The notes: generated from the letters alone by a model not told the origin. A stretch of DNA of 64,000 nucleotides from Oscillospiraceae bacterium (GCA_030625685.1 DAOUQJ010000004.1:7028-71027), one strand, 5' to 3'; numbered from the stretch's first letter, positions 1 through 64,000 are shown. Numbers and translations: made by a program.

Positions 1-435
1 TTGATCAAGTGCTTCTTCAGACCCACTAGACAATTTAAACGCACGCGCAAGAACAACAAAGACTTCCTCACGAGTAATATTATTATCTGGGTTCAGTTTG
101 TTATCACTTCCCATAAACGTCTTCATTTGTACCGCTTTTGCCATATCAGCATAATACCAAGCATGTTCTGGCACGTCAGTATAATCACTTAAATCTGCTT
201 TTTGTGTTGAGCCAAAAGCACGATTTAAAATCGTAGCCATTTCAGCTCTAGTAAGATTATTCTTTGGAAGTATTTTATCATTATCTCCGTTTAATAATCC
301 GTTTTCTATAGCACTTTCAAGTGCTGGGGTTGACCAGTCATTTGGCATATCAGTAAAATCTGATGCAAATGCTGATACAGTCATAATTGCCATTAATATT
401 AATAACGACAAATATAAAGGTATATATTTTTTCAT
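1..435 (-). CDS. SLH-domain surface protein, N-terminal part (gene continues past the window start)
   Basis: Not in the ORF track because there is no in-window stop. ATG at 435 sits behind AAGGGGA. Translation reads MKKYIPLYLSLLILMAIMTVSAFA (signal peptide), then FTDMPNDWSTPALESAIENGLL and ITREEVFVVLARAF, which are typical SLH repeats. Confidence 0.75.
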   Translation of the reverse strand, partial: MKKYIPLYLSLLILMAIMTVSAFASDFTDMPNDWSTPALESAIENGLLNGDNDKILPKNNLTRAEMATILNRAFGSTQKADLSDYTDVPEHAWYYADMAKAVQMKTFMGSDNKLNPDNNITREEVFVVLARAFKLSSGSEEALDQ

Positions 436-992
436 AAAACTAATTTCCCCTTAAATGTTATATTGTAGTAATATAACATAATTATTCTAAAAAGGAAATG
501 TTAATACAAAAAATTCTATAATTACACTGCAATGTTAAATTTAAAAGCTAAATTCTATAAAATGAGGAAAAAAACAGATGATTTTATTTGAAATATAAGC
601 TGTGAAACTATGTTGTAATGACTTGGAAAATTATTTAGCTCATTTCCTCACTTGCTTGTATAGTTACTTGAGAGACAATATCGCGATACTTCGTTTGTAA
701 CTCCACAAATAACAGTCGAGTATTATTACTATCTAATAGCCAAATATGGGGCAGGTACAGAAGAGCTTTCGAATCACATCGGTTAACTATCGTAGTACTA
801 TTCCCCTAGATTCTTCTCTATCTCTTTTACTTTGATAAGCTCATCTATGTGTTTATCTAAATAATATATATCTCATTAAATTTTTTCTTCAGTTTCATTG
901 TCTCGAACAGTAAAACAGTATTAAAATGCAATCTTATGAAAAAATTTTACTTTTTTGTTGCTAGATAAAATATTAACCATAAGTATTATAAA

Positions 993-1028
993 GAAAAGAA
1001 GGACTACCTATATGGTAGTCCTTCTTTT
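993..1028 (-). terminator. Intrinsic terminator downstream of the XRE gene
   Basis: Perfect 11-bp stem gaaggactacc/ggtagtccttc with A and T runs on the flanks. Confidence 0.6.
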
Positions 1029-1041
1029 CGAATACTAATAA

Positions 1042-1239
1042 TTATAAAAGTACAATCATTGAAGGTGTGATATTCAATGCCTTTGAAATTTTTATAATAT
1101 TTTCAAGTGATACGTTTCTCTTTCCTAATTCTATATCACTAATATACGTTCTTTGTAATCCACACAGTTCAGGAAATTTACTTTCTCTAATTTTAGAATT
1201 TTCTATCTGTGCAACATCTTTTTCCAAGTTTAACATCAT
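1042..1239 (-). CDS. Short XRE-family HTH protein
   Basis: LCGLQRTYISDIELGKRNVSLENIIKISKALNI matches the XRE helix-turn-helix pattern. Confidence 0.6.
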   Translation of the reverse strand: MMLNLEKDVAQIENSKIRESKFPELCGLQRTYISDIELGKRNVSLENIIKISKALNITPSMIVLL

Positions 1240-1277
1240 TTATGCTCATTCTATGAAGATCAAGCAGATAATAATTT

Positions 1278-1997
1278 CTATTTATACGCAACTGCTACTG
1301 TTGCAAAAGAATTTATGTTATACTCACTTTCATCAAATCCACCATAAATCTCAATATCTTTAAAGCCTGCTTCTACAAACATTTCCGTTAAGCTTTCACT
1401 TGTTAAAGGATAAAGTTTAACACAATTATTATATTCTTGATTATTCTCAACAATAAGCTTAGTTTTAAATAATATTTTTTCATCATTCAATTCATAATCA
1501 CGAATAAATTTCACACCGTGTTCAGGTCTATCAATTGTTGGAAGATTTTTAACGCCAAATTCTAGTATTCTATCATAATTGACGATTTGTATAATGACCT
1601 TTCCATTTTCGTTTAGTAAATCATAAATTTTCTTAATTATGTCTGCTATTTCCTTTGGATTATCTAAATGAACAATTGAATTACCTATACAAAATATCAG
1701 ATCAAAATTATTATCTTCAATCGTGTTTATATGTCTCATATCTAATGAATAAGCTTTAATATTATCTAACTTCTCTTCTCTGCTCTTATTTTTTATATGT
1801 CTTATCATCTCTTTATCTAAATCAGTAGCTACAACATGATATCCAAGCTTTCCCAAATCTATAGTATAATTACCTGTTCCTGCAGCCAAATCTAAAACAT
1901 TCTTTCCCTTTATTCTTTCCTTAATAAATTGTAGTTGGGCATCTCCCTTCGGAAATACAATATCATAATATTTACTAAGTTCATCATAAAACCCCAT
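1278..1997 (-). CDS. Class I SAM-dependent methyltransferase
   Basis: Motif I VLDLAAGTGNYT, followed by ATDLD and LIFCIGNS motifs. Confidence 0.8.
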   Translation of the reverse strand: MGFYDELSKYYDIVFPKGDAQLQFIKERIKGKNVLDLAAGTGNYTIDLGKLGYHVVATDLDKEMIRHIKNKSREEKLDNIKAYSLDMRHINTIEDNNFDLIFCIGNSIVHLDNPKEIADIIKKIYDLLNENGKVIIQIVNYDRILEFGVKNLPTIDRPEHGVKFIRDYELNDEKILFKTKLIVENNQEYNNCVKLYPLTSESLTEMFVEAGFKDIEIYGGFDESEYNINSFATVAVAYK

Positions 1998-2089
1998 ATT
2001 CTCACCGTTTCCTTCCTTGAATCAAATGATTTTCTCCTGTTCTCAGCACCATTACCATTTTTTCATAAATAGCCAATACTATGCATAAT

Positions 2090-2323
2090 TTATCTTGGCC
2101 ACTTTAAACCCCTTGGAAGACCAAGAACATAGTCAACAGAAACTCCAAACAACAAACAAAACTCCTTAAGCAAATCTATAGGCAACTTCCTTTTTCCACT
2201 CTCATAAAGCTGATATTGTTGTCGAGTTATATTAAGTGCAAAAGCAACTTGCTCTTGAGTATAATCCATATCCTCTCTGATCTGTTTCAGCATACCATTA
2301 TTGATAATATCTATATTAATCAC
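2090..2323 (-). CDS. XRE-family transcriptional regulator (cI-like)
   Basis: YTQEQVAFALNITRQQYQLYESGKRKLPIDLL is an HTH motif. The gene is divergent from the next one. Confidence 0.8.
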   Translation of the reverse strand: MINIDIINNGMLKQIREDMDYTQEQVAFALNITRQQYQLYESGKRKLPIDLLKEFCLLFGVSVDYVLGLPRGLKWPR

Positions 2324-2354
2324 CTTCTGTTGTTAATATGAAAATATTATCATG

Positions 2355-2368
2355 CATTCGAACGAATG
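2355..2368. promoter_or_regulatory. Candidate operator palindrome in the divergent XRE/Xis-like intergenic region
   Basis: Perfect palindrome CATTCG-AA-CGAATG, next to a TTGACA at 2371-2376. CATGCATTC is repeated at 2351 and 2375. Confidence 0.3.
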
Positions 2369-2433
2369 ACTTGACATGCATTCATTTGGATGCTTTGATT
2401 ATGTAAATTCTCGACCTGAAAGGAAGTCTACTA

Positions 2434-2664
2434 ATGAAAACTTGCTTATCTGCTAAAAAAGCTGCTCAGTACATAAAGAAACGAAACCCAAAAACTATGA
2501 TCGGTGAAAGAACAATTCATACTCTAGTTAAACAGGGATTCCCTTGTTTAAGGATCGACTCAAGAACACTAATCAATGCAGATACTTTTGAAGCAGACTT
2601 AGAAGAATTCGTAAAAAACAGCAGGAAAAAAATGAATCTAAACCTTCTGGAATTAAAAAAATAA
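2434..2664 (+). CDS. Small excisionase/AlpA-like HTH DNA-binding protein
   Basis: 76 aa. LSAKKAAQYIKK...TIHTLVKQGFPCLRI resembles the excisionase-family HTH. A terminator hairpin lies at about 2680-2722. Confidence 0.45.
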   Translation: MKTCLSAKKAAQYIKKRNPKTMIGERTIHTLVKQGFPCLRIDSRTLINADTFEADLEEFVKNSRKKMNLNLLELKK

Positions 2665-2796
2665 AGCTTTAAAATTATGAGAAATCCCCATGACTTAAGA
2701 TACATTTAGCATGGGGATTTTTCTTAAATTTTTTAAATATACTATTATTAAATTACCAGTAAATCAGGGTCTTTATAACATAAAAATTTCGTAGGT

Positions 2797-2829
2797 AGTT
2801 CCTCAATAGTTCCCCAAAAGTTCCCCATT
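2797..2829. repeat. Three tandem 11-bp repeats (AGTTCCtCAAt / AGTTCCCCAAa / AGTTCCCCAtt)
   Basis: Read directly from the sequence. The period is one helical turn, and the array is about 70 bp from the tRNA 3' end. Confidence 0.7.
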
Positions 2830-2849
2830 TTTGATATTTTCGGAAAACA

Positions 2850-2892
2850 AAAAGTCCGGAAACCCTTGTATATCAACGGTTTCCGGACTTTT
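2850..2892. terminator. Bidirectional terminator hairpin just 3' of tRNA-Leu
   Basis: Stem gtccggaaac/gtttccggac flanked by AAAA and TTTT. Confidence 0.6.
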
Positions 2893-2897
2893 CAGCT

Positions 2898-2981
2898 TGG
2901 TGCGAGTGATGGGACTTGAACCCATACGTCAGAGACACACGCCCCTCAAACGTGCCTGTCTACCAATTCCAGCACACTCGC
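2898..2981 (-). tRNA. tRNA-Leu (anticodon GAG), type II with a long variable arm and encoded CCA
   Basis: The reverse complement reads GCGAGTG...CACTCGC-A-CCA (7-bp acceptor stem). The anticodon arm is CACGT/TTGAGGG/GCGTG, and the T-arm is GGGTTCAAGTCCC. Confidence 0.9.
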
Positions 2982-3408
2982 ATACTCTATTTAATTGCCT
3001 ATCTATTATACTCTTTTTATTCACTTTTTGTCAACTGTTTTTTGCTTATTTCTCTTTACATACAAATTACACTCATGTATATCATAAATATTACAAGTAA
3101 TCCAACCAAAAAGAATCATCGTTTACTCAAACAAAATTTATTCTAACAATTGCGCTACGTCATTCCATTTTATCTACAATCAATTTCTTTCTCAGCATGC
3201 TCAAACACTTTATTTTCACTAAGTTTTTTCTCTATCATGCTAACATTCTTCCATCGAGTCAATATGTCATTCACATCAATCCTACAAATTACAGTTTTCT
3301 TTCTATGTTGCAACAATATTTAGTTATATATATTATTCCATTTATGTTGATTGTTCCCAATAACAATGATAAACTAAATAAAATAATTTTGAAGAAAGGA
3401 ATCGAATA

Positions 3409-4851
3409 ATGTTTGCAAGCAAATTTGATGCTCTCATGAATATAGCTGAAATTTCGAATAGCTTACTAAGTCGTGCTGTTAACATCAATAGCTCACACAT
3501 CGGAAGACTTCGCAATGGGACTAGACCACTTCCCAAAAAACACGACTTTCTTTCTCCAACATGCCAGTTTCTAGCAAAACATATTACAAAAGACTATCAG
3601 CTTAAAGCTTTGTCTCAGCTTACTGATTTTAATATCCCCTCCATTCCTTCATCAGATATTTTGGCAGAGTTTTTAGAAAATTGGCTTACCGATGAGCAAA
3701 GCAGCGACGCACGAGCAACTGGAATGTTCATATCGGCTTTTACCAATCAATCTTCTCCATCATCCATTACAATTCCAACTTCTAAAGAACAACAATTCTG
3801 TCTACAAAATTCTCCCTATTTCTTTGGTGAGACAGGAAAACAAAAAGCAGTGGAGCAGTTTTTTCACGCTATTCTCAAAGAGACTCAGCCTCAAACGCTA
3901 CTTCTATTTTCTGATGAAAATATGACCTGGCTTTATGAAAACCCAAACTTTTCTAGAGGATGGATCACACTATTTAATCAAGTTCTTTCACAGGGAAACC
4001 GAGTAAAAATTATTCACAGCATCAATCGAAATATGCCTGAGTTGTTTGAAGCTCTCATAAAATGGATTCCACTGTATTTGACTGGTGGGATTGAACCATA
4101 TTATTACCCATATTTGCGTGACGGATTGTTTCGACGCACCCTATTCATTGCCCCGCAAACCGCTGCCATTTGCACCAATTCAGTGCAACACAATACCAAT
4201 GACATGCTCAACTTATTCTTAACAGATATATCTGCCATCAAAGCCCTGACTACCGAATTTGAGCGCTACGAATCTTTGTGTAAACCTCTGGTGCGTATAT
4301 ATACGGAACAAAACAAAGAAGACTGCCTGACTACATTAACACAACTTGCACATGCAAAGGGAAATGTCATCATCACACATACCTTGCCCTTTATATTCTC
4401 CATGCCAGAATATTTGATTTCGAATATAGCCCTCACTTATGAGAGACCAGAATTATTGGATATTTGGCAAGAAAGTCTTCGTACCTTCGAAGAAAACATT
4501 GGGCATCATAGTGTGACCGAAATCATTCTCACACGTTCTGAAATGTTACGCAATTTAAAAACGCAAAAGCCAGCTATTTCAGAAATCTTGTTACCAAAAG
4601 AGTTCACCTATACTAGGAAACAATATCTTGCACATCTAAGTCATTTACATCAATTAGAACGGAAGCATGAAAATTTTAAAGTAATTCGAAAAAAGCAACT
4701 GCAAAATGATACCTTCCTCTATGTCAAAGAAAATGCTGGTGCCATCATATCTAAATCGGATGCACCCACTTTTCTCTTTACGGAACAAAATATTGTGAAT
4801 GCCTTTTGGGATTATTCTCAAAAAGAATTAGATCAAAGATTCTCATTTTAA
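3409..4851 (+). CDS. Hypothetical protein with an N-terminal HTH
   Basis: 480 aa. The N-terminus ISNSLLSRAVNINSSHIGRLRNG looks like an XRE-type HTH. I do not recognise the rest. Confidence 0.5.
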   Translation: MFASKFDALMNIAEISNSLLSRAVNINSSHIGRLRNGTRPLPKKHDFLSPTCQFLAKHITKDYQLKALSQLTDFNIPSIPSSDILAEFLENWLTDEQSSDARATGMFISAFTNQSSPSSITIPTSKEQQFCLQNSPYFFGETGKQKAVEQFFHAILKETQPQTLLLFSDENMTWLYENPNFSRGWITLFNQVLSQGNRVKIIHSINRNMPELFEALIKWIPLYLTGGIEPYYYPYLRDGLFRRTLFIAPQTAAICTNSVQHNTNDMLNLFLTDISAIKALTTEFERYESLCKPLVRIYTEQNKEDCLTTLTQLAHAKGNVIITHTLPFIFSMPEYLISNIALTYERPELLDIWQESLRTFEENIGHHSVTEIILTRSEMLRNLKTQKPAISEILLPKEFTYTRKQYLAHLSHLHQLERKHENFKVIRKKQLQNDTFLYVKENAGAIISKSDAPTFLFTEQNIVNAFWDYSQKELDQRFSF

Positions 4852-4912
4852 CCTCTGTTTTCTATTCATACTAGCATGTTATGTTTCAGCAAATATGACT
4901 CGAAAGTTTAAG

Positions 4913-4954
4913 AAAGCTCTGTCTCTCTTCTAGTATAAAAGAGACAGAGCTTTT
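4913..4954 (+). terminator. Intrinsic terminator
   Basis: Stem gctctgtctct/agagacagagc followed by TTTT. Confidence 0.65.
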
Positions 4955-5127
4955 ACGCATCTTAGAAAACCAATTCTTCCATTCATGCATCTCAAAACCT
5001 ATCAGAGCCGCAACAACAAAAAGAAAGTAACTATATCCCTCGCTTTTTGTTTATGGTTTTATTCATTATATTGAATTAATAATTGCATTTATATTGTGGA
5101 GTTTTACTACTGTGTAAAACTGACACA

Positions 5128-6051
5128 TCATCTAATTGATTCTGGATAAACACCATTTTGATGTAATTGCGCCAGCGAATTTACCACGTTTTCTCTATCT
5201 TCCTGATACGTGACCCCGATCCATTTTGCTTCACTTTTTAGTACTGAAACACTGAGCTCTCCCGTTTTCATCAGCGCATCTACCAAAGAGGGCAATAGGC
5301 ATTCCGCTTTGAGTTCATTTTCAGATAAGCTATGCAAAAATGAATCAAAATAAGCCGACATTTCCTCAAAAATCCAAGGAGTAAAGCCCCAAAAATTCAT
5401 AGAAACAAGCGCACTTGGGTCCAGTGGTTTTTCAACATTGGGGTCTTCTGCATCTACAATTTCACCATTTTCTTTCAGTTTAATCTGGTAAGTTTCATTG
5501 ATTCCATTGAGTTTACCTTCTTCACTCATGCATAAGCCTCTTGTTACAGTACCATTTTCACTGACTGTATTTTTAAGCTCATATCCAACCATTGTAGCTT
5601 CGCCAGTTTCTGCGAGTCTATTGAGTTCTTCATATATCGTTTGATACGCTTCTCTTCCATAATAATCATCCGCATTGATGAGTGCAAACGGATTGGTTAC
5701 GATATCTTTTGCACATAGTGTTGCATGCACTGTTCCAAACGGTTTTACGCGATCTGCTGGCACCTCATACCACTCTGGAACACAAGCAAAATCTTGAAAT
5801 ACATAACTTACTTCAACTGTATTTCCACTTTTAGCTTTCATACGAGAAATGCGATCTCCACATATGCTTTTCACGCGTTCCAGCATATCTGGTTTAATAA
5901 TAAATACAATTTGTTCAAACCCAGCCTTAACAGCATCATAAATGGAATATTCCATGATAATTTCACCATTGGGGCCCACGCCATCCGTCTGTTTTTCTCC
6001 ACCATATCTTGAGCCCATACCTGCTGCCATAATCACTAAAGTTGCTTTCAT
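5128..6051 (-). CDS. Sugar-phosphate nucleotidyltransferase family protein
   Basis: MAAGMGSRYGGEKQ is the G-rich NTP-transferase motif. I place the start at the internal ATG 6051 (MKATLVIM) behind GGGGGA, not at the ORF-track start 6090. Confidence 0.7.
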   Translation of the reverse strand: MKATLVIMAAGMGSRYGGEKQTDGVGPNGEIIMEYSIYDAVKAGFEQIVFIIKPDMLERVKSICGDRISRMKAKSGNTVEVSYVFQDFACVPEWYEVPADRVKPFGTVHATLCAKDIVTNPFALINADDYYGREAYQTIYEELNRLAETGEATMVGYELKNTVSENGTVTRGLCMSEEGKLNGINETYQIKLKENGEIVDAEDPNVEKPLDPSALVSMNFWGFTPWIFEEMSAYFDSFLHSLSENELKAECLLPSLVDALMKTGELSVSVLKSEAKWIGVTYQEDRENVVNSLAQLHQNGVYPESIR

Positions 6052-6186
6052 GTATTCTATTCCCCCACTTCCTTTTTTTGTATTATACACTATTTCTAAA
6101 TATGTTTCTATCTAAAATGACTTTATATTTATTTTTTTCCAACATTATGGTATGATATGAAAAATATTTACCTTCAGGGAGGCTCT

Positions 6187-6750
6187 ATGAAGAAGCTTCA
6201 GTATAACGCGCCTGTCATTTTGACCTTTGTCATTATTTCAGGTATTGCTCTCTTGTTGGGTGACCTCACAAACGGCACAACCACCACGAAACTCTTTTCG
6301 GTGTATCGCTCATCTCTTGAAGACCCCTATACTTATGTGCGCATCTTCACACATGTGTTAGGGCATTCAAGCGTTTCTCACTATACAAGCAATATGATGA
6401 TGATTCTTATTATAGGACCCATTGTTGAAGAACGCTATGGCAACAAACATCTAATGGTGCTTATCAGTATCACCGCACTTGTGACAGGTGTTGTGCATTG
6501 CATCTTCTCTTCTGGAACTATCCTACTCGGCTCTAGTGGTATTGTCTTTATGTTGATTTTCCTCGCCTCACTGTCTGGAATGAAGCGAAACAAAATACCA
6601 CTCACACTGATTTTACTCATCATCATTTATTTTGGAAAAGAAATCTACAGTGGCATCGTTCTTTCAGACAACATTTCGCAAATGACACATATGGTCGGAG
6701 GCGGTTGTGGAATCTTTCTCGGTCTTTTCCTTCGGACGCAAAAACGATAA
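6187..6750 (+). CDS. Rhomboid-family intramembrane serine protease
   Basis: Multi-TM protein with GSSGIVF (GxSG) and a distal HMVGGGCG histidine. The start at MKKLQ follows AGGGAGG. Confidence 0.75.
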   Translation: MKKLQYNAPVILTFVIISGIALLLGDLTNGTTTTKLFSVYRSSLEDPYTYVRIFTHVLGHSSVSHYTSNMMMILIIGPIVEERYGNKHLMVLISITALVTGVVHCIFSSGTILLGSSGIVFMLIFLASLSGMKRNKIPLTLILLIIIYFGKEIYSGIVLSDNISQMTHMVGGGCGIFLGLFLRTQKR

Positions 6751-6796
6751 TCAAAATATAAAGCACAGCTTCCTAGGAAGCTGTGCTTTTTTTGTG

Positions 6797-8503
6797 TTAA
6801 ATATTTGCTTCTTTTGCAATCGCATTGAGTAATATCTCTGCCTTTTGTGCCACTTCTGCAAGCGCACCTTTTTCAAACGGAGACATGAGTCCCGCTTCTT
6901 TTACAAGCTGAGTAAAGGTCTTTTCGCCACCTTGAGAAAGTAGCTGAACATAGCGACGAAACGCATCATCATAGTCTTCTTGCATACAAAGCAAAAACTG
7001 CAACGCTGTCACCTGTGCAAGGCAATAATCAATATAATAAAACGGTGTTTCATAAATATGCATTTGATATTGCCAACGTGTGCCATCTTCCAAATAGGGA
7101 ATTCCTGTAATGTCCAAAAATGGTCTAAAGTCTGCTTCAAGTTTCTTCCAAGCATCTTTTCTCTCTTTGGGTGTGAGGTTTGGGTTTTCGTAAACTTGTC
7201 GTTGGAATTCATCCACAATCGTGCCGTATGGCAAAAATGATAAGGCACTGAGTAAATGCATAAATTGATATTTTTTTGCTTGATCGCCAAAGAACAACTC
7301 CATATACTTCCAGGCAAAAAACTCCATACTCATCGAATGGGTTTCGGCAGTTTCCATACCGCCTACATCTAGCTCAATCGAAAAACGATTGTCAGCCGTC
7401 ATATAAGAAGCAAACGCATGCCCCGCTTCATGTGTCACCACATCCACGTCATCCGAAGTGCCATTGAAATTGGCTAGAATAAAGGGCTGTTTATACTCTG
7501 CAAACTCTGTGCAGTAACCTCCACCCCATTTATTTTTCCGCGACTCTACATCAAATGCTTCTGTTTCCAGCATAAAATCGAAAAAGCGCTTTGTATCTTC
7601 CCCCATATCAGCATACATGCTTTTTGCCGCTTTGAAAATATCCTCTTTTCCACCAAGTGGTTTTGGGTCACCACCTGCGATGATGATGTCATTGTCGTAA
7701 AGCTTCATAGAGTCCAATCCCAAACGAGCAGCGTTCTGGGTACGAAGACGGCTCACCATTGGTACAATATCGGATTTGATATTGTCGCGGAATGTGAGAA
7801 GCTCTGTTCTGCCATAACCGAGACGACCCATGCGGTAGTCTCCCATTTCGACGAAATTTTGATACCCCATTTTCTTTGCCATGCGGTCACGAACTGCAAC
7901 CAAACGGTCAAAGATATCATCTAGCATATCTTCATACTGTTTTAGCGTGTTCCCCAAAACTTCATAGGCTTCTTTTCTCGTTTCTCTGTCCTCATCTTTT
8001 GCATATTTCATAAGCATAGGACGAGGGAGCATCTCCCCTCGGAAGGGAAACTCCAAACTTGCCATGAGTTTAGAATACTCACTCACGATTTTGTTTTCTT
8101 CCACCATGTCTTCAATAATGTCAGCAGACATGGACTTCATTTCCACCTCAAAGGCATCAAATACAAGAGGAATAATTTCCCCTGAACGCTCTAACTCTCC
8201 TCTAAATGGAGTTTTTAGCATTGCCTTTGCATACTCAAGTAAATAGTTTTGCACAAGTGGCCCAATTTCATCATAATAGTCTTTTTCTGCAAGGTAAAAT
8301 TCATCCACAGTATTGATGCTATAGCGCATATAGGAAAGCGCTCTTGCTGTCTGATACTCCTTCACAAGTGCCACATAGCCATCTCTCGCCTGAGACACAT
8401 CCATTGCTGATGTTGCGCTTTGAATGGATTCAATGACAGCCTTTGCTTTGCTGCTAAAATCCTCTATGGTCACTCGTTTATATGGTAAGTCAGTTACTTT
8501 CAT
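6797..8503 (-). CDS. M3-family oligoendopeptidase (PepF-like)
   Basis: HEAGHAF zinc motif, and the 568-aa length is typical of M3B peptidases. Confidence 0.85.
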   Translation of the reverse strand: MKVTDLPYKRVTIEDFSSKAKAVIESIQSATSAMDVSQARDGYVALVKEYQTARALSYMRYSINTVDEFYLAEKDYYDEIGPLVQNYLLEYAKAMLKTPFRGELERSGEIIPLVFDAFEVEMKSMSADIIEDMVEENKIVSEYSKLMASLEFPFRGEMLPRPMLMKYAKDEDRETRKEAYEVLGNTLKQYEDMLDDIFDRLVAVRDRMAKKMGYQNFVEMGDYRMGRLGYGRTELLTFRDNIKSDIVPMVSRLRTQNAARLGLDSMKLYDNDIIIAGGDPKPLGGKEDIFKAAKSMYADMGEDTKRFFDFMLETEAFDVESRKNKWGGGYCTEFAEYKQPFILANFNGTSDDVDVVTHEAGHAFASYMTADNRFSIELDVGGMETAETHSMSMEFFAWKYMELFFGDQAKKYQFMHLLSALSFLPYGTIVDEFQRQVYENPNLTPKERKDAWKKLEADFRPFLDITGIPYLEDGTRWQYQMHIYETPFYYIDYCLAQVTALQFLLCMQEDYDDAFRRYVQLLSQGGEKTFTQLVKEAGLMSPFEKGALAEVAQKAEILLNAIAKEANI

Positions 8504-8521
8504 ATAAGTTCCTTTCTGGTT

Positions 8522-9019
8522 TTATCGATTATCCACACGCTCTGGATACATATCATGCGTGGTGAGTCTATTCCATGCCACGTCTTCCCATTTGGTAGAA
8601 GGTTCACCGTAATTGCAATATGGGTCAATGGATATCCCACCTCTGGGTGTGAATTTCCCCCACACTTCAATGTATTTTGGTTTCATGATTTTGACAAGGT
8701 CTTTCATAATAATATTCATACAATCCTCATGAAAATCACCATGATTGCGAAAAGAAAACAAATATAGTTTTAAACTCTTGCTTTCGACCATTTTTTCATT
8801 GGGCACGTATGAAATATAAATGGTTGCAAAATCTGGCTGACCAGTCATTGGACAAAGGGATGTAAATTCTGGACAGTTGAATTTGACAAAGTAATCATTT
8901 TCTGGATGTTTGTTATCAAAGGTTTCAAGCACCTCTGGTGCATAATCGCTTGGATATTTTGTATTTTGATTGCCCAGCAAGCTAATATCTTGCAGTTCAT
9001 GGGCTCCTCTTCCACTCAT
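8522..9019 (-). CDS. queF: NADPH-dependent 7-cyano-7-deazaguanine (preQ0) reductase
   Basis: [23 protein letters not shown] is the QueF signature. It is the last gene of the que operon. Confidence 0.9.
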
Positions 9020-9705
9020 TGTTCTTTCTCCTTTATCAAAGGGTCAACGACACCATTTTCTCTAAACCCACGCTCGCGGTCTACACAAGTTGCACAAAGG
9101 TGACAAGGCTCGTCGCCTCCCTCATAACAAGACCATGTAAGTTCATATGGTGCAGCTAGCTCTAACCCTGTTTTTACAATATCAGCCTTATTCCAATGGA
9201 CAAACGGTGCTTCTAACTGAAGCGCTCCTCCTGTTCCTTGAGCAATTGACGCTTTCATGGCTTCCACAAATTCAGGCGAGCAGTCAGGATAGGCACTGCC
9301 TGCCCAATCATCATGATGCGCGCCATAGTAAACGTGTGTGCAATCATTCGACAATCCCACACTTGCGGCGACAGATAAGAAAAGCCCATTGCGAAATGGC
9401 ACATAGGTGGAAATCAGCTTGTCCTCCTGCATTTTTTGTCTATCATAACTTCCAGTTGGAATCTCTTTCTCAGAATGAGATAGTAAAGCACTGTCACTAT
9501 TGCGGAATATTTCCGCTAAGTCAATGCTTTGCAGTTCCACGCCATAATAATCGGCAACTGCCTTTGCTGCTTCCACTTCCTTTGTGTGCTTTTGTCCATA
9601 TGATATGGACAGTGCCACCACATTTTCTTTGCCATATTTTTCGATGACCACGGCAAGCAATGTTGTAGAATCCAGTCCACCACTAAATAGTATCAGTGCT
9701 TTCAT
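9016..9705 (-). CDS. queC: 7-cyano-7-deazaguanine synthase
   Basis: [12 protein letters not shown]-loop and a C-terminal CxxCxxC zinc motif ([10 protein letters not shown]). Confidence 0.9.
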
Positions 9706-9719
9706 ATGATAACCCTTTC

Positions 9720-10289
9720 CTAGCGCATTTTCTTATATAAGTCGTCATTAAACTCAAACACACCGCGATAGGTCGTGCTGAATGTTTTTGCATTCGTCTT
9801 CTGAATGCCACGCGCTGTCATGCAACTGTGATATGCTTCAATTTCGACTGCAATATCTTCAGAGCCAGTGACTTTGGTCATGATATCTGCAATATCAGCG
9901 CCTAACTTTTCTTGTAGTTGCAAACGTCTAGATGCCATGTCTACTATGCGTGCAATCTTTGACAGACCAATGAGACGCCCATTTGGTATATAAGACACAC
10001 TGACTTTCATGTCATACATGAGCGCCAAATGATGTTCACAATAACTGAACACTTGAATATCCTTGACTTGAATCATATCTTTGCTCGTTGAAGGAATATC
10101 TTCATCAAAGGTTTTATCAAACATCGTTGCAATTTCATCGTTTGTATAGTTCATACCCTCAAAAATTTCTGCATACATGCGCGCAACTCTATCTGGGGTT
10201 TCTTTAATGCCCTCTCTATTGGGATCATCGCCCAGTGCAATCAAAATTCCCTGCACATGCTCTTTGATTTTCTCTATATCTATCGCCAT
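9720..10289 (-). CDS. folE: GTP cyclohydrolase I
   Basis: FSYCEHHL and HSCMTARG motifs. The gene is embedded in the que operon. Confidence 0.9.
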
Positions 10290-10291
10290 AA

Positions 10292-10966
10292 TTAAACTCC
10301 TTTATCTATCGTAGGCCAAATCATTTTATGTAACTGTAGTTGCACTCTCACCTGAGGATATGTCCTCAAATGCTCTTTCACAAAGTCAACGATAGTCGCT
10401 GGCTCAATTTCACCAAAAACAGGGCTCAAGTACACTGGCACATCTTTTGAGACTACATCGCCTCTCATGAGCTCCTTCACTCGCATGAGATCCTGCACAG
10501 ATCCACAGACAAATTTGAGCGTATCTGTTTGACGCACTGCACATAAATTCTCTACATGCATGGCTATTTCCATGCCACTGCTGGGCAATTTATAATCCGT
10601 AGTAAATTGTACTTGAGGACACAACGCTTGAAATGGCGCAATCGGAACACTCCCATTGGTCTCCACTTCAACAATCACACCCACTTCTTCACTCAACGCT
10701 GAGAGCAAAACATGAATGTTTTCTTGCAACAATGGTTCTCCACCTGTGACGGTAACATACTGCACTCCTTCTGCTTTCACTAAAGAGCAAATCTCCTGCA
10801 CTGTGAGCCATTCCACGTTACAATTGTCTTCGTTTGCCCACATGGTGTCACAATATGAACAGCGCAAGTTGCATCCTCGCATGCGAAGAAACATCGCAAG
10901 TTTCCCTGCATGTTGTCCTTCTCCATTGATACTAATAAAATACTCTGCTATGGGAAACTGTTGCAT
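10292..10966 (-). CDS. queE: 7-carboxy-7-deazaguanine synthase (radical SAM)
   Basis: [16 protein letters not shown] is a CxxxCxxC-type cluster. Operon context supports the call. Confidence 0.9.
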
Positions 10967-11389
10967 TTAATCCCCCTCGTACATAGCGCAGTTATCTGGG
11001 GTTTCATACACCGTCATCAAACAAACGGGAAACCCTTCTTTGCGCAAACGCTCAAATAAATATTTCGCCAGATTCTCTGCTGTAGGACGAAATGGCACAA
11101 CCACAAAGGAAAACCCTTCCGCCTCAAGCGCATCTAGCGTCGCAAGTTGCAAGCTACCTTGCTCATATATAAATGTGTGATCCAAAGAATCGGCAATCTC
11201 CTGCAGTGCTTTTTTGAAATCTGAAAAGTCAATCAGCATCCCTTTTTCAGGTCCGTCTTCTTTCAACTGCTCGCCAGCAATTTTGGCAACCATCCGCCAA
11301 CGATGACCATGTAAATTGGAACATTTTCCATCGTGTTCGTTCAAAAAATGAGCCGAGTCGAAGCTTGCTTCTGCTGTCAAATAATACAT
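10967..11389 (-). CDS. queD: 6-carboxy-5,6,7,8-tetrahydropterin synthase
   Basis: FDSAHFL...CSNLHGHRW is the PTPS-family motif. It is the first gene of the operon. Confidence 0.9.
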   Translation of the reverse strand: MYYLTAEASFDSAHFLNEHDGKCSNLHGHRWRMVAKIAGEQLKEDGPEKGMLIDFSDFKKALQEIADSLDHTFIYEQGSLQLATLDALEAEGFSFVVVPFRPTAENLAKYLFERLRKEGFPVCLMTVYETPDNCAMYEGD

Positions 11390-11467
11390 ATAAAATCCTT
11401 CCTCATTGGTGCAATCCTCAACAAAAAAATAAGAAGGAAGTTAGAAACTCCCCCCTCAAAAAAATTG

Positions 11468-11506
11468 CCTAGTTTTGTTTTGGGACAGGAGGGTCACGAA
11501 CTGTCC
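11468..11506 (-). promoter_or_regulatory. preQ1-I riboswitch aptamer upstream of queD
   Basis: The minus strand reads GGACAG-TTCGTGACCCTC-CTGTCC-CAAAACAAAACTAGG. That gives the P1 hairpin, an ACCC loop and the A-rich tail ending CTAGG, as in the preQ1-I consensus. A candidate terminator and T run follow, before queD. Confidence 0.7.
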
Positions 11507-11524
11507 TATTCTATTATGTCTCGT

Positions 11525-12907
11525 TTATTTACTTTCTTGCAAATTGACGAGTGTTTCTGCAACTTCAAATACATTTCCCGCGCCGACTGTCAAGATAAGA
11601 TCACCTGGTTTTGCCATATCATATAGCATTTGTGCCAATGTGTCAAGGTCACCTACCACCTTGGCATTGGGAATTTGATTGGCCAAATCTTGCGAAGAAA
11701 TGCCCACGATATTTCGCTCTCTCGCGGCATAGATTTCAGTTAGCCATAAAACATCTGCTTTTTGTAGTTCATAGACAAAATCAGAAAAGAGTTCTTTTGT
11801 CCTTGTATAAGTATGTGGCTGAAAAACGCAAATCACTCTTTCATAACCCATTTGAGATACACTGTCAAAGAGCGCTCTGAGTTCACTTGGATGATGTGCA
11901 TAGTCGTCGTATACCTTAGCACCTTTGACTTCGCCTTTATATTCAAAGCGTCGCCCTGCGCCAAAATAACTTTCTAAACCTTCTTTGATTGCTGAAGATG
12001 GAATTCCCAGTTGCATAGATGCCACAGCACTAGCCAGTGCATTTTGCACATTGTGCAAACCTGGTACACGCAAATCAATATGCGTGACAAACGCTCCCTT
12101 ATAAATCAAATCAAAGCTTGCATTTCCCTCGTTCCACTCTAGATTTTCTGTGTGCATATCACCTTGCGCTATGCCATACGTTATGGTTGCATCTACTTTC
12201 TCATAAATGGCATCCATTGCAATTTCATCATCTGCATTCACAATGACCGCACCATGCGATGGCACTTTTCGAGCAAAGTCTAAAAACGACTGTTTGATTT
12301 CGTCCAAACTCGTAAAGAAATCTAAGTGGTCGAGTTCAATATTCAAAATCACGGCAACTGTTGGGAAAAAGGAATGGAACGAATTGCAATATTCGCAAGA
12401 CTCCATAATAATGGTTTCACCTTCGCCTACACGATAGCCAGAACCGAGCAGTGGAATGGTGCCACCAATCATCACAGTAGGATCAATGTTAGCTGCCATT
12501 GCAATGTGTGTACACATAGATGTTGTCGTTGTTTTGCCATGCGTGCCTGCAAGGCAAAGTGCATTTTGGTAACGACGCATTAATACGCCCCACACTTCTG
12601 CACGTTCAAAAACAGGAATATTACACTGCCTTGCCATCACTATTTCTGGATTTTCATCTTTGACAGCAGCAGTTCGAATGACCATTTCTGCCTTTTTTAC
12701 ATCCTCATTTTGATGTCCAATCACCACAGGAATGCCCATGTCGCGCAAACGTGTGACTGCTTCAGATTCTTGCATGTCAGAACCTGTAATTGAAAGACCT
12801 TGGCCTTTGAGCACCTGAGCAAGCGGCGACATAGAAACCCCAGCAATCCCCACTAAGTGCGCACGGCGATGGTTTATAATATATTCTTCTATAAAATCTG
12901 CTTTCAT
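11525..12907 (-). CDS. murC: UDP-N-acetylmuramate--L-alanine ligase
   Basis: GIAGVSMS and GTHGKTTTTSM P-loop; Mur ligase architecture. Confidence 0.9.
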   Translation of the reverse strand: MKADFIEEYIINHRRAHLVGIAGVSMSPLAQVLKGQGLSITGSDMQESEAVTRLRDMGIPVVIGHQNEDVKKAEMVIRTAAVKDENPEIVMARQCNIPVFERAEVWGVLMRRYQNALCLAGTHGKTTTTSMCTHIAMAANIDPTVMIGGTIPLLGSGYRVGEGETIIMESCEYCNSFHSFFPTVAVILNIELDHLDFFTSLDEIKQSFLDFARKVPSHGAVIVNADDEIAMDAIYEKVDATITYGIAQGDMHTENLEWNEGNASFDLIYKGAFVTHIDLRVPGLHNVQNALASAVASMQLGIPSSAIKEGLESYFGAGRRFEYKGEVKGAKVYDDYAHHPSELRALFDSVSQMGYERVICVFQPHTYTRTKELFSDFVYELQKADVLWLTEIYAARERNIVGISSQDLANQIPNAKVVGDLDTLAQMLYDMAKPGDLILTVGAGNVFEVAETLVNLQESK

Positions 12908-13024
12908 TCCGGTTTACACACCTTTTAATTCAGATTATAATAATTATAATACGAAGCGGTGGATCAAAACAAGTATTTTTGAAATCCATCGCGATTCGAC
13001 TCTTTTGAATTCACGTTAATTTAG

Positions 13025-13552
13025 ATGGAAGTAGGGATTTTCTTGTTAAAGCTTTTCGGCGCAATGCACCTATCCTCAAGAGAGCTATTACAGCTTGCAC
13101 TAAGACGCACACATGGCAATCTAACCCTTCCTGGCATTGCTTATACCAGTCATGGAAAACCGTATTTTCCCAACTTGCCAGAGATTCACTTTAACCTCAG
13201 TCACAGTGGTGTCTACACACTCTGCGCGCTTTCTTCTCATTGCGTCGGCGTTGATATTGAGATCATAAAAACAAGAAAAACGCAATTACCTCAGTATGCC
13301 CTAACTGAGAAAGAATACACAGAGTATTTATCTCTTGGTGGAGACTTAGCATCCTTTTATCACATTTGGACGAAGAAAGAAGCTTATGTAAAATTCAACG
13401 GGCAAAGTATAGTGTCCTTTAAAAATACCGAAATTGACAACACCCTGCAATACAGTCATTACACCCAAGCAAACTTCAAAGCCTGCCTTTGTAGCACCCT
13501 ACCTGGTCCAGTATCTATTGTGTGGCTGACCGAATCTCCATCTGCTTTATGA
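13025..13552 (+). CDS. 4'-phosphopantetheinyl transferase (Sfp type)
   Basis: GKPYF, FNLSHSG, GVDIE and WTKKEAYVK motifs. The exact start is uncertain. Confidence 0.75.
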   Translation: MEVGIFLLKLFGAMHLSSRELLQLALRRTHGNLTLPGIAYTSHGKPYFPNLPEIHFNLSHSGVYTLCALSSHCVGVDIEIIKTRKTQLPQYALTEKEYTEYLSLGGDLASFYHIWTKKEAYVKFNGQSIVSFKNTEIDNTLQYSHYTQANFKACLCSTLPGPVSIVWLTESPSAL

Positions 13553-13635
13553 TATGTCATTTACTCAGTGATTTGTGACAAACATACACAAAACACTGAT
13601 TAGATGCAAGTTTTTTTCGCTTGCGTCTCTTTTTA

Positions 13636-16035
13636 TTATTTTGTCATATGTTGCGCTGCAGTCTTTAGCATCATTCGTTTTGTGCCCACTGTATCGAAAG
13701 CGATTTCAATCAGTGCATCGCCCCCCATAGCTTGGATGGACAAAATCATACCTTTGCCAAACGCCTTGTGTTCCACCATATCGCCTTTTGTATAGCTTGG
13801 CAGTGGGGCAGACTTAATTGGAGGTTTGCGATAAGCCACCTTATTTTTTGGCACTGCATGATAATTAGATGGTGGTGCAATCGTTTCTCTTGCTACTGGA
13901 CGCTCTGTTTGTGCGTTTTGTTTTCTGCTTCGCACATTGAGGTATTCTTCGGGAATTTCTCTAGAAAAACGGGAAGGCAAGTTTGCTGTTGTTTTCCCAA
14001 ACAGCATGCGTTGCCCTGCCGACGATAAGTGCAGCACTTTCTTTGCTCTTGTCATCGCAACATAACATAAGCGCCGTTCTTCCTCGAGCTCTTCCGTTTC
14101 TCCAATGGAGCGGAACCCAGGAAATACACCTTCCTCCATACCGACCACAAACACATGGGGAAACTCCAGCCCCTTGGCTGCGTGCATCGTCATGAGTGTG
14201 ACACTGTTATTGGTTTCGTCATGGCTATCTAAGTCAGTATACAGTGCGACTTCATCCAAAAATCCAGATAAGCTGCCTTCTTCTGTATTTTCTAGGTAAC
14301 CCGCAATCGAAGACCTGAGTTCTTTCACGTTTTCAATACGACTCATGTTCTCCTTCGGTTTTTCATTTAACATAGCCATATAGCCTGTCTTCTCCATCAC
14401 CTGCTCATAAAACTCAGGAAGAGATAGAAATTGTGCCGCTTGTTGCAATTCTTCCATCATACTGTAAAAGGCACGAAACTTGGGCGCCGATTTCGCAAGT
14501 GATGGATATTGTTCCACTCGCTCCAACACACTCCACAAAGGCAGTGACATTCCCTCTGCCACTTCTTTGAGTGTATCCAATGCTTTTTTCCCAATGCCAC
14601 GTGCAGGCACATTGATGATGCGAAGCAGTCTCAAATCATCTCTTGGGTTGTGTATGACACACAAATACGAGAGCATGTCTTTGACTTCTGCCCTTTCAAA
14701 ATAGCGCACGCCACCCACAATTTTGTATGAAATACTATTGCGTTTGAATGCAATTTCCATTTGATTTGACAGGGCATTCATGCGATATAATACGGCATTG
14801 TCTCGAAAAGGCGTTCCCTCACGATACGCTTCTAAAATCTGATTTGCCACATGATTGGCTTCATCTTGTTCATTGAACGCTTCATAAACTTGAATTTTTT
14901 CCCCATTGCCTTGGTCTGTCCACAGCTTTTTTCCTTTTCTTCCTTGGTTGTTGCCAATGACTGCATTGGCTGACTCCAAAATATGACCCGTTGAACGATA
15001 GTTTTGTTCCAATCGAATCACACGCGCATTGGGATAGTCTTGCTCAAAGGACAAAATATTGCGGATGGTCGCACCGCGAAAACGATAGATAGACTGGTCA
15101 TCATCACCCACAACGCACAAGTTTTTGTGACCATCGGCAAGCAGGGTTGTCAGCAAATATTGCAAATGGTTGGTATCTTGATATTCGTCCACTAAAATAT
15201 AACGAAATTTTTGCTGATAGTACGCGCGGACATCTTTATGTTGCTGCAAAATGCGCACTGTATGCAAAATAATATCATCAAAGTCGAGTGCGCCTGCACT
15301 CCACAGTTTATTCTGATATGACTGATACACCTTTGCTATCATTTCACGCCGGTAATCATTGTTATTTCTACTTTCTTCCAAATACTCCTCCGCGAGCATA
15401 CACTCATCTTTGGCTTTGGATATATAATTCATAATCGTGCGAGGTGGAAGCATTTTTTCATCAATATTCAGTTCTTTCATTGATGCTTTGATGACCCGCA
15501 AACTGTCGTCTGAGTCATAGATGGTAAAGCTAGATGGAAAACCCAAAACCTCAATTTCACGACGCAAAATTCGAACACAGGCAGAGTGAAACGTAGCCGC
15601 CCAAACATCTTGTCCCATTCCTCCAATTGATTGCTCCAAGCGTTCTTTGAGCTCGCCAGCTGCTTTATTGGTAAAGGTAATGGCCAATATTTGCCACGGT
15701 TTTGCTGGCTCTAGCGCGCAAATACGCTGCATTTTGAAATTGTCTTCCTCTGAGTGCGTCTCTTGACCTATATACGCTTCTAAATATGCAAGGTCCTCTT
15801 CTTTAATATAGGAAGGCACTTCATCTCGGTCAGACCCACCACCAAATCGAAGTAAATTTACAATGCGATTGATGAGCACCGTTGTCTTACCACTGCCTGC
15901 ACCAGCAAGGAGCAGAAGTGGCCCTTCCGTACTGAGAATGCCCTGTTGTTGCTCAGCATTCAATCGGTTAAATTGCATTGCGATTGCTTTTTTTCGCAAG
16001 ATGCAAAATTTGTTATGTAAACTCGTGTCGAGCAT
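13636..16035 (-). CDS. pcrA: ATP-dependent DNA helicase PcrA/UvrD
   Basis: AGAGSGKTT Walker A, VDEYQDTN, and the UvrD helicase motif series. 799 aa. Confidence 0.9.
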   Translation of the reverse strand: MLDTSLHNKFCILRKKAIAMQFNRLNAEQQQGILSTEGPLLLLAGAGSGKTTVLINRIVNLLRFGGGSDRDEVPSYIKEEDLAYLEAYIGQETHSEEDNFKMQRICALEPAKPWQILAITFTNKAAGELKERLEQSIGGMGQDVWAATFHSACVRILRREIEVLGFPSSFTIYDSDDSLRVIKASMKELNIDEKMLPPRTIMNYISKAKDECMLAEEYLEESRNNNDYRREMIAKVYQSYQNKLWSAGALDFDDIILHTVRILQQHKDVRAYYQQKFRYILVDEYQDTNHLQYLLTTLLADGHKNLCVVGDDDQSIYRFRGATIRNILSFEQDYPNARVIRLEQNYRSTGHILESANAVIGNNQGRKGKKLWTDQGNGEKIQVYEAFNEQDEANHVANQILEAYREGTPFRDNAVLYRMNALSNQMEIAFKRNSISYKIVGGVRYFERAEVKDMLSYLCVIHNPRDDLRLLRIINVPARGIGKKALDTLKEVAEGMSLPLWSVLERVEQYPSLAKSAPKFRAFYSMMEELQQAAQFLSLPEFYEQVMEKTGYMAMLNEKPKENMSRIENVKELRSSIAGYLENTEEGSLSGFLDEVALYTDLDSHDETNNSVTLMTMHAAKGLEFPHVFVVGMEEGVFPGFRSIGETEELEEERRLCYVAMTRAKKVLHLSSAGQRMLFGKTTANLPSRFSREIPEEYLNVRSRKQNAQTERPVARETIAPPSNYHAVPKNKVAYRKPPIKSAPLPSYTKGDMVEHKAFGKGMILSIQAMGGDALIEIAFDTVGTKRMMLKTAAQHMTK

Positions 16036-16163
16036 ATCGCCACCAATACTTTCTTTTGAAATTTCAAGACAAAATTATATACCAATCTAAGGGAATATGC
16101 AAACATAAAACGTCCACTAACTGACTTTTTCAAAATAAATTGACAGTAATATAGATATATGTC

Positions 16164-16192
16164 TTGTCATTTGTTAATACTCATGTTATAAT
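16164..16192 (+). promoter_or_regulatory. Candidate sigma-A promoter of the nad operon
   Basis: TTGTCA (16164-16169), a 17-nt spacer, then the extended -10 TGtTATAAT (16184-16192). Confidence 0.45.
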
Positions 16193-16274
16193 GTGCCGAA
16201 AACCATCGAAAAACTGTGCAACATTCCCTCATCAAGAGGTAAATACCTCCCAGTTTTGGGTATACTTTTATTAG

Positions 16275-17573
16275 GTGATAAACATGAACAAGGATTATGA
16301 TATTATAATCGTCGGCACTGGCGCAGCTGGTCTTTACTGTGCACTAAACCTGCCAACACATTTGCGCGTTCTGATGATTACAAAAAAAGAAGCAAAAGCT
16401 TCTGACTCTTTTCTCGCGCAAGGTGGGATTTGTGTTCTACGTGGTGAGAAAGACTATGATGCCTTTTATGAAGATACCATGAAAGCAGGTCATTATGTAA
16501 ATAACCCTAAAGCGGTTGATCTCATGATTCGCTCTTCAAACGCCATCATTCACGATTTGTTAAACCACGATATTCAATTTAATCAAGACGAAAATGGCAA
16601 CTTTTCTTACACAAAAGAAGGTGCTCATTCCCGTCCTCGCATCATGCACCATCAAGACATCACAGGGAAAGAAATCACCTCTGGTTTGCTTGATGCTGTT
16701 CGATCGCTCCCTAACGTTGATCTTTATGAAAATACCACAATGCTTGACATTGTGGAGACTGACAACGTCTGTGGCGGCATTGTGTTAGAACACATGAATA
16801 CTGGAAAACAGCAAATTGTCACATCCTCTTATGTTGTCTTATCAACAGGTGGCTTAGGTGGACTTTACGATAACACCACCAATTTTCAACATATCACAGG
16901 GGATGCTTTGGGCATTGCCATTGCACACAATGTCACGATGCAAAACATGGACTATGTCCAAATCCACCCCACTTCTTTATATTCAGAAACGAATGGAAGA
17001 CGCTTCTTAATATCTGAATCTGTACGTGGGGAAGGTGCTTATTTATACGACAAGAATTTGAACCGTTTCACCGATGAACTCATGCCAAGAGATAAGCTCA
17101 CTGCAGTCATTTTAAATCAGATGGAGAAAGATGGCACCCCACACGTATGGGAAGACATGCGCCATATGGGAAAAGAGCGTATTATGAGCCATTTTCCTAA
17201 TATTTATGACCACTGTCTCAAACAAGGCATTAACGTTTTAAAAGACCTGATTCCTGTAGTTCCTGCTCAGCACTATTTCATGGGCGGCATTGCAGTCAAT
17301 TTAGCTGGTCAAACTTCCATGCGCGGCTTATATGCCTGCGGAGAAACTGCTTGCAATGGTGTACATGGCAAAAACCGTCTAGCCAGCAACTCTCTACTGG
17401 AAGCCTTGGTTTTTTCGAAACGCGTGGCAGAAGACATCATGTTCAGCACAGATCACAAAGGTGGTTGCAGTACTGAACATGTAAAACTAGAACAATATAA
17501 AGACAAAGAAGCCTTACTCGAACACTATAAAAAACTTGTACTGGCTGAAATGGAAAGGACGACCCCATCATGA
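16275..17573 (+). CDS. nadB: L-aspartate oxidase
   Basis: IIIVGTGAAGL FAD motif. Operon context with nadC and nadA. Confidence 0.9.
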   Translation: MINMNKDYDIIIVGTGAAGLYCALNLPTHLRVLMITKKEAKASDSFLAQGGICVLRGEKDYDAFYEDTMKAGHYVNNPKAVDLMIRSSNAIIHDLLNHDIQFNQDENGNFSYTKEGAHSRPRIMHHQDITGKEITSGLLDAVRSLPNVDLYENTTMLDIVETDNVCGGIVLEHMNTGKQQIVTSSYVVLSTGGLGGLYDNTTNFQHITGDALGIAIAHNVTMQNMDYVQIHPTSLYSETNGRRFLISESVRGEGAYLYDKNLNRFTDELMPRDKLTAVILNQMEKDGTPHVWEDMRHMGKERIMSHFPNIYDHCLKQGINVLKDLIPVVPAQHYFMGGIAVNLAGQTSMRGLYACGETACNGVHGKNRLASNSLLEALVFSKRVAEDIMFSTDHKGGCSTEHVKLEQYKDKEALLEHYKKLVLAEMERTTPS

Positions 17574-18439
17574 ATGAACTCACTTTGTTGCTACAATGTG
17601 ACGAACTAATCAAACAAGCTCTGCGGGAAGACATCACAAGTGAAGACGTCTCCACCAATGCTGTCATGCCTCAAGCCAAACAAGGAAGTGTAGACCTCAT
17701 TTGTAAAGAAGATGGCGTCATCGCTGGGCTTCCCGTTTTTGGACGCACCTTTTCCCTTTTGGATGACCAAGCACGCATCAAGCTTTACTGCAAAGATGGC
17801 GATGCCGTCCAAAAAGGGCAAGTTATTGCACGTGTATATGGTGACATTCGCGTACTCCTTTCTGGAGAACGCGTTGCACTCAACTACCTCCAACGCATGA
17901 GTGGCATTGCTACCTACACAAGAGCTATGGTCGCACTTTTAGAAAACACTACGACAAAGTTACTTGATACGAGAAAAACAACACCAAACAACCGTGTGTT
18001 TGAAAAATATGCCGTCAAAGTTGGTGGCGCACAAAACCATCGCTATAACTTATCCGATGGTGTCATGCTCAAAGACAACCACATTGCAGCAGCGGGTGGT
18101 GTCCAAAAAGCAATTGAAATGGCAAAGGCATACGCACCTTTTGTCCGGAAAATTGAAGTAGAAACCGAAACACTTGACAGTGTGCGCGAAGCGGTAGAAG
18201 CTGGTGCAGATATCATCATGCTCGACAACATGACCATCCCTCAAATGCAAGAGGCAATGAGCATCATTGATGGACGAGCAGAAACGGAATGCTCAGGAAA
18301 CGTAACTTTAGAACGAATTGCTGCGCTATCCCAATTGGGTATTGACTACATTTCAAGTGGAGCACTCACCCATTCAGCGCCCATTTTGGATATTTCAATG
18401 AAAAACCTAAAACCAATTGAGGAGGGAGATTGTACATGA
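17570..18439 (+). CDS. nadC: Nicotinate-nucleotide pyrophosphorylase (carboxylating)
   Basis: LLDTRKTTP, NHR and IMLDN motifs. Confidence 0.9.
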   Translation: MNELTLLLQCDELIKQALREDITSEDVSTNAVMPQAKQGSVDLICKEDGVIAGLPVFGRTFSLLDDQARIKLYCKDGDAVQKGQVIARVYGDIRVLLSGERVALNYLQRMSGIATYTRAMVALLENTTTKLLDTRKTTPNNRVFEKYAVKVGGAQNHRYNLSDGVMLKDNHIAAAGGVQKAIEMAKAYAPFVRKIEVETETLDSVREAVEAGADIIMLDNMTIPQMQEAMSIIDGRAETECSGNVTLERIAALSQLGIDYISSGALTHSAPILDISMKNLKPIEEGDCT

Positions 18440-18996
18440 CAGTATCAGAACGTCGCGGTGAAATATTAAAACTCCTTCAAAATACCGACTCTCCAATCAC
18501 AGCCAAAGATTTAGCTCTTCGCTTCAACGTAAGTAGACAGGTCATTGTGCAAGACTTATCTGTCATACGTGTGGCTCATCCAAACATCATTTCAACCTAT
18601 CGTGGCTATCTCTTTCAACTTGCCACCACGCATTCCAGAGAGTTTAAGCTGCGTCATACAGACGATAAAGTGGAAGAAGAGCTCAATTTAATCGTCGACC
18701 TTGGTGGTCGCGTACAAAATGTCAGCATCAGCCATAAGTTTTATGGACGTGTCACAGCTGAAATGAACATCAGCTCTCGCCAAGATGTACAAGAATTCAT
18801 TGCTGCACTTCGCTCAGGTCAATCTAGTCACTTGAGTAACGCCACAGGTGGATATCATTACCACCTTGTCGAAGCACTCAGCGAAGAGCGCCTAGATATG
18901 ATAGAAAAGACCTTGGCAGAGCATAATTTTCTAGCCCCACTTAGCCCTTGGGAAATGTATGAAAAAAATTCAAAAAACGCAAATTTAAAATCATAG
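18430..18996 (+). CDS. niaR: NiaR (YrxA)-type transcriptional repressor of NAD biosynthesis
   Basis: N-terminal HTH (ERRGEILKLLQ...ITAKDLALRFNVSRQVIVQDL) and a C-terminal 3H-like domain. The gene is embedded in the nad operon. Confidence 0.8.
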   Translation: MYMTVSERRGEILKLLQNTDSPITAKDLALRFNVSRQVIVQDLSVIRVAHPNIISTYRGYLFQLATTHSREFKLRHTDDKVEEELNLIVDLGGRVQNVSISHKFYGRVTAEMNISSRQDVQEFIAALRSGQSSHLSNATGGYHYHLVEALSEERLDMIEKTLAEHNFLAPLSPWEMYEKNSKNANLKS

Positions 18997-19025
18997 AAAC
19001 AATACGATACGATGGAGGTTCCCTC

Positions 19026-19943
19026 ATGACCATTCATGAAATTCAAGCAGAAATTCTGCGTTTAAAAAAAGAAAAGAACATTTGTATTCTTGCACATAGC
19101 TACCAAGGACATGAAATTTTAGAAATCGCTGACTATACAGGCGATTCATATGGCCTCAGTGTAGAGGCGACCAGCGCAGATCAAGACACCGTGCTCATGT
19201 GTGGTGTTCGTTTTATGGCAGAGACTTGCAAAGTTCTCTCCCCAGAAAAAAAAGTCATCTTAGCTTCTCCTGACGCTGGCTGTCCAATGGCTGACCAAAT
19301 GGATCGAGCAATGATTGAGAAAGTGAAAATAGACTATCCCAACCACGCTGTCGTCTGCTACATCAATACCACTTCTGAACTCAAAACTGTGTGTGATGTC
19401 TGTGTAACATCTTCCTCAGCTGTACAAATATGCAATCAACTCCCGCAAAAAGACATTCTATTTATCCCAGACCAAAATTTAGCACAATATGTGGCTGAAA
19501 TGCTCCCAGAGAAAAACATCAAGTTTTTAGATGGTTGCTGTCCTTATCATGCTCTCATGACTATAGAAGATGTAAATCATGCGCGCAAATTATATCCAAA
19601 CGCGCAACTACTAGTGCATCCAGAGTGTCCTCCTGCGGTTGCCAAAGCAGCTGATTATGTCGGCTCTACGACAGGAATCATGCAATATGCTGCAAACTCT
19701 GAACACAATGAATTTATTATTGGAACCGAAACAAGCATTGTCGAGCACATGCAGTTTTCTTATCCTGATAAACATTTTTACCCACTATCAGGTTCTCTCA
19801 TGTGTCCTGAAATGAAAAAGACCACGCTCATGGATGTCTATCACTGCCTCAAACACAATGCAGGTGAAGAAATTGTTCTTTCAGCAGATGTTATGGAAGG
19901 CGCAAAACGCTGTATTGACGAAATGATTCGTTTGGGTGGCTAA
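19026..19943 (+). CDS. nadA: Quinolinate synthase
   Basis: ILAHSYQ, VRFMAET and HPECP motifs. Confidence 0.9.
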   Translation: MTIHEIQAEILRLKKEKNICILAHSYQGHEILEIADYTGDSYGLSVEATSADQDTVLMCGVRFMAETCKVLSPEKKVILASPDAGCPMADQMDRAMIEKVKIDYPNHAVVCYINTTSELKTVCDVCVTSSSAVQICNQLPQKDILFIPDQNLAQYVAEMLPEKNIKFLDGCCPYHALMTIEDVNHARKLYPNAQLLVHPECPPAVAKAADYVGSTTGIMQYAANSEHNEFIIGTETSIVEHMQFSYPDKHFYPLSGSLMCPEMKKTTLMDVYHCLKHNAGEEIVLSADVMEGAKRCIDEMIRLGG

Positions 19944-19973
19944 TCACCCTCGCAATCACGCACTAAACTTTTT

Positions 19974-20012
19974 AACCGCACCTAGAGCATCTCATTCTAA
20001 GGTGCGGTTTTC
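19974..20012 (+). terminator. Intrinsic terminator after nadA
   Basis: Stem aaccgcacct/aggtgcggtt followed by TTTT. Confidence 0.7.
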
Positions 20013-20101
20013 ATATTTCACAATACAATCTTCGACAACATGTTTTGTATCTTTTGCATTTATGATATAATGCAGAAATTAGATTGATAGGAGGCGCAAA
20101 T

Positions 20102-20767
20102 ATGTCTATCATAAGTGTGGTTCATGTTCCTGAAGGCATTGCCATGGCTGCCGATAGCAGGCTCACTGGACATAGAATCTATGAGAATAATCAAATAGAG
20201 AAATTCACTAGTTCAGATAATTTTCAAAAAATAGTCTTGTTATCCAAGTCACCAGTCGGCATCTCATGGGCCGGAGATGCCTTTCTAAACGGCAACGCAG
20301 TTAGTCATTTCATAAGCACATTTGAAACAGAAAATGTACATGAAAACGACTCTGTCACCCAGATTGCCACTGCCCTCAAAGACCGCCTTCGTCAAGAAAG
20401 TCCAGAAGCAAAAACCATGTTTTATATTACAGGCTATCGAAATTCTGTTCCCCATATTTATCTTTTGACAAAAGACGAGTTTACCTTAATCAATCAAAAC
20501 GAAAACGGTTTGGTCTACAGTTCTTTTATTGGAGGAGAAACAGAACCTATCGTAAAACTACTATATGGAGATAAACCTGCCGAAATCAATTATAGAGTGA
20601 TGCCACTCAAAGATGCGCTAGACTTATCCGAATTTTTAGTAGAACTCGTCATAGACTACCAGAGATTTAGCAATAAACTAGCCACTTGTGGTGGCTTTGT
20701 TGATGTGCTTGTGCTTACAAAAGACTATGCAAAATTTATCAAACATAAGGTATTAAATTCCGAATGA
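20102..20767 (+). CDS. Hypothetical protein with a proteasome-beta-like (Ntn hydrolase) N-terminus
   Basis: ATG 20102 follows GGAGG. M-SIISVVHVPEGIAMAADSRLTG resembles the proteasome/HslV beta-subunit start TTIvgi..dGvvlAADtR. The call rests on recall of that pattern only. Confidence 0.4.
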   Translation: MSIISVVHVPEGIAMAADSRLTGHRIYENNQIEKFTSSDNFQKIVLLSKSPVGISWAGDAFLNGNAVSHFISTFETENVHENDSVTQIATALKDRLRQESPEAKTMFYITGYRNSVPHIYLLTKDEFTLINQNENGLVYSSFIGGETEPIVKLLYGDKPAEINYRVMPLKDALDLSEFLVELVIDYQRFSNKLATCGGFVDVLVLTKDYAKFIKHKVLNSE

Positions 20768-20800
20768 GGTTCATCAAAAGACCACAAATTTTAAAAATCG

Positions 20801-20832
20801 AAAAAACCTCTCCTGTTAAAGGAGAGGTTTTT
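20801..20832 (+). terminator. Intrinsic terminator
   Basis: Stem cctctcc/ggagagg followed by TTTTT. Confidence 0.6.
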
Positions 20833-20942
20833 CGTATTCGAATATCAGATATCACTGTATTGCATGACTGAAAATCAAGCTTTTCTTTTTGCACTGCACC
20901 TATATTCTCAGTTTTCTTTTCATCATTTGTTGTCTTTACTTG

Positions 20943-21719
20943 TTAGCTCCAAATATGAAAATATATATTGATGATTTCTTGCCCATATAACATCACAATA
21001 TAAGCAGCCATCGCAATAAATGGCCCAAAAGGAATGGCATCCTTGCTAGACTTCTTCTTCGTAAGAAGCAGAAAAGCGGATATGATTGCTCCAATAAGTA
21101 TAGACAAAACAAGGGTTAAAAGAATTTGTTTAATCCCAAAAAATAACCCAAGTGCTGCAATGAGTTTGATGTCACCTCCACCCATGCCACCACGACTTAA
21201 GATAGCAACGAGTAAAAACACCCCTCCCGCAAGCACAGCACCCAATCCAGCATCCACCAAAGCATGCGATCCTTCAACTGGCATACGCTTATATACCGTA
21301 TAGAATATACCTATGAGTGCAACAGCAAACACAACCCGATCTAGAATGACAAGGTGCTCCAAATCAACAAAAGTCGCGACAATCAAAAACAGGGTCAGCA
21401 CAGCATAAAAGAAGAAAATAAGTGAAATATTCCATTTCCATGCAAGCACAGTAATGAGAATAGCCGTCAACAACTCAACCATTGGGTATCGCATAGAAAT
21501 CTGCATACTGCAATCGCGGCATTTTCCTTTGAGCAAAAAATAACTCACAAAAGGAACCATATTATATAGTTTTATGAATGTGAGACAATTCTCACAATAC
21601 GCACGATGATGAAATATCGACTCATTGTGTGGCATTCGGTCGATACAGACATTCACAAATGCGCCAGCAAACAATGCCAATACAAATACAATTATAAGCA
21701 TTTCTTCTATACTTTCCAT
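20943..21719 (-). CDS. Prepilin peptidase (A24 family, PilD-like)
   Basis: N-terminal CxxC...CxxC (CENC...CRDC), polytopic, GGGDIKL catalytic Asp motif. Confidence 0.85.
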   Translation of the reverse strand: MESIEEMLIIVFVLALFAGAFVNVCIDRMPHNESIFHHRAYCENCLTFIKLYNMVPFVSYFLLKGKCRDCSMQISMRYPMVELLTAILITVLAWKWNISLIFFFYAVLTLFLIVATFVDLEHLVILDRVVFAVALIGIFYTVYKRMPVEGSHALVDAGLGAVLAGGVFLLVAILSRGGMGGGDIKLIAALGLFFGIKQILLTLVLSILIGAIISAFLLLTKKKSSKDAIPFGPFIAMAAYIVMLYGQEIINIYFHIWS

Positions 21720-21811
21720 TCAATATGATATCAATTAAACTCTACTCAATCGCTGTGCTATATGGACTAACAGGGCGTCATCACACAGCGTTTTCTTCTT
21801 CAAAATGCGAC

Positions 21812-23119
21812 TCATTCATCATAGATATTGACGATTTCACCACTGAGCACACGATTCATATTTTTGACGGCACAGAAGTTACCACACATACTACAAGTAT
21901 CTTGTTTTTCTGGCTCCCCTTCTGCTCGATAACGTCTGGCTTTTTCTGGATCCATGGATAGGGAGAACATTTTTTCCCAATCGAGATTTTTTCTCGCTGT
22001 GCTCATTTCATAATCCCAATCTGCGGCATTGGGAATGCCTTTTGCGATATCAGCAGCATGTGCCGCAATTTTTGATGCAATGATGCCTTCTTTTACGTCA
22101 TTTACATCAGGCAACCTCAAATGTTCTGCTGGTGTGACATAACATAAAAAGGAAGCCCCGTGGGTTGCCGCAATCGCTCCGCCAATTGCCGCTGTGATAT
22201 GGTCATATCCTGGTGCCACATCAGTAACCAATGGACCCAACACATAAAATGGAGCGCCATGACAAAGAGTCTTTTGGATTTCCATATTTGCTGCAATCTG
22301 ATTGATTGGCATGTGTCCTGGCCCTTCAATCATGACCTGTACATCTTTTTCCCACGCACGCAGGGTAAGTTCTCCCAAAGTGATGAGTTCTTCGATTTGC
22401 GCAGCGTCTGTCGCATCTGCAAGAGAACCTGGACGACAAGCATCACCCAAACTCAAAGTCACATCATATTCTCGACAGATATCAACAACGGTGTCATAAT
22501 GCTCATAAAAGGGGTTTTCTTTACCCGTCATTTCCATCCAGGCAAAGATAATAGAACCACCGCGCGAAACAATATTCATCAGACGCTCATTGCGTTTGAA
22601 TTTTTCTGCATTCTCTTTGTTAATGCCACAGTGAATGGTCATAAAATCGACCCCATCTTCAGCATGCATGCGCACTACATCAATCCATTCTTCACTGGTG
22701 ATTGTGGCAAGAGGCTTGGCATAATGAATCACAGCGTCATAAATTGGCACTGTGCCAATCATAGCTGGGCATTTTTCCGTCAGCAGTCTTCTGAATTTTC
22801 TCGTATCCCCAAAAGAGCTCAAGTCCATAATTGCTTCTGCACCCATGTCTACCGCTTGATTGACTTTTTCTAGTTCCATTTCCATATCAACCATATCACG
22901 AGACGTGCCTAAATTAACATTGATTTTGGTGGTCAGCATAGAACCAATGCCGTTCGGATTGATACATGTGTGACGCACATTACAAGGAATGATTACCTTA
23001 CCTTCCGCCACCAAACGCATCAGCGTGTCTTCTGCCAAGTGTTCTTTTTTCGCTACCGCTTTCATCTCATCAGTTAAAAAACTGTTTTTGGCAGCTTCCA
23101 TTTGTGTATGATAACGCAT
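21812..23119 (-). CDS. thiC: Phosphomethylpyrimidine synthase
   Basis: Full-length ThiC pattern, including the C-terminal CSMCGNFCA cluster motif. Confidence 0.9.
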
Positions 23120-23149
23120 ATAAGCTCCTTCTTTCTAAAAATAATGGAG

Positions 23150-23272
23150 AATGCCCTGAGCGACATCCTCCAATCACAGTGGTAAGTCAAACTCCCCATT
23201 CGGCATTACCCGAACGGTCTAAGGGTCGAAGTAACAAAACTTCCTCTCAGCTTGTCCACAAGCTCCCCCGTA
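23150..23272 (-). promoter_or_regulatory. TPP (THI-box) riboswitch upstream of thiC
   Basis: The minus strand reads ACGGGGGAGC...GCTGAGAGG...GACCCTTAGACCGTTCGGGTAATGCCGAATGGGGA. This contains the CTGAGA, ACCCTT and TAATGCC...GGGA blocks of the THI element. Confidence 0.85.
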
Positions 23273-23284
23273 TAAATTTTATGC

Positions 23285-23313
23285 ATAGTAACATATGCAT
23301 CTATACTTGTCAA
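23285..23313 (-). promoter_or_regulatory. Candidate sigma-A promoter for the thiC leader
   Basis: On the minus strand: TTGACA (23313-23308), a 17-nt spacer, TACTAT (23290-23285). Confidence 0.45.
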
Positions 23314-23559
23314 CATTTCTTTTTTCTAGCACAATATCTTGTCTTAACAGACTGCTCATCCACATGACACTGTAAAAGAACATTGTTCTTTTACAGGATT
23401 TCAAGTAGAATATCTACACTGCTTTTGAGCGTGCAATTTCTGACATTCTGAATTTTTCATTTGTGCACGCGTTCATTGTAACATATCAGATATTTAATGT
23501 AAACACGCTAAAAAACAAGAGAGTGCACCAAAGACTGGCGCCCCCTCTTATCATCAATC

Positions 23560-24009
23560 TTATTTTTTATTGCTGCGCTTTTTCTTACGTTCTTGGGCTT
23601 CTTGATGTAGACGAATTTCTTCTTCTGTTTCAGGAACGAACTCTGGAACGCGTTGTGGTGTTCCGTTTCTTCCCATTGCAACCATGGTAAAATAAGCAGA
23701 TAGCGCTTTTTGCGCTCCGTTATGAGACTCTAAGTCTTCCATTTCTACATTTACGAAAATCTCCATAGAGGTTTTGCCGACGTATCCAACTGTAGCAGTA
23801 CATGTGACGAGAGCCCCCACAAAGATAGGAAGAATAAATTCAAGTTCATCCACCCTTGCTGTAACACAATTGCTTTTGGAATATTTGATAGCCACGGCAC
23901 CTGCTGCGGCGTCCATCAGTTTCATAATCTCACCACCATGCACATTTCCGGCAACGTTGGCTTGGTGAGGTAGCATTACTTGGCTCATAATGATTTTTCT
24001 ATTAACCAT
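23560..24009 (-). CDS. Acyl-CoA thioesterase (hotdog fold, YciA-like)
   Basis: LPHQANVAGNVHGGEIMKLMD motif. I place the start at ATG 24009 behind AAAGGAGG rather than at the ORF-track start. Confidence 0.8.
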   Translation of the reverse strand: MVNRKIIMSQVMLPHQANVAGNVHGGEIMKLMDAAAGAVAIKYSKSNCVTARVDELEFILPIFVGALVTCTATVGYVGKTSMEIFVNVEMEDLESHNGAQKALSAYFTMVAMGRNGTPQRVPEFVPETEEEIRLHQEAQERKKKRSNKK

Positions 24010-24183
24010 ATGAAAGAACCTCCTTTGGTGTTTTATCTCTTTATTTATTCTATTATAATGCATGAGAGGCTTTGCGTCAAAAGTAAATTTGCTATTTCTC
24101 CCATTTTCCTTCTATTGACAAAGTTAAAATATACGATATACAATATTCTATTATATTCTACTACAAGGGAGTCTATCCGATTC

Positions 24184-25740
24184 ATGAAAAAACACAACTT
24201 CATTGCTATATTACTACTCGTAACACTCAACATACAAACCTGCACCTTATCAGGACTTGCAATCAATTCCTCTACCTTTTCTGATGCAAGCAGCATTGCA
24301 TCTTGGGCAAAAAATGATGTAGATGAAGCCTATGATCTCGGCTTTGTGCAAGGATACAACGGCGCATTTCACCCAGATGCCCCCATCACAAGAAGTGCTT
24401 TCACCAAACTACTTGTCACGATGCTGGGTTTGACTCCAGAAAAACACTATGAATCTATATTTTCTGATGTATCAAAGCAAGATTGGTTTACCCCATATGT
24501 CCTCACAGCTTATGAATATGGACTCATCACGGGGTCTGGTGGTGCATTTCACCCAAACAATAATATTACAAGAGAAGAAATGGCTGTCATCATAGCACGC
24601 GCGTTTCCCCTTTCTCAGTCTTCTCACATGTCGTTTTCAGACCGTTTCACAATCTCATCTTGGGCAACAGACAGTGTCGCATCGGTGTATCATAATGGAA
24701 TCATCACAGGCTACGACGGAAAATTCCATCCCAAAGACACTGCCACTCGTCAAATGGCAACTGTCATATTAATGCGTGCCTATCGTCAAAAGCTTGCTTT
24801 CCAATCGGCAGTTTCATCTGCAATCTGCCAAACAGGCCAGCATCTACTCAGCGCATCCCCTACCCCAAATACTGGCACTGTAGGAGGCGAATGGCTCATA
24901 TTTGGACTAGCGCGCAGTAACGTTGCTATGCCAAAAACATACGCTGATTCTTACATCAGCAAAGCAGAAACATACATTGTTTCCGAACACAACAAACCCA
25001 CACGCAAATTCGGTCACAAAGTCACAGATACTCAACGCCTTGCCATCACTTTGGCTTCTTTGGGCGCTGATATTGAAAATGTAAACGGTATAGACCTTGT
25101 CGATTACACTTGGAACAAAGAAACCTACATGTCTGATTTGATAGAAAGTCAGCGAGAACTTGGCGGAAGACAAGGTCTCAATGAACTCTGCTTTGGTCTT
25201 CTCACCATAGACCTACTGCCAAGCTACACCCCAAGTGGTGCGCAAATCACACGACAAGAAATCATCAAAACCATACTGCAAGACTATCAGCTTTCCTCTG
25301 GCGGTTTTAGTTTGAGCAAAGATAACAAAACTTTTGACCTTGATATCACCGCCATGACCATCACAGCGCTTGCTCCCTATTACAATAGAGCGAGCTATGA
25401 TAATGTCACCAAAGCCATTGACAAAGCACTCACAGTCATTTCGAGCAAGCAAAATGATGATGGTGGCTTTGGCAATCCGAGCAATGTAGAGTCAACCGCG
25501 CAAGTTGTGGTTGCTCTTTGTTCCCTTGGAATTGACCCCACCATAGACACACGTTTTAAACAAGATACCAATCTCATTTCACATGTGCTGTCCTTCCAAG
25601 ACCAAAACGATAGTTTTTCACACACATTGAACGGTGCAACAAGCCAAATGGCCACAGAACAAGCCTTTTATGCGCTTGTGTCTTATGAGCGACTCATTAC
25701 AAACCAAGTGCCACTTTATGATATGTCTGATGTTAATTAA
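24184..25740 (+). CDS. Secreted protein with three SLH repeats and a prenyltransferase/terpene-cyclase-like alpha/alpha-toroid domain
   Basis: The start MKKHNFIAILLL is a signal peptide. SLH repeats include FSD..SWA...GYNGAFHP...ITR. The C-terminal half has repeated GG(E/F) blocks (SSGGFSLS, NDDGGFGNPSNVESTAQ) typical of the squalene-oxidase repeat. Confidence 0.65.
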   Translation: MKKHNFIAILLLVTLNIQTCTLSGLAINSSTFSDASSIASWAKNDVDEAYDLGFVQGYNGAFHPDAPITRSAFTKLLVTMLGLTPEKHYESIFSDVSKQDWFTPYVLTAYEYGLITGSGGAFHPNNNITREEMAVIIARAFPLSQSSHMSFSDRFTISSWATDSVASVYHNGIITGYDGKFHPKDTATRQMATVILMRAYRQKLAFQSAVSSAICQTGQHLLSASPTPNTGTVGGEWLIFGLARSNVAMPKTYADSYISKAETYIVSEHNKPTRKFGHKVTDTQRLAITLASLGADIENVNGIDLVDYTWNKETYMSDLIESQRELGGRQGLNELCFGLLTIDLLPSYTPSGAQITRQEIIKTILQDYQLSSGGFSLSKDNKTFDLDITAMTITALAPYYNRASYDNVTKAIDKALTVISSKQNDDGGFGNPSNVESTAQVVVALCSLGIDPTIDTRFKQDTNLISHVLSFQDQNDSFSHTLNGATSQMATEQAFYALVSYERLITNQVPLYDMSDVN

Positions 25741-25751
25741 GAAGGTGACTT

Positions 25752-26306
25752 ATGCGTAAAAATTGTTTTCTCATCCTTTTATCCTTTGTCTTTTTCTTCA
25801 CTGGATGTTCAGCTCAACCAAGTGAAACTCCTGACTCTGCCACGGAACCTAACACTTCGCAAACTGAGCTGCAGCAATCGGAAGTTGACGCACAAACCAT
25901 TCTAGTTTCACTCGAAATCAGTTGCCACACTGTGCTCCCACAATTGGATGTTCTGCCAGAAGCAAAGCGCCAGCTCATCCCTAGTGATGGCATACTCTTC
26001 CCTATGACTACTCTGGAAGCGACAACTGGCGAATCGGCACATGATTTGCTGCTTCGCACAGTGCGAGAAGAGGGCATCCATATGGAATTTTCCACTTCAC
26101 CTTTTTATCAAACCACTTACATTGAGGGCATAGGCAATCTCTATGAATTTGATATGGGAGAACTGAGTGGATGGATGTATAAAGTCAATGATACCTTCCC
26201 CAATTACGGCATATCCAACTATATACTACAAGATGGTGATACACTCTCCTTGCTGTACACCTGCAATCTAGGAGAAGACATCGGCGGAGATAATTTCTCC
26301 GAATAG
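25752..26306 (+). CDS. DUF4430-like lipoprotein (transcobalamin beta-domain-like)
   Basis: Lipobox FFTGC. C-terminal GWMYKVNDTFPNYGISNYILQDGDTLSLLY matches my recollection of the DUF4430 signature. Confidence 0.65.
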   Translation: MRKNCFLILLSFVFFFTGCSAQPSETPDSATEPNTSQTELQQSEVDAQTILVSLEISCHTVLPQLDVLPEAKRQLIPSDGILFPMTTLEATTGESAHDLLLRTVREEGIHMEFSTSPFYQTTYIEGIGNLYEFDMGELSGWMYKVNDTFPNYGISNYILQDGDTLSLLYTCNLGEDIGGDNFSE

Positions 26307-26325
26307 CATCAAGAAAGGACCGTGC

Positions 26326-27213
26326 ATGACACATTTCAGCCACTATCACCCCGTCACAAATTTTGTTTTTTTTGCCTTGGTTATTGGACATGCCATGGTC
26401 ATTTTTCATCCTGTATATATGGTAATTTCACTACTTGCTAGTTTTCTCTTCAACTGGATAACCAATGGACAAAAAGGGCTCAAATTTGTCCTGACCTTTT
26501 GTCTGCCTGCTTGGATACTCATTGCTCTTTTCAATCCACTTTTTAGTCACGCAGGGATGACTATTTTATTTTATTTTCCCAATGGCAACCCATTCACCTT
26601 AGAAAGCGTCATTTATGGTGTTGTCACAAGCACCATGTTTATCACCGTCATCTTATGGTTTGCCTCATCCAACACCATTATGACCGGAGACAAACTCATG
26701 CATCTCTTTGGGAGAATCATACCCAAAAGCTCTCTCATCATTTCCATGGTTTTGCGCTTTGTGCCCCTGTATAAACAGCGCATCCGTCTTATCGCCCAGG
26801 GTCAAGCTGCCCTGCATGACGCAAACCAGAAACGAAACCTTCTCACCAAAGCCAAAGATGGTATTCAAATTCTATCCATTATGACCACTTGGTCTTTGCA
26901 AAGCAGTATAGAAACCGCAAACAGTATGAAAGCCAGAGGCTATGGCCTATCTGCTCGCACCGCCTATACCCAATATCGGTTTACATCAAGTGACAGAAAA
27001 ATCCTCATCATTCTCCTATCTTGCGCTTTGTTTATTATCGCTTTGCAATTACTCAAAGTCGTGCAATATTCTTACTATCCTTATATCTCATATACTACTA
27101 TTTCATCAATCAATATGCTTGGATACTTCACCTATGCACTCATGTGCTTTTTGCCTTGTATATTAAGTCTATGGAGGGAATTTAAATGGACATATTCCAT
27201 ATCGAAAATCTAA
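26326..27213 (+). CDS. ECF transporter transmembrane (T) component
   Basis: Polytopic protein with a C-terminal ARG..L-type coupling motif (MKARGYGL), positioned upstream of the ATPase. Confidence 0.8.
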   Translation: MTHFSHYHPVTNFVFFALVIGHAMVIFHPVYMVISLLASFLFNWITNGQKGLKFVLTFCLPAWILIALFNPLFSHAGMTILFYFPNGNPFTLESVIYGVVTSTMFITVILWFASSNTIMTGDKLMHLFGRIIPKSSLIISMVLRFVPLYKQRIRLIAQGQAALHDANQKRNLLTKAKDGIQILSIMTTWSLQSSIETANSMKARGYGLSARTAYTQYRFTSSDRKILIILLSCALFIIALQLLKVVQYSYYPYISYTTISSINMLGYFTYALMCFLPCILSLWREFKWTYSISKI

Positions 27214-28811
27214 ATTTTACATACCCTCTCTTGGAACAAAAGGCGCTTCAAGACGTCAGTTTCACAGTGAAAAAAGGTGAGTTTTTAACAATCTTTGGCC
27301 CGAGTGGTTGTGGCAAAACAACGCTCATTTCTCACCTCAAGCCCTCACTCACACCCCATGGCAGCAAAGACGGAACCATCTTATTTAATGGCATCCCCAT
27401 TGACAGCTTAGATATGCGCACTGAAGCTGCGAAAATCGGCTATATTTTTCAGCACCCAGACGAACAAATCGTAACCGACAAAGTTTGGCATGAAATCGCC
27501 TTTGGCCTTGAAAACCTAGGGAAGCCACAAGACTATATCCGCCGCAGTGTCTCTGAAATGGCAAGTTATTTGGATATTGGGCATCTCTTTCATCGCAATG
27601 TTTCTTCTTTAAGTGGTGGTGAAAAACAGCTCCTCAATTTGGCTAGTGTCCTCGCGATGCATCCGGATGTCATCATCCTAGACGAACCCACAAGCCAACT
27701 TGACCCCATTCATGCCACGCAGTTTTTGGATGTCATTGCGAAACTCAATCGCGACTTGGGCATCACCATCATCATGATTGACCATCGCTTAGAAGATATT
27801 TTACCCATGAGCGACCGCGCACTATTGTTGGAAGACGGTAAAATTGGCTGTCTCAGCTCCCCGAAAGACGTTTGTCTTCATCTGGCAAATACCAAGCACA
27901 GCTTACTCAAATCTGTTCCCTCTGGCATTCAAATTTTTGCTGAAATCAATCCAGAGCACATGCCTCTCACAACAGGCAAAGCACGTTTGCAGTTAGAAGA
28001 AGTGTTTTGCAATCCACATCCCCAAGCAGTCACATTTCCCTCTCCAAATAAGCATGAGGATACTCACATTGTTCTTAAAGCCAAAAACCTCTCATTCCGA
28101 TATCAAAAGCATGGCGCAGATATTTTAAAACACTTAACTATGCAAATTCCACGTGGCTCTTTCTACACCATTTTAGGCGCAAATGGTGCTGGGAAATCAA
28201 CGCTACTGTCTCTCATCGCAAAAGTAAACAAACCGTATACAGGGAAACTTACGGTGCATGGCTCAGTTGCGACACTTCCACAAAATCCACAAAGTCTTTT
28301 TCTCAAGCAAACTGTGTGGGATGATTTGCATACCGTTTGTCAAGATGATGAAAAAATCCGTACTCTTGCACAAAAAACAAACATAGAGACAATATTTGAG
28401 CATCATCCCTATGATATCAGTGGCGGTCAAATGCAACTGGTAGCCCTAACAAAGGTACTACTCACTGACCCTGAAATCTTGCTTTTAGATGAACCAACCA
28501 AAGGCTTGGATGCTGAGAGCAAACTGCGATTGGCGAACATTCTCAAGTCACTGATTGAACAAGGCGTCACTGTCATTGTCGTTTCCCATGATGTGGAATT
28601 TTGCGCACAGCATGCCCAGATGTGTGCGATGATGTTTGATGGTTCTTTGATCAGTGAAGCCGACACGCGAAGCTTTTTCTCAAGCAACTATGTTTACACA
28701 ACATCTGCTAACAAAATTGCAAGAACAATACAACCCAATGCCATCACAGTGGAGGATGTTTTAACGCTATGGAACAACTATCAGCAAAACGCAGAAACCT
28801 TATCTTATTAA
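27186..28811 (+). CDS. Fused duplicated ECF/ABC ATPase (EcfA-EcfA')
   Basis: Two Walker A motifs (GPSGCGKTT, GANGAGKST), two signatures (LSGGEKQ, ISGGQMQ) and two Walker B motifs (ILDEPT, LLDEPT). Confidence 0.85.
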   Translation: MDIFHIENLNFTYPLLEQKALQDVSFTVKKGEFLTIFGPSGCGKTTLISHLKPSLTPHGSKDGTILFNGIPIDSLDMRTEAAKIGYIFQHPDEQIVTDKVWHEIAFGLENLGKPQDYIRRSVSEMASYLDIGHLFHRNVSSLSGGEKQLLNLASVLAMHPDVIILDEPTSQLDPIHATQFLDVIAKLNRDLGITIIMIDHRLEDILPMSDRALLLEDGKIGCLSSPKDVCLHLANTKHSLLKSVPSGIQIFAEINPEHMPLTTGKARLQLEEVFCNPHPQAVTFPSPNKHEDTHIVLKAKNLSFRYQKHGADILKHLTMQIPRGSFYTILGANGAGKSTLLSLIAKVNKPYTGKLTVHGSVATLPQNPQSLFLKQTVWDDLHTVCQDDEKIRTLAQKTNIETIFEHHPYDISGGQMQLVALTKVLLTDPEILLLDEPTKGLDAESKLRLANILKSLIEQGVTVIVVSHDVEFCAQHAQMCAMMFDGSLISEADTRSFFSSNYVYTTSANKIARTIQPNAITVEDVLTLWNNYQQNAETLSY

Positions 28812-29491
28812 TTTGCATGCTCCTCATTCCTACAATCTTAATATTTGCACATTTTTACTTGGACGAAGCACGCTACTACCTCACAAGTTCCCTTGTCGTC
28901 TTACTGAGCCTAATCCCATTCATCCTTCTCTTTGAGAGAAGACAAGCCCAAGCTAAAGAAATTGTTTTAATTTCTGTCATCTGCGCCATTGCTGTAGCAG
29001 GTCGCACTGCATTTTATATGCTCCCTCAATTCAAACCTCTCGTCGCTATTGTCATTATCGCAGGGGTTTGCCTTGGCAGTGAATCTGGTTTTATGGTTGG
29101 TGCCATCTCTGCTTTTGTGTCCAATTTTTTTGTAGGACAAGGCCCATGGACACCATATCAAATGCTCGCTCTTGCGATAATTGGCGCCTTAGCTGGTTTT
29201 CTCTTTTCCCGCAAGTTACTCAAACCCAAGCTTTTTAATTTATGTGTGTTTGGTTTTCTTTCTACCTATCTAATTTATGGGCTTATTTTAGATGCTCACT
29301 TCACCTTAGCCGCCTTTGGTACCATCACTTTAAAAAACTATGTTGTTGCCATCACCTCAGGTTTTTTTCCAAACCTGCTCCACAGCACAGCGAGCGTCTT
29401 ATTTTTACTGCTATTTGCTAAGCCCTTTATGAAACAAATAGACCGCATTACGATCAAATATGGACTAGTATTTGGCGAAAATGGTCACTAA
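28769..29491 (+). CDS. ECF transporter substrate-specific (S) component, substrate unknown
   Basis: About 6 TM helices in 240 aa, overlapping the ATPase gene. The gene order is typical for a dedicated ECF module. Confidence 0.6.
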   Translation: MEQLSAKRRNLILLICMLLIPTILIFAHFYLDEARYYLTSSLVVLLSLIPFILLFERRQAQAKEIVLISVICAIAVAGRTAFYMLPQFKPLVAIVIIAGVCLGSESGFMVGAISAFVSNFFVGQGPWTPYQMLALAIIGALAGFLFSRKLLKPKLFNLCVFGFLSTYLIYGLILDAHFTLAAFGTITLKNYVVAITSGFFPNLLHSTASVLFLLLFAKPFMKQIDRITIKYGLVFGENGH

Positions 29492-29504
29492 TACTGCTTT
29501 GCAC

Positions 29505-29531
29505 ATAACTGAGCTTGTATCTGCATACACT
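29505..29531 (+). promoter_or_regulatory. Candidate sigma-E-type (mother-cell) promoter upstream of spoIIID
   Basis: ATA (29505-29507), a 16-nt spacer, CATACACT (29524-29531). This fits the recalled sigma-E consensus ATA-N16/17-CATACAnT, and it ends 19 nt before the AAGGAG SD. Confidence 0.4.
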
Positions 29532-29566
29532 CTCTACATAATGCTACGCAAGGAGTGTTGCCGTTA

Positions 29567-29680
29567 GTGAGAGAAACAATAGAAGAACGTGCTTGTCAAT
29601 TGGCACTTTACATCATAGAAAACAATGCCACTGTCCGAAGTACAGCCACGCAATTTGGTATTTCAAAGTCAACTGTACAT
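29567..29680 (+). CDS. spoIIID: spoIIID 5' segment (codons 1 to ~38, HTH region); the gene is interrupted here
   Basis: (V)RETIEERACQLALYIIENNATVRSTATQFGISKSTVH parallels B. subtilis SpoIIID ...KERTIKIGKYIVETKKTVRVIAKEFGVSKSTVH. After H the similarity stops. The ORF-track 101-aa ORF reads on into unrelated sequence. Confidence 0.8.
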
Positions 29681-29681
29681 A
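29670..29681. repeat. Left junction (attL) core CAACTGTACATA, identical to 37391-37402
   Basis: A 12-bp direct repeat read at both junctions, with the presumed crossover CA at 29678-29679. Confidence 0.8.
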
Positions 29682-29711
29682 CAGTTGTCACAAAACAGAA
29701 CGTTTTACCTA

Positions 29712-29746
29712 ACGCTGAGACACTTCGTCTTAGCGTATTTTATTTT
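29712..29746 (+). terminator. Intrinsic terminator just inside the left end of the element
   Basis: 10-bp stem acgctgagac/gtcttagcgt (one G-T pair), followed by ATTTTATTTTA. Confidence 0.5.
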
Positions 29747-29801
29747 ATAAAACGCACAATCCATGCCAACCTTTTATTCTGTATTATCCTAGGAGAATTA
29801 T

Positions 29802-30473
29802 ATGAAACGACAAATTATCATCCCCAGTCTCATCGCTTGTACCATCTTATTTTTGATTGAACAATACTTACACGTTCCATTCATTGTCAAATCCATGATT
29901 AAACTGCCGACCTTTGCTATTTTGCCTCTTTGGTACATAAAAGCAATCAAAAAGGAGACCATAAAAAGGGCACTCAATTTACAGCATTTCAAACTTTCTG
30001 AAGTCAAACTAGGGTTACTTTTATCTGCTATCTTAGTGATTCTCATTCCCCTAGTCTACTTTACTGTTGCAACACCGTATATAGACACTGCTAAACTGAT
30101 TTCAGAGCTCAGCCTAATCGGCGTGACAAAGACTAACTTTCTCTTCGTATCACTATACATTGCCATCGTCAATTCATTTTTAGAAGAATTCTTCTTTAGA
30201 GGCTTCGTATTTTTGAACTTATATGAAACACATGCACGCTTTAGCATGGTCTTTTCTGCCCTTCTTTTTGCAACATATCATATTGGTATTTTTGTCTCTT
30301 GGTTTCAAATTTCTATGCTATTTCTGGCTCTGTTTTCTCTATTTATTGGTGGTCTTATCTTCAATTTTTTGGCAACTAAAAGCAAAAATTTTCTCAATTC
30401 GTGGCTTGTGCATTTCTTTGCTGACGCTGTCATCTTGGTCTTAGGCGGACTAATTTTGCATGAAATAATTTAA
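29802..30473 (+). CDS. CPBP-family (CAAX) intramembrane metalloprotease
   Basis: Polytopic protein with EEFFFRGF and a later FATYH / HFFAD pattern. Confidence 0.8.
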   Translation: MKRQIIIPSLIACTILFLIEQYLHVPFIVKSMIKLPTFAILPLWYIKAIKKETIKRALNLQHFKLSEVKLGLLLSAILVILIPLVYFTVATPYIDTAKLISELSLIGVTKTNFLFVSLYIAIVNSFLEEFFFRGFVFLNLYETHARFSMVFSALLFATYHIGIFVSWFQISMLFLALFSLFIGGLIFNFLATKSKNFLNSWLVHFFADAVILVLGGLILHEII

Positions 30474-30546
30474 CGCCAAAGCCTTGCTATTACTAGCTTT
30501 TTCATGTTTTTCACCTCTCTTTTTGCAAGAGTTTTGAAAAATTTTG

Positions 30547-30576
30547 TTGACAACGCAACTTGAATATGCGTATACT
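30547..30576 (+). promoter_or_regulatory. Candidate sigma-A promoter of the rib leader
   Basis: TTGACA (30547-30552), an 18-nt spacer, TATACT (30571-30576). Confidence 0.45.
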
Positions 30577-30596
30577 TTAAGCTAAGAATTGAATAC

Positions 30597-30731
30597 TGAT
30601 AATTTTCGGGATGGTGTGAAATTCACCACCGGCGGTAAAAGTCCGTGAGCGTTGCGTGTTTAAACTTGCAATTAGCTGATCTTGTGGAATTCAAGAACCG
30701 ACAGTATAGTCTGGATGGGAGAAAAATTGTC
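30597..30731 (+). promoter_or_regulatory. FMN riboswitch (RFN element)
   Basis: TTCGGGATGGTGTGAAATTCACCACCGGCGGTAAAAGTCCGTGAGC...GTGGAATTCAAGAACCGACAGTATAGTCTGGATGGGAGAA matches the RFN consensus blocks. P1 is AATTTTC/GAAAAATT. Confidence 0.85.
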
Positions 30732-30777
30732 ACATATGAAGTATGTAACTTTGTTTACATATGTCTTTTTGTGTTGT

Positions 30778-30808
30778 CCTGAAGAAATAACTTCAGGGCT
30801 TTTTTTAT
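30778..30808 (+). terminator. Riboswitch expression-platform terminator
   Basis: Stem cctgaag/cttcagg followed by GCTTTTTTT. Confidence 0.65.
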
Positions 30809-30828
30809 TTTGAAAGTGGGGTGATGAC

Positions 30829-31926
30829 TTGAATAATCATGAATTTTATATGCAAAAAGCATTAGAACTAGCCAAACAAGGCGAGGGACATGTGAATCCC
30901 AATCCTATGGTTGGCGCTGTCATAGTAAAAGATGGCGAAATCCTATCCACCGGTTATCACAAACAATTCGGAAAACGACACGCAGAACGAATCGCAATAG
31001 AAGATGCCCCGACAAGCGTCGAAGGTGCAACGCTGTATGTCACGTTAGAACCTTGCTGTCACGTAGGAAAAACACCCGCGTGCACCGACATCATTCTGCA
31101 AAGTGGAATCAAAACTGTGGTCGTCGCCATGCAAGACCCTAATACACTTGTCAGCGGAAAAGGCAATCAGATTTTGCGAGAACATGGCGTTGAAGTCATC
31201 GTAGGCGTGTTGGAACACGAAGCAAAGGCACTCAATGAAATTTTTTGCAAATTCATAACGAAAAGAAATCCCTTTGTTACCTACAAATACGCTATGACGC
31301 TAGACGGAAAAATTGCAACGCCCAACGGTGCTTCACAGTGGATTTCATCTGAAGCGTCACGCAACTATGTTCAGCATTTGCGCAACAAACACATGGCCAT
31401 CATGGTCGGCGTAAACACTGTCCTTTCTGACAACCCACGACTCAATCCTCGGATTCCAAATCCAAGCACTAGCATCAAAATCATTGTGGATAGCCTCGGA
31501 AAAACACCGCTAGACAGCAATATATTCACATCACCTGGTGAAGTCATCATTGCAGCAACCTATCAAATCGAACCGCAAACAGAAGAAGCGCTCATCCAGC
31601 ATGGTGCAACGGTAATCAAGACCACAGCAGTTGACGGTCAAGTCAATCTCGCTGAGCTTTTAGAGGCGCTTCATAAAAGACAAATTGACAGCATCTTATT
31701 GGAAGGCGGCAAGACCTTGGCAGGCAGTATGCTCACACTTGGTCTCATTGACAAAATTGAAGCGTTTGTCTGTCCTAAAATCATTGGTGAAGGACTCTCG
31801 CCTGTGGGTGGATTTTCCCTCACTGACATTGCAGACAGCATTTCATATTCCATCAAAGATGTAAAAACAATCGGTCAAGATGTGCTACTCACAGCGTATA
31901 AGGAGACACTATGTTTACAGGATTAA
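30829..31926 (+). CDS. ribD: Bifunctional diaminohydroxyphosphoribosylaminopyrimidine deaminase / 5-amino-6-(5-phosphoribosylamino)uracil reductase
   Basis: HAERIAI...TLEPCCHVGKTPAC deaminase zinc motif plus a reductase domain. Confidence 0.9.
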   Translation: MNNHEFYMQKALELAKQGEGHVNPNPMVGAVIVKDGEILSTGYHKQFGKRHAERIAIEDAPTSVEGATLYVTLEPCCHVGKTPACTDIILQSGIKTVVVAMQDPNTLVSGKGNQILREHGVEVIVGVLEHEAKALNEIFCKFITKRNPFVTYKYAMTLDGKIATPNGASQWISSEASRNYVQHLRNKHMAIMVGVNTVLSDNPRLNPRIPNPSTSIKIIVDSLGKTPLDSNIFTSPGEVIIAATYQIEPQTEEALIQHGATVIKTTAVDGQVNLAELLEALHKRQIDSILLEGGKTLAGSMLTLGLIDKIEAFVCPKIIGEGLSPVGGFSLTDIADSISYSIKDVKTIGQDVLLTAYKETLCLQD

Positions 31927-32546
31927 TCGAAGAAATTGGAACCGTTGAGCGCATCCAATCACATGGAACATCAAAACAGCTCAGCATCCATTGTGATAAA
32001 GTTCTCGATGCTGTCTCTATGGGAGATAGCATTGCAACCAATGGCGTATGCTTAACCGTTTCAGACTTTACAAAAAACGCTTTCACAGCAGATGTCATGG
32101 TAGAAACGGTCACCAAAACCAACTTATCTAGCATAAAGATTGGCGACAAAGTCAATTTAGAGAGAGCATTGCGTGTTGGTGACAGATTGGGCGGACATTT
32201 TGTTTCAGGTCACATTGATGGCACAGGCAAAATTCGTTCCGTTCGTAGACTGGAACACGACATTCTCATTAAGATTTCCTGTCCAGATGACCTACTTTCC
32301 TTTATTGTGGAAAAAGGCTCCATCGCTATTGACGGCATTAGCCTAACGGTTGCAAATCTCGGACGAGATTACTTCACCGTTTCCATCATTCCCACCACCA
32401 GCAGTGACACAACACTCACCTCAAGAAATGTAGGCGACGTTGTCAATTTGGAATGTGACATGATCGGAAAATACATTTATAAATTTACAAATCGTGATAC
32501 CCAAGGGGTCACGCTCGACTTACTCAAAGAAAACGGCTTTATTTAG
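31911..32546 (+). CDS. ribE: Riboflavin synthase alpha chain
   Basis: [10 protein letters not shown] start and a duplicated lumazine-binding repeat ([13 protein letters not shown] / [12 protein letters not shown]). Confidence 0.9.
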
Positions 32547-32557
32547 GAGGATTATCT

Positions 32558-33754
32558 ATGTTTGACACGATTGAACAAGCCATAGAAGACATCAAACAAG
32601 GCAAAATGATTGTCGTCGTTGACGATGAAGATAGAGAAAACGAAGGAGATCTTCTCATGGCTGCAGAAAAAGCCACCATGGAAAGCATCAACTTTATGGC
32701 AACTTACGGTCGTGGACTCATTTGTGTGCCCATGAAACGTGATCGCCTTGACAACCTTGGCATTGATCTTATGGTTAAAAATACGACTGACCCCAAAGAA
32801 ACTGCATTTACCATCAGCGTTGACTGCGTTACAAACTCCACTGGCATTTCAGCGCACGACAGAGCAGATACCATCGCTGCCCTTGTCAATGATGAGAGTA
32901 AAAAAACTGATTTTACTACCCCTGGTCATATCTTCCCTCTCATTAGTAAAGAAGGCGGTGTACTGAAACGCGCAGGTCATACTGAAGCTGCCACAGACTT
33001 TGCTACTCTTGCAGGTCTCAAACCAGCTGGCGTAATCTGTGAAATCATGAATGACGATGGCACGATGGCTAGAGTTCCTGACCTCATTAAATACAAAGAA
33101 AAGCACAACCTCACGTTTGTCACCATCAAAGATTTGATTGCTTATCGCAGAAAAACTGAAAAAATCATTCGCAGAGAAGCTGAAGTGCCAATGCCAACCA
33201 AATATGGCGAATTCAAAGCAGTAGGCTATGAAAACAAACTAGATGGCACTCATCATGTAGCACTAGTCAAAGGCGATATTTCCCCTGATGAACCTGTTTT
33301 GGTACGTGTACACTCCGAATGCCTAACGGGTGACGTATTCGGCTCACTACGTTGCGACTGTGGTGAACAGTTTGCTGCTGCCATGAACGCCATTGAAAAA
33401 GAAGGTAAAGGCATTTTACTTTATCTAAGACAAGAAGGCCGCGGCATTGGTCTTATCAATAAACTCAAAGCCTATCATCTGCAAGACCAAGGTATGGACA
33501 CTGCAGAGGCCAATCTTGCCCTCGGTTTTCCCGCTGAAATGCGTGAGTATGGTGTTGGGGCTGAAATCTTATCGGATTTGGGTGCAAACAAAATTCGTCT
33601 TCTCACAAACAATCCTAAGAAAATCAGTGGGCTGTCTGGATACGGCATTGAAATTGTAGAACGTGTTCCCATTGATATGGGTTATCACGAAGAAAACTAT
33701 CACTATTTGAAGACAAAGAAAAATAAAATGGGTCACATCTTAGACATCAACTAA
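32558..33754 (+). CDS. ribBA: Bifunctional 3,4-dihydroxy-2-butanone-4-phosphate synthase / GTP cyclohydrolase II
   Basis: [11 protein letters not shown] (DHBP synthase) and [18 protein letters not shown] (GCH II) motifs. Confidence 0.9.
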
Positions 33755-33769
33755 TAAGGAGAATTAATC

Positions 33770-34231
33770 ATGAAAAAATTTGAAGGATTATTACATTCCA
33801 CAGGCAAAAAATATGGCATTGTTGTTGGACGTTTCAACGATTTCATTGGCAGCAAACTGTTAGATGGCGCGATTGATGCTCTCACTCGTCACGGCGTTGA
33901 CCGCTCTGAAATCGAAATCGCCTATGTTCCTGGCGCTTTTGAAATCCCACTTGTGGCGCAAAAAATGGCGCAAAGCGATACGTATCATGCCGTCATCTGT
34001 TTGGGTGCAGTCATCAAAGGCAGCACACCACACTTTGACTACGTATCCAGTGAAGTGACAAAAGGCATTGCGCAAGTTTCTCTACAAACTGGCAAACCAG
34101 TTATCTTTGGCGTTCTCACCACTGATTCTATTGAGCAAGCAATTGAACGTGCAGGCACAAAATCTGGAAACAAAGGCTTTGAAGCTGCAGTCACTGCCAT
34201 TGAAATGGTCAATTTGTTGGAAAGCATTTAA
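33770..34231 (+). CDS. ribH: 6,7-dimethyl-8-ribityllumazine synthase
   Basis: [11 protein letters not shown] and VPGAFEIPL motifs. Confidence 0.9.
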
Positions 34232-34270
34232 CCTTGTCACATTATTAAAATTTCCTCCCCTATATATTCA

Positions 34271-34309
34271 AAAAACACCTCTTCAAGATGAAGAGGTGTT
34301 TTCTTTTTC
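34271..34309. terminator. Bidirectional terminator between ribH and the HD-domain gene
   Basis: Stem acacctcttc/gaagaggtgt flanked by A and T runs. Confidence 0.65.
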
Positions 34310-34321
34310 ATTATTCATTGG

Positions 34322-34807
34322 TTATGCCGGTACATGTGCTGGTCTATACTTGCTTCTCACGAAGAATCTAAGACGTCCAAAGTATTCTGCGATGGCAAGA
34401 CCTTTGTCAACAAAGCTGACCACAAAGGCTTCTCTCGTCTTTGGCAATCCCATTGGGAACATGTGACCTGTAATGATATTTCGTTCTTTGGCATTGAGCT
34501 CAAAGTGTTGTAGTGCATTTTGTAGTGCAATTTTAGGATGGTTTTTTGTGTGACAAAACGCGTCTTTCAACAAACTTAATCCACTGGTTTTTTTGAATTT
34601 ATACAAGTAAAAATCATGTAAGAGGCATCCTCTTGTGATAGCCACATGATCCAATTTTAGCTTCTTGGCAATTTTATAAGAAACATATGCTGTTCCCAAA
34701 CAGTGATCAAACACAGTACCATGGTGGTGCGGAATGTTTCGCATTTCTAAATATGCTTCATGCGTAATGATAGGTCTGGCAATTTGGTAAAACTCTTTTT
34801 TATGCAT
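34322..34807 (-). CDS. HD-domain phosphohydrolase
   Basis: The H...HD pattern (HHHGTVFDHCL, LLHD) in a 161-aa protein. Confidence 0.65.
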   Translation of the reverse strand: MHKKEFYQIARPIITHEAYLEMRNIPHHHGTVFDHCLGTAYVSYKIAKKLKLDHVAITRGCLLHDFYLYKFKKTSGLSLLKDAFCHTKNHPKIALQNALQHFELNAKERNIITGHMFPMGLPKTREAFVVSFVDKGLAIAEYFGRLRFFVRSKYRPAHVPA

Positions 34808-35031
34808 GAGCTGGCATTACCCCTTTCAGAAATCATTGCAACTATCCTGCTAATCATATTGTATCACATTTACTGTGCTTTGCAAGTCATTTATAAAGGT
34901 AATACAGCAATAAAACACCCCACATTTTGTCATAATATACAAATTGAACGGGGTGTTTTCTCAATTTTTCAATATATTTTCACAAATGAGAATATATGTG
35001 TTATATTGAATGTATGAAAAAATGAAGATAC

Positions 35032-35463
35032 TTAGTCTAGTTTATATTCAAAACAGTATGCGCATTTATGGAAACCATACTTTTCATAAAATTTATGCGC
35101 ACCTTCTCTTGGCAAACCAGTGTCAAGAATCATGGCATGACAACCATGTTCAGTTGCAATGGTTTTTGTATGGTTCATAAGGGCAGTGCCATAGCCTTTT
35201 GTTCTTTGATCTTCATTTGTGATAATACTTGCAATATAACAAGTTTTTCCAGACATCCAAAATGTATTGAAAAAGGAACCATGACAAAATCCAACTGGTT
35301 TTCCGTCATCATACAAGAAGAACGCAAAGTCATTCTCGTTTTTAAGCACTTCTTTGTAAACCTTTTCAATCACTGCGCGATCGTATGTGTTATACGTCCA
35401 AAGTTTTTCGATATAATCAAAAGCCAAATCAAAATCATCCATAGTTGCATTTTTAATTTCCAT
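35032..35463 (-). CDS. GNAT-family N-acetyltransferase
   Basis: QRTKGYGTALMNH (the R/QxxGxG/A acetyl-CoA motif). Confidence 0.8.
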   Translation of the reverse strand: MEIKNATMDDFDLAFDYIEKLWTYNTYDRAVIEKVYKEVLKNENDFAFFLYDDGKPVGFCHGSFFNTFWMSGKTCYIASIITNEDQRTKGYGTALMNHTKTIATEHGCHAMILDTGLPREGAHKFYEKYGFHKCAYCFEYKLD

Positions 35464-35640
35464 GATTAATTCCCCTTATTGTAAAAATTCTACAATAGAT
35501 TATATCACACAATTTCCATATTGCAAGCTTGTATTCCTTTGTTTTTTCGTGATAATGACCAATTCATCGCTTCACAATCAATCATTGGTATGTTGCTCTT
35601 CCCTTCTGCATAGAAATGAAAGAGAAAGGATGGACAAGCC

Positions 35641-35811
35641 ATGTGTACAGAAAAACAAAACTTGCAAATACGTTTTCATAACCCCAATCCGCAAGGGGAT
35701 TTTGAACGACATCTATGTCATTTACTTGCAAAGGAGCTGAGCATTATTTCAGCTACGCAAGTTAATGTGCTCGAACATCCCCCCTATTCCCATCAAAAAC
35801 AACCTAAATGA
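35641..35811 (+). CDS. Small ORF (56 aa) upstream of the recombinase gene; candidate accessory or directionality factor
   Basis: Below the ORF-track cutoff. MCTEKQNLQIRFHNPNPQGDFERHLCHLLAKELS... AGGA lies about 10 nt upstream. I recognise no homology. Confidence 0.3.
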   Translation: MCTEKQNLQIRFHNPNPQGDFERHLCHLLAKELSIISATQVNVLEHPPYSHQKQPK

Positions 35812-35877
35812 TTACGAGCAAGGCTAATTGCCTTGCTCGCTTAGCTATATCCCAATTTTTGAAAGCAGGTGATCACA

Positions 35878-37371
35878 ATGCAGGCAGTTGCCTACTGTCG
35901 CGTATCCACAAACAAAGAGGAACAAATAGATAGTCTTCAAGCACAACAAGAGTTTTTTACAGAATATGCAAAAAGGCACAATCACGAACTCATCGAAATC
36001 TATGCTGATGAAGGCAAAAGTGGGACCAAAATGAAACACAGGGTCGCTCTCATTCAAATGTTATGCGATGCTGAGCGAGGTGAGTTTCAAATGGTTCTCA
36101 TTAAAGACGTTTCCAGACTTGCTAGAAATACCGTTGATTTTTTAACAAGCATTCGCAAACTCAAATCTGCAGGAATAGAAGTCATCTTTGTCAATTATGA
36201 TATGACAACATCAGACTCCAGTGAGTTTATGCTCACCATGCTCTCTGCCATCGCACAAGAAGAGAGCTCTAACACCTCAAAGAGAATAAAATTTGGTAAA
36301 AAAATAAATGCAGAAAAGGGACGCATTCCAAATTTATGTTATGGGTATGAAAAAACAAAGGGCGATTACTTTCAGCTTGCAATAAACCCCGAAGAGGCCG
36401 CCATTATACAAAACATCTTTCATATGTATATTCATGAAGGCTTGGGGTCAAGTCGCATTGCCAAACAGCTCAACGCACAAGGCGCTCTCACCAAACGACT
36501 GCTACCTTTTAGTCAGCATAGCATTTCTCGCATCCTCACAAATGAAATCTACATAGGAAAAGTTGTCAATGGCAAAGAGTGTATTGAAGATTTTCTAACT
36601 GGAAAGCGCCTTTCCCAGCCTGAAGATGCTTGGTCTATCACGTGCAATGAATCTCTTCGCATTATAGATGATGAAACCTTTTTCAAAGCGCAACGAGTCA
36701 TGAAAGATCGTCAAAATACCTTTCATCAAACTGGTGAAAAGAAAAGCTCTAAACACCCATTTTCCAAAGTCATTTACTGTGCATGTTGTGGATACGCATA
36801 CCGTCAAATCGTGCGAAAGTATAAACGCACCTATGTGCGCTGGTGTTGTAGTGGGCGCAATACGAAAGGCACAGACTTTTGCCATAACACGGTAAATCTT
36901 GACGAGCAATTTCTGCTGAGCACAATCAAATCAAAGCTACTCGAAATGCTACAATCTCAGCAAAATGCCTTGTTTCTCATCAAAACTGAATATCAAAAGT
37001 GTATGAAGACTACCAAACGTGATGCTACCAATATACTCACATTAAAAAAAGAGCGTGACCTTTTTAAACACCACATGCGAAAATACAAAGAAATGTTCAA
37101 AGCAAATATCATTGAACTAAACGAACTTCAACTGGAAACGACTAGACTCCAAGACAAAATTGATGTTTTGGATTGTCGCATAGCAAATCATGCCACCTGT
37201 AGCAAACCACCTTTGCTTTCTCTGCTCGATCATACTAGTGCTTGTGATGGGTTAGAAAGCATTCTGACTCTAATGCCCTTTTCGAATCAATTCATTTGTG
37301 AACTTGTAGAAAATATCACCGTAGATCATGACGGTGCTGTTTGCATCAATTTCAAGCAACTCAAACACTAA
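35878..37371 (+). CDS. Large serine recombinase (resolvase/invertase catalytic domain, recombinase domain and zinc ribbon)
   Basis: MQAVAYCRVSTNKEEQ (catalytic Ser), DVSRLARN, AQEESSNTSKRIKFG, and Cys-rich CACCGYAY...WCCSG. The stop is about 20 bp from the right att core. I prefer ATG 35878 to the upstream GTG. Confidence 0.9.
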   Translation: MQAVAYCRVSTNKEEQIDSLQAQQEFFTEYAKRHNHELIEIYADEGKSGTKMKHRVALIQMLCDAERGEFQMVLIKDVSRLARNTVDFLTSIRKLKSAGIEVIFVNYDMTTSDSSEFMLTMLSAIAQEESSNTSKRIKFGKKINAEKGRIPNLCYGYEKTKGDYFQLAINPEEAAIIQNIFHMYIHEGLGSSRIAKQLNAQGALTKRLLPFSQHSISRILTNEIYIGKVVNGKECIEDFLTGKRLSQPEDAWSITCNESLRIIDDETFFKAQRVMKDRQNTFHQTGEKKSSKHPFSKVIYCACCGYAYRQIVRKYKRTYVRWCCSGRNTKGTDFCHNTVNLDEQFLLSTIKSKLLEMLQSQQNALFLIKTEYQKCMKTTKRDATNILTLKKERDLFKHHMRKYKEMFKANIIELNELQLETTRLQDKIDVLDCRIANHATCSKPPLLSLLDHTSACDGLESILTLMPFSNQFICELVENITVDHDGAVCINFKQLKH

Positions 37372-37390
37372 AAACCGTTCTATTATATGA

Positions 37391-37402
37391 CAACTGTACA
37401 TA
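37391..37402. repeat. Right junction (attR) core CAACTGTACATA
   Basis: Identical to 29670-29681. Confidence 0.8.
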
Positions 37403-37548
37403 AAGACTTATCAGAACGTCTGCCTTCATTTAACCAGCCTTTGTACATGCAAGCCAAGCGTGTATTAGAGCAAAACAAAGCAGAACGCCATATTAGAGGC
37501 GGAATTGCCACTCGCAATAAGTATAAAAGTAATTGTGTTGAATCATAG
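37401..37548 (+). CDS. spoIIID: spoIIID 3' segment (about 48 codons plus stop)
   Basis: Not in the ORF track because it has no start codon. In frame with the 5' segment it reads (STVH)KDLSERLPSFNQPLYMQAKRVLEQNKAERHIRGGIATRNKYK. Compare B. subtilis STVHKDLTERLPEINPDLANEVKEILDYHKSIRGHLGGKATKLKYK. Confidence 0.8.
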
Positions 37549-37572
37549 TATTTAGTAGCCTCACTCAATTGC

Positions 37573-37606
37573 AAAAAACCTGCTTACACATGTGCAAGCA
37601 GGTTTT
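37573..37606. terminator. Bidirectional terminator between spoIIID and the yloV-like gene
   Basis: Stem cctgctt/aagcagg, with AAAAAA upstream and TTTT downstream. Confidence 0.55.
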
Positions 37607-37622
37607 ACTTTTCATATAATAT

Positions 37623-39248
37623 TTATTCTACAGAAATCACATAGGCATACACTGGCTGGCCGCCACGCACCAAAGTAATTTCAGCATCTGGACAAGCCTC
37701 TGCAAATTGTGTTTCCACTTGCTGTGCCTCTTCCAAATTCACATCTTCTCCATAGAATATAGTGACAAACTCTGCATTTTTCTTCTTGCATTCTTCTGCC
37801 AATCCATCTAAGAGCACTTCCATTTTTTCATTGGTGGCAAAGAGTTGATTGTCTACGAGTGCCAAGTAATCCCCTTCGCTGATTTCAGCCCCATCAAAAG
37901 AAGAATTTCTAGCCGCATAGGTCACTTCCATTGTCGCAACGTTAGAAAGCGCATCTTGCATTGCTGCAGTATTCGTATGCTCTTCCCCTTCAAAATCCAT
38001 ATTGAGCATTGCGGAAATGCCTTGTGGCACGGTCTTACTCGGAATGACAATAACCGTTTTGTTTTCCACCAATTTCACACACTGTTCCGCCGCCATAATG
38101 ATGTTTTTGTTGTTTGGCAAAACATAGACGATTTCAGCAGGGGTTTGATTAATCTTTGTTAAAATATCATCGGTGGAGGGATTCATCGTTTGCCCACCTT
38201 CAATGATTTGGTCTGCACCCAATTCAGAGAAGACGTTTGCCACACCGTCACCTGCACAAACTGCGACAAAACCATAGCGTTTTTCAGGTTCTGCTTCTGT
38301 CACTTGGCTTGCACTCTTCTCCAAAATCTCTGAGTGTTGTTCACGCATGTTTTCAATTTTGATTGTTTGAAGTGCTCCATATGTGAGTGCCTCTTCCAGC
38401 ACATTTCCAGGATGATTGGTATGCACATGCACTTTGATGATTTCATCGTCTTCTACCATAACGATGCTATCTCCAATGTCTTTTAAGAAAAAGCGCAGTG
38501 CATCGGGGTCTTTGTCTGTATCACGAGAGCAAATGAATTCTGTACAGTATCCAAAGGTAATATCTTCTGGTGCAATAGAAGCCATTGCAGAAGATTCTGA
38601 CTTCGTCTCAATTTCTTCTACCTCAGGCGCTTTAATGCCTCGAATTTCATTGAGCATGGCTTTCACGATAATAAGGTAACCCATACCACCTGCATCGACT
38701 ACGCCAGCTTTCTTGAGCACTGGATTTTGCTCGGTGGTTTCTGCCAGTGCAACTTCACCTGCTTTTATTGCTTCTTCAATGACAAATTCTGCATTGTTAT
38801 CTTCATTTGCTGCTTCTTCTGCACGTGTTGCCATCACGCGAGACACCGTCAAAATAGTGCCTTCGGCAGGTTTCATCACCGCTTTATACGCTGATGTCAC
38901 CCCTTTGCTCAGTGCCGTTGCAAACTGCAAGCCATCCACTGTATCCGCATCTTTGAGTGATTTTGAAAAACCACGAAATAACAAGGATAAAATGACCCCT
39001 GAATTTCCTCTTGCGCCTCTGAGCATGGCATTTGCCACAACAGAAGTCACCTCACCAATGCTGCTTGGATTTTTTTCAATGAGTTCTTTTGCTGCGCTTG
39101 CTATGGTCAAACTCATATTGGTTCCCGTGTCACCATCTGGAACAGGAAATACGTTGAGTTCGTTGATCGTTTCTTTTTCTTGAAACAGAGAAGCTGAAGC
39201 ATTTTTCATCATTCTAGCCAGCAGATCTCCTTCTAGAAATTGTTTCAT
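37623..39248 (-). CDS. DAK2-domain fusion protein (YloV family)
   Basis: N-terminal DhaL-like FPVPDGDTGTNM and a C-terminal DegV-like half. It sits downstream of an Asp23 gene, as in the yloU-yloV pair. Confidence 0.85.
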   Translation of the reverse strand: MKQFLEGDLLARMMKNASASLFQEKETINELNVFPVPDGDTGTNMSLTIASAAKELIEKNPSSIGEVTSVVANAMLRGARGNSGVILSLLFRGFSKSLKDADTVDGLQFATALSKGVTSAYKAVMKPAEGTILTVSRVMATRAEEAANEDNNAEFVIEEAIKAGEVALAETTEQNPVLKKAGVVDAGGMGYLIIVKAMLNEIRGIKAPEVEEIETKSESSAMASIAPEDITFGYCTEFICSRDTDKDPDALRFFLKDIGDSIVMVEDDEIIKVHVHTNHPGNVLEEALTYGALQTIKIENMREQHSEILEKSASQVTEAEPEKRYGFVAVCAGDGVANVFSELGADQIIEGGQTMNPSTDDILTKINQTPAEIVYVLPNNKNIIMAAEQCVKLVENKTVIVIPSKTVPQGISAMLNMDFEGEEHTNTAAMQDALSNVATMEVTYAARNSSFDGAEISEGDYLALVDNQLFATNEKMEVLLDGLAEECKKKNAEFVTIFYGEDVNLEEAQQVETQFAEACPDAEITLVRGGQPVYAYVISVE

Positions 39249-39274
39249 GACTGTTTCCTTCCCTTCGATCCGCT

Positions 39275-39625
39275 TTAGTCTATTTGCATGGCGTCAACAT
39301 AAACGTTGACATCCTTAATTTCTATGCCAGTTAAATTTGTTACTTCATATTTCACTTCATTCATAATGGCATTGCCCACTGCTTGTAAGTTAATACCATT
39401 ATCCACAATGATATGCAATTCCACTGAAACTACGTTGTCTTCTTCTGGAATCACTTTTACGCCTTTGGCCATACTTTCACTGCGCAATAAATGTACAAGA
39501 CCATCTTTTTTGGAACGAGCCGCCATACCTTTCACACCAAAACAACTGGTGGCTACAGCACCTGTGATTGTCGTAAACACTTCTTGACTCATTTCAATCG
39601 TGCCAAATTCATTTCGAATTTTCAT
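39275..39625 (-). CDS. Asp23/Gls24-family alkaline shock protein (YloU-like)
   Basis: 116 aa. The GVKGMA... pattern and genomic context. Confidence 0.8.
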   Translation of the reverse strand: MKIRNEFGTIEMSQEVFTTITGAVATSCFGVKGMAARSKKDGLVHLLRSESMAKGVKVIPEEDNVVSVELHIIVDNGINLQAVGNAIMNEVKYEVTNLTGIEIKDVNVYVDAMQID

Positions 39626-39755
39626 GTGCGATTCTTCCTTTCTATTACGTATGTATTATAATTTCACAATTTTTTTCTTTGAGCGTTGTATTTTTCTTCA
39701 ATATCGTGTAAAATACTAACATCAACATTATACAATAAAAGAAGGAGGATTTTGC

Positions 39756-39947
39756 ATGAAAGTTGCAAATCTTGTATTGAAAATTGCTGCACTCATACTT
39801 GGCGCTGCCGCAATTGTCTGTTGCATCCTTGGAAACCTAGAAACCATTACGGATGGACTTGTATGCGTAAGAGATCGCATCAAATCCAAAGGAGTTCGTT
39901 GCTGTTCTGGCGACGCCGAAGTAGATTTCGAAGACTGGGATATTTAA
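39756..39947 (+). CDS. Small membrane protein, hypothetical
   Basis: Strong AAGGAGGA SD 6 nt upstream, one TM helix, and a terminator at 40011-40043. Confidence 0.45.
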   Translation: MKVANLVLKIAALILGAAAIVCCILGNLETITDGLVCVRDRIKSKGVRCCSGDAEVDFEDWDI

Positions 39948-40010
39948 TCCTCCATCTATAACCGTCATATACGCTAGTGCACCATGAACCAAATAGATTT
40001 ATGACACAGC

Positions 40011-40043
40011 CATCCAGAAGTTAATGCTTCTGGATGTTTTTTT
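40011..40043 (+). terminator. Intrinsic terminator
   Basis: Stem catccagaag/cttctggatg followed by TTTTTTT. Confidence 0.7.
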
Positions 40044-40521
40044 ATTCCAATCGTTGGATGATATGTGGTTCAATATCCTTCATTTTATAAAATGTAAACG
40101 TCGCCATACCAATTAACTCATCTTTGGGGTCAATCACCTCAAGCTCTAATGTGCTCACCGTTTTCCCCAATTTTTTAATTTTAGAGCGACATCTCAGCCA
40201 TTCTCCCATCGCTGGTTTCAAAAAATTCATCGTACAGTTAAGTGTCACACATAGACGCCCTGTCGATGCGATGTGATGGCCTGCTACCGTATCTGCTAAA
40301 GAAGAGATGCATCCGCCGTGAACCATGCCAAATGGATTTAACACCTTATCGGTCACGTGCAAAATGCCTTCTGCTTCTTCTTCATTTGCATGGAGCATTT
40401 CAATGTGTAGCATTTGCACAAATGGGTCTAACGTTCTTCCTCCATTTTTCATATACATCTGCAATTTTTCAATATGCGCCTCCGTGCGCGCTCTTTTATC
40501 TTCCATTTTGTCAGAAGTCAT
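40042..40521 (-). CDS. PaaI-family hotdog thioesterase
   Basis: NPFGMVHGGCISSLADTVAG motif. Confidence 0.8.
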   Translation of the reverse strand: MTSDKMEDKRARTEAHIEKLQMYMKNGGRTLDPFVQMLHIEMLHANEEEAEGILHVTDKVLNPFGMVHGGCISSLADTVAGHHIASTGRLCVTLNCTMNFLKPAMGEWLRCRSKIKKLGKTVSTLELEVIDPKDELIGMATFTFYKMKDIEPHIIQRLE

Positions 40522-40900
40522 AACACAGTTTCTCCTTATTCATTGACCAGACGCCATTTCAGAACGAATCTCAATTGTCGACTTAATCATCTGGCATATG
40601 AACAATTCATGAAACAGGCTATCTAAGTGCAAAGCAAAAAATCTATCCACAATGCTCGAACATTTTTCCCACCAAGCACATATATTTTGACAAATCAAAG
40701 CAGATTATACCACGAATTGCACATTATGACAAGTAAGTATATAGTATCAGCCTTTGCCCATCATCACTCGATTCAAATGCAGTTTTTTATGTGTTTTTTA
40801 GAAAGCATCGCACTTGACATTTTGTCATTTATTTTGTATATTATTAAGTTAATTGAATCTATATTTATTTGCCATATTTACACTGTGAAAGGAAGTTACC

Positions 40901-42391
40901 TTGTTTATGAAAAACCTTGGTTTTGACAATCAGAAATACGTAGAAATGCAATCTAAACATATCCGTGATCGCATCAATCGCTTTGGCGGAAAGCTATACT
41001 TAGAATTCGGAGGAAAGCTCTTCGATGATCACCATGCTTCCCGCATCATGCCTGGTTTTGAGCCAGACTCAAAGATTCGCATGCTCAAAGAACTGAAAAA
41101 CCAAGTAGACATTGTCATTGCCGTTTCCAGTGAAGATATCGAAAAAAATAAAGTCCGTGGTGACCTTGGCATCCCATATACTACAGACACGTTGCGTCTC
41201 ATTGATGAATTTCGCAATGAAGGCTTTCATGTTGGAAGCATCGTGCTCACAAAATATGCAGGTCAAAAAGTAGTCCAACTATTCAAACAACAACTAGAGC
41301 ATTTGGGGCTTACTGTATATCTCCACTATCCTATTGAAGGGTATCCATATGACATTCCAACCATCGTCAGCGACAATGGCTATGGAAAAAATGAATTTAT
41401 TGAATCTGATGCCCCTCTTATCGTCGTAACTGCTCCTGGCCCTGGCAGTGGCAAGATGGCCGTTTGTCTTTCTCAACTCTATCATGAACACAAAAACGGT
41501 GTGGCAGCAGGATACGCTAAATTTGAAACCTTCCCAATCTGGAATTTACCTTTGCGTCATCCTGTCAATCTTGCATATGAAGCTGCTACAGCTGATCTCA
41601 ATGATATGAACATGATTGATCCTTTCCATTTAGAAGCGTATGGAGAAACCACCGTAAACTACAACCGAGACGTCGAAATTTTCCCTGTCCTCAAAACAAT
41701 GTTTGAAGGCATTTTAGGCACTTCGCCTTATCAGTCACCCACAGACATGGGCGTTAATATGGCTGGCAATTGCATCATTGATGATGCTGTTGTGAAAAAA
41801 GCATGCTGTGTCGAAATTGTGCGTAGATATTATCAAGAATTATACCGTCATTTTCGTGGTCTATCTGATGGGCGCGAAATGTATAAAATTGAACTACTCA
41901 TGAAAGAACTCGACCTCACGCCACTCAGCCGCAACGTTGTCCCTCCTGCTTTAGCGCTCGCAGAAAAGACCTCAGCACCAGCTGCAGCCATTGAACTGCT
42001 TGATGGCACAATTTTAACTGGCAAAACTTCATCGCTTTTGGGTGCTGCTTCTGCTCTGTTACTCAATGCACTCAAGCATTTGGCGAATATTGATGATTCC
42101 ATACACCTAATTGCTCCAACGGTCATTGAGCCAGTGCAAGATCTCAAAGTAAATGTTCTAGGGAATAAAAACCCTTTGTTACATATCGATGAACTGCTCG
42201 TTGCACTTTCCATCTGTGCTGTATCTGACCCGAATGCAAAACTAGCAATGGACTATTTGCAACACTTGCGTGGCGCAGAAGTGCACTCAACAGTAATCCT
42301 ATCTCAAGCTGACCAAGATAGTTTCCGTCGTCTTGGTATTCGACTCACATGTGACCCAAAACTTGAAGCTGACAAAGTCTATCAGGCGTAA
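40901..42391 (+). CDS. DUF1846 (UPF0371) family protein
   Basis: GFDNQKYVEMQSKHIRDRI...GKLYLEFGGKLFDDHHASRIMPGF is the family N-terminus as I recall it. The start is either 40901 or 40907. Confidence 0.75.
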   Translation: MFMKNLGFDNQKYVEMQSKHIRDRINRFGGKLYLEFGGKLFDDHHASRIMPGFEPDSKIRMLKELKNQVDIVIAVSSEDIEKNKVRGDLGIPYTTDTLRLIDEFRNEGFHVGSIVLTKYAGQKVVQLFKQQLEHLGLTVYLHYPIEGYPYDIPTIVSDNGYGKNEFIESDAPLIVVTAPGPGSGKMAVCLSQLYHEHKNGVAAGYAKFETFPIWNLPLRHPVNLAYEAATADLNDMNMIDPFHLEAYGETTVNYNRDVEIFPVLKTMFEGILGTSPYQSPTDMGVNMAGNCIIDDAVVKKACCVEIVRRYYQELYRHFRGLSDGREMYKIELLMKELDLTPLSRNVVPPALALAEKTSAPAAAIELLDGTILTGKTSSLLGAASALLLNALKHLANIDDSIHLIAPTVIEPVQDLKVNVLGNKNPLLHIDELLVALSICAVSDPNAKLAMDYLQHLRGAEVHSTVILSQADQDSFRRLGIRLTCDPKLEADKVYQA

Positions 42392-42428
42392 CCTAAACCA
42401 CACTAAAATTTTGTAGAGGAGACCTCTT

Positions 42429-43442
42429 ATGCAAAAGTCAATTATACCGCAAGACTATTCATCCCTTTTATCACTATATGACACCCAAAAAGCAATTAGT
42501 CTTCTAAAAAGACTGTTTCAAGACAAACTCTGTGGAAATTTGCACTTATTCCGTGTTTCTGCCCCCTTGTTTGTGGAGGCCTCCACAGGTCTAAATGATG
42601 ATTTAAACGGCGTAGAGCGCCCTGTTTCCTTTGACGTTCCAGCAACCGGAAGAGAAGCACAAGTTGTCCACTCTTTGGCAAAATGGAAACGTCTTGCCCT
42701 ACATCGCTATCACTTTCCTGTCGGTGAGGGTCTCTTTACTGATATGAACGCCATTCGTCGTGATGAAGAACTTGACAACATCCACTCCGTCTATGTTGAC
42801 CAGTGGGATTGGGAAAAAGTCATTTCAAAAGAAGATCGCTCACTTGATTTTCTCAAACAAACTGCAAGTTTAATTATGTCTGCCATTTCTGACACACAAC
42901 AAACTTTGCGAGCAATTTATCCGCAACTAGCCTCACTTCCCACCATTGACCCAAACCTCAGTTTTGTCACCACACAAGAACTAGAAGACCTCTATCCAGA
43001 CCTCACATCGAAAGAAAGAGAACATGCTTACGTAAAAGAGCATCCATCTACCTTCATCATGCAAATCGGTGGCGCTCTCAAATCAGGCTCAGCACACGAT
43101 GGCAGAGCTCCTGACTATGACGATTGGTGTCTCAACGGTGACTTGCTCGTGTGGAACTCAATTTTAGGTGAGTCTTTAGAACTGTCTTCCATGGGAATCC
43201 GGGTTGACCCAGCTTCACTAGATGCCCAACTGCGCATTGCAGGTTGTGACAATCGCCGTGAGTTGGATTTCCATCGTCAATTGCTCGCTGACGAACTTCC
43301 ACTCACCATCGGCGGTGGCATCGGTCAATCTCGACTTTCTATGTTCATGCTTGGTAAAGCACATATTGGCGAAGTGCAAGCCTCCATTTGGGATGAAGAA
43401 ACAATACAAACCTGTGATAAAGCAGGCGTTATATTATTATAA
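42429..43442 (+). CDS. asnA: Aspartate--ammonia ligase (asparagine synthetase A)
   Basis: 337 aa with class-II-synthetase-like AsnA motifs (RVSAPLFV, DWDWE, GGGIGQSR). Confidence 0.9.
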   Translation: MQKSIIPQDYSSLLSLYDTQKAISLLKRLFQDKLCGNLHLFRVSAPLFVEASTGLNDDLNGVERPVSFDVPATGREAQVVHSLAKWKRLALHRYHFPVGEGLFTDMNAIRRDEELDNIHSVYVDQWDWEKVISKEDRSLDFLKQTASLIMSAISDTQQTLRAIYPQLASLPTIDPNLSFVTTQELEDLYPDLTSKEREHAYVKEHPSTFIMQIGGALKSGSAHDGRAPDYDDWCLNGDLLVWNSILGESLELSSMGIRVDPASLDAQLRIAGCDNRRELDFHRQLLADELPLTIGGGIGQSRLSMFMLGKAHIGEVQASIWDEETIQTCDKAGVILL

Positions 43443-43446
43443 ATCA

Positions 43447-43484
43447 AAACAAACCCGACAGAGTACTTCTGTCGGGTTTGTTTT
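43447..43484. terminator. Bidirectional terminator between asnA and dpaB
   Basis: Stem aaacccgacag/ctgtcgggttt with flanking A and T runs. Confidence 0.7.
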
Positions 43485-44070
43485 ATAAACTGGGTGCAAG
43501 CAAAATGGGCTGAAGTTGCTCACCTTCCAATGCTTTATCAATGGTTTCAGATATTTGCTCCATATCTGCCACTGTTGAGCGTGGTTTATCCATTGGATTA
43601 TCCTGCCGAAATGGCACAAAATAATAGTGTTTTCTACTGAGAAGTTCTCCAATATTTTTTGCAGCAACTCCCAACCCATCATTGGTAGAAATAGCAACTA
43701 CTACAGGTCTCTCATTTCTCAAATGAGATTTGACAGCCATTGTGACTGGAGTATCCGCAATCCCCATTGCCAATTTGGCAAGTGTGTTTCCTGTGCAAGG
43801 TGCTACAACTAGCACATCCAATAATTTCCCAGGTCCAATTGGCTCTGCCTTTACGATACTGTCTATTATCTTTTGATTCTTTGTGATATAGGATAGTTCT
43901 TTACGTAAGTTTTCTGCTGTTCCAAATCGAGTGTCTGTACTTCCTGTCTCAGAAGACAAAATTGGAATAATCGTACGATACTCCTCGGCAAGGTCTGATA
44001 GTGTTTTCATTACTTCTTCGTGTGTACAAAATGAGCCGCACATGGCTACACCGACACTGATATCTTTCAA
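43483..44070 (-). CDS. dpaB: Dipicolinate synthase subunit B (flavoprotein)
   Basis: GVAMCGSFCT...APCTGNTLAKLA flavoprotein pattern, immediately downstream of the dpaA 3' segment. Confidence 0.85.
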   Translation of the reverse strand: MKDISVGVAMCGSFCTHEEVMKTLSDLAEEYRTIIPILSSETGSTDTRFGTAENLRKELSYITKNQKIIDSIVKAEPIGPGKLLDVLVVAPCTGNTLAKLAMGIADTPVTMAVKSHLRNERPVVVAISTNDGLGVAAKNIGELLSRKHYYFVPFRQDNPMDKPRSTVADMEQISETIDKALEGEQLQPILLAPSL

Positions 44071-44076
44071 CTACAA

Positions 44077-44553
44077 TTACACCCCCAATTCGTGCAAAAT
44101 GTTATAAATGGTGTCTTTGATTGCCTTAGCCGCTGTTTTGGGCGCTGTTTTCCCCGGAAGTCCTGGCAGTCTTTGTGCATTGAGCCCCAATCGTGCGGCT
44201 GCATCCATATCAACCCCGCCTGGGTCAGATGCCAAATCAATGATAAATGCATCCATCTGCACTCGTTCGAGATGCACTTCATCAAGAATAAGCGCAGGCA
44301 CTGTATTGATGATGAGCTCATACCCACCCATCCAATACAGTAGTTGTCTACTGTCTTCCACACCATATCCATATGCTTCTGCCCATGCCCAATCTTCACA
44401 CTTTCGAGAAGCTACCGTTACTCTTGCACCTAAGTTTTGAAGACGATGCGCCGTGAGTTTCCCCACTCTACCATAGCCAATCACTAGTGCTTTAGTGCCA
44501 TGCAAGGTAGAAGGCATATTTCGCATGGCAACCTGTATAGCACCTTCTGCAGT
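44077..44553 (-). CDS. dpaA: dpaA (spoVFA) 3' segment (about 158 codons, Rossmann domain)
   Basis: The reading frame is open up to the junction: ...PT-AEGAIQVAMRNMPSTLHGTKALVIGYGRVGKLTAHRLQNLGARV. Compare B. subtilis DpaA IPTVEGTIMLAIQHTDYTIHGSQVAVLGLGRTGMTIA. There is no start codon or SD at its 5' end. Confidence 0.8.
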   Translation of the reverse strand, partial: TAEGAIQVAMRNMPSTLHGTKALVIGYGRVGKLTAHRLQNLGARVTVASRKCEDWAWAEAYGYGVEDSRQLLYWMGGYELIINTVPALILDEVHLERVQMDAFIIDLASDPGGVDMDAAARLGLNAQRLPGLPGKTAPKTAAKAIKDTIYNILHELGV

Positions 44554-44558
44554 AGGTA
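44552..44558. repeat. dpaA junction core GTAGGTA (partner GTCGGTA at 60789-60795)
   Basis: The two copies are offset by exactly 16,237 bp, and the reading frames of the two gene halves coincide at this offset. Confidence 0.65.
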
Positions 44559-44682
44559 GGGGGTTGTCAATAGTGCAATATAGGTTTGCATTTTACCTTA
44601 TATAAATCTTTAAAATATATGTTTAAAATTCAAACTGCTAATTCTCTTAAAATCTTATCCTATAAACAAAGCTTTTATAAAA

Positions 44683-44723
44683 TAACCATCCGATGAATTG
44701 AAATAAAATTCATCGGATGGTTA
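44683..44723. repeat. Perfect 17-bp inverted repeat (hairpin) about 130 bp inside the dpaB-proximal end of the element
   Basis: taaccatccgatgaatt-gaaataa-aattcatcggatggtta. A T run follows only on the minus strand. Confidence 0.6.
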
Positions 44724-44865
44724 TCATATATTATGTGCTCAGCGTATATCTAATTGATTTTTGCATTTTACAGAGTTCGAAATGATAGAGTTAATAGCTG
44801 ACAATCATTATCAAAATCAACCATATTTCTAGTAATTAACAACTTTAAACCATTATTTGGAAAGC

Positions 44866-44894
44866 TTGAAAATTCTGACGATTTATGATATATT
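44866..44894 (+). promoter_or_regulatory. Candidate sigma-A promoter of the tmk-like operon
   Basis: TTGAAA (44866-44871), a 17-nt spacer, TATATT (44889-44894). Confidence 0.4.
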
Positions 44895-44941
44895 TTAATA
44901 AATAAAGTATAAGAACCTCAAAAAAAACAGGAGGTAATAAT

Positions 44942-45919
44942 ATGTTGTCAAAACTGAAATTATTATTATTGGAAAATTCTGAATTAGATTTTGTAATGGA
45001 AAGAATAAATGAAAATGACAAGCTAAAATTATTAGCCTGGTATTCAAAAAGTATTACTCACAATAAAAATATAGATATAGTTGAAATCCTAAAAATATTT
45101 TTATGGTGCTATACAGAAGGCAGAAGAATTGAAGAAAGAGAAAATCCCGAAATGTTTGGAAGGTGTTTTGAAGAAAAATCCAATGAATTCCAACTTTCTA
45201 AAAACGATTTAGCGAATTTGTTTTTTTCCCATTATTCACTTTACAATGATGATACGAATTTTGAAATCAATAACGAGAACAATCAAAGTGAAAATGTTCG
45301 TGGCAAGTTCATTGTTTTTGAAGGATTAGACGGTTCAGGTAAAAGTACTCAAATTGCTAAATTAGTTAGTAAGCTTCGAGCTATAGGCAAACATGTTCAT
45401 GAAACAGCTGAACCCACAAACTCTGGTACTGGAGGGCTAATTAGAGATACTTTGAGTAATAATTATCAACGTGATCCATACGAATTAGCTTCACTATTTT
45501 TAGCTGATAGAATTTCACATAATGTAAATCCTATGTATGGAATTAATAAGTACTTAGATGAAGGCATAAATGTTATTTGTGATAGATACTACTATTCCTC
45601 CTTTGCATATCAAGGTATTTCTGCAGATATTGATTATGTGATGGATATAAACTTAACTTGCAAAAAAATCACTAAACCTGATTTATGTATATTCTTAGAT
45701 TTAGATGTTGACGATTGTATTGAGAGAGTACACAAAGAGCGCGAGCATTATGAAATATTTGAAACAGATGCTAAAATTATGAGTAAAATCAGAAAACAAT
45801 TTCTAGACGTCTTTAAAAAATTAAATGAAACAGAAAATATATTTATTGTTGATTCTAATAGAGCTGTTAGCTCTGTCTCTGAGGAGATTTTTTCTCAGGT
45901 ACTGAAATTATTTTACTAA
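44942..45919 (+). CDS. Thymidylate-kinase-like protein with an unrecognised ~120-aa N-terminal extension
   Basis: FIVFEGLDGSGKSTQ P-loop, TAEPTNSGTGGLIRD, LFLADRISH and CDRYYYSSFAYQG are Tmk family motifs. The strong SD is AACAGGAGG. Confidence 0.7.
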   Translation: MLSKLKLLLLENSELDFVMERINENDKLKLLAWYSKSITHNKNIDIVEILKIFLWCYTEGRRIEERENPEMFGRCFEEKSNEFQLSKNDLANLFFSHYSLYNDDTNFEINNENNQSENVRGKFIVFEGLDGSGKSTQIAKLVSKLRAIGKHVHETAEPTNSGTGGLIRDTLSNNYQRDPYELASLFLADRISHNVNPMYGINKYLDEGINVICDRYYYSSFAYQGISADIDYVMDINLTCKKITKPDLCIFLDLDVDDCIERVHKEREHYEIFETDAKIMSKIRKQFLDVFKKLNETENIFIVDSNRAVSSVSEEIFSQVLKLFY

Positions 45920-45939
45920 TTAATTAAGGAGATATAGGA

Positions 45940-46590
45940 TTGAAAAGCTCGAAAGATTTAAAAACTGTTGAGTATGTTAAATTTTTTCTCAACTCATTCT
46001 TGATGATTATTGGCTGGGTGTGTACAACATATGGTGTAATTTTGCAATATTTTGATAAATCTTATCAGGCTTTAAGCATTATTGTTATTTTTATCATAAT
46101 TAGTTCTCTTATTTATTTCCAATTTAAACATCTTAAAAATATAAATGTTAATAAATCTGAACAATTTTCACAAGAAGAAGTAAACAAATACCTTTTAGAC
46201 TGGATTTCTACTCATGAAAGAACCGTTATATTTACTAGAGATTTTAGTTGGGCAAAGTACAATTTTGAATTATTTGAATGTTTAGTAAATAAATCAAAAA
46301 GAAGAGAGTTAGTAATTTGTCTATCCCAAAAAAATGAGGCAACTAATGAATTAGAAAAATTAGGAGCCGAAGTTTTTGAACACAATATTCCAGAGTCCAA
46401 TTTAAAATCAAGATTTATAATAAATGGATATGGAACAAATTCCCCGCGGGTTAATGTTGGTTCTAAAAAAACAAATGCTCATTTTGTAAATGAAATTTAT
46501 GATGTTAATTCTTCCTCAAATGCTTGTCATTCATTTGTAGAATTATTTGAATTAGCAAAGCAAAAAAACTTAGCCATAAATAATACATAA
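45940..46590 (+). CDS. 2-TM membrane protein with an uncharacterised cytoplasmic domain
   Basis: Two hydrophobic helices (FLNSFLMIIGWVCTTYGVIL, LSIIVIFIIISSLIYF). It starts 20 nt after the tmk-like gene behind AAGGAG and ends at a strong terminator. Confidence 0.5.
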   Translation: MKSSKDLKTVEYVKFFLNSFLMIIGWVCTTYGVILQYFDKSYQALSIIVIFIIISSLIYFQFKHLKNINVNKSEQFSQEEVNKYLLDWISTHERTVIFTRDFSWAKYNFELFECLVNKSKRRELVICLSQKNEATNELEKLGAEVFEHNIPESNLKSRFIINGYGTNSPRVNVGSKKTNAHFVNEIYDVNSSSNACHSFVELFELAKQKNLAINNT

Positions 46591-46635
46591 AGAACTAGGA
46601 TGAGCTATATTTTTCAGCTCATCCTAGTTCTTTCT
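46591..46635 (+). terminator. Intrinsic terminator of the tmk-like operon
   Basis: Perfect 16-bp stem agaactaggatgagct/agctcatcctagttct. Confidence 0.7.
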
Positions 46636-46778
46636 TGATTGGTTTCCTTATATACTATTTAGGAATAATTCTAATCTACAAATTTCGTTTTGACAGAATT
46701 GCTTGACAGAACAACTGTAAATCTAGGTATATTTTTTGTTAGGCATTAAATTAATAGTAAAAGATTAATATTTTTCCA

Positions 46779-48377
46779 TCAGGAATCTTCTAAAATTTTA
46801 CTTTCTGTTATAAAAAATTTATACTCCCAATTAGCTCTACTAATACGAAAATGAATATCAAATATGTAGGGAAATGCATGAAAGTAAATTTGAACACTTC
46901 GATTAAATATAACTATTTTATCAATTATACTCTGATATAGTTGTTCGGATCTTATGCTATGATTAAAAATATTGTTAATTGTATTAAGAATATTTTCAAA
47001 CCGTTCCTTTTGCTGTTTTTGCATTGACTCTTGAATTTCTAGTTCATGAATATCTTTAAATAAAATATTTAATCTTTGATCAAGTTCTGTTTTTAAAATA
47101 TTCAATTCTTCTCTTGTTATCTTTTCATCTATCAATGCACTTATAGCATTAGATTTTTTGTTTTTTAATACATCAACTTTTCTTTTCAGTATATTAATTC
47201 TTCTATTGTAATTGATATATTTTAAACTAGTAATTTCTTTTAAGATTTCTTTTTTGGTTTCTATAGCATTATCACATAATAAATCTATTGCTTCATTTAT
47301 ACATAATATGAGTATATCTTCTCGAATCCTAGCATTATTACAACCCACAAATTCATTATTGTCGTTTAAATGCTGTTTACCATTCTTCCTTTTATTCCCG
47401 CATACCCAAGAATGATTATAACCTTCTTTGCTCTTTGTCATAGAAGAAAGAAACTTGTGTCCACATTCACCACAAAATACTTTTCCTGAACACCAATATT
47501 TATTTGAAAACTTCGATTTATCTTTTTGAGGAGTTTGTCGTGATTTAAGAATAACTTGAGCCTTATTCCAACGTTCTCTATCAATAATCGCTTCGTGATT
47601 ATTCTCTATGTAAATCTTATCATCTTTATCTTTATTTAATTCTTTGATATGCGATAAAAAGTCCTTTGTAATATACTTTTTATGTAGAATATCTCCTACA
47701 TATTTTTCGTTTTTTAGTATCTTTAAAACACTTTCTTCAGACCACAAATCAGCATATACTGGTTTAATCCCTTTATTATTTAATTCTTTCGCTATTACAC
47801 TTGAACCTTTTTGTTCCTCTACATATTTATAATAAATTTGTTTTACAATTTCAGCTTGGCTTTCATTAATTGATAGTTTTCCGTCTACTAAATTATATCC
47901 TAAAATTGAGTTGTTTCCAAATACAACCCCCTGTTCCATCCGTCTCTTTTGACCCCATTTGACACGTTCAGAAGTTTTTCTGGATTCTTCCTGAGCAACA
48001 GAAGCCATAATAGTGAGTCGAAACTCGCCTTCGTTATCAAGAGTATTGATGTTATCATTGATAAAAAAAACGCCAACTCCAATTTCTTTCAATTTTCTCG
48101 TTTGAGTCAAAGTATCCACCGTATTTCTTGAAAAACGTGATACTTCTTTTGTGATAATTAAATCAATCTCTCTATGATTTGCTAAAAATATCATTTTATT
48201 AAATTGCACTCGATTCTTAATAGATGTGCCTGAAATTCCTTCATCAGCAAAGATTGCAACTAACTCCCAGTCATCGTGTTCTTCTATATATGACTTAAAA
48301 TACTTTTGTTGGTTTTCTAAACTGTTGACTTGGTCTTCTTTGTCAGTAGATACTCTACAATAAACTGCTACCTTCAT
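46779..48377 (-). CDS. Large serine recombinase (paralog A)
   Basis: MKVAVYCRVSTDKEDQ, EVSRFSRNT, AQEESRKTSERVKWG, and zinc ribbon CSGKVFCGECGHKF...WVCGN. About two-thirds identical by eye to 50705-52333. Confidence 0.9.
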   Translation of the reverse strand: MKVAVYCRVSTDKEDQVNSLENQQKYFKSYIEEHDDWELVAIFADEGISGTSIKNRVQFNKMIFLANHREIDLIITKEVSRFSRNTVDTLTQTRKLKEIGVGVFFINDNINTLDNEGEFRLTIMASVAQEESRKTSERVKWGQKRRMEQGVVFGNNSILGYNLVDGKLSINESQAEIVKQIYYKYVEEQKGSSVIAKELNNKGIKPVYADLWSEESVLKILKNEKYVGDILHKKYITKDFLSHIKELNKDKDDKIYIENNHEAIIDRERWNKAQVILKSRQTPQKDKSKFSNKYWCSGKVFCGECGHKFLSSMTKSKEGYNHSWVCGNKRKNGKQHLNDNNEFVGCNNARIREDILILCINEAIDLLCDNAIETKKEILKEITSLKYINYNRRINILKRKVDVLKNKKSNAISALIDEKITREELNILKTELDQRLNILFKDIHELEIQESMQKQQKERFENILNTINNIFNHSIRSEQLYQSIIDKIVIFNRSVQIYFHAFPYIFDIHFRISRANWEYKFFITESKILEDS

Positions 48378-48418
48378 TTAGCTTATCATCCTTTTTGTAT
48401 TACTTCATAATAATATTA

Positions 48419-48565
48419 TTACTCATTAAGTTCTACTAACTTTTTTAATTCCTCATTTGTTATTAGCTTTTTTTCATACAATGTGTAGTATATACCAACT
48501 TTAAGACGTTTCTTAGTAGCTGAATAATTTTGAAGATTATATTTGGAGCAATCATTTAACAACAT
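48419..48565 (-). CDS. Conserved 48-aa ORF upstream of recombinase A
   Basis: Below the ORF-track cutoff. MLLNDCSKYNLQNYSATKKRLKVGIYYTLYEKKLITNEELKKLVELNE, with SD GAGGTG. Ungapped, 23 of 48 residues are identical to the ORF at 50531-50680. Confidence 0.55.
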   Translation of the reverse strand: MLLNDCSKYNLQNYSATKKRLKVGIYYTLYEKKLITNEELKKLVELNE

Positions 48566-49029
48566 TATATAACACCTCAGCACTCTTTGCACTTTAAATA
48601 ATATGGCTATTTCTTATACTCATAAATAACTATATGGAATAGCTTATTTAACTGTTCATATTTATAAAACTTACTATTAATATAATTGATTAACTGTATG
48701 TTCAACGAAACTCTGATATTACAGTGACGCACATTAAGTATTTTGTGAAGTACAAAACGCTCCGCTCAATGTTGAAAAAAATCACTAGAAGGATTATGCC
48801 TTTTGTTGTTGTCGTATTTAAACATGCGTTTTTTATTCTTCGAGCACAGATTAAACTTGTTCCTTTACAAAGACTGCAATTTTTTTAAGATGTCCTTTTT
48901 ATTATCAATGATTAAATTTTTACTCTAGCAAGTCATCTAAATTTACTATTATTAATTAAAAAAGCATCAGCCGTTAATGGTTGATGCTCTCATACAATAA
49001 ATGTAAAGAAATGAATATGAAATTCGGCT

Positions 49030-49150
49030 AAAAATGCTGATGTAGATTTCCATTGGTTAGATGATAAGGGAATATGGAACAACAGCAACAGCGATCCTGC
49101 CGAGTTGTATAACAGTGCTGGGGAATTAATCGATAGATTAGAGGATTAAG
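49030..49150 (+). pseudogene. Startless C-terminal gene remnant (about 40 codons)
   Basis: The frame reads NSAKNADVDFHWLDDKGIWNNSNSDPAELYNSAGELIDRLED*. It is preceded by in-frame stops and has no ATG. A strong terminator follows at 49181-49225. Confidence 0.35.
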
Positions 49151-49180
49151 AACAACTAACCTCTAAAATTTAATTTTAAT

Positions 49181-49225
49181 AAAAAACCGTTCATTCTTAT
49201 TTTAGTAAGAATGAACGGTTTTTTG
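49181..49225 (+). terminator. Intrinsic terminator
   Basis: Perfect 15-bp stem aaccgttcattctta/taagaatgaacggtt followed by TTTTT. Confidence 0.7.
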
Positions 49226-49333
49226 CTGTTGTTGAAAATCAATAAGACAGCAAGTTATTTAGAAAAAATGGGGGTTGACCAAAATTCTATGGTATTGCAA
49301 TCTATTTTTTGTAGTCTTACACATTTAAATTTC

Positions 49334-50017
49334 TTAATCATACGTATTTGGGGAGTAATTTAACTCATTGAGAACATCTAACATATATTTATCTTTAAAG
49401 TATCCATCTGTATAGAAACATACAAATTGAATAACTTTAATTAAGTAAGCAGTAATAATTCCAACAAAGATTATTGAAAAGACTGATTTTGAAACTATGT
49501 TATTCCCTGCGTAAATCACACTGGCTATGAGCGCACCAAGAGGTACACCAATAAGTATATCATAGATTTTATTCCCGATTTTTTCATATTTATCTTTATG
49601 CAAATTTAAAGCAGTTTCACATTCTTTTTTTAATTGAAATATCATTTGTTCCCCCATAATTCCATGTTTTTCAAGAATACTTTCTATATCAGAAACATAT
49701 TTCTGATAATTCGCATTTTGTTTTTCAAGTTCTTCTTTTCGGGCAGATTCGCAATATAAATTCTTTTCCCTTTGAATCTCACCAAAAATTGCAGCAACAA
49801 TCATTGAAGTTATTGGAAGTAAAATCCATATATTTGTTAAATGTTTAATTATTAGTATAATCATTGTAATAATAGAAATTAGTATTGTTGCTATGATAAC
49901 CCAAAGTGAACGTTTAAAAAGACGTACCATATCTGGGAAACTTCGATTGAAATTTAACTTACTCATCGGGTTCTGCTCGTAGATTTCTCGTCGAACATAA
50001 TAATATTTTTTTGTCAT
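49334..50017 (-). CDS. 4-TM membrane protein with a central coiled-coil-like segment, hypothetical
   Basis: 227 aa. It has two N-terminal and two C-terminal hydrophobic helices flanking a charged EELEKQNANYQKY... segment. I recognise no family. Confidence 0.5.
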   Translation of the reverse strand: MTKKYYYVRREIYEQNPMSKLNFNRSFPDMVRLFKRSLWVIIATILISIITMIILIIKHLTNIWILLPITSMIVAAIFGEIQREKNLYCESARKEELEKQNANYQKYVSDIESILEKHGIMGEQMIFQLKKECETALNLHKDKYEKIGNKIYDILIGVPLGALIASVIYAGNNIVSKSVFSIIFVGIITAYLIKVIQFVCFYTDGYFKDKYMLDVLNELNYSPNTYD

Positions 50018-50422
50018 TTATCTTATTCCTTATTCCTTTATGATATAATCAATATTGTTTAATATTACGTTATATTTATCATCATTTTAATCAGATAAAT
50101 GAATATTATCGAAATCTTTTCATTCACGCCATTTATGAAAAAGTTGCGACAATATTTACCTAACTCCATTTTTGTTCTGTTAACTTTTACATGTTACTAC
50201 AATATATTGATTTTTACAACTTTTAAAAATAAAAGGATATGTCTCCACATATTAAACCCATCATCCTAGAGAATGAAATCATACAGCCAATCAATTTCAA
50301 AATTGATTTAACTAAAATGAGGGGTTCACTTTTATCTTTTTGGTTTAAAATCTATATTGATATAAAACTCACTGATCTGGGTATTTTGTTATATCCAATA
50401 TTACTGTCTGCGATTAATTTTT

Positions 50423-50460
50423 AAAAAAGACGTTCAGAAATTGTTCTGAACGTCTTTTTT
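50423..50460 (+). terminator. Intrinsic terminator
   Basis: Stem aagacgttcagaa/ttctgaacgtctt followed by TTTT. Confidence 0.65.
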
Positions 50461-50530
50461 AGATGATATAAATATATTAATTCAATAACCGCATAAAATA
50501 TTCAAAGTCTAATCTAAAAGGTGGGATAGT

Positions 50531-50680
50531 ATGAAGACAATGGACAACAACAAATACAGTTTAGACAATTACTCAACTGCTCGTAAATGCTTTAAACGAG
50601 GTGTTTACTTTACTTTATTTGAAAAGAATAAAATATCCTACGTTCAGTTAAAAAAACTAATCGAAAAAAACCGCTTATAA
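50531..50680 (+). CDS. Conserved 49-aa ORF upstream of recombinase B
   Basis: MKTMDNNKYSLDNYSTARKCFKRGVYFTLFEKNKISYVQLKKLIEKNRL, with SD AAAGGTGGG. It is a homolog of the ORF at 48419-48565. Confidence 0.55.
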   Translation: MKTMDNNKYSLDNYSTARKCFKRGVYFTLFEKNKISYVQLKKLIEKNRL

Positions 50681-50704
50681 TTCATATGGGAGAAAAAGAT
50701 TTTC

Positions 50705-52333
50705 ATGAAAGTAGCAGCCTATTGTCGTGTATCAACAGATAAAGATGATCAATTACATAGTCTAGCCAACCAAATTGAATACTTTACAACATATATCAAT
50801 AACCACAATACTTGGCAGTTGGTGGACATTTTCGCTGACGAAGGTATCACTGGAACTTCTACCAAAAATCGAACCGAGTTTAATCGAATGATTTCTATGG
50901 CACAGAATAAAGAACTTGATTTTATCATTACAAAAGAAGTATCTCGTTTTTCTAGAAACACCATTGACACATTATCATATACGCGTCAGTTAAAAGAGAT
51001 GGGAATAGGGGTTCTATTTATTAATGATAATATCAACACCCTCGACAATGAAGGTGAATTTAGACTCACCATTATGGCATCCGTTGCGCAGGAAGAATCC
51101 AGAAAAATATCTGAACGTGTTAAGTGGGGTCAAAGAAGAAGCATGGAACAAGGTGTGGTGTTCGGTAATAATTCAATATATGGCTATCATTTAGTCAGTG
51201 GAACATTGACCATTGACAAAAAGCAAGCTGAAATTGTAAAAGAAATCTATTTCAAATATGTAGAAGAGAGAAAAGGCTCAAAAACAATTGCAAATGAATT
51301 AACACGCAATGGGATAAAACCTGTATACGCGAATTCTTGGTCAGCAGAAACCATTATGAAAATTTTAAAAAACGAAAAATATGCTGGCGATGTTTTACAT
51401 AGAAAATATGTGACGACAAATCATCTAAACCATACTGCGACACTAAATACCAATAAAGATGATGTCATTTTCATCAAAGACAATCATCCTGCGATTATTG
51501 ATAAAAAAACATGGAACAAAGCACAATCTATCATAAAATCAAGAAATTTCAAACTAGAAAATCAAAGAAACAGAGACGAGTATTGGTGCTCAGGTAAGCT
51601 GTTTTGTGGGGACTGTGGCGCTAAATTTTTTTCCTGTGCTACGAAAGGAAAAGAAGGCTATCATCACTCTTGGGTATGCTCTAACAAGAAAAAACACGGC
51701 AAGCAAAAGTTGAATCACAATCTCGAATGCGTTGGGTGCAATAATTCTAGAATTCGTGATGATATCCTCGTGTTATGCTTGAGCGCGGCAATAAAATTAT
51801 ATTGTAGCCATTCGAGCAAGACAAAAAAAGAGATAGTAAACGAGTTAGAGCATCTTCAATTTGTAAATTATAAAAAACAAAAGAATCAATTAAAAAAAAC
51901 CATAGAAACGTTACATGACAACAAAACCAAAGCTTATATCTCATTTCTCAATAATGAACTAGCGAAAGATGAAATCGACTATATTAACAAGGAAATTGAC
52001 AAAAAAATCAATATACAACATGAAGAACTAGAGAAAATTGAAAAACTCGATTCTCTGCAGAACATGCAAAAAGAAAACTTCAAAGAAAGAGATGCTATCC
52101 TTCAAGATATTTATAATAACACGTCAAATGAAATGCTAGAAAAATTATATGATTGTATCGTCGAAAAAATAGTTATCTTCAAAAGAAATGTCCAAATTCA
52201 CTTCTATGGCTTACCTTTTGTCTTTGACATTCATTTTCGTGTCAGTAGAACAAATTCAAAATATAACGTATACATAACAGAACAACAAATCTTAGAAAAC
52301 ATGAACAATTCTCACAACACGCTTTTCTCATAA
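50705..52333 (+). CDS. Large serine recombinase (paralog B)
   Basis: MKVAAYCRVSTDKDDQ, EVSRFSRNT, AQEESRKISERVKWG, and CSGKLFCGDCGAKF...WVCSN. Confidence 0.9.
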   Translation: MKVAAYCRVSTDKDDQLHSLANQIEYFTTYINNHNTWQLVDIFADEGITGTSTKNRTEFNRMISMAQNKELDFIITKEVSRFSRNTIDTLSYTRQLKEMGIGVLFINDNINTLDNEGEFRLTIMASVAQEESRKISERVKWGQRRSMEQGVVFGNNSIYGYHLVSGTLTIDKKQAEIVKEIYFKYVEERKGSKTIANELTRNGIKPVYANSWSAETIMKILKNEKYAGDVLHRKYVTTNHLNHTATLNTNKDDVIFIKDNHPAIIDKKTWNKAQSIIKSRNFKLENQRNRDEYWCSGKLFCGDCGAKFFSCATKGKEGYHHSWVCSNKKKHGKQKLNHNLECVGCNNSRIRDDILVLCLSAAIKLYCSHSSKTKKEIVNELEHLQFVNYKKQKNQLKKTIETLHDNKTKAYISFLNNELAKDEIDYINKEIDKKINIQHEELEKIEKLDSLQNMQKENFKERDAILQDIYNNTSNEMLEKLYDCIVEKIVIFKRNVQIHFYGLPFVFDIHFRVSRTNSKYNVYITEQQILENMNNSHNTLFS

Positions 52334-52598
52334 TTTAACACGTATTGAATAGCGTGTTACTCCTTTATTTTTACTATAAACATGCAGTATTTGAATCTAT
52401 ACCCAATTGCAAGCATCTATTACTCTCATTTCACTCTGTTGTATGATAACTATATAAGATCATATATGCTTTAAAAGTCCTTTTCATAAGGACTTTTTAT
52501 TTTTATAAAGTAGCTAACAAAAAACATTCTGTATTTACGAAAATATTTTTCTATAAAATAGAAAATTACGAAAATGAATTTTTTACGTGAAAACAATA

Positions 52599-52627
52599 TT
52601 GACAATACCATAGTATTGATATACTAT
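52599..52627 (+). promoter_or_regulatory. Candidate sigma-A promoter of the c-di-GMP riboswitch leader
   Basis: TTGACA (52599-52604), a 17-nt spacer, TACTAT (52622-52627). Confidence 0.45.
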
Positions 52628-52654
52628 ACACGTATACAATTAAATATAATTATC

Positions 52655-52757
52655 GAAAATCCGATAACAGCAAACTTGCCGAAAGGCAAGGACGCAAAGC
52701 CAAGGGTCTAATGCTGAGCAGCAATCTGCAAGGCTATGACAGCCGGTTGCCGAAGGT
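52655..52757 (+). promoter_or_regulatory. c-di-GMP-I (GEMM-I) riboswitch
   Basis: AACAGCAAACTTGCCGAAAGGCAAGGACGCAAAGCCAAGGGTCTAA...GACAGCCGGTTGCCGAAGG matches Vc2-type blocks: GCAAAC, a GAAA tetraloop, GGACGCAAAGCC, and GGTTaCCGAtGG. Confidence 0.85.
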
Positions 52758-52777
52758 ATTCGTCTTTTTGGAGAGTT

Positions 52778-52806
52778 CCGTTCAGTCAACCTGGACGGTT
52801 TTTTGT
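52778..52806 (+). terminator. Riboswitch expression-platform terminator
   Basis: Stem ccgttcag/ctggacgg followed by TTTTTTGTTGTTT. Confidence 0.6.
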
Positions 52807-52907
52807 TGTTTAAATAATCAATAAAAAACGCAAAAGCTCTTACTGAAAACCGCACGAAAAATTGTTACCTACACACAGAAATGAAATAAATTGAAGAAGG
52901 GATAACC

Positions 52908-53669
52908 ATGAAAAATAATAAACTAAATAGATGTTCCTCGTTCTTTCTTGCTCTTATCATAAGTTTGTCACTTTTTTCTTTTAATGCATCTGCTGTGAAG
53001 AATACCCCAGATACTCAAGAAGCTCCTGTAGTGACTGATAGTATTCCAGACACGCAAGAATCTCCCGAAGTGACCGACACTACTCCAGATACCCAAGAAT
53101 CTCTCGAAGTGACCGACACTACTCCAGACGCGCAAGAATCTCCCCAGGTGACCGACACTTCTCCAGATACTCAGGATTCTTCTGAAGCTGCTAATACTAA
53201 CACTGAAGAAGCTACTCTCATAAAATTAGAACCTGAACTAACTGCTGAAGAAAAAGCTGCAATTGAGTTTACGCAAGAAGTGTTAAGACTTGTGAATGAA
53301 AAGCGAGTAGAAGCAGGTATACTAGAACTGAATTCAATGGATGTTTTAACTGAACTAGCTCAAATAAGAGCGATTGAATCTTCTCAAGCTTTTAGTCACA
53401 CAAGACCTGACGGCACCAAATATTATACTATATTTAGTGAATACTTCCTTAGATATCGATGTGTGGGCGAAAATCTGGCTTATGGCTATAATACACCTGA
53501 ATCAGTCGTCAGAGCTTGGATGAAATCAAAATCACATAAAGCCAATATCTTAAATGCTAATTATAAATACATTGGCATTGGTTATACAAAAAAATCTGGT
53601 AAAGTGTATTGCTCACAACTATTTTATACCCCAACAATGATGCTCGCACAACCACAACCAATGATTTAA
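52908..53669 (+). CDS. Secreted CAP/SCP (YkwD-like) domain protein with an acidic tandem-repeat linker
   Basis: Signal peptide, PDTQE(S/A)P(E/V)VTD repeats, and a C-terminal CAP pattern (VNEKR...L, AFSHTRPDG, GENLAYGY, WMKSKSHKANIL). Confidence 0.8.
   Translation: MKNNKLNRCSSFFLALIISLSLFSFNASAVKNTPDTQEAPVVTDSIPDTQESPEVTDTTPDTQESLEVTDTTPDAQESPQVTDTSPDTQDSSEAANTNTEEATLIKLEPELTAEEKAAIEFTQEVLRLVNEKRVEAGILELNSMDVLTELAQIRAIESSQAFSHTRPDGTKYYTIFSEYFLRYRCVGENLAYGYNTPESVVRAWMKSKSHKANILNANYKYIGIGYTKKSGKVYCSQLFYTPTMMLAQPQPMI
53007..53201 (+). repeat. Five tandem 39-bp (13-aa) coding repeats, the last one degenerate
   Basis: Units begin CCAGA(T/C)AC at 53007, 53046, 53085, 53124 and 53163. Confidence 0.85.
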
Positions 53670-53823
53670 ACGCAAAAGCTCCCATAACTCAATAAAGAGT
53701 TATGGGAGCTTTTTACTGGCATCTATCATAGCTTAGAATACATCTACCAGTATAAAACAAGGTGGCAACTTAAGTTGCCACCTTGTTTTTACATTTTTAA
53801 ATGCTTATCAGTTTTCAATGATT

Positions 53824-56800
53824 CTAGGAAAGAACTTCTCCTGGATTTTCTGAGGAGTTTGCATTAGACCATTCCGCTTCTAATGCTGCCCAATCTCTAA
53901 CTGGTAGCAATTCAGTCCATGTTTCATGTACATCGCCAGACTCATACATAAAGTTATGTGAGTTTGTTGCTTCTTGAATATCAGGATAATACCATTTGTT
54001 TTCATCTGCATTATCAGGCCATGTAATCATACCATCAAGCATATGATCTTTTTCAGGAGAACGACCGAGCAAATTATTAATAATACGGATTGCTTCAGCT
54101 CTTGTAATATTGTTATCCGGTTTGAATGTGCCATCTGGATAACCTGCGATCAATCCATTTTCAGCAATATGGTTGATATAATTTACTGCCCAATGCCCGT
54201 TGATATCTGAGAACCAGTCATTTGATCCTGTATAGCTTCCTCCATAGAACCTTGAAGTCATAGTCGCAAGCTCAGCGCGCGTAATCGGACTGTTCGGATA
54301 GAAATTTCCATTAGGATGGCCTTCTACTATGCTTCCTTTGGTAAGTGTTGATATCGCATTGTTATACCAAAGTATAGATTCTACATCCGCATATTTATTG
54401 CTTTGGCTCCAATATGAATCTCTTGCGGAATCGTTCAGCATTCTGAAGAATATTGTAGCAACCTCTGCTCTTGTAATTGGAGCTTCTGGATATACAAATC
54501 CATCATCAAAACCAATAATGTATGCATAATGATCTGTAATCATATCTTCTTCACCCAAAACTCCACCACTTGATGTACTAGATCTTTTTGCTTTAATTCT
54601 GAAATCTCCAGGAATAACTGTTACATTATAGTTGAAATTTTCTGTGAAATCTGCTGTGATTACACCATCATATGTACCAACTGATTCATCACTATTGGCT
54701 CGGATGTATGTTATGGTTCCAAGATCATCAGGAGAAACCAAGGTGCCTGAGGTAATGCTTCCTGTAAATTCAGGATCATCTCTTCTGACTGTTTTTCTAC
54801 CGTCATCCACAGTGATTGTGATATCAACTTGTGTAATTGTCAGTGTGCCTTCTTCTTTGGTGATGTTATAAGCACTTGTTACATCATCTGTGCCACGCAT
54901 AATCGCAATATCTGTAATTGTATTTGCTGCTGTGCCCGCGTCTGTAATCGTTCCCGTTACCATCGCAGTTAAAACGTCACCTTGAACTAGGGTATCACTA
55001 TAGGTATAGCTACTTTCTCCAGTTGTGAGCGCTGTTCCATCATACATTTTACTTGCATCTGGGGAAGATACTGTCACGGAATTGCCACCTTCTGTTACCC
55101 TCAATGTACCCAAAACTTTTGCAATGATGTAGTTTTCAGCAAGTGTTACTTCATTCAGTGTGTAAGTAAATGTATTGTCACTGCTTCCAACAGATGTTTG
55201 GCTACCAGTCACATTGAAAGTTGCCCCTTCACCTTGAACAAAACCATCTCCACTTTCGGCAACTGTATGATTGAGCAATGCTGTTCCATCATATACCTTA
55301 GTAGCATCTCCTGAAGTTAAAGTAACCGACCGCGCTGTCACTTGAATGGTGACATCATCCGTAAATAAGTCTTCATTTCCTTCTTGCAATGCTTTCACAC
55401 TTACTGTCACGATACCTTCAGATACATTTGTGACACTAGGGGCTGTGGAAGACCACTCTCCAGTACCAACTTTATAGTAAATCGTGTATCCTGTCGGTGC
55501 GTTTGCCATGACAGCGTGTGCATTTCCGTCATAAAGCCAAGCCCCACCGTATGCTTCTAACTCTTCTCCAGTTGAATTGTCTTTAATCTCAAAATCACCT
55601 GGCATAATGGTTACATCATAATTTGAATTTGCAGTATAGTTTGCAGACAACACTTCCATATATACTCCAACACTTTCTTCAGATGTATTGGTACGATAGT
55701 AAGAAATTGTTCCCAAATCATTGCCGTCTACTAGTGCTCCTGATGTAATGGAGCCAGTAAAGACTGGGTCTGCTTCTCCAAAGAATTTTTCTGCATCGTT
55801 GACTGTGATTGTAACCATACTTGCGGTCAAATTCAGTTGACCGTTTTCAATTGTGATATCATATTTCGTCGTCACATCATAATCATCTGACGTATCGCCC
55901 TCTGTGCCATCATCATTCATAATTGCATATCCAGCATCAATTGCATTCGTTACAGGACTGTCAGCAACATTTGTAATACTACCACTTGAGCTGGCTACCA
56001 AGTAATCGCCATCATTCAAACTTCCTGATGTAACTGTAACGCTGTCGAAGCTATGAGCATTGCCATCATATTCCCAAGTTTGGCTGCCAGCAGTAATTGT
56101 AATGGGTGTGAGCGCGAAATAGGAATAGTAGATATCGATAGCACCATAATATTCACTTGTCAAATCAACAGTAACTGTTCCGTCTTCTGATACGCTTACC
56201 GTTCCTTCACCACTAGGTATCGCCTGGTCAACAACAGTATTTCCGACAGATGTCTCAGAAATAACTTCCTCTCCATCAATCTCTACGACAACATTCAGAT
56301 AGTCATATCCTTCAATGGATACTGGATTTTTTTCGTATGTTCCAACTTGCAATCCATTAAAACTAACAGGTTCTGTTTGTGTTAAGTCAATGATAGGATC
56401 AGCGGGTGGATATTCATGAAACACATTTAGAGAACCTAACACTTGAAAATATGTATTTTCTAATTCAAATCCTCCTGGAAAATTAAGAGCAATTAAAAGT
56501 TGAGCTGGTATTTCAGATACTTCAATGGCTCCAATCATCCAATAATATGCGCCACTGTCATTTTTTCCATATGGCGCTTCGTCTATCACTATTGCACCAC
56601 TGCCATCCTTAACTACTAAGTTTGTATTATCTGGATAATTTCTCACATCGGGGAGTTCATCCCAATAATCAACAGTTATACCATCAACTTCTAAATGGTA
56701 TTTTGCATCACTCAAACTGTGGTTCATGGTTGTAAGTGCTACATACACGTAATTTCCATCTTGCCACACATATCGCGCATTGGTATGGTCATTAGTTGAA

Positions 56801-56982
56801 TCAGCTATCAAATTGTATACACCTAAATCAGCAGTATACCCATTTCCTGAATCAAAGGCAGGTGTTGCAGCGGAAGAAGTTGTAGAAACCACCAATGCCA
56901 ATAATGCAACAACGATTACAGATGCAATGAGCCATTTTCTCAATCTCTGCGGATGTGCATTTATTTTACTCGTGTCATTCAT
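53824..56982 (-). CDS. Large SLH-anchored surface protein with MBG-type (YDGxA) repeat domains
   Basis: Signal anchor, repeated ...YDG(N/T)A... and DP(V/E)FTGSITSG(A/T)LV..DDLGTI(S/T)Y modules, and three C-terminal SLH repeats (ITRAEVATIFFRML etc.). I place the start at ATG 56982 behind AAAGGGGA. Confidence 0.8.
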   Translation of the reverse strand: MNDTSKINAHPQRLRKWLIASVIVVALLALVVSTTSSAATPAFDSGNGYTADLGVYNLIADSTNDHTNARYVWQDGNYVYVALTTMNHSLSDAKYHLEVDGITVDYWDELPDVRNYPDNTNLVVKDGSGAIVIDEAPYGKNDSGAYYWMIGAIEVSEIPAQLLIALNFPGGFELENTYFQVLGSLNVFHEYPPADPIIDLTQTEPVSFNGLQVGTYEKNPVSIEGYDYLNVVVEIDGEEVISETSVGNTVVDQAIPSGEGTVSVSEDGTVTVDLTSEYYGAIDIYYSYFALTPITITAGSQTWEYDGNAHSFDSVTVTSGSLNDGDYLVASSSGSITNVADSPVTNAIDAGYAIMNDDGTEGDTSDDYDVTTKYDITIENGQLNLTASMVTITVNDAEKFFGEADPVFTGSITSGALVDGNDLGTISYYRTNTSEESVGVYMEVLSANYTANSNYDVTIMPGDFEIKDNSTGEELEAYGGAWLYDGNAHAVMANAPTGYTIYYKVGTGEWSSTAPSVTNVSEGIVTVSVKALQEGNEDLFTDDVTIQVTARSVTLTSGDATKVYDGTALLNHTVAESGDGFVQGEGATFNVTGSQTSVGSSDNTFTYTLNEVTLAENYIIAKVLGTLRVTEGGNSVTVSSPDASKMYDGTALTTGESSYTYSDTLVQGDVLTAMVTGTITDAGTAANTITDIAIMRGTDDVTSAYNITKEEGTLTITQVDITITVDDGRKTVRRDDPEFTGSITSGTLVSPDDLGTITYIRANSDESVGTYDGVITADFTENFNYNVTVIPGDFRIKAKRSSTSSGGVLGEEDMITDHYAYIIGFDDGFVYPEAPITRAEVATIFFRMLNDSARDSYWSQSNKYADVESILWYNNAISTLTKGSIVEGHPNGNFYPNSPITRAELATMTSRFYGGSYTGSNDWFSDINGHWAVNYINHIAENGLIAGYPDGTFKPDNNITRAEAIRIINNLLGRSPEKDHMLDGMITWPDNADENKWYYPDIQEATNSHNFMYESGDVHETWTELLPVRDWAALEAEWSNANSSENPGEVLS

Positions 56983-57455
56983 AATACTATCCCCTTTCAT
57001 CTACTTTGATGTACGAAACATCATTTTCTTTACAACGTTCCTGTCAATGCGCTCGTCTTGATTTTCTGCTGATAAAATGATCTATCCACAACCCTTACCC
57101 TAACCATTGTACTGTTTTTGTATATCTTAATTAATTGTTTTAGACTTCCATAAAATTCATTACATTTTTGTTTATTTTGCATATTTATAACTAGATTTTT
57201 TTATATTTTTTGTCTATTTTATTTTGTTATTATACCATGCATGAATTATTTGTCAAATTATTTATCAAAAATTGGATAAATTAATTTATGTATATATGTA
57301 AGACCTAAAAAAAACTACTTTAGACTCAATAGAAAAGATTGAACCCTCTGTTTTTTCTTAAATTTTAAATACCAAGACGCTTTTTTTCTACCTTTCTCGC
57401 TTCATCTATGTTAATTTACGATAAAATCAAACGCAATACTCTGTTATATACTTCC

Positions 57456-57493
57456 AAAAACCCCCTATAGCCAATAAAGGTTATAGGGGGTTT
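57456..57493. terminator. Bidirectional terminator hairpin
   Basis: Stem ccccctata/tataggggg flanked by AAAAA and TTT. Confidence 0.55.
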
Positions 57494-57631
57494 AATATTA
57501 TTTATTCATCATATCACAAATTGAGAAGCTCAATTGTTAGTATAGTTCATCGTCACTTTCAATTTGAAAACTGTTTCCATAGAGTAAAGCGTTACGATTC
57601 ATTCTGTAAAGTAACAAGCCTGAACTTCTTT

Positions 57632-60310
57632 TTATTTTGACAACACTTTTGCAATGAATACTGAAACAACATTGGGATCAAACTGTTTTCCAGCACAACT
57701 TTTAAGCTCAACAATCGCTTCTTCTTGCGTCATCGGTGCTCGATAAGGTCTTTCCGTTGTCATAACATCAAAAGCATCCGCAACTGAAATAATCCTAGAC
57801 TCTAATGGAATCTCGTCCCCTTTCAGTCCTTTGGGATATCCTCTGCCATCATAACGCTCATGGTGTGAAAGAACAACATCTGAAATGTCTTTATATTCCA
57901 CCGTATTTTCCAAAATACGTGCGCTCTTGGCAGGATGTGATTTCATAATTTCCCATTCATCATCTGCCAATGAATTAGGCTTATTTAGAATGCTCTCATT
58001 GATGCCAATTTTTCCGATATCATGAAACAGCCCAGCCACACGAATTCGATTGATTGCCACTTCATCCAAATTCATTTTTAGGGCTATCGTTTCACATAAA
58101 AGGCTTACGCGTGCCGAGTGCTTCTGTTCTCTTTCACTCTTTTCAAACAGTGTCATCATAATTGCCTTGATTGTTTTGCTTTTCATACTTCTACTATTGT
58201 AGAATTTTCTTCGATACATGAAGACGCCAGCTTCCTTCATCAAGGTATCCAAAGAATCGCCATGATTCTTTTGCATAGCATATCCAAAGGAAATGGATAA
58301 GCCAATGGATTTTCGTCTATCTTCAGTGTTAACAACACGTTCTCTATTGATAGAATCTAAATTTTGAATGAGTCTTTGCACTTCTTTTTCGTTGGTGCCT
58401 GTCATTAAGATTGCAAATTCATCGCCACCGATTCTTGCAACGACCTCACCTTCTCGAAGAAAAGAATTAATTCTTTGCGCAGTCTCTTTGAGCATTTCAT
58501 CGCCGACGGTATGTCCGAATGAATCATTGATGAGTTTGAGCCCATTCAAATCACCAAGGATAATCGCCAATGGGAAATGCTCCGATCTATTTTTTTTGTC
58601 AAACTCCAATTCCAAATATCGCCGATTGTTGATCGCCGTTAGATGGTCATGATACGCCAATTTCTTGATTTCTTTTAAGGCATCTTCGCGATCTGTAACA
58701 TCAAAAATTATGGAACACAGCGCACTCTGATTGTCATACTCAATTTGAGAAGAAAACACATCCACCATTTTAATTTCACCACTTTTTAACCGATGTGGAA
58801 ATGTAAAATGTTGTTGTTCTTTTACCAGTGCCTTCGTCAATGACTCTCGAACGGTATCTTCGTCAAGCATATTTAATTTTGCAATATTCATACTGCGTAG
58901 TTCTTGGATAGAATATCCATAAAACTCAATTGCAGCAGGATTTGCATCCAAAATCGTACCTGATATTGGATCCACGACTAAAATATTTGCATGTGTTCCA
59001 TTGATCATCGCATTAAAATGTGACAACTGTTTGTCTTTTTCGTCTGACACACGCTTTTTCTCTGTGATATCAAGGCCTATTGCATAAAATGTAAAATAAT
59101 TGCCTTGCTGATCAAACACAGCCGTACCGCGCCATTCAATCCATTTAACATGCCCAGCAACTTGAATGCTGTGTGTATACGTCGCATATGGTTTGTCTAT
59201 TGTTAGGTTCAAATATCGGTTGCTTACTTCGGCTCTTTCTTCCGATGGAATAAAGTCTTGAATGCTTCTACCCAAAAGCTGTTGAGGTGTTTTTCCAAAA
59301 TAATCGCAACAAGCTTCATTGACAAATGTCATTTTTCCATCTGTTTGAAACTCACAAACCAATGCAGACAGCGCATTGAAAATAATCTTATATTTCTGTT
59401 CTTCAACCTGAATTCGTTCAATCAAATCTTTTTGCTTATGAACGCTCCAACCACTTTGCAGTAATATCATCACCTGATTGGCATCAAAATCGCTATACTC
59501 ATGCGAATTATTGGCCAAATCAACTACCGCCACAACTTGCTCATTAACGATAATTGGCAGGGACATATGATATTTATATTGATGATAGGGTTTTGTAAAA
59601 TAACTGGGTTTTTGTGAACTGTTAAAAATAATGTAGTTTTTTTCCACAACAACCTTTTGCCACACGTGTCTCATGCTATCTTGTAGCGTGCTTTGATCGT
59701 TACTATTCTGTATTTGCAATGCAACTTCGTTACCATTGGATGTGATGCGAAATTCCTCTAATGTCTCATCATATAAACATAGATTGACGAATTCACTACT
59801 CGTAAGTTCGAGTGTTTTTTGTTGAATGTACATTAAAAATTCATTTTGATCGTCAAACCGTACGCTGTAAATATCCAACAGTATCTCCTGTCTTTTCACA
59901 ACGCTTTCGTTTTCTAGCATCTTTGTTTCAATGTTTATTTTTTCAGTCATATTTTCAAAAGTGCTTACAAAATAACCTTTTTCTGTTGAAAATGAATTTA
60001 CCTTATAATAGCTGTTATTGTGTGTTTGAAATATTTCAAACACCATTTTTCTGCCGTCCATCGCCACACGAGAAAACTTTAAAAGTCTCCAATTGAGCTC
60101 TTCTGATTTCATCTTAGGAAGGATTTCTGTAACTCGTTTTCCGATGATATCCGAAGCGCGAAGTTGCATCTCTTCTTCAAACGCTGGATTGACTTCTAGA
60201 ATTATGTAGTCATAAGGAACCCCTTGCTCATCTACTAACAGCTGGTTGAGTGAATACGCAAGCGGCAAATTCATTATGATATCATCTGATATTCTACGCT
60301 TCATTTTCAA
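57632..60310 (-). CDS. Multidomain c-di-GMP signalling protein (PAS/GAF sensors, GGDEF, HD-GYP)
   Basis: RIGGDEFAIL (an intact GGDEF), HDIGK and HHERYDGRGYPKGL (HD-GYP), and N-terminal PAS-like repeats. Confidence 0.85.
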   Translation of the reverse strand: MKMKRRISDDIIMNLPLAYSLNQLLVDEQGVPYDYIILEVNPAFEEEMQLRASDIIGKRVTEILPKMKSEELNWRLLKFSRVAMDGRKMVFEIFQTHNNSYYKVNSFSTEKGYFVSTFENMTEKINIETKMLENESVVKRQEILLDIYSVRFDDQNEFLMYIQQKTLELTSSEFVNLCLYDETLEEFRITSNGNEVALQIQNSNDQSTLQDSMRHVWQKVVVEKNYIIFNSSQKPSYFTKPYHQYKYHMSLPIIVNEQVVAVVDLANNSHEYSDFDANQVMILLQSGWSVHKQKDLIERIQVEEQKYKIIFNALSALVCEFQTDGKMTFVNEACCDYFGKTPQQLLGRSIQDFIPSEERAEVSNRYLNLTIDKPYATYTHSIQVAGHVKWIEWRGTAVFDQQGNYFTFYAIGLDITEKKRVSDEKDKQLSHFNAMINGTHANILVVDPISGTILDANPAAIEFYGYSIQELRSMNIAKLNMLDEDTVRESLTKALVKEQQHFTFPHRLKSGEIKMVDVFSSQIEYDNQSALCSIIFDVTDREDALKEIKKLAYHDHLTAINNRRYLELEFDKKNRSEHFPLAIILGDLNGLKLINDSFGHTVGDEMLKETAQRINSFLREGEVVARIGGDEFAILMTGTNEKEVQRLIQNLDSINRERVVNTEDRRKSIGLSISFGYAMQKNHGDSLDTLMKEAGVFMYRRKFYNSRSMKSKTIKAIMMTLFEKSEREQKHSARVSLLCETIALKMNLDEVAINRIRVAGLFHDIGKIGINESILNKPNSLADDEWEIMKSHPAKSARILENTVEYKDISDVVLSHHERYDGRGYPKGLKGDEIPLESRIISVADAFDVMTTERPYRAPMTQEEAIVELKSCAGKQFDPNVVSVFIAKVLSK

Positions 60311-60787
60311 AACTCCTTATACGACATACGGGTAAATGCCAATGAACCTCTTTTCACTCTCTTTGTGTTGTAACTGTTTCCCAAACTATTTTAATTCAAA
60401 CCTTAAAATAATTGCACACAAACAAAGCACATTTGTAAGATTGAGAACTTTCCTTAGAATTTTTCAGAAATGTACCCATTATATCTTAAAATGTAGGATC
60501 AGAAATATTATAGCATATAAACAACATAAAACAACATATTTTGGAATATTCATGCAAAAATTATAGCATTTTTTTCAAAATATCATTCTATACTACCATA
60601 TTTTCTCTTTCTAAAAAATCTGATATCTCACTGTTAATCAGAAGAATCGCCTTTTTCTTTTCAATTCCCTTCACAAATTTAAAAGGGCTTGGTTTAGATT
60701 TTTGAAAAGCCTAATGATTTGATGTATCTTCATCCTTCTATCGAAATTGACTTTTTACACACACTTAAATAGACACTTGGATAACAA

Positions 60788-61177
60788 GGTCGGTACCGCA
60801 TTGGCAATTTGGCATTCTTCTCTTGCATAATAGTCTATGAGCTTGAGTTCTTTTTCGCATGCCATTTCAGTCACTTCTAAAGATGGCATCCCTCCGCAGA
60901 CAATTTGTCCTGGTGATAATCCATCAAAGATTTCTTCTAAGGTATATTCCCTACCGCTAAAAGGTGCATTGAGAGCTCCCTTTTTTAAGACTGGCAAAGG
61001 CAATATGACACAATGCGCCCGTCTGGGATCCATACTGTGTGTATCTTGCATTAGAAACAATGTTTCCAGTGCCACAGTATGTACAGTGTTGCCTTCATTT
61101 TTTAACATATGTGCCAGTTCAACCTGTCGTTGGTCACCGCCAACAATCCAATAATTTCGCTCTCGTTCCAATGGCAC
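60788..61177 (-). CDS. dpaA: dpaA (spoVFA) 5' segment (about 130 codons)
   Basis: NYWIVGGDQRQVELAHML...LIDYYAREECQIANAVPT parallels B. subtilis KIAVIGGDARQLEIIRKL...ERDDIAIYNSIPT. After PT the ORF runs 10 unrelated codons (LLSKCLFKCV*) into the element. Confidence 0.8.
60789..60795. repeat. dpaA junction core GTCGGTA
   Basis: Partner of 44552-44558. Confidence 0.65.
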
Positions 61178-61257
61178 ACACCCCTTTCCTTTTCGTGTTA
61201 CTCCATACTATTCTCTTTTCTAGAAAGAGTGTCTGCCTTACATTTCAATAAAAACGC

Positions 61258-61291
61258 AAAAAAAGAGCAATCTATTAGAATTGCTCTTTTA
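61258..61291. terminator. Bidirectional terminator upstream of dpaA
   Basis: Stem agagcaat/attgctct flanked by AAAAAAA and TTTT. Confidence 0.55.
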
Positions 61292-61297
61292 TCTTAC

Positions 61298-61771
61298 TCA
61301 AAACAATCGTAAACCACCATTTTGAATGAAATCATTGATTCTTTTCCTTGCCTCTGTAAAATCTGTTTGTTCAATAAATGACTGTTCAATTTGTCTTAGA
61401 AACTCTATCATCTCATCAGCTTCATCATCAAAGGTTTTATCTAATTCATACTCTTTGATGACATCTCTAGCAAAATGTTTGGCACTTTTTTCATCATGTA
61501 CTGAGAACAGAAATAGCTCAAACGACCCCAAGCCATCATAGTGATAATAGCCATTATATTGCATCAGATCTTCTGGTTTCATCACCTCGGGACATTGAAA
61601 CTCAGTGGATGGATCATCTCCAAATTCCAAACCACAAGACTGCTCTATCCACGTTTTGATATGTTGTTCAGCATCTTTCACATCTTCAAATGAAAGAAAA
61701 CTGGATACGCTTGTATTTCCTTGATTGACTGCTTGCATACAAAGAAACATTCCATTCTCCCCCTTTGTCAC
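61298..61771 (-). CDS. Hypothetical acidic protein
   Basis: 157-aa ORF overlapping the murB stop by 4 nt, which suggests translational coupling. I recognise no family. Confidence 0.45.
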   Translation of the reverse strand: MTKGENGMFLCMQAVNQGNTSVSSFLSFEDVKDAEQHIKTWIEQSCGLEFGDDPSTEFQCPEVMKPEDLMQYNGYYHYDGLGSFELFLFSVHDEKSAKHFARDVIKEYELDKTFDDEADEMIEFLRQIEQSFIEQTDFTEARKRINDFIQNGGLRLF

Positions 61772-62688
61772 TCTCCGATATATTCTTGTTCTGTTTCTAA
61801 ACGAACGCCCGCCATTTCATACACGCTGTTTTGCACTACTTTGATAAGTTCCAATACATCCTTGCATGTGGCATTGCCTGTATTTACAATAAATCCTGCA
61901 TGCTTTTTCGAGACTTGAGCACCACCAACTGACTTGCCTTTAAGCCCAGCCTGTTCAATCAGCGCTCCCGCAAAATTTCCTGGTGGTCTCTTGAATACGC
62001 TGCCTGCATTAGGATATTCAAGAGGTTGTTTATCCTGTCTACGCTTCTTAAAGTCTGCCATTTTTGCAGCAATCTCTTCTCGATTGCCTGTTTTCAGTTT
62101 CATTTTGGTTTCCAACACATAGTATTGCCCATCTTGAAACACACTATGCCGATATGAAAATTTTGCATCTCCATTCGAAAACGTCATTTCTTCGCCCTCT
62201 TTTGTAAGACACAAAACCTCATCTACCACATCAGACATTTCTCCATCGTAAGCGCCTGCATTCATATAAACTGCACCGCCTAAATTTCCAGGAATGCCAT
62301 GTGCAAACTCTAAACCAGTTAAGTTGTGCTCCAATGCAAAGTTTGCAAGTTGGGTGAGAGAGACACCACTTTCTGCAATGATATAATCTCCAACCTGACG
62401 CATACTGTGCACGCCACCCATATACCGGATGGCGAATCGATTGATTCGAGCATCTGTTACGAGTAGATTTGACCCTTTTCCCATATAAATTGGAGAAATG
62501 CCAAGTTTGTATGCTTGCTTCACACAAACCATGAGTTCTTCTTTATTTTGGGGAAGCGCCATAAGTGCAATTGGTCCACCAATGCGAAAGGTCGTGTGTT
62601 TTTTCATAGGCTCATTTTCACGCAATTCAATATTCTGCGAATGCCTTTTGATTTCCTCTTTTAATGTTGTCATAAGATTCATATACAC
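61768..62688 (-). CDS. murB: UDP-N-acetylenolpyruvoylglucosamine reductase
   Basis: MKKHTTFRIGGP, GKGSNLLV, and GSVFKRP motifs. Confidence 0.9.
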   Translation of the reverse strand: MYMNLMTTLKEEIKRHSQNIELRENEPMKKHTTFRIGGPIALMALPQNKEELMVCVKQAYKLGISPIYMGKGSNLLVTDARINRFAIRYMGGVHSMRQVGDYIIAESGVSLTQLANFALEHNLTGLEFAHGIPGNLGGAVYMNAGAYDGEMSDVVDEVLCLTKEGEEMTFSNGDAKFSYRHSVFQDGQYYVLETKMKLKTGNREEIAAKMADFKKRRQDKQPLEYPNAGSVFKRPPGNFAGALIEQAGLKGKSVGGAQVSKKHAGFIVNTGNATCKDVLELIKVVQNSVYEMAGVRLETEQEYIGE

Positions 62689-62783
62689 CCCTCCTCACTT
62701 ATATCTATACGCAAATGACGCAAAATCGCCACGCAACTATAGTGACGTGGCGATTGCATATCTAATCAGATTGCGAAACTATC

Positions 62784-64000
62784 TTATTGAAAGTCTTCTT
62801 GGATTTGTTCTTCTTGAACTGTATTTTCTGTAAACAGAGCTTCTTGCCCTTCTAGCATGAAAGACTCTTCTGCTGCATCGCCCACTTGTTCAGCATCATC
62901 TTCTGCTCCATTGTGTTTATATATCGCCAAACCAGAACCAGCTGGGATGAGTTTACCAATGATAACATTTTCTTTCAGGCCAAGCAAATTGTCCACTTTG
63001 CCTTTGATTGCTGCTTCTGTAAGCACTTTGGTTGTCTCTTGGAAGGAAGCGGCAGACAAGAATGATTCTGTTGCCAGCGCAGCTTTTGTGATACCCATGA
63101 GCAATCTGGTTGCTTCTGGCAATTGTAATTCAATTCCATTGTTGGTTTCACCTGCATCAATTCTTTCTTGCACTTTACGCACAGCGTCCAAATATTCCAT
63201 ATATTCAACGGTAGAACCTGAAAGCAGTCCAGAATCTCCAGCTTCTTCAATACGCACCTTACGCATCATTTGACGCACAATGATTTCAATATGTTTGTCG
63301 TTGATGTCAACGCCCTGTTGACGATATGGTTTTTGAACCTCTTGAATGAGGTAATTGTGAACAGCTGACAATCCACGTACACGCAAAACATCGTGTGGAG
63401 ACAGAGCACCTTCAGAAAGCTGGTCGCCTTGTTCTACCACATCACCGTCTTTGACACGAATGCCTGAACTATATGGAAGTGCATAGCTCACCATTTCACC
63501 ATCAGCTCCAGTGATATTCACTTCGCAAAGCGTAGCACGTTTGCTTTCGCCTATGCTGACAACACCTGAGATTTCCGCAAGTTGCGCCATTTTCTTTGGT
63601 TTTCTCGCTTCGAATAGTTCTTCAACACGAGGCAAACCTTGCGTGATATCTCCTCCCGCAACACCGCCGGTGTGGAACGTACGCATAGTAAGCTGTGTAC
63701 CAGGTTCACCAATGGATTGCGCAGCAATGATACCAACTGCTTCGCCTTCACCTGTCACTTCACCAATAGCAAGATTCATGCCGTAACATTTAGAACAAAC
63801 CCCACTACGAGCATGACAAGTAAGTACGGAACGAATTTGCACTTCAAAAATATCATGGGCTTCAAGAAGTGCAGCATCTTCATGTGTCATCATTCTATCG
63901 TTGCTGATGAGAACTTCTCCAGTCTTTGGATCAACAATATCATGTACAGGATATCGACCTTTGAGACGATCAGCAAAGGTTTCAATGACTTGCCCACCAT
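62784..64000 (-). CDS. rpoC: DNA-directed RNA polymerase beta' subunit, C-terminal part (gene continues past the window end)
   Basis: [30 protein letters not shown] trigger-loop region. The frame stays open to position 64000. Confidence 0.9.

Follow-up and report, generated by a model that had tools for sequence, protein, structure and literature searches.

How did one insert in a sporulation gene come to carry two genes for large serine recombinases (LSRs), each behind its own small open-reading frame (ORF), and what might the small proteins contribute? In the 64,000-nucleotide stretch of Oscillospiraceae DNA analysed here (the window), dpaA is interrupted. An earlier note on this DNA described two divergent, paralogous LSR modules in the insert, each with an upstream ORF of about 48 codons, and its coordinates and counts all agree with ours. 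It left three options: a heteromeric pair resembling CcrA/CcrB, two fused or nested elements, or a further excision or inversion event at cryptic att sites near 46.7 and 52.35 kb. Fused or nested elements are the best supported of the three. On balance, we lean towards a mosaic insert, assembled at a single attachment site, over one element with a machinery of two enzymes; the small protein would be an accessory factor of the LSR. A tiny partner protein may govern the timing of insert excision.

Results

Both pieces of dpaA, at 44077-44556 and 60793-61177, lie on the minus strand. The 3' fragment, with an intact dpaB next to it at 43483-44070, encodes the C-terminal 149 or more residues of dipicolinate synthase subunit A (NCBIfam NF006162/TIGR02853, profile positions 142-290), and its open frame runs up to junction J1 as PTAEGAIQVAMRN. 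The 5' fragment encodes the N-terminal 128 residues or so (NCBIfam profile positions 5-136). The attL-type junction J1 (44533-44578) consists of the dpaA half-site CTGTATAGCACCTTCTGCAGTA, a GG centre at 44555-56 and the element arm TAGGGGGTTGTCAATAGTGCAA; the attR-type junction J2 (60770-60815) consists of the element arm TAGACACTTGGATAACAAGGTC, a GG centre at 60792-93 and the dpaA half-site TACCGCATTGGCAATTTGGCAT. Measured between these crossover dinucleotides (44555/6 to 60792/3), the insert is 16,237 bp long. Its excision in silico joins the two GG-centred junctions at the split codon (..NAVPT/AEG..) and yields an intact 287-aa DpaA. A single uninterrupted alignment to NF006162 covers its residues 8-284 and positions 6-290 of the 297 in the profile, at 258.7 bits against a cut-off of 261. 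As in skin-like elements, precise excision restores, in silico, the frame of a sporulation gene, and the insert encodes its own site-specific recombinase, here as two intact LSR genes. The ends of these genes are 2.2 and 8.5 kb away from the nearer dpaA junction, as stated in the earlier note.

Related LSR elements in many Clostridia use the same dpaA codon. The dpaA site is common to loci L001 ([Clostridium] viride DSM 6836), L029, L035, L036, L045, L046, L051, L075 and L083-L086, and the J1 position in dpaA is identical in L001, L029, L035, L046, L051 and L083-L086. These same-site elements carry a single LSR of the clade and one small ORF; the [C.] viride-type element, of just 2.7 kb, comprises the small ORF, the LSR and rubrerythrin. 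Elsewhere in the clade the attP arms are strong inverted repeats (23/27 in the spoIIID element), with perfect inverted repeats of 9-11 bp in L083, L029 and L051. The composite insert is seen in one organism only, in two assemblies.

LSR-A (532 aa; 46779-48377, minus strand) and LSR-B (542 aa; 50705-52333, plus strand) both contain Resolvase, Recombinase and Zn_ribbon_recom domains. The resolvase domain (PF00239) is matched at E-values of 1e-33 and 9e-35 in the two proteins, and PF07508 and PF13408 lie C-terminal to the catalytic domain in each. Among orthologues of the two, R8 and S10 of the catalytic motif YCRVST are invariant and the zinc-ribbon cysteines C296, C302, C305, C326 and C346 are conserved; both the motif and the cysteines are kept in LSR-A. 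LSRs also have a coiled-coil motif inserted in the zinc-ribbon domain; residues from about 370 to 470 are poorly conserved and rich in E, K and L. Since both proteins are colinear with their orthologues and retain every invariant catalytic and zinc-ribbon residue, neither is a pseudogene, and the decay of one recombinase that had been contemplated beforehand is not seen. Over their whole length they share 309/533 residues (58% identity, 79% positives by BLASTP); the two-thirds identity proposed by eye holds for the N-terminus only, where the count of 41 among the first 60 residues is exact. The clade is related to transposon recombinases of C. difficile, and its nearest solved structure is 3g13.

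The small ORF sA (48419-48565, minus strand) encodes 48 aa from its ATG, with a GTG-extended form of 57 aa likewise open, and sB (50531-50680, plus strand) encodes 49 aa. As previously reported, the two share 23/48 residues in an ungapped alignment. Gaps of 41 nt and 24 nt separate sA and sB from the start codons of LSR-A and LSR-B, respectively, and the Shine-Dalgarno-like sequences GAGGTG and GGTGG precede the small ORFs. We built a family HMM from 52 small ORFs upstream of LSR homologues in other genomes, leaving the window out. Among 1070 ORFs of the window this model matches sA (E 1e-8) and sB (E 1e-9) alone; the next best E-value is 1.3. In 56 of the 67 loci, the best tblastn match of sA or sB is on the LSR strand and no more than 350 nt upstream; about one such locus would be expected by chance. 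In an independent set from IMG/VR, an ORF of this family stands directly upstream of 18/20 LSRs in the clade and of 0/35 more distant LSRs. Small-ORF relatedness also tracks LSR relatedness, with the closest LSRs paired with the closest small ORFs. Judged by dN/dS values of 0.0-0.3 among close relatives, the family is under purifying selection.

The proteins of this family have about 45-60 residues and are predicted to form a two-helix hairpin, as does the AF2 model of sB (pLDDT 82.6). The family has no match in Pfam, NCBIfam or PHROG, and RefSeq labels one member "hypothetical protein". Neither sA nor sB matches the Pfam model of SHOCT (PF09851); one relative does so weakly (E 0.036), its 14.2 bits falling short of the cut-off of 27. 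That sA and sB are real genes of an unnamed family tied to one LSR clade is well supported by these sequence comparisons. The earlier note had proposed an undescribed family and a check of its co-occurrence with the LSR clade; the small ORFs do co-occur with that clade and are conserved upstream of related LSRs in other genomes.

Repeats inside the insert delimit its parts. The sB and LSR-B genes are bounded by 22-bp inverted repeats, which define a 2.57-kb mini-element. The left repeat, TATGATATAATCAATATTGTTT (50039-50060, plus strand), matches the reverse complement of the right one (52591-52612; TATGGTATTGTCAATATTGTTT on the minus strand) at 19/22 positions, a score that none of 300 shuffled versions of the two intergenic regions on either side attained. 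At the right repeat, GC content shifts from about 28% to about 39%. The element arm at J1 is related to the LSR-B repeats in sequence (15/19 in fixed register), and direct copies of that arm flank sA, LSR-A and their cargo. Two tandem arm-like sequences lie at 49268-49310 (plus strand): a J1-like copy, GGGGGTTGACCAAA, at 49270-83, and a B-like copy, TATGGTATTGCAATCT, at 49288-49310. The direct repeat of the J1 arm at 49270 is a second match to GGGGGTTGWCMAWA, for which 0.11 occurrences per window are expected by chance, and the B-like copy is the third-best match in the window to the arm consensus. The J2 element arm agrees with the other arms, J1 included, at just 9/22 positions (manual count in fixed register), which fits a composite insert. 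Against this, manual reading found no right-type partner arm beside the left-type arms inside the insert, where one is expected under simple accretion.

The cargo encodes a thymidylate-kinase-like protein with an N-terminal extension (44942-45919, plus strand; Pfam Thymidylate_kin, 2.5e-45) and a 216-aa membrane protein (45940-46590, plus strand); this cargo region (44942-46590) gives a match to the PADLOC candidate defence family PDC-M51B at 1.5e-20. The divergent units are about 2 kb apart, as noted earlier, but this AT-rich spacer is not empty: it contains an ORF for a 227-aa predicted membrane protein without family assignment, located between two arm copies (49334-50017, minus strand), a gene remnant, terminators and the att-like repeats. 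The right half of the insert (52613-60791) has host-like GC content, lacks a recombinase and ends in an arm unrelated to the others. It holds a c-di-GMP-I riboswitch (52659-52754) and genes for a CAP-domain protein (52908-53669), an SLH/MBG surface protein (53824-57000, minus strand) and a PAS-GGDEF-HD protein (57632-60310, minus strand).

Discussion

The inverted repeats of the LSR-B unit, the J1-arm copies around LSR-A and the single-LSR relatives at the same dpaA site make fused or nested elements the best reading of this locus. The units would have come separately, by nesting or accretion at an occupied dpaA site, each bringing its own pair of LSR and small protein. During sporulation, one of the two pairs, and possibly either of them, would recombine J1 with J2 in the mother cell, so that the whole island leaves and dpaA is restored. 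The small protein would act as a dedicated accessory factor of its LSR, and internal att-like sites with non-GG centres would no longer compete with the outer junctions.

Alternatively, the insert could be a single element in which the module of small ORF and LSR was duplicated and inverted, the copies being redundant or sub-functionalised (e.g. one integrating and the other excising at sporulation). LSR-A and LSR-B are each other's nearest known relatives (58% identity, versus 48-54% to the next group), and nucleotide homology between the modules is limited to the small ORF and LSR genes. The repeats would then be copied promoter or operator sequences. The right one overlaps a sigma-70-like TTGACA-17-TACTAT and the inverted repeat also overlaps the promoter-like TGATATAAT; TTGACA and TATAAT-like hexamers lie within the repeats, which could be regulatory DNA; a similar weak CATA-type -10-like box is found about 40 nt upstream of both sA and sB. 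However, the 22-bp repeats are related, in fixed register, to the arm abutting the dpaA crossover, as expected of att arms and not of promoters, and entire units lie between arm copies. A duplication whose copies are 58% identical would be old, yet no relative retains two copies, and we consider this reading unlikely. A heteromer of LSR-A and LSR-B, both required at the dpaA junctions, is very improbable. CcrA and CcrB are co-transcribed and act jointly. Two paralogous LSRs do share one insert, the dissimilar arms of J1 and J2 could mean one enzyme per arm, and Ccr models are the best NCBIfam matches. These matches reach only 60-127 bits against cut-offs of 700-900 (CcrB, 127 against 900; CcrA, 80 against 700), and the LSR genes form divergent, separate transcription units rather than one operon in which they are always paired. 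Moreover, same-site dpaA elements elsewhere use one LSR of the clade, and none of 80 loci has a second full-length LSR of >30% identity, L077 having a partial match only.

Att-like sequences do occur as the earlier note supposed, at 49.27-49.31, 50.04 and 52.59-52.61 kb, with nothing significant at 46.7 or 52.35 kb where it had placed them. If active, such sites could allow rearrangements besides the 16.2-kb excision, such as inversions, or excision of the 2.57-kb unit or of the low-GC half of 8 kb. In favour are the four or five related arms, the two intact pairs of LSR and small ORF, and an N4 register that, read manually, puts TA at the centre of J1 and of either end of the LSR-B unit. That register cannot also serve dpaA restoration, since it gives TC at J2. 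With GA[CT]AA[CT]-N6-centre, the register fitting both J1 and J2, the internal centres are TT, GT and possibly AA, not GG; from their sequence, they may either have decayed or never have been made by GG-centred recombination. Because these predicted crossover dinucleotides differ from the outer GG and disagree among themselves (TT versus GT), independent activity is doubtful. The two available assemblies contain no alternative junction, and we think active internal sites quite improbable.

By analogy, a role for the small protein as a directionality factor (RDF) is plausible; most likely it would permit attL x attR excision, as SprB, GirX and CD1234 do. Both sA and sB are small (48-49 aa) and are encoded on the same element as the LSR, directly upstream of it. 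Proven small RDFs have 42-72 aa, and an intervening element with several recombinases has also been described (PMC5595907, PMC5025042). Alternatively, the small protein could regulate LSR expression, e.g. by controlling transcription or translation, or serve as a subunit required in both directions, e.g. as a SHOCT-like oligomerisation module. The small ORF always lies immediately upstream of the LSR and is apparently co-transcribed with it, which is unusual for a directionality factor and counts against that role: such factors are normally under separate regulation (PMC5025042, PMC12286644), known RDFs lack this synteny (PMC12286644), and a factor made together with its LSR at all times would work against integration. 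Members of the family also sit beside clade LSRs on viral-classed contigs, where an RDF expressed in this way would prevent lysogeny, and the weak SHOCT match of one relative points the same way. On the other hand, the gap of 80-110 nt in many loci (24-41 nt for sA and sB) leaves room for an LSR-only promoter, and RDFs in Bacillota are typically helical proteins of 42-72 aa. Elements of 2-3 kb hold no other candidate factor, the small ORF being the sole or nearly sole gene besides the LSR in those of 2.6-2.7 kb. We regard a regulator or bidirectional subunit as possible, with the odds against it.

The closest parallel is gin, a non-phage intervening element in the mother-cell sporulation gene gerE of Bacillus cereus ATCC 10987 (PMC5595907). 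It has more than one serine-recombinase gene, and its excision by GirC needs a tiny accessory protein without known motif, the 42-aa RDF GirX; its authors likewise proposed a composite origin (PMC5595907). The extra recombinase genes of gin, girA and girB, form an operon, are dispensable and encode proteins 22-26% identical to GirC (PMC5595907), whereas the LSRs of the dpaA insert are 58% identical paralogues, each with a conserved upstream small ORF, and one has its own terminal repeats. In skinCd of Clostridioides difficile, an LSR (CD1231) and a small element-encoded factor, the 72-aa RDF CD1234, restore a sporulation gene in the mother cell (PMC5025042). There, the single recombinase acts at sigK, and CD1234 lies several genes from CD1231 under its own sigmaE/SpoIIID-dependent promoter (PMC5025042). 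SPbeta (SprA/SprB) and skin (SpoIVCA/Skr) of Bacillus subtilis also combine integrase, small RDF and att into a portable unit that restores a sporulation gene, but they are prophages or prophage-like, 48-134 kb long, with an RDF that lacks strict synteny to the integrase (PMC5499854, PMC6957869). Composite islands of the SCCmec type resemble the dpaA insert in that multiple units, not all of them with a recombinase, are stacked at a single att site of the chromosome, and in using large serine recombinases; they differ in that the LSRs described here are encoded separately and score far below the Ccr cut-offs.

Our literature search found no paper reporting an interrupted dpaA. As cited in PMC10747680 and bioRxiv 10.1101/2022.02.25.481979, vfbin interrupts spoVFB (dpaB) in Bacillus weihenstephanensis and an element interrupts spoIIID in Ruminiclostridium cellulolyticum, so intervening elements were already known from the dipicolinate synthase operon and from spoIIID; the gene interrupted here differs from that of vfbin, being dpaA (spoVFA). 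A split spoIIID is also present in the same window.

Two intact recombinase modules inside a split dpaA

In the window, dpaA is in two pieces, the 5' part at 60793-61177 and the 3' part at 44077-44556, which meet the intervening DNA at the attL-/attR-type junctions J1 (44533-44578) and J2 (60770-60815). The sequence common to the two junctions is GT.GGTA, and the insert measures 16,237 bp if GG is taken as the crossover dinucleotide. Excision in silico, with a predicted J1 x J2 joint of AATGCGGTACCTACTGCAGAAGG, yields a 287-aa DpaA whose match to the dipicolinate synthase subunit A profile is unbroken across the joint. Skin, SPbeta, skinCd, gin and yin are well-known intervening elements that carry a large serine recombinase (LSR) together with a small factor, and split spoVFB and split spoIIID have already been described (cited in PMC10747680 and bioRxiv 10.1101/2022.02.25.481979). 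The literature searched contained no description of an interrupted dpaA.

The insert encodes two LSRs, LSR-A (46779-48377, minus strand, 532 aa) and LSR-B (50705-52333, plus strand, 542 aa), which align end to end with 58% identity and 79% positives; the 41 identities counted by an earlier note in the N-terminal 60 residues are exact. Both contain the three Pfam domains of large serine recombinases. Alignment shows that both are colinear with their nearest relatives and keep all invariant catalytic and zinc-ribbon residues, so neither is the decaying pseudogene that the earlier note had considered. More than 5,000 protein clusters score E<=1e-100 to the pair.

A small-protein family upstream of the recombinases

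Each recombinase gene is preceded by a small ORF with a Shine-Dalgarno-like sequence ahead of it. The stop of sA (48419-48565, 48 aa) lies 41 nt before the LSR-A start codon, and that of sB (50531-50680, 49 aa) lies 24 nt before the LSR-B start codon; aligned without gaps, the two are identical at 23 of 48 residues. All of these features had been described previously and were reproduced here. Direct searches with sA and sB, in a word-indexed set of 5.8 billion and by exhaustive HMMER over 1.84 billion representatives, returned no proteins other than those of the window itself. No model in Pfam, NCBIfam or PHROGs matched either ORF. The family was detected only via synteny and a wider profile.

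We sampled 80 loci from GTDB species representatives with LSRs 40-50% identical to LSR-A. Of the 67 loci with any tblastn match of sA or sB, 56 had the best one on the strand of the LSR and at most 350 nt upstream of it; about one such placement is expected by chance. Nearly all loci have an ORF of 40-70 aa upstream of the LSR, with the pattern LK.G[IV]Y.EL....LL[ST]..QL..L. A profile built from 52 of these upstream ORFs, window excluded, picked out sA and sB alone among 1070 window ORFs (E 1e-9 and 1e-8; next best E 1.3). The LSR/small-ORF pair is also present on some IMG/VR contigs, and in independent loci from this source the profile matched directly upstream of 18/20 clade LSRs versus 0/35 more distant ones. 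Among close relatives the dN/dS of the small ORF is 0.0-0.3, and the nearest LSRs are paired with the nearest small ORFs. Given this evidence from synteny, profile specificity and selection, the main inference of the earlier note, that the small ORFs are genuine genes and belong to an unnamed family tied to this LSR clade, holds: they co-occur with the clade, and conservation extends well beyond this locus. A conserved, strictly syntenic small-protein family, predicted from sequence for the whole clade, is new here.

AlphaFold2, run on an alignment of database homologues, confidently predicts a two-helix hairpin (pLDDT 82.6), for which a Foldseek search of the PDB gave generic helical matches only, all with E>1. 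Named database copies are all called "hypothetical protein" (e.g. WP_213543826.1 of Pusillibacter faecalis). In P. faecalis MM59 (NZ_AP023421.1 238587-245996, locus L262), a clade LSR with an annotated 55-aa upstream 'hypothetical protein' adjoins cotJB and may mark another sporulation-gene insertion.

Recurrent insertion into dpaA

The four closest LSRs (P0068-P0071, 48-54% identical) lie on metagenome contigs L083-L086. [Clostridium] viride DSM 6836 (L001) has the same arrangement as these contigs, with dpaA cut at the same codon. The 2.7-kb element inserted there consists of a 47-aa small ORF, a single LSR and a gene for rubrerythrin, and has a perfectly palindromic attP, CATGCGGTA-GG-TACCGCATG. 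Among the 80 GTDB loci, 8 have dpaA fragments beside the LSR, and every junction that is readable falls at this codon. The LSR runs opposite to dpaA, as LSR-B does, in loci L029, L035, L036, L045 and L046; in L051 and L075 it is co-directional with dpaA and adjoins the 3' fragment, which is the orientation of LSR-A. That elements across Clostridia repeatedly use one and the same dpaA codon is new here, and dpaA as a recurrent LSR target is of interest for sporulation biology.

A single clade LSR per element is the rule among these loci. This is evidence against an obligatory heteromer and makes a pair of the CcrA/CcrB type, which the earlier note had proposed as one of three options, unlikely. 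In the smallest elements it also leaves no plausible accessory gene other than the small ORF. In L001 (KK211198.1 914441-936036), L083, L084 and L085, dpaA is interrupted twice, with a middle exon of ~110 aa between two divergent LSR modules. The second module comprises a 505-aa LSR of only 25% identity and an unrelated 41-aa upstream ORF.

Anatomy of the insert

The left half of the insert (44.56-52.6 kb) has a low GC content of ~28%, and the right half is host-like at ~39%. The arm at J1, meaning the element-side half of the att site next to the crossover, is TAGGGGGTTGTCAATAGTG, and it recurs in the left half. An inverted arm copy lies exactly at the GC shift (52591-52612) and forms with 50039-50060 a 19/22 inverted repeat that encloses sB and LSR-B and no other gene; this score was reached in 0 of 300 shuffles of both flanking intergenic regions. 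With positions counted from the crossover in a fixed register, the J1 arm and the arms of this LSR-B unit agree at 15/19. A direct copy of the J1 arm, GGGGGTTGACCAAA, occurs at 49270 (chance expectation 0.11 per window), directly followed by a further B-like arm at 49288, so that sA, LSR-A, a kinase-like gene and orf216 are enclosed between J1 and 49270. The J2 arm matches the others at only 9/22 positions by manual fixed-register count. J1 resembles the LSR-B arms and J2 resembles neither arm set; in simple elements of the clade, both attP arms are strong inverted repeats in every case.

We read the insert as a putative stack of a 4.7-kb LSR-A unit, an orf227 cassette, a 2.57-kb LSR-B mini-element and an 8.2-kb recombinase-less segment with a different end. 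The repeat bracketing sB and LSR-B and the direct arm copies bracketing the LSR-A unit favor fused or nested elements, another option of the earlier note. Its remaining option, cryptic att sites near 46.7 and 52.35 kb, survives in altered form: there are att-like relics at other coordinates, and in junction-region local alignments and arm scans nothing near those two positions rose above shuffles. A 9-mer at 46.71 kb, ACAACTGTA, which resembles the core of the spoIIID insert, was dropped as a chance match. A metagenome scan with the arm sequence gave >120 chance matches, none near an LSR or dpaA.

The gin element is a precedent for several recombinase genes in one composite element (PMC5595907). 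The stacking of two paralogous LSR/small-ORF pairs at one site, as the arms suggest it, is new here. There are caveats to the stacked reading. The internal left-type arms have no right-type arms alongside; when the arms are set in the register suited to both J1 and J2, the internal sites have TT, GT and possibly AA at the crossover instead of GG; and the 19/22 repeats overlap promoter-like hexamers. The composite arrangement was seen in one organism only. Exact-protein look-ups of island genes returned only the same organism, from one other sample, and hence no variant lacking a unit.

The '2-kb AT-rich spacer' described between the modules is not empty: an ORF for a 227-aa membrane protein lies there, along with terminators, repeats and the remnant of a gene. 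The remnant (48960-49225), a start-less 3' end closing with DFHWLDDKGIWNNSNSDPAELYNSAGELIDRLED and a stop codon, has a strong terminator behind it (49180-49225) and resembles a scar left by truncation between the modules.

Of these hexamers, the right repeat carries a perfect TTGACA, with TACTAT 17 nt beyond it, directed toward a riboswitch (52599-52627), and the left contains TGATATAAT (50042-50049). Joined in a circle, the repeats would give TTGACA-15-TGnTATAAT facing sB and LSR-B, an arrangement reminiscent of the joint promoter of Tn4451.

The enclosed kinase-like gene encodes a thymidylate-kinase-like protein with a 120-aa N-terminal extension; among the candidate defence families of PADLOC, this protein matches PDC-M51B (1.5e-20). 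The next gene encodes a 216-aa membrane protein, and the two (44942-46590) may be anti-phage cargo. In the right half (within 52659-60310), a c-di-GMP-I riboswitch (74.7 bits) precedes a gene for a secreted CAP-domain protein. A PAS-GGDEF-HD protein and a 1058-aa SLH/MBG surface protein are also encoded there, in what looks like a c-di-GMP-linked surface module.

Possible roles of the small protein

The analysis shows a precise, frame-restoring junction pair and two intact LSR/small-ORF pairs, alongside the family evidence. We infer that in the mother cell one of these pairs would recombine J1 with J2 and restore dpaA, and that the small protein would act on its own LSR, most likely, by analogy, as a recombination directionality factor. 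Proven factors of Bacillota are likewise tiny and motif-less, such as GirX (42 aa; PMC5595907) and CD1234 (72 aa; PMC5025042). More generally, known directionality factors share neither a motif nor a set location with respect to the integrase gene (PMC12286644). The main objection is the apparent co-transcription of the small ORF with the LSR, since known directionality factors are regulated separately from the integrase (PMC5025042, PMC12286644). This lends weight to a serious alternative, in which the small protein is a regulator or a subunit required in both directions.

A -10-like box (GCCATATTATTTAAAGT / GCATAAAATATTCAAAGT) lies ~40 nt upstream of both small ORFs (48600-48625 and 50485-50500). 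The boxes resemble CATA-type -10 elements of mother-cell sigma factors, a weak resemblance in AT-rich DNA.

One could envision a joint reading, tentative and on balance doubtful, in which the small ORFs supply the whole LSR clade with cognate cofactors, either directionality factors or obligatory partners, that make up a large family of strict synteny, and the dpaA island is a stack of two orthogonal pairs whose internal att sites were disabled by changes in the crossover dinucleotide, such that only whole-island excision, and with it dpaA repair, takes place. Identifying which cofactor reverses a given serine integrase is a known bottleneck. If the joint reading is true, the small protein could be read from sequence directly ahead of each LSR in the large clade, and many integrase-cofactor pairs would become testable as reversible genome-engineering tools.

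A phage origin found no support: curated phage genomes contained no close member, and the only matches, of 41-44% identity, were partial and fell on unannotated human-faecal fragments, although the pair does occur on some IMG/VR contigs.

A second split sporulation gene

spoIIID is also split (29567-37548), into a 5' fragment (29567-29698) and a 3' fragment (37390-37548) around a 7.7-kb insert. A third recombinase, LSR-C (35878-37371, 39% identical to LSR-A), ends this insert, with its stop codon ~20 nt from the junction. A 12-bp core, CAACTGTACATA, is common to the junctions, and the two ends of the element match as a 23/27 inverted repeat. Joining the fragments gives a SpoIIID that scores above the TIGR02844 cut-off (116.1 bits vs 111.5). 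A 56-aa ORF upstream of LSR-C, by eye a distant member of the small-ORF family, was rejected on the HMM results (E 31-52); its match to the wider profile is circular because the ORF is itself part of the query alignment. The spoIIID insert also carries a complete FMN riboswitch and riboflavin operon (ribD, ribE, ribBA, ribH; 30598-34231) of host-like GC, which places housekeeping genes within an excisable element. Together with the recurrent targeting of dpaA and its probable multi-unit island, a split spoIIID 7 kb away suggests a cascade of programmed rearrangements, spoIIID then dpaA, that may proceed sequentially in one mother cell.
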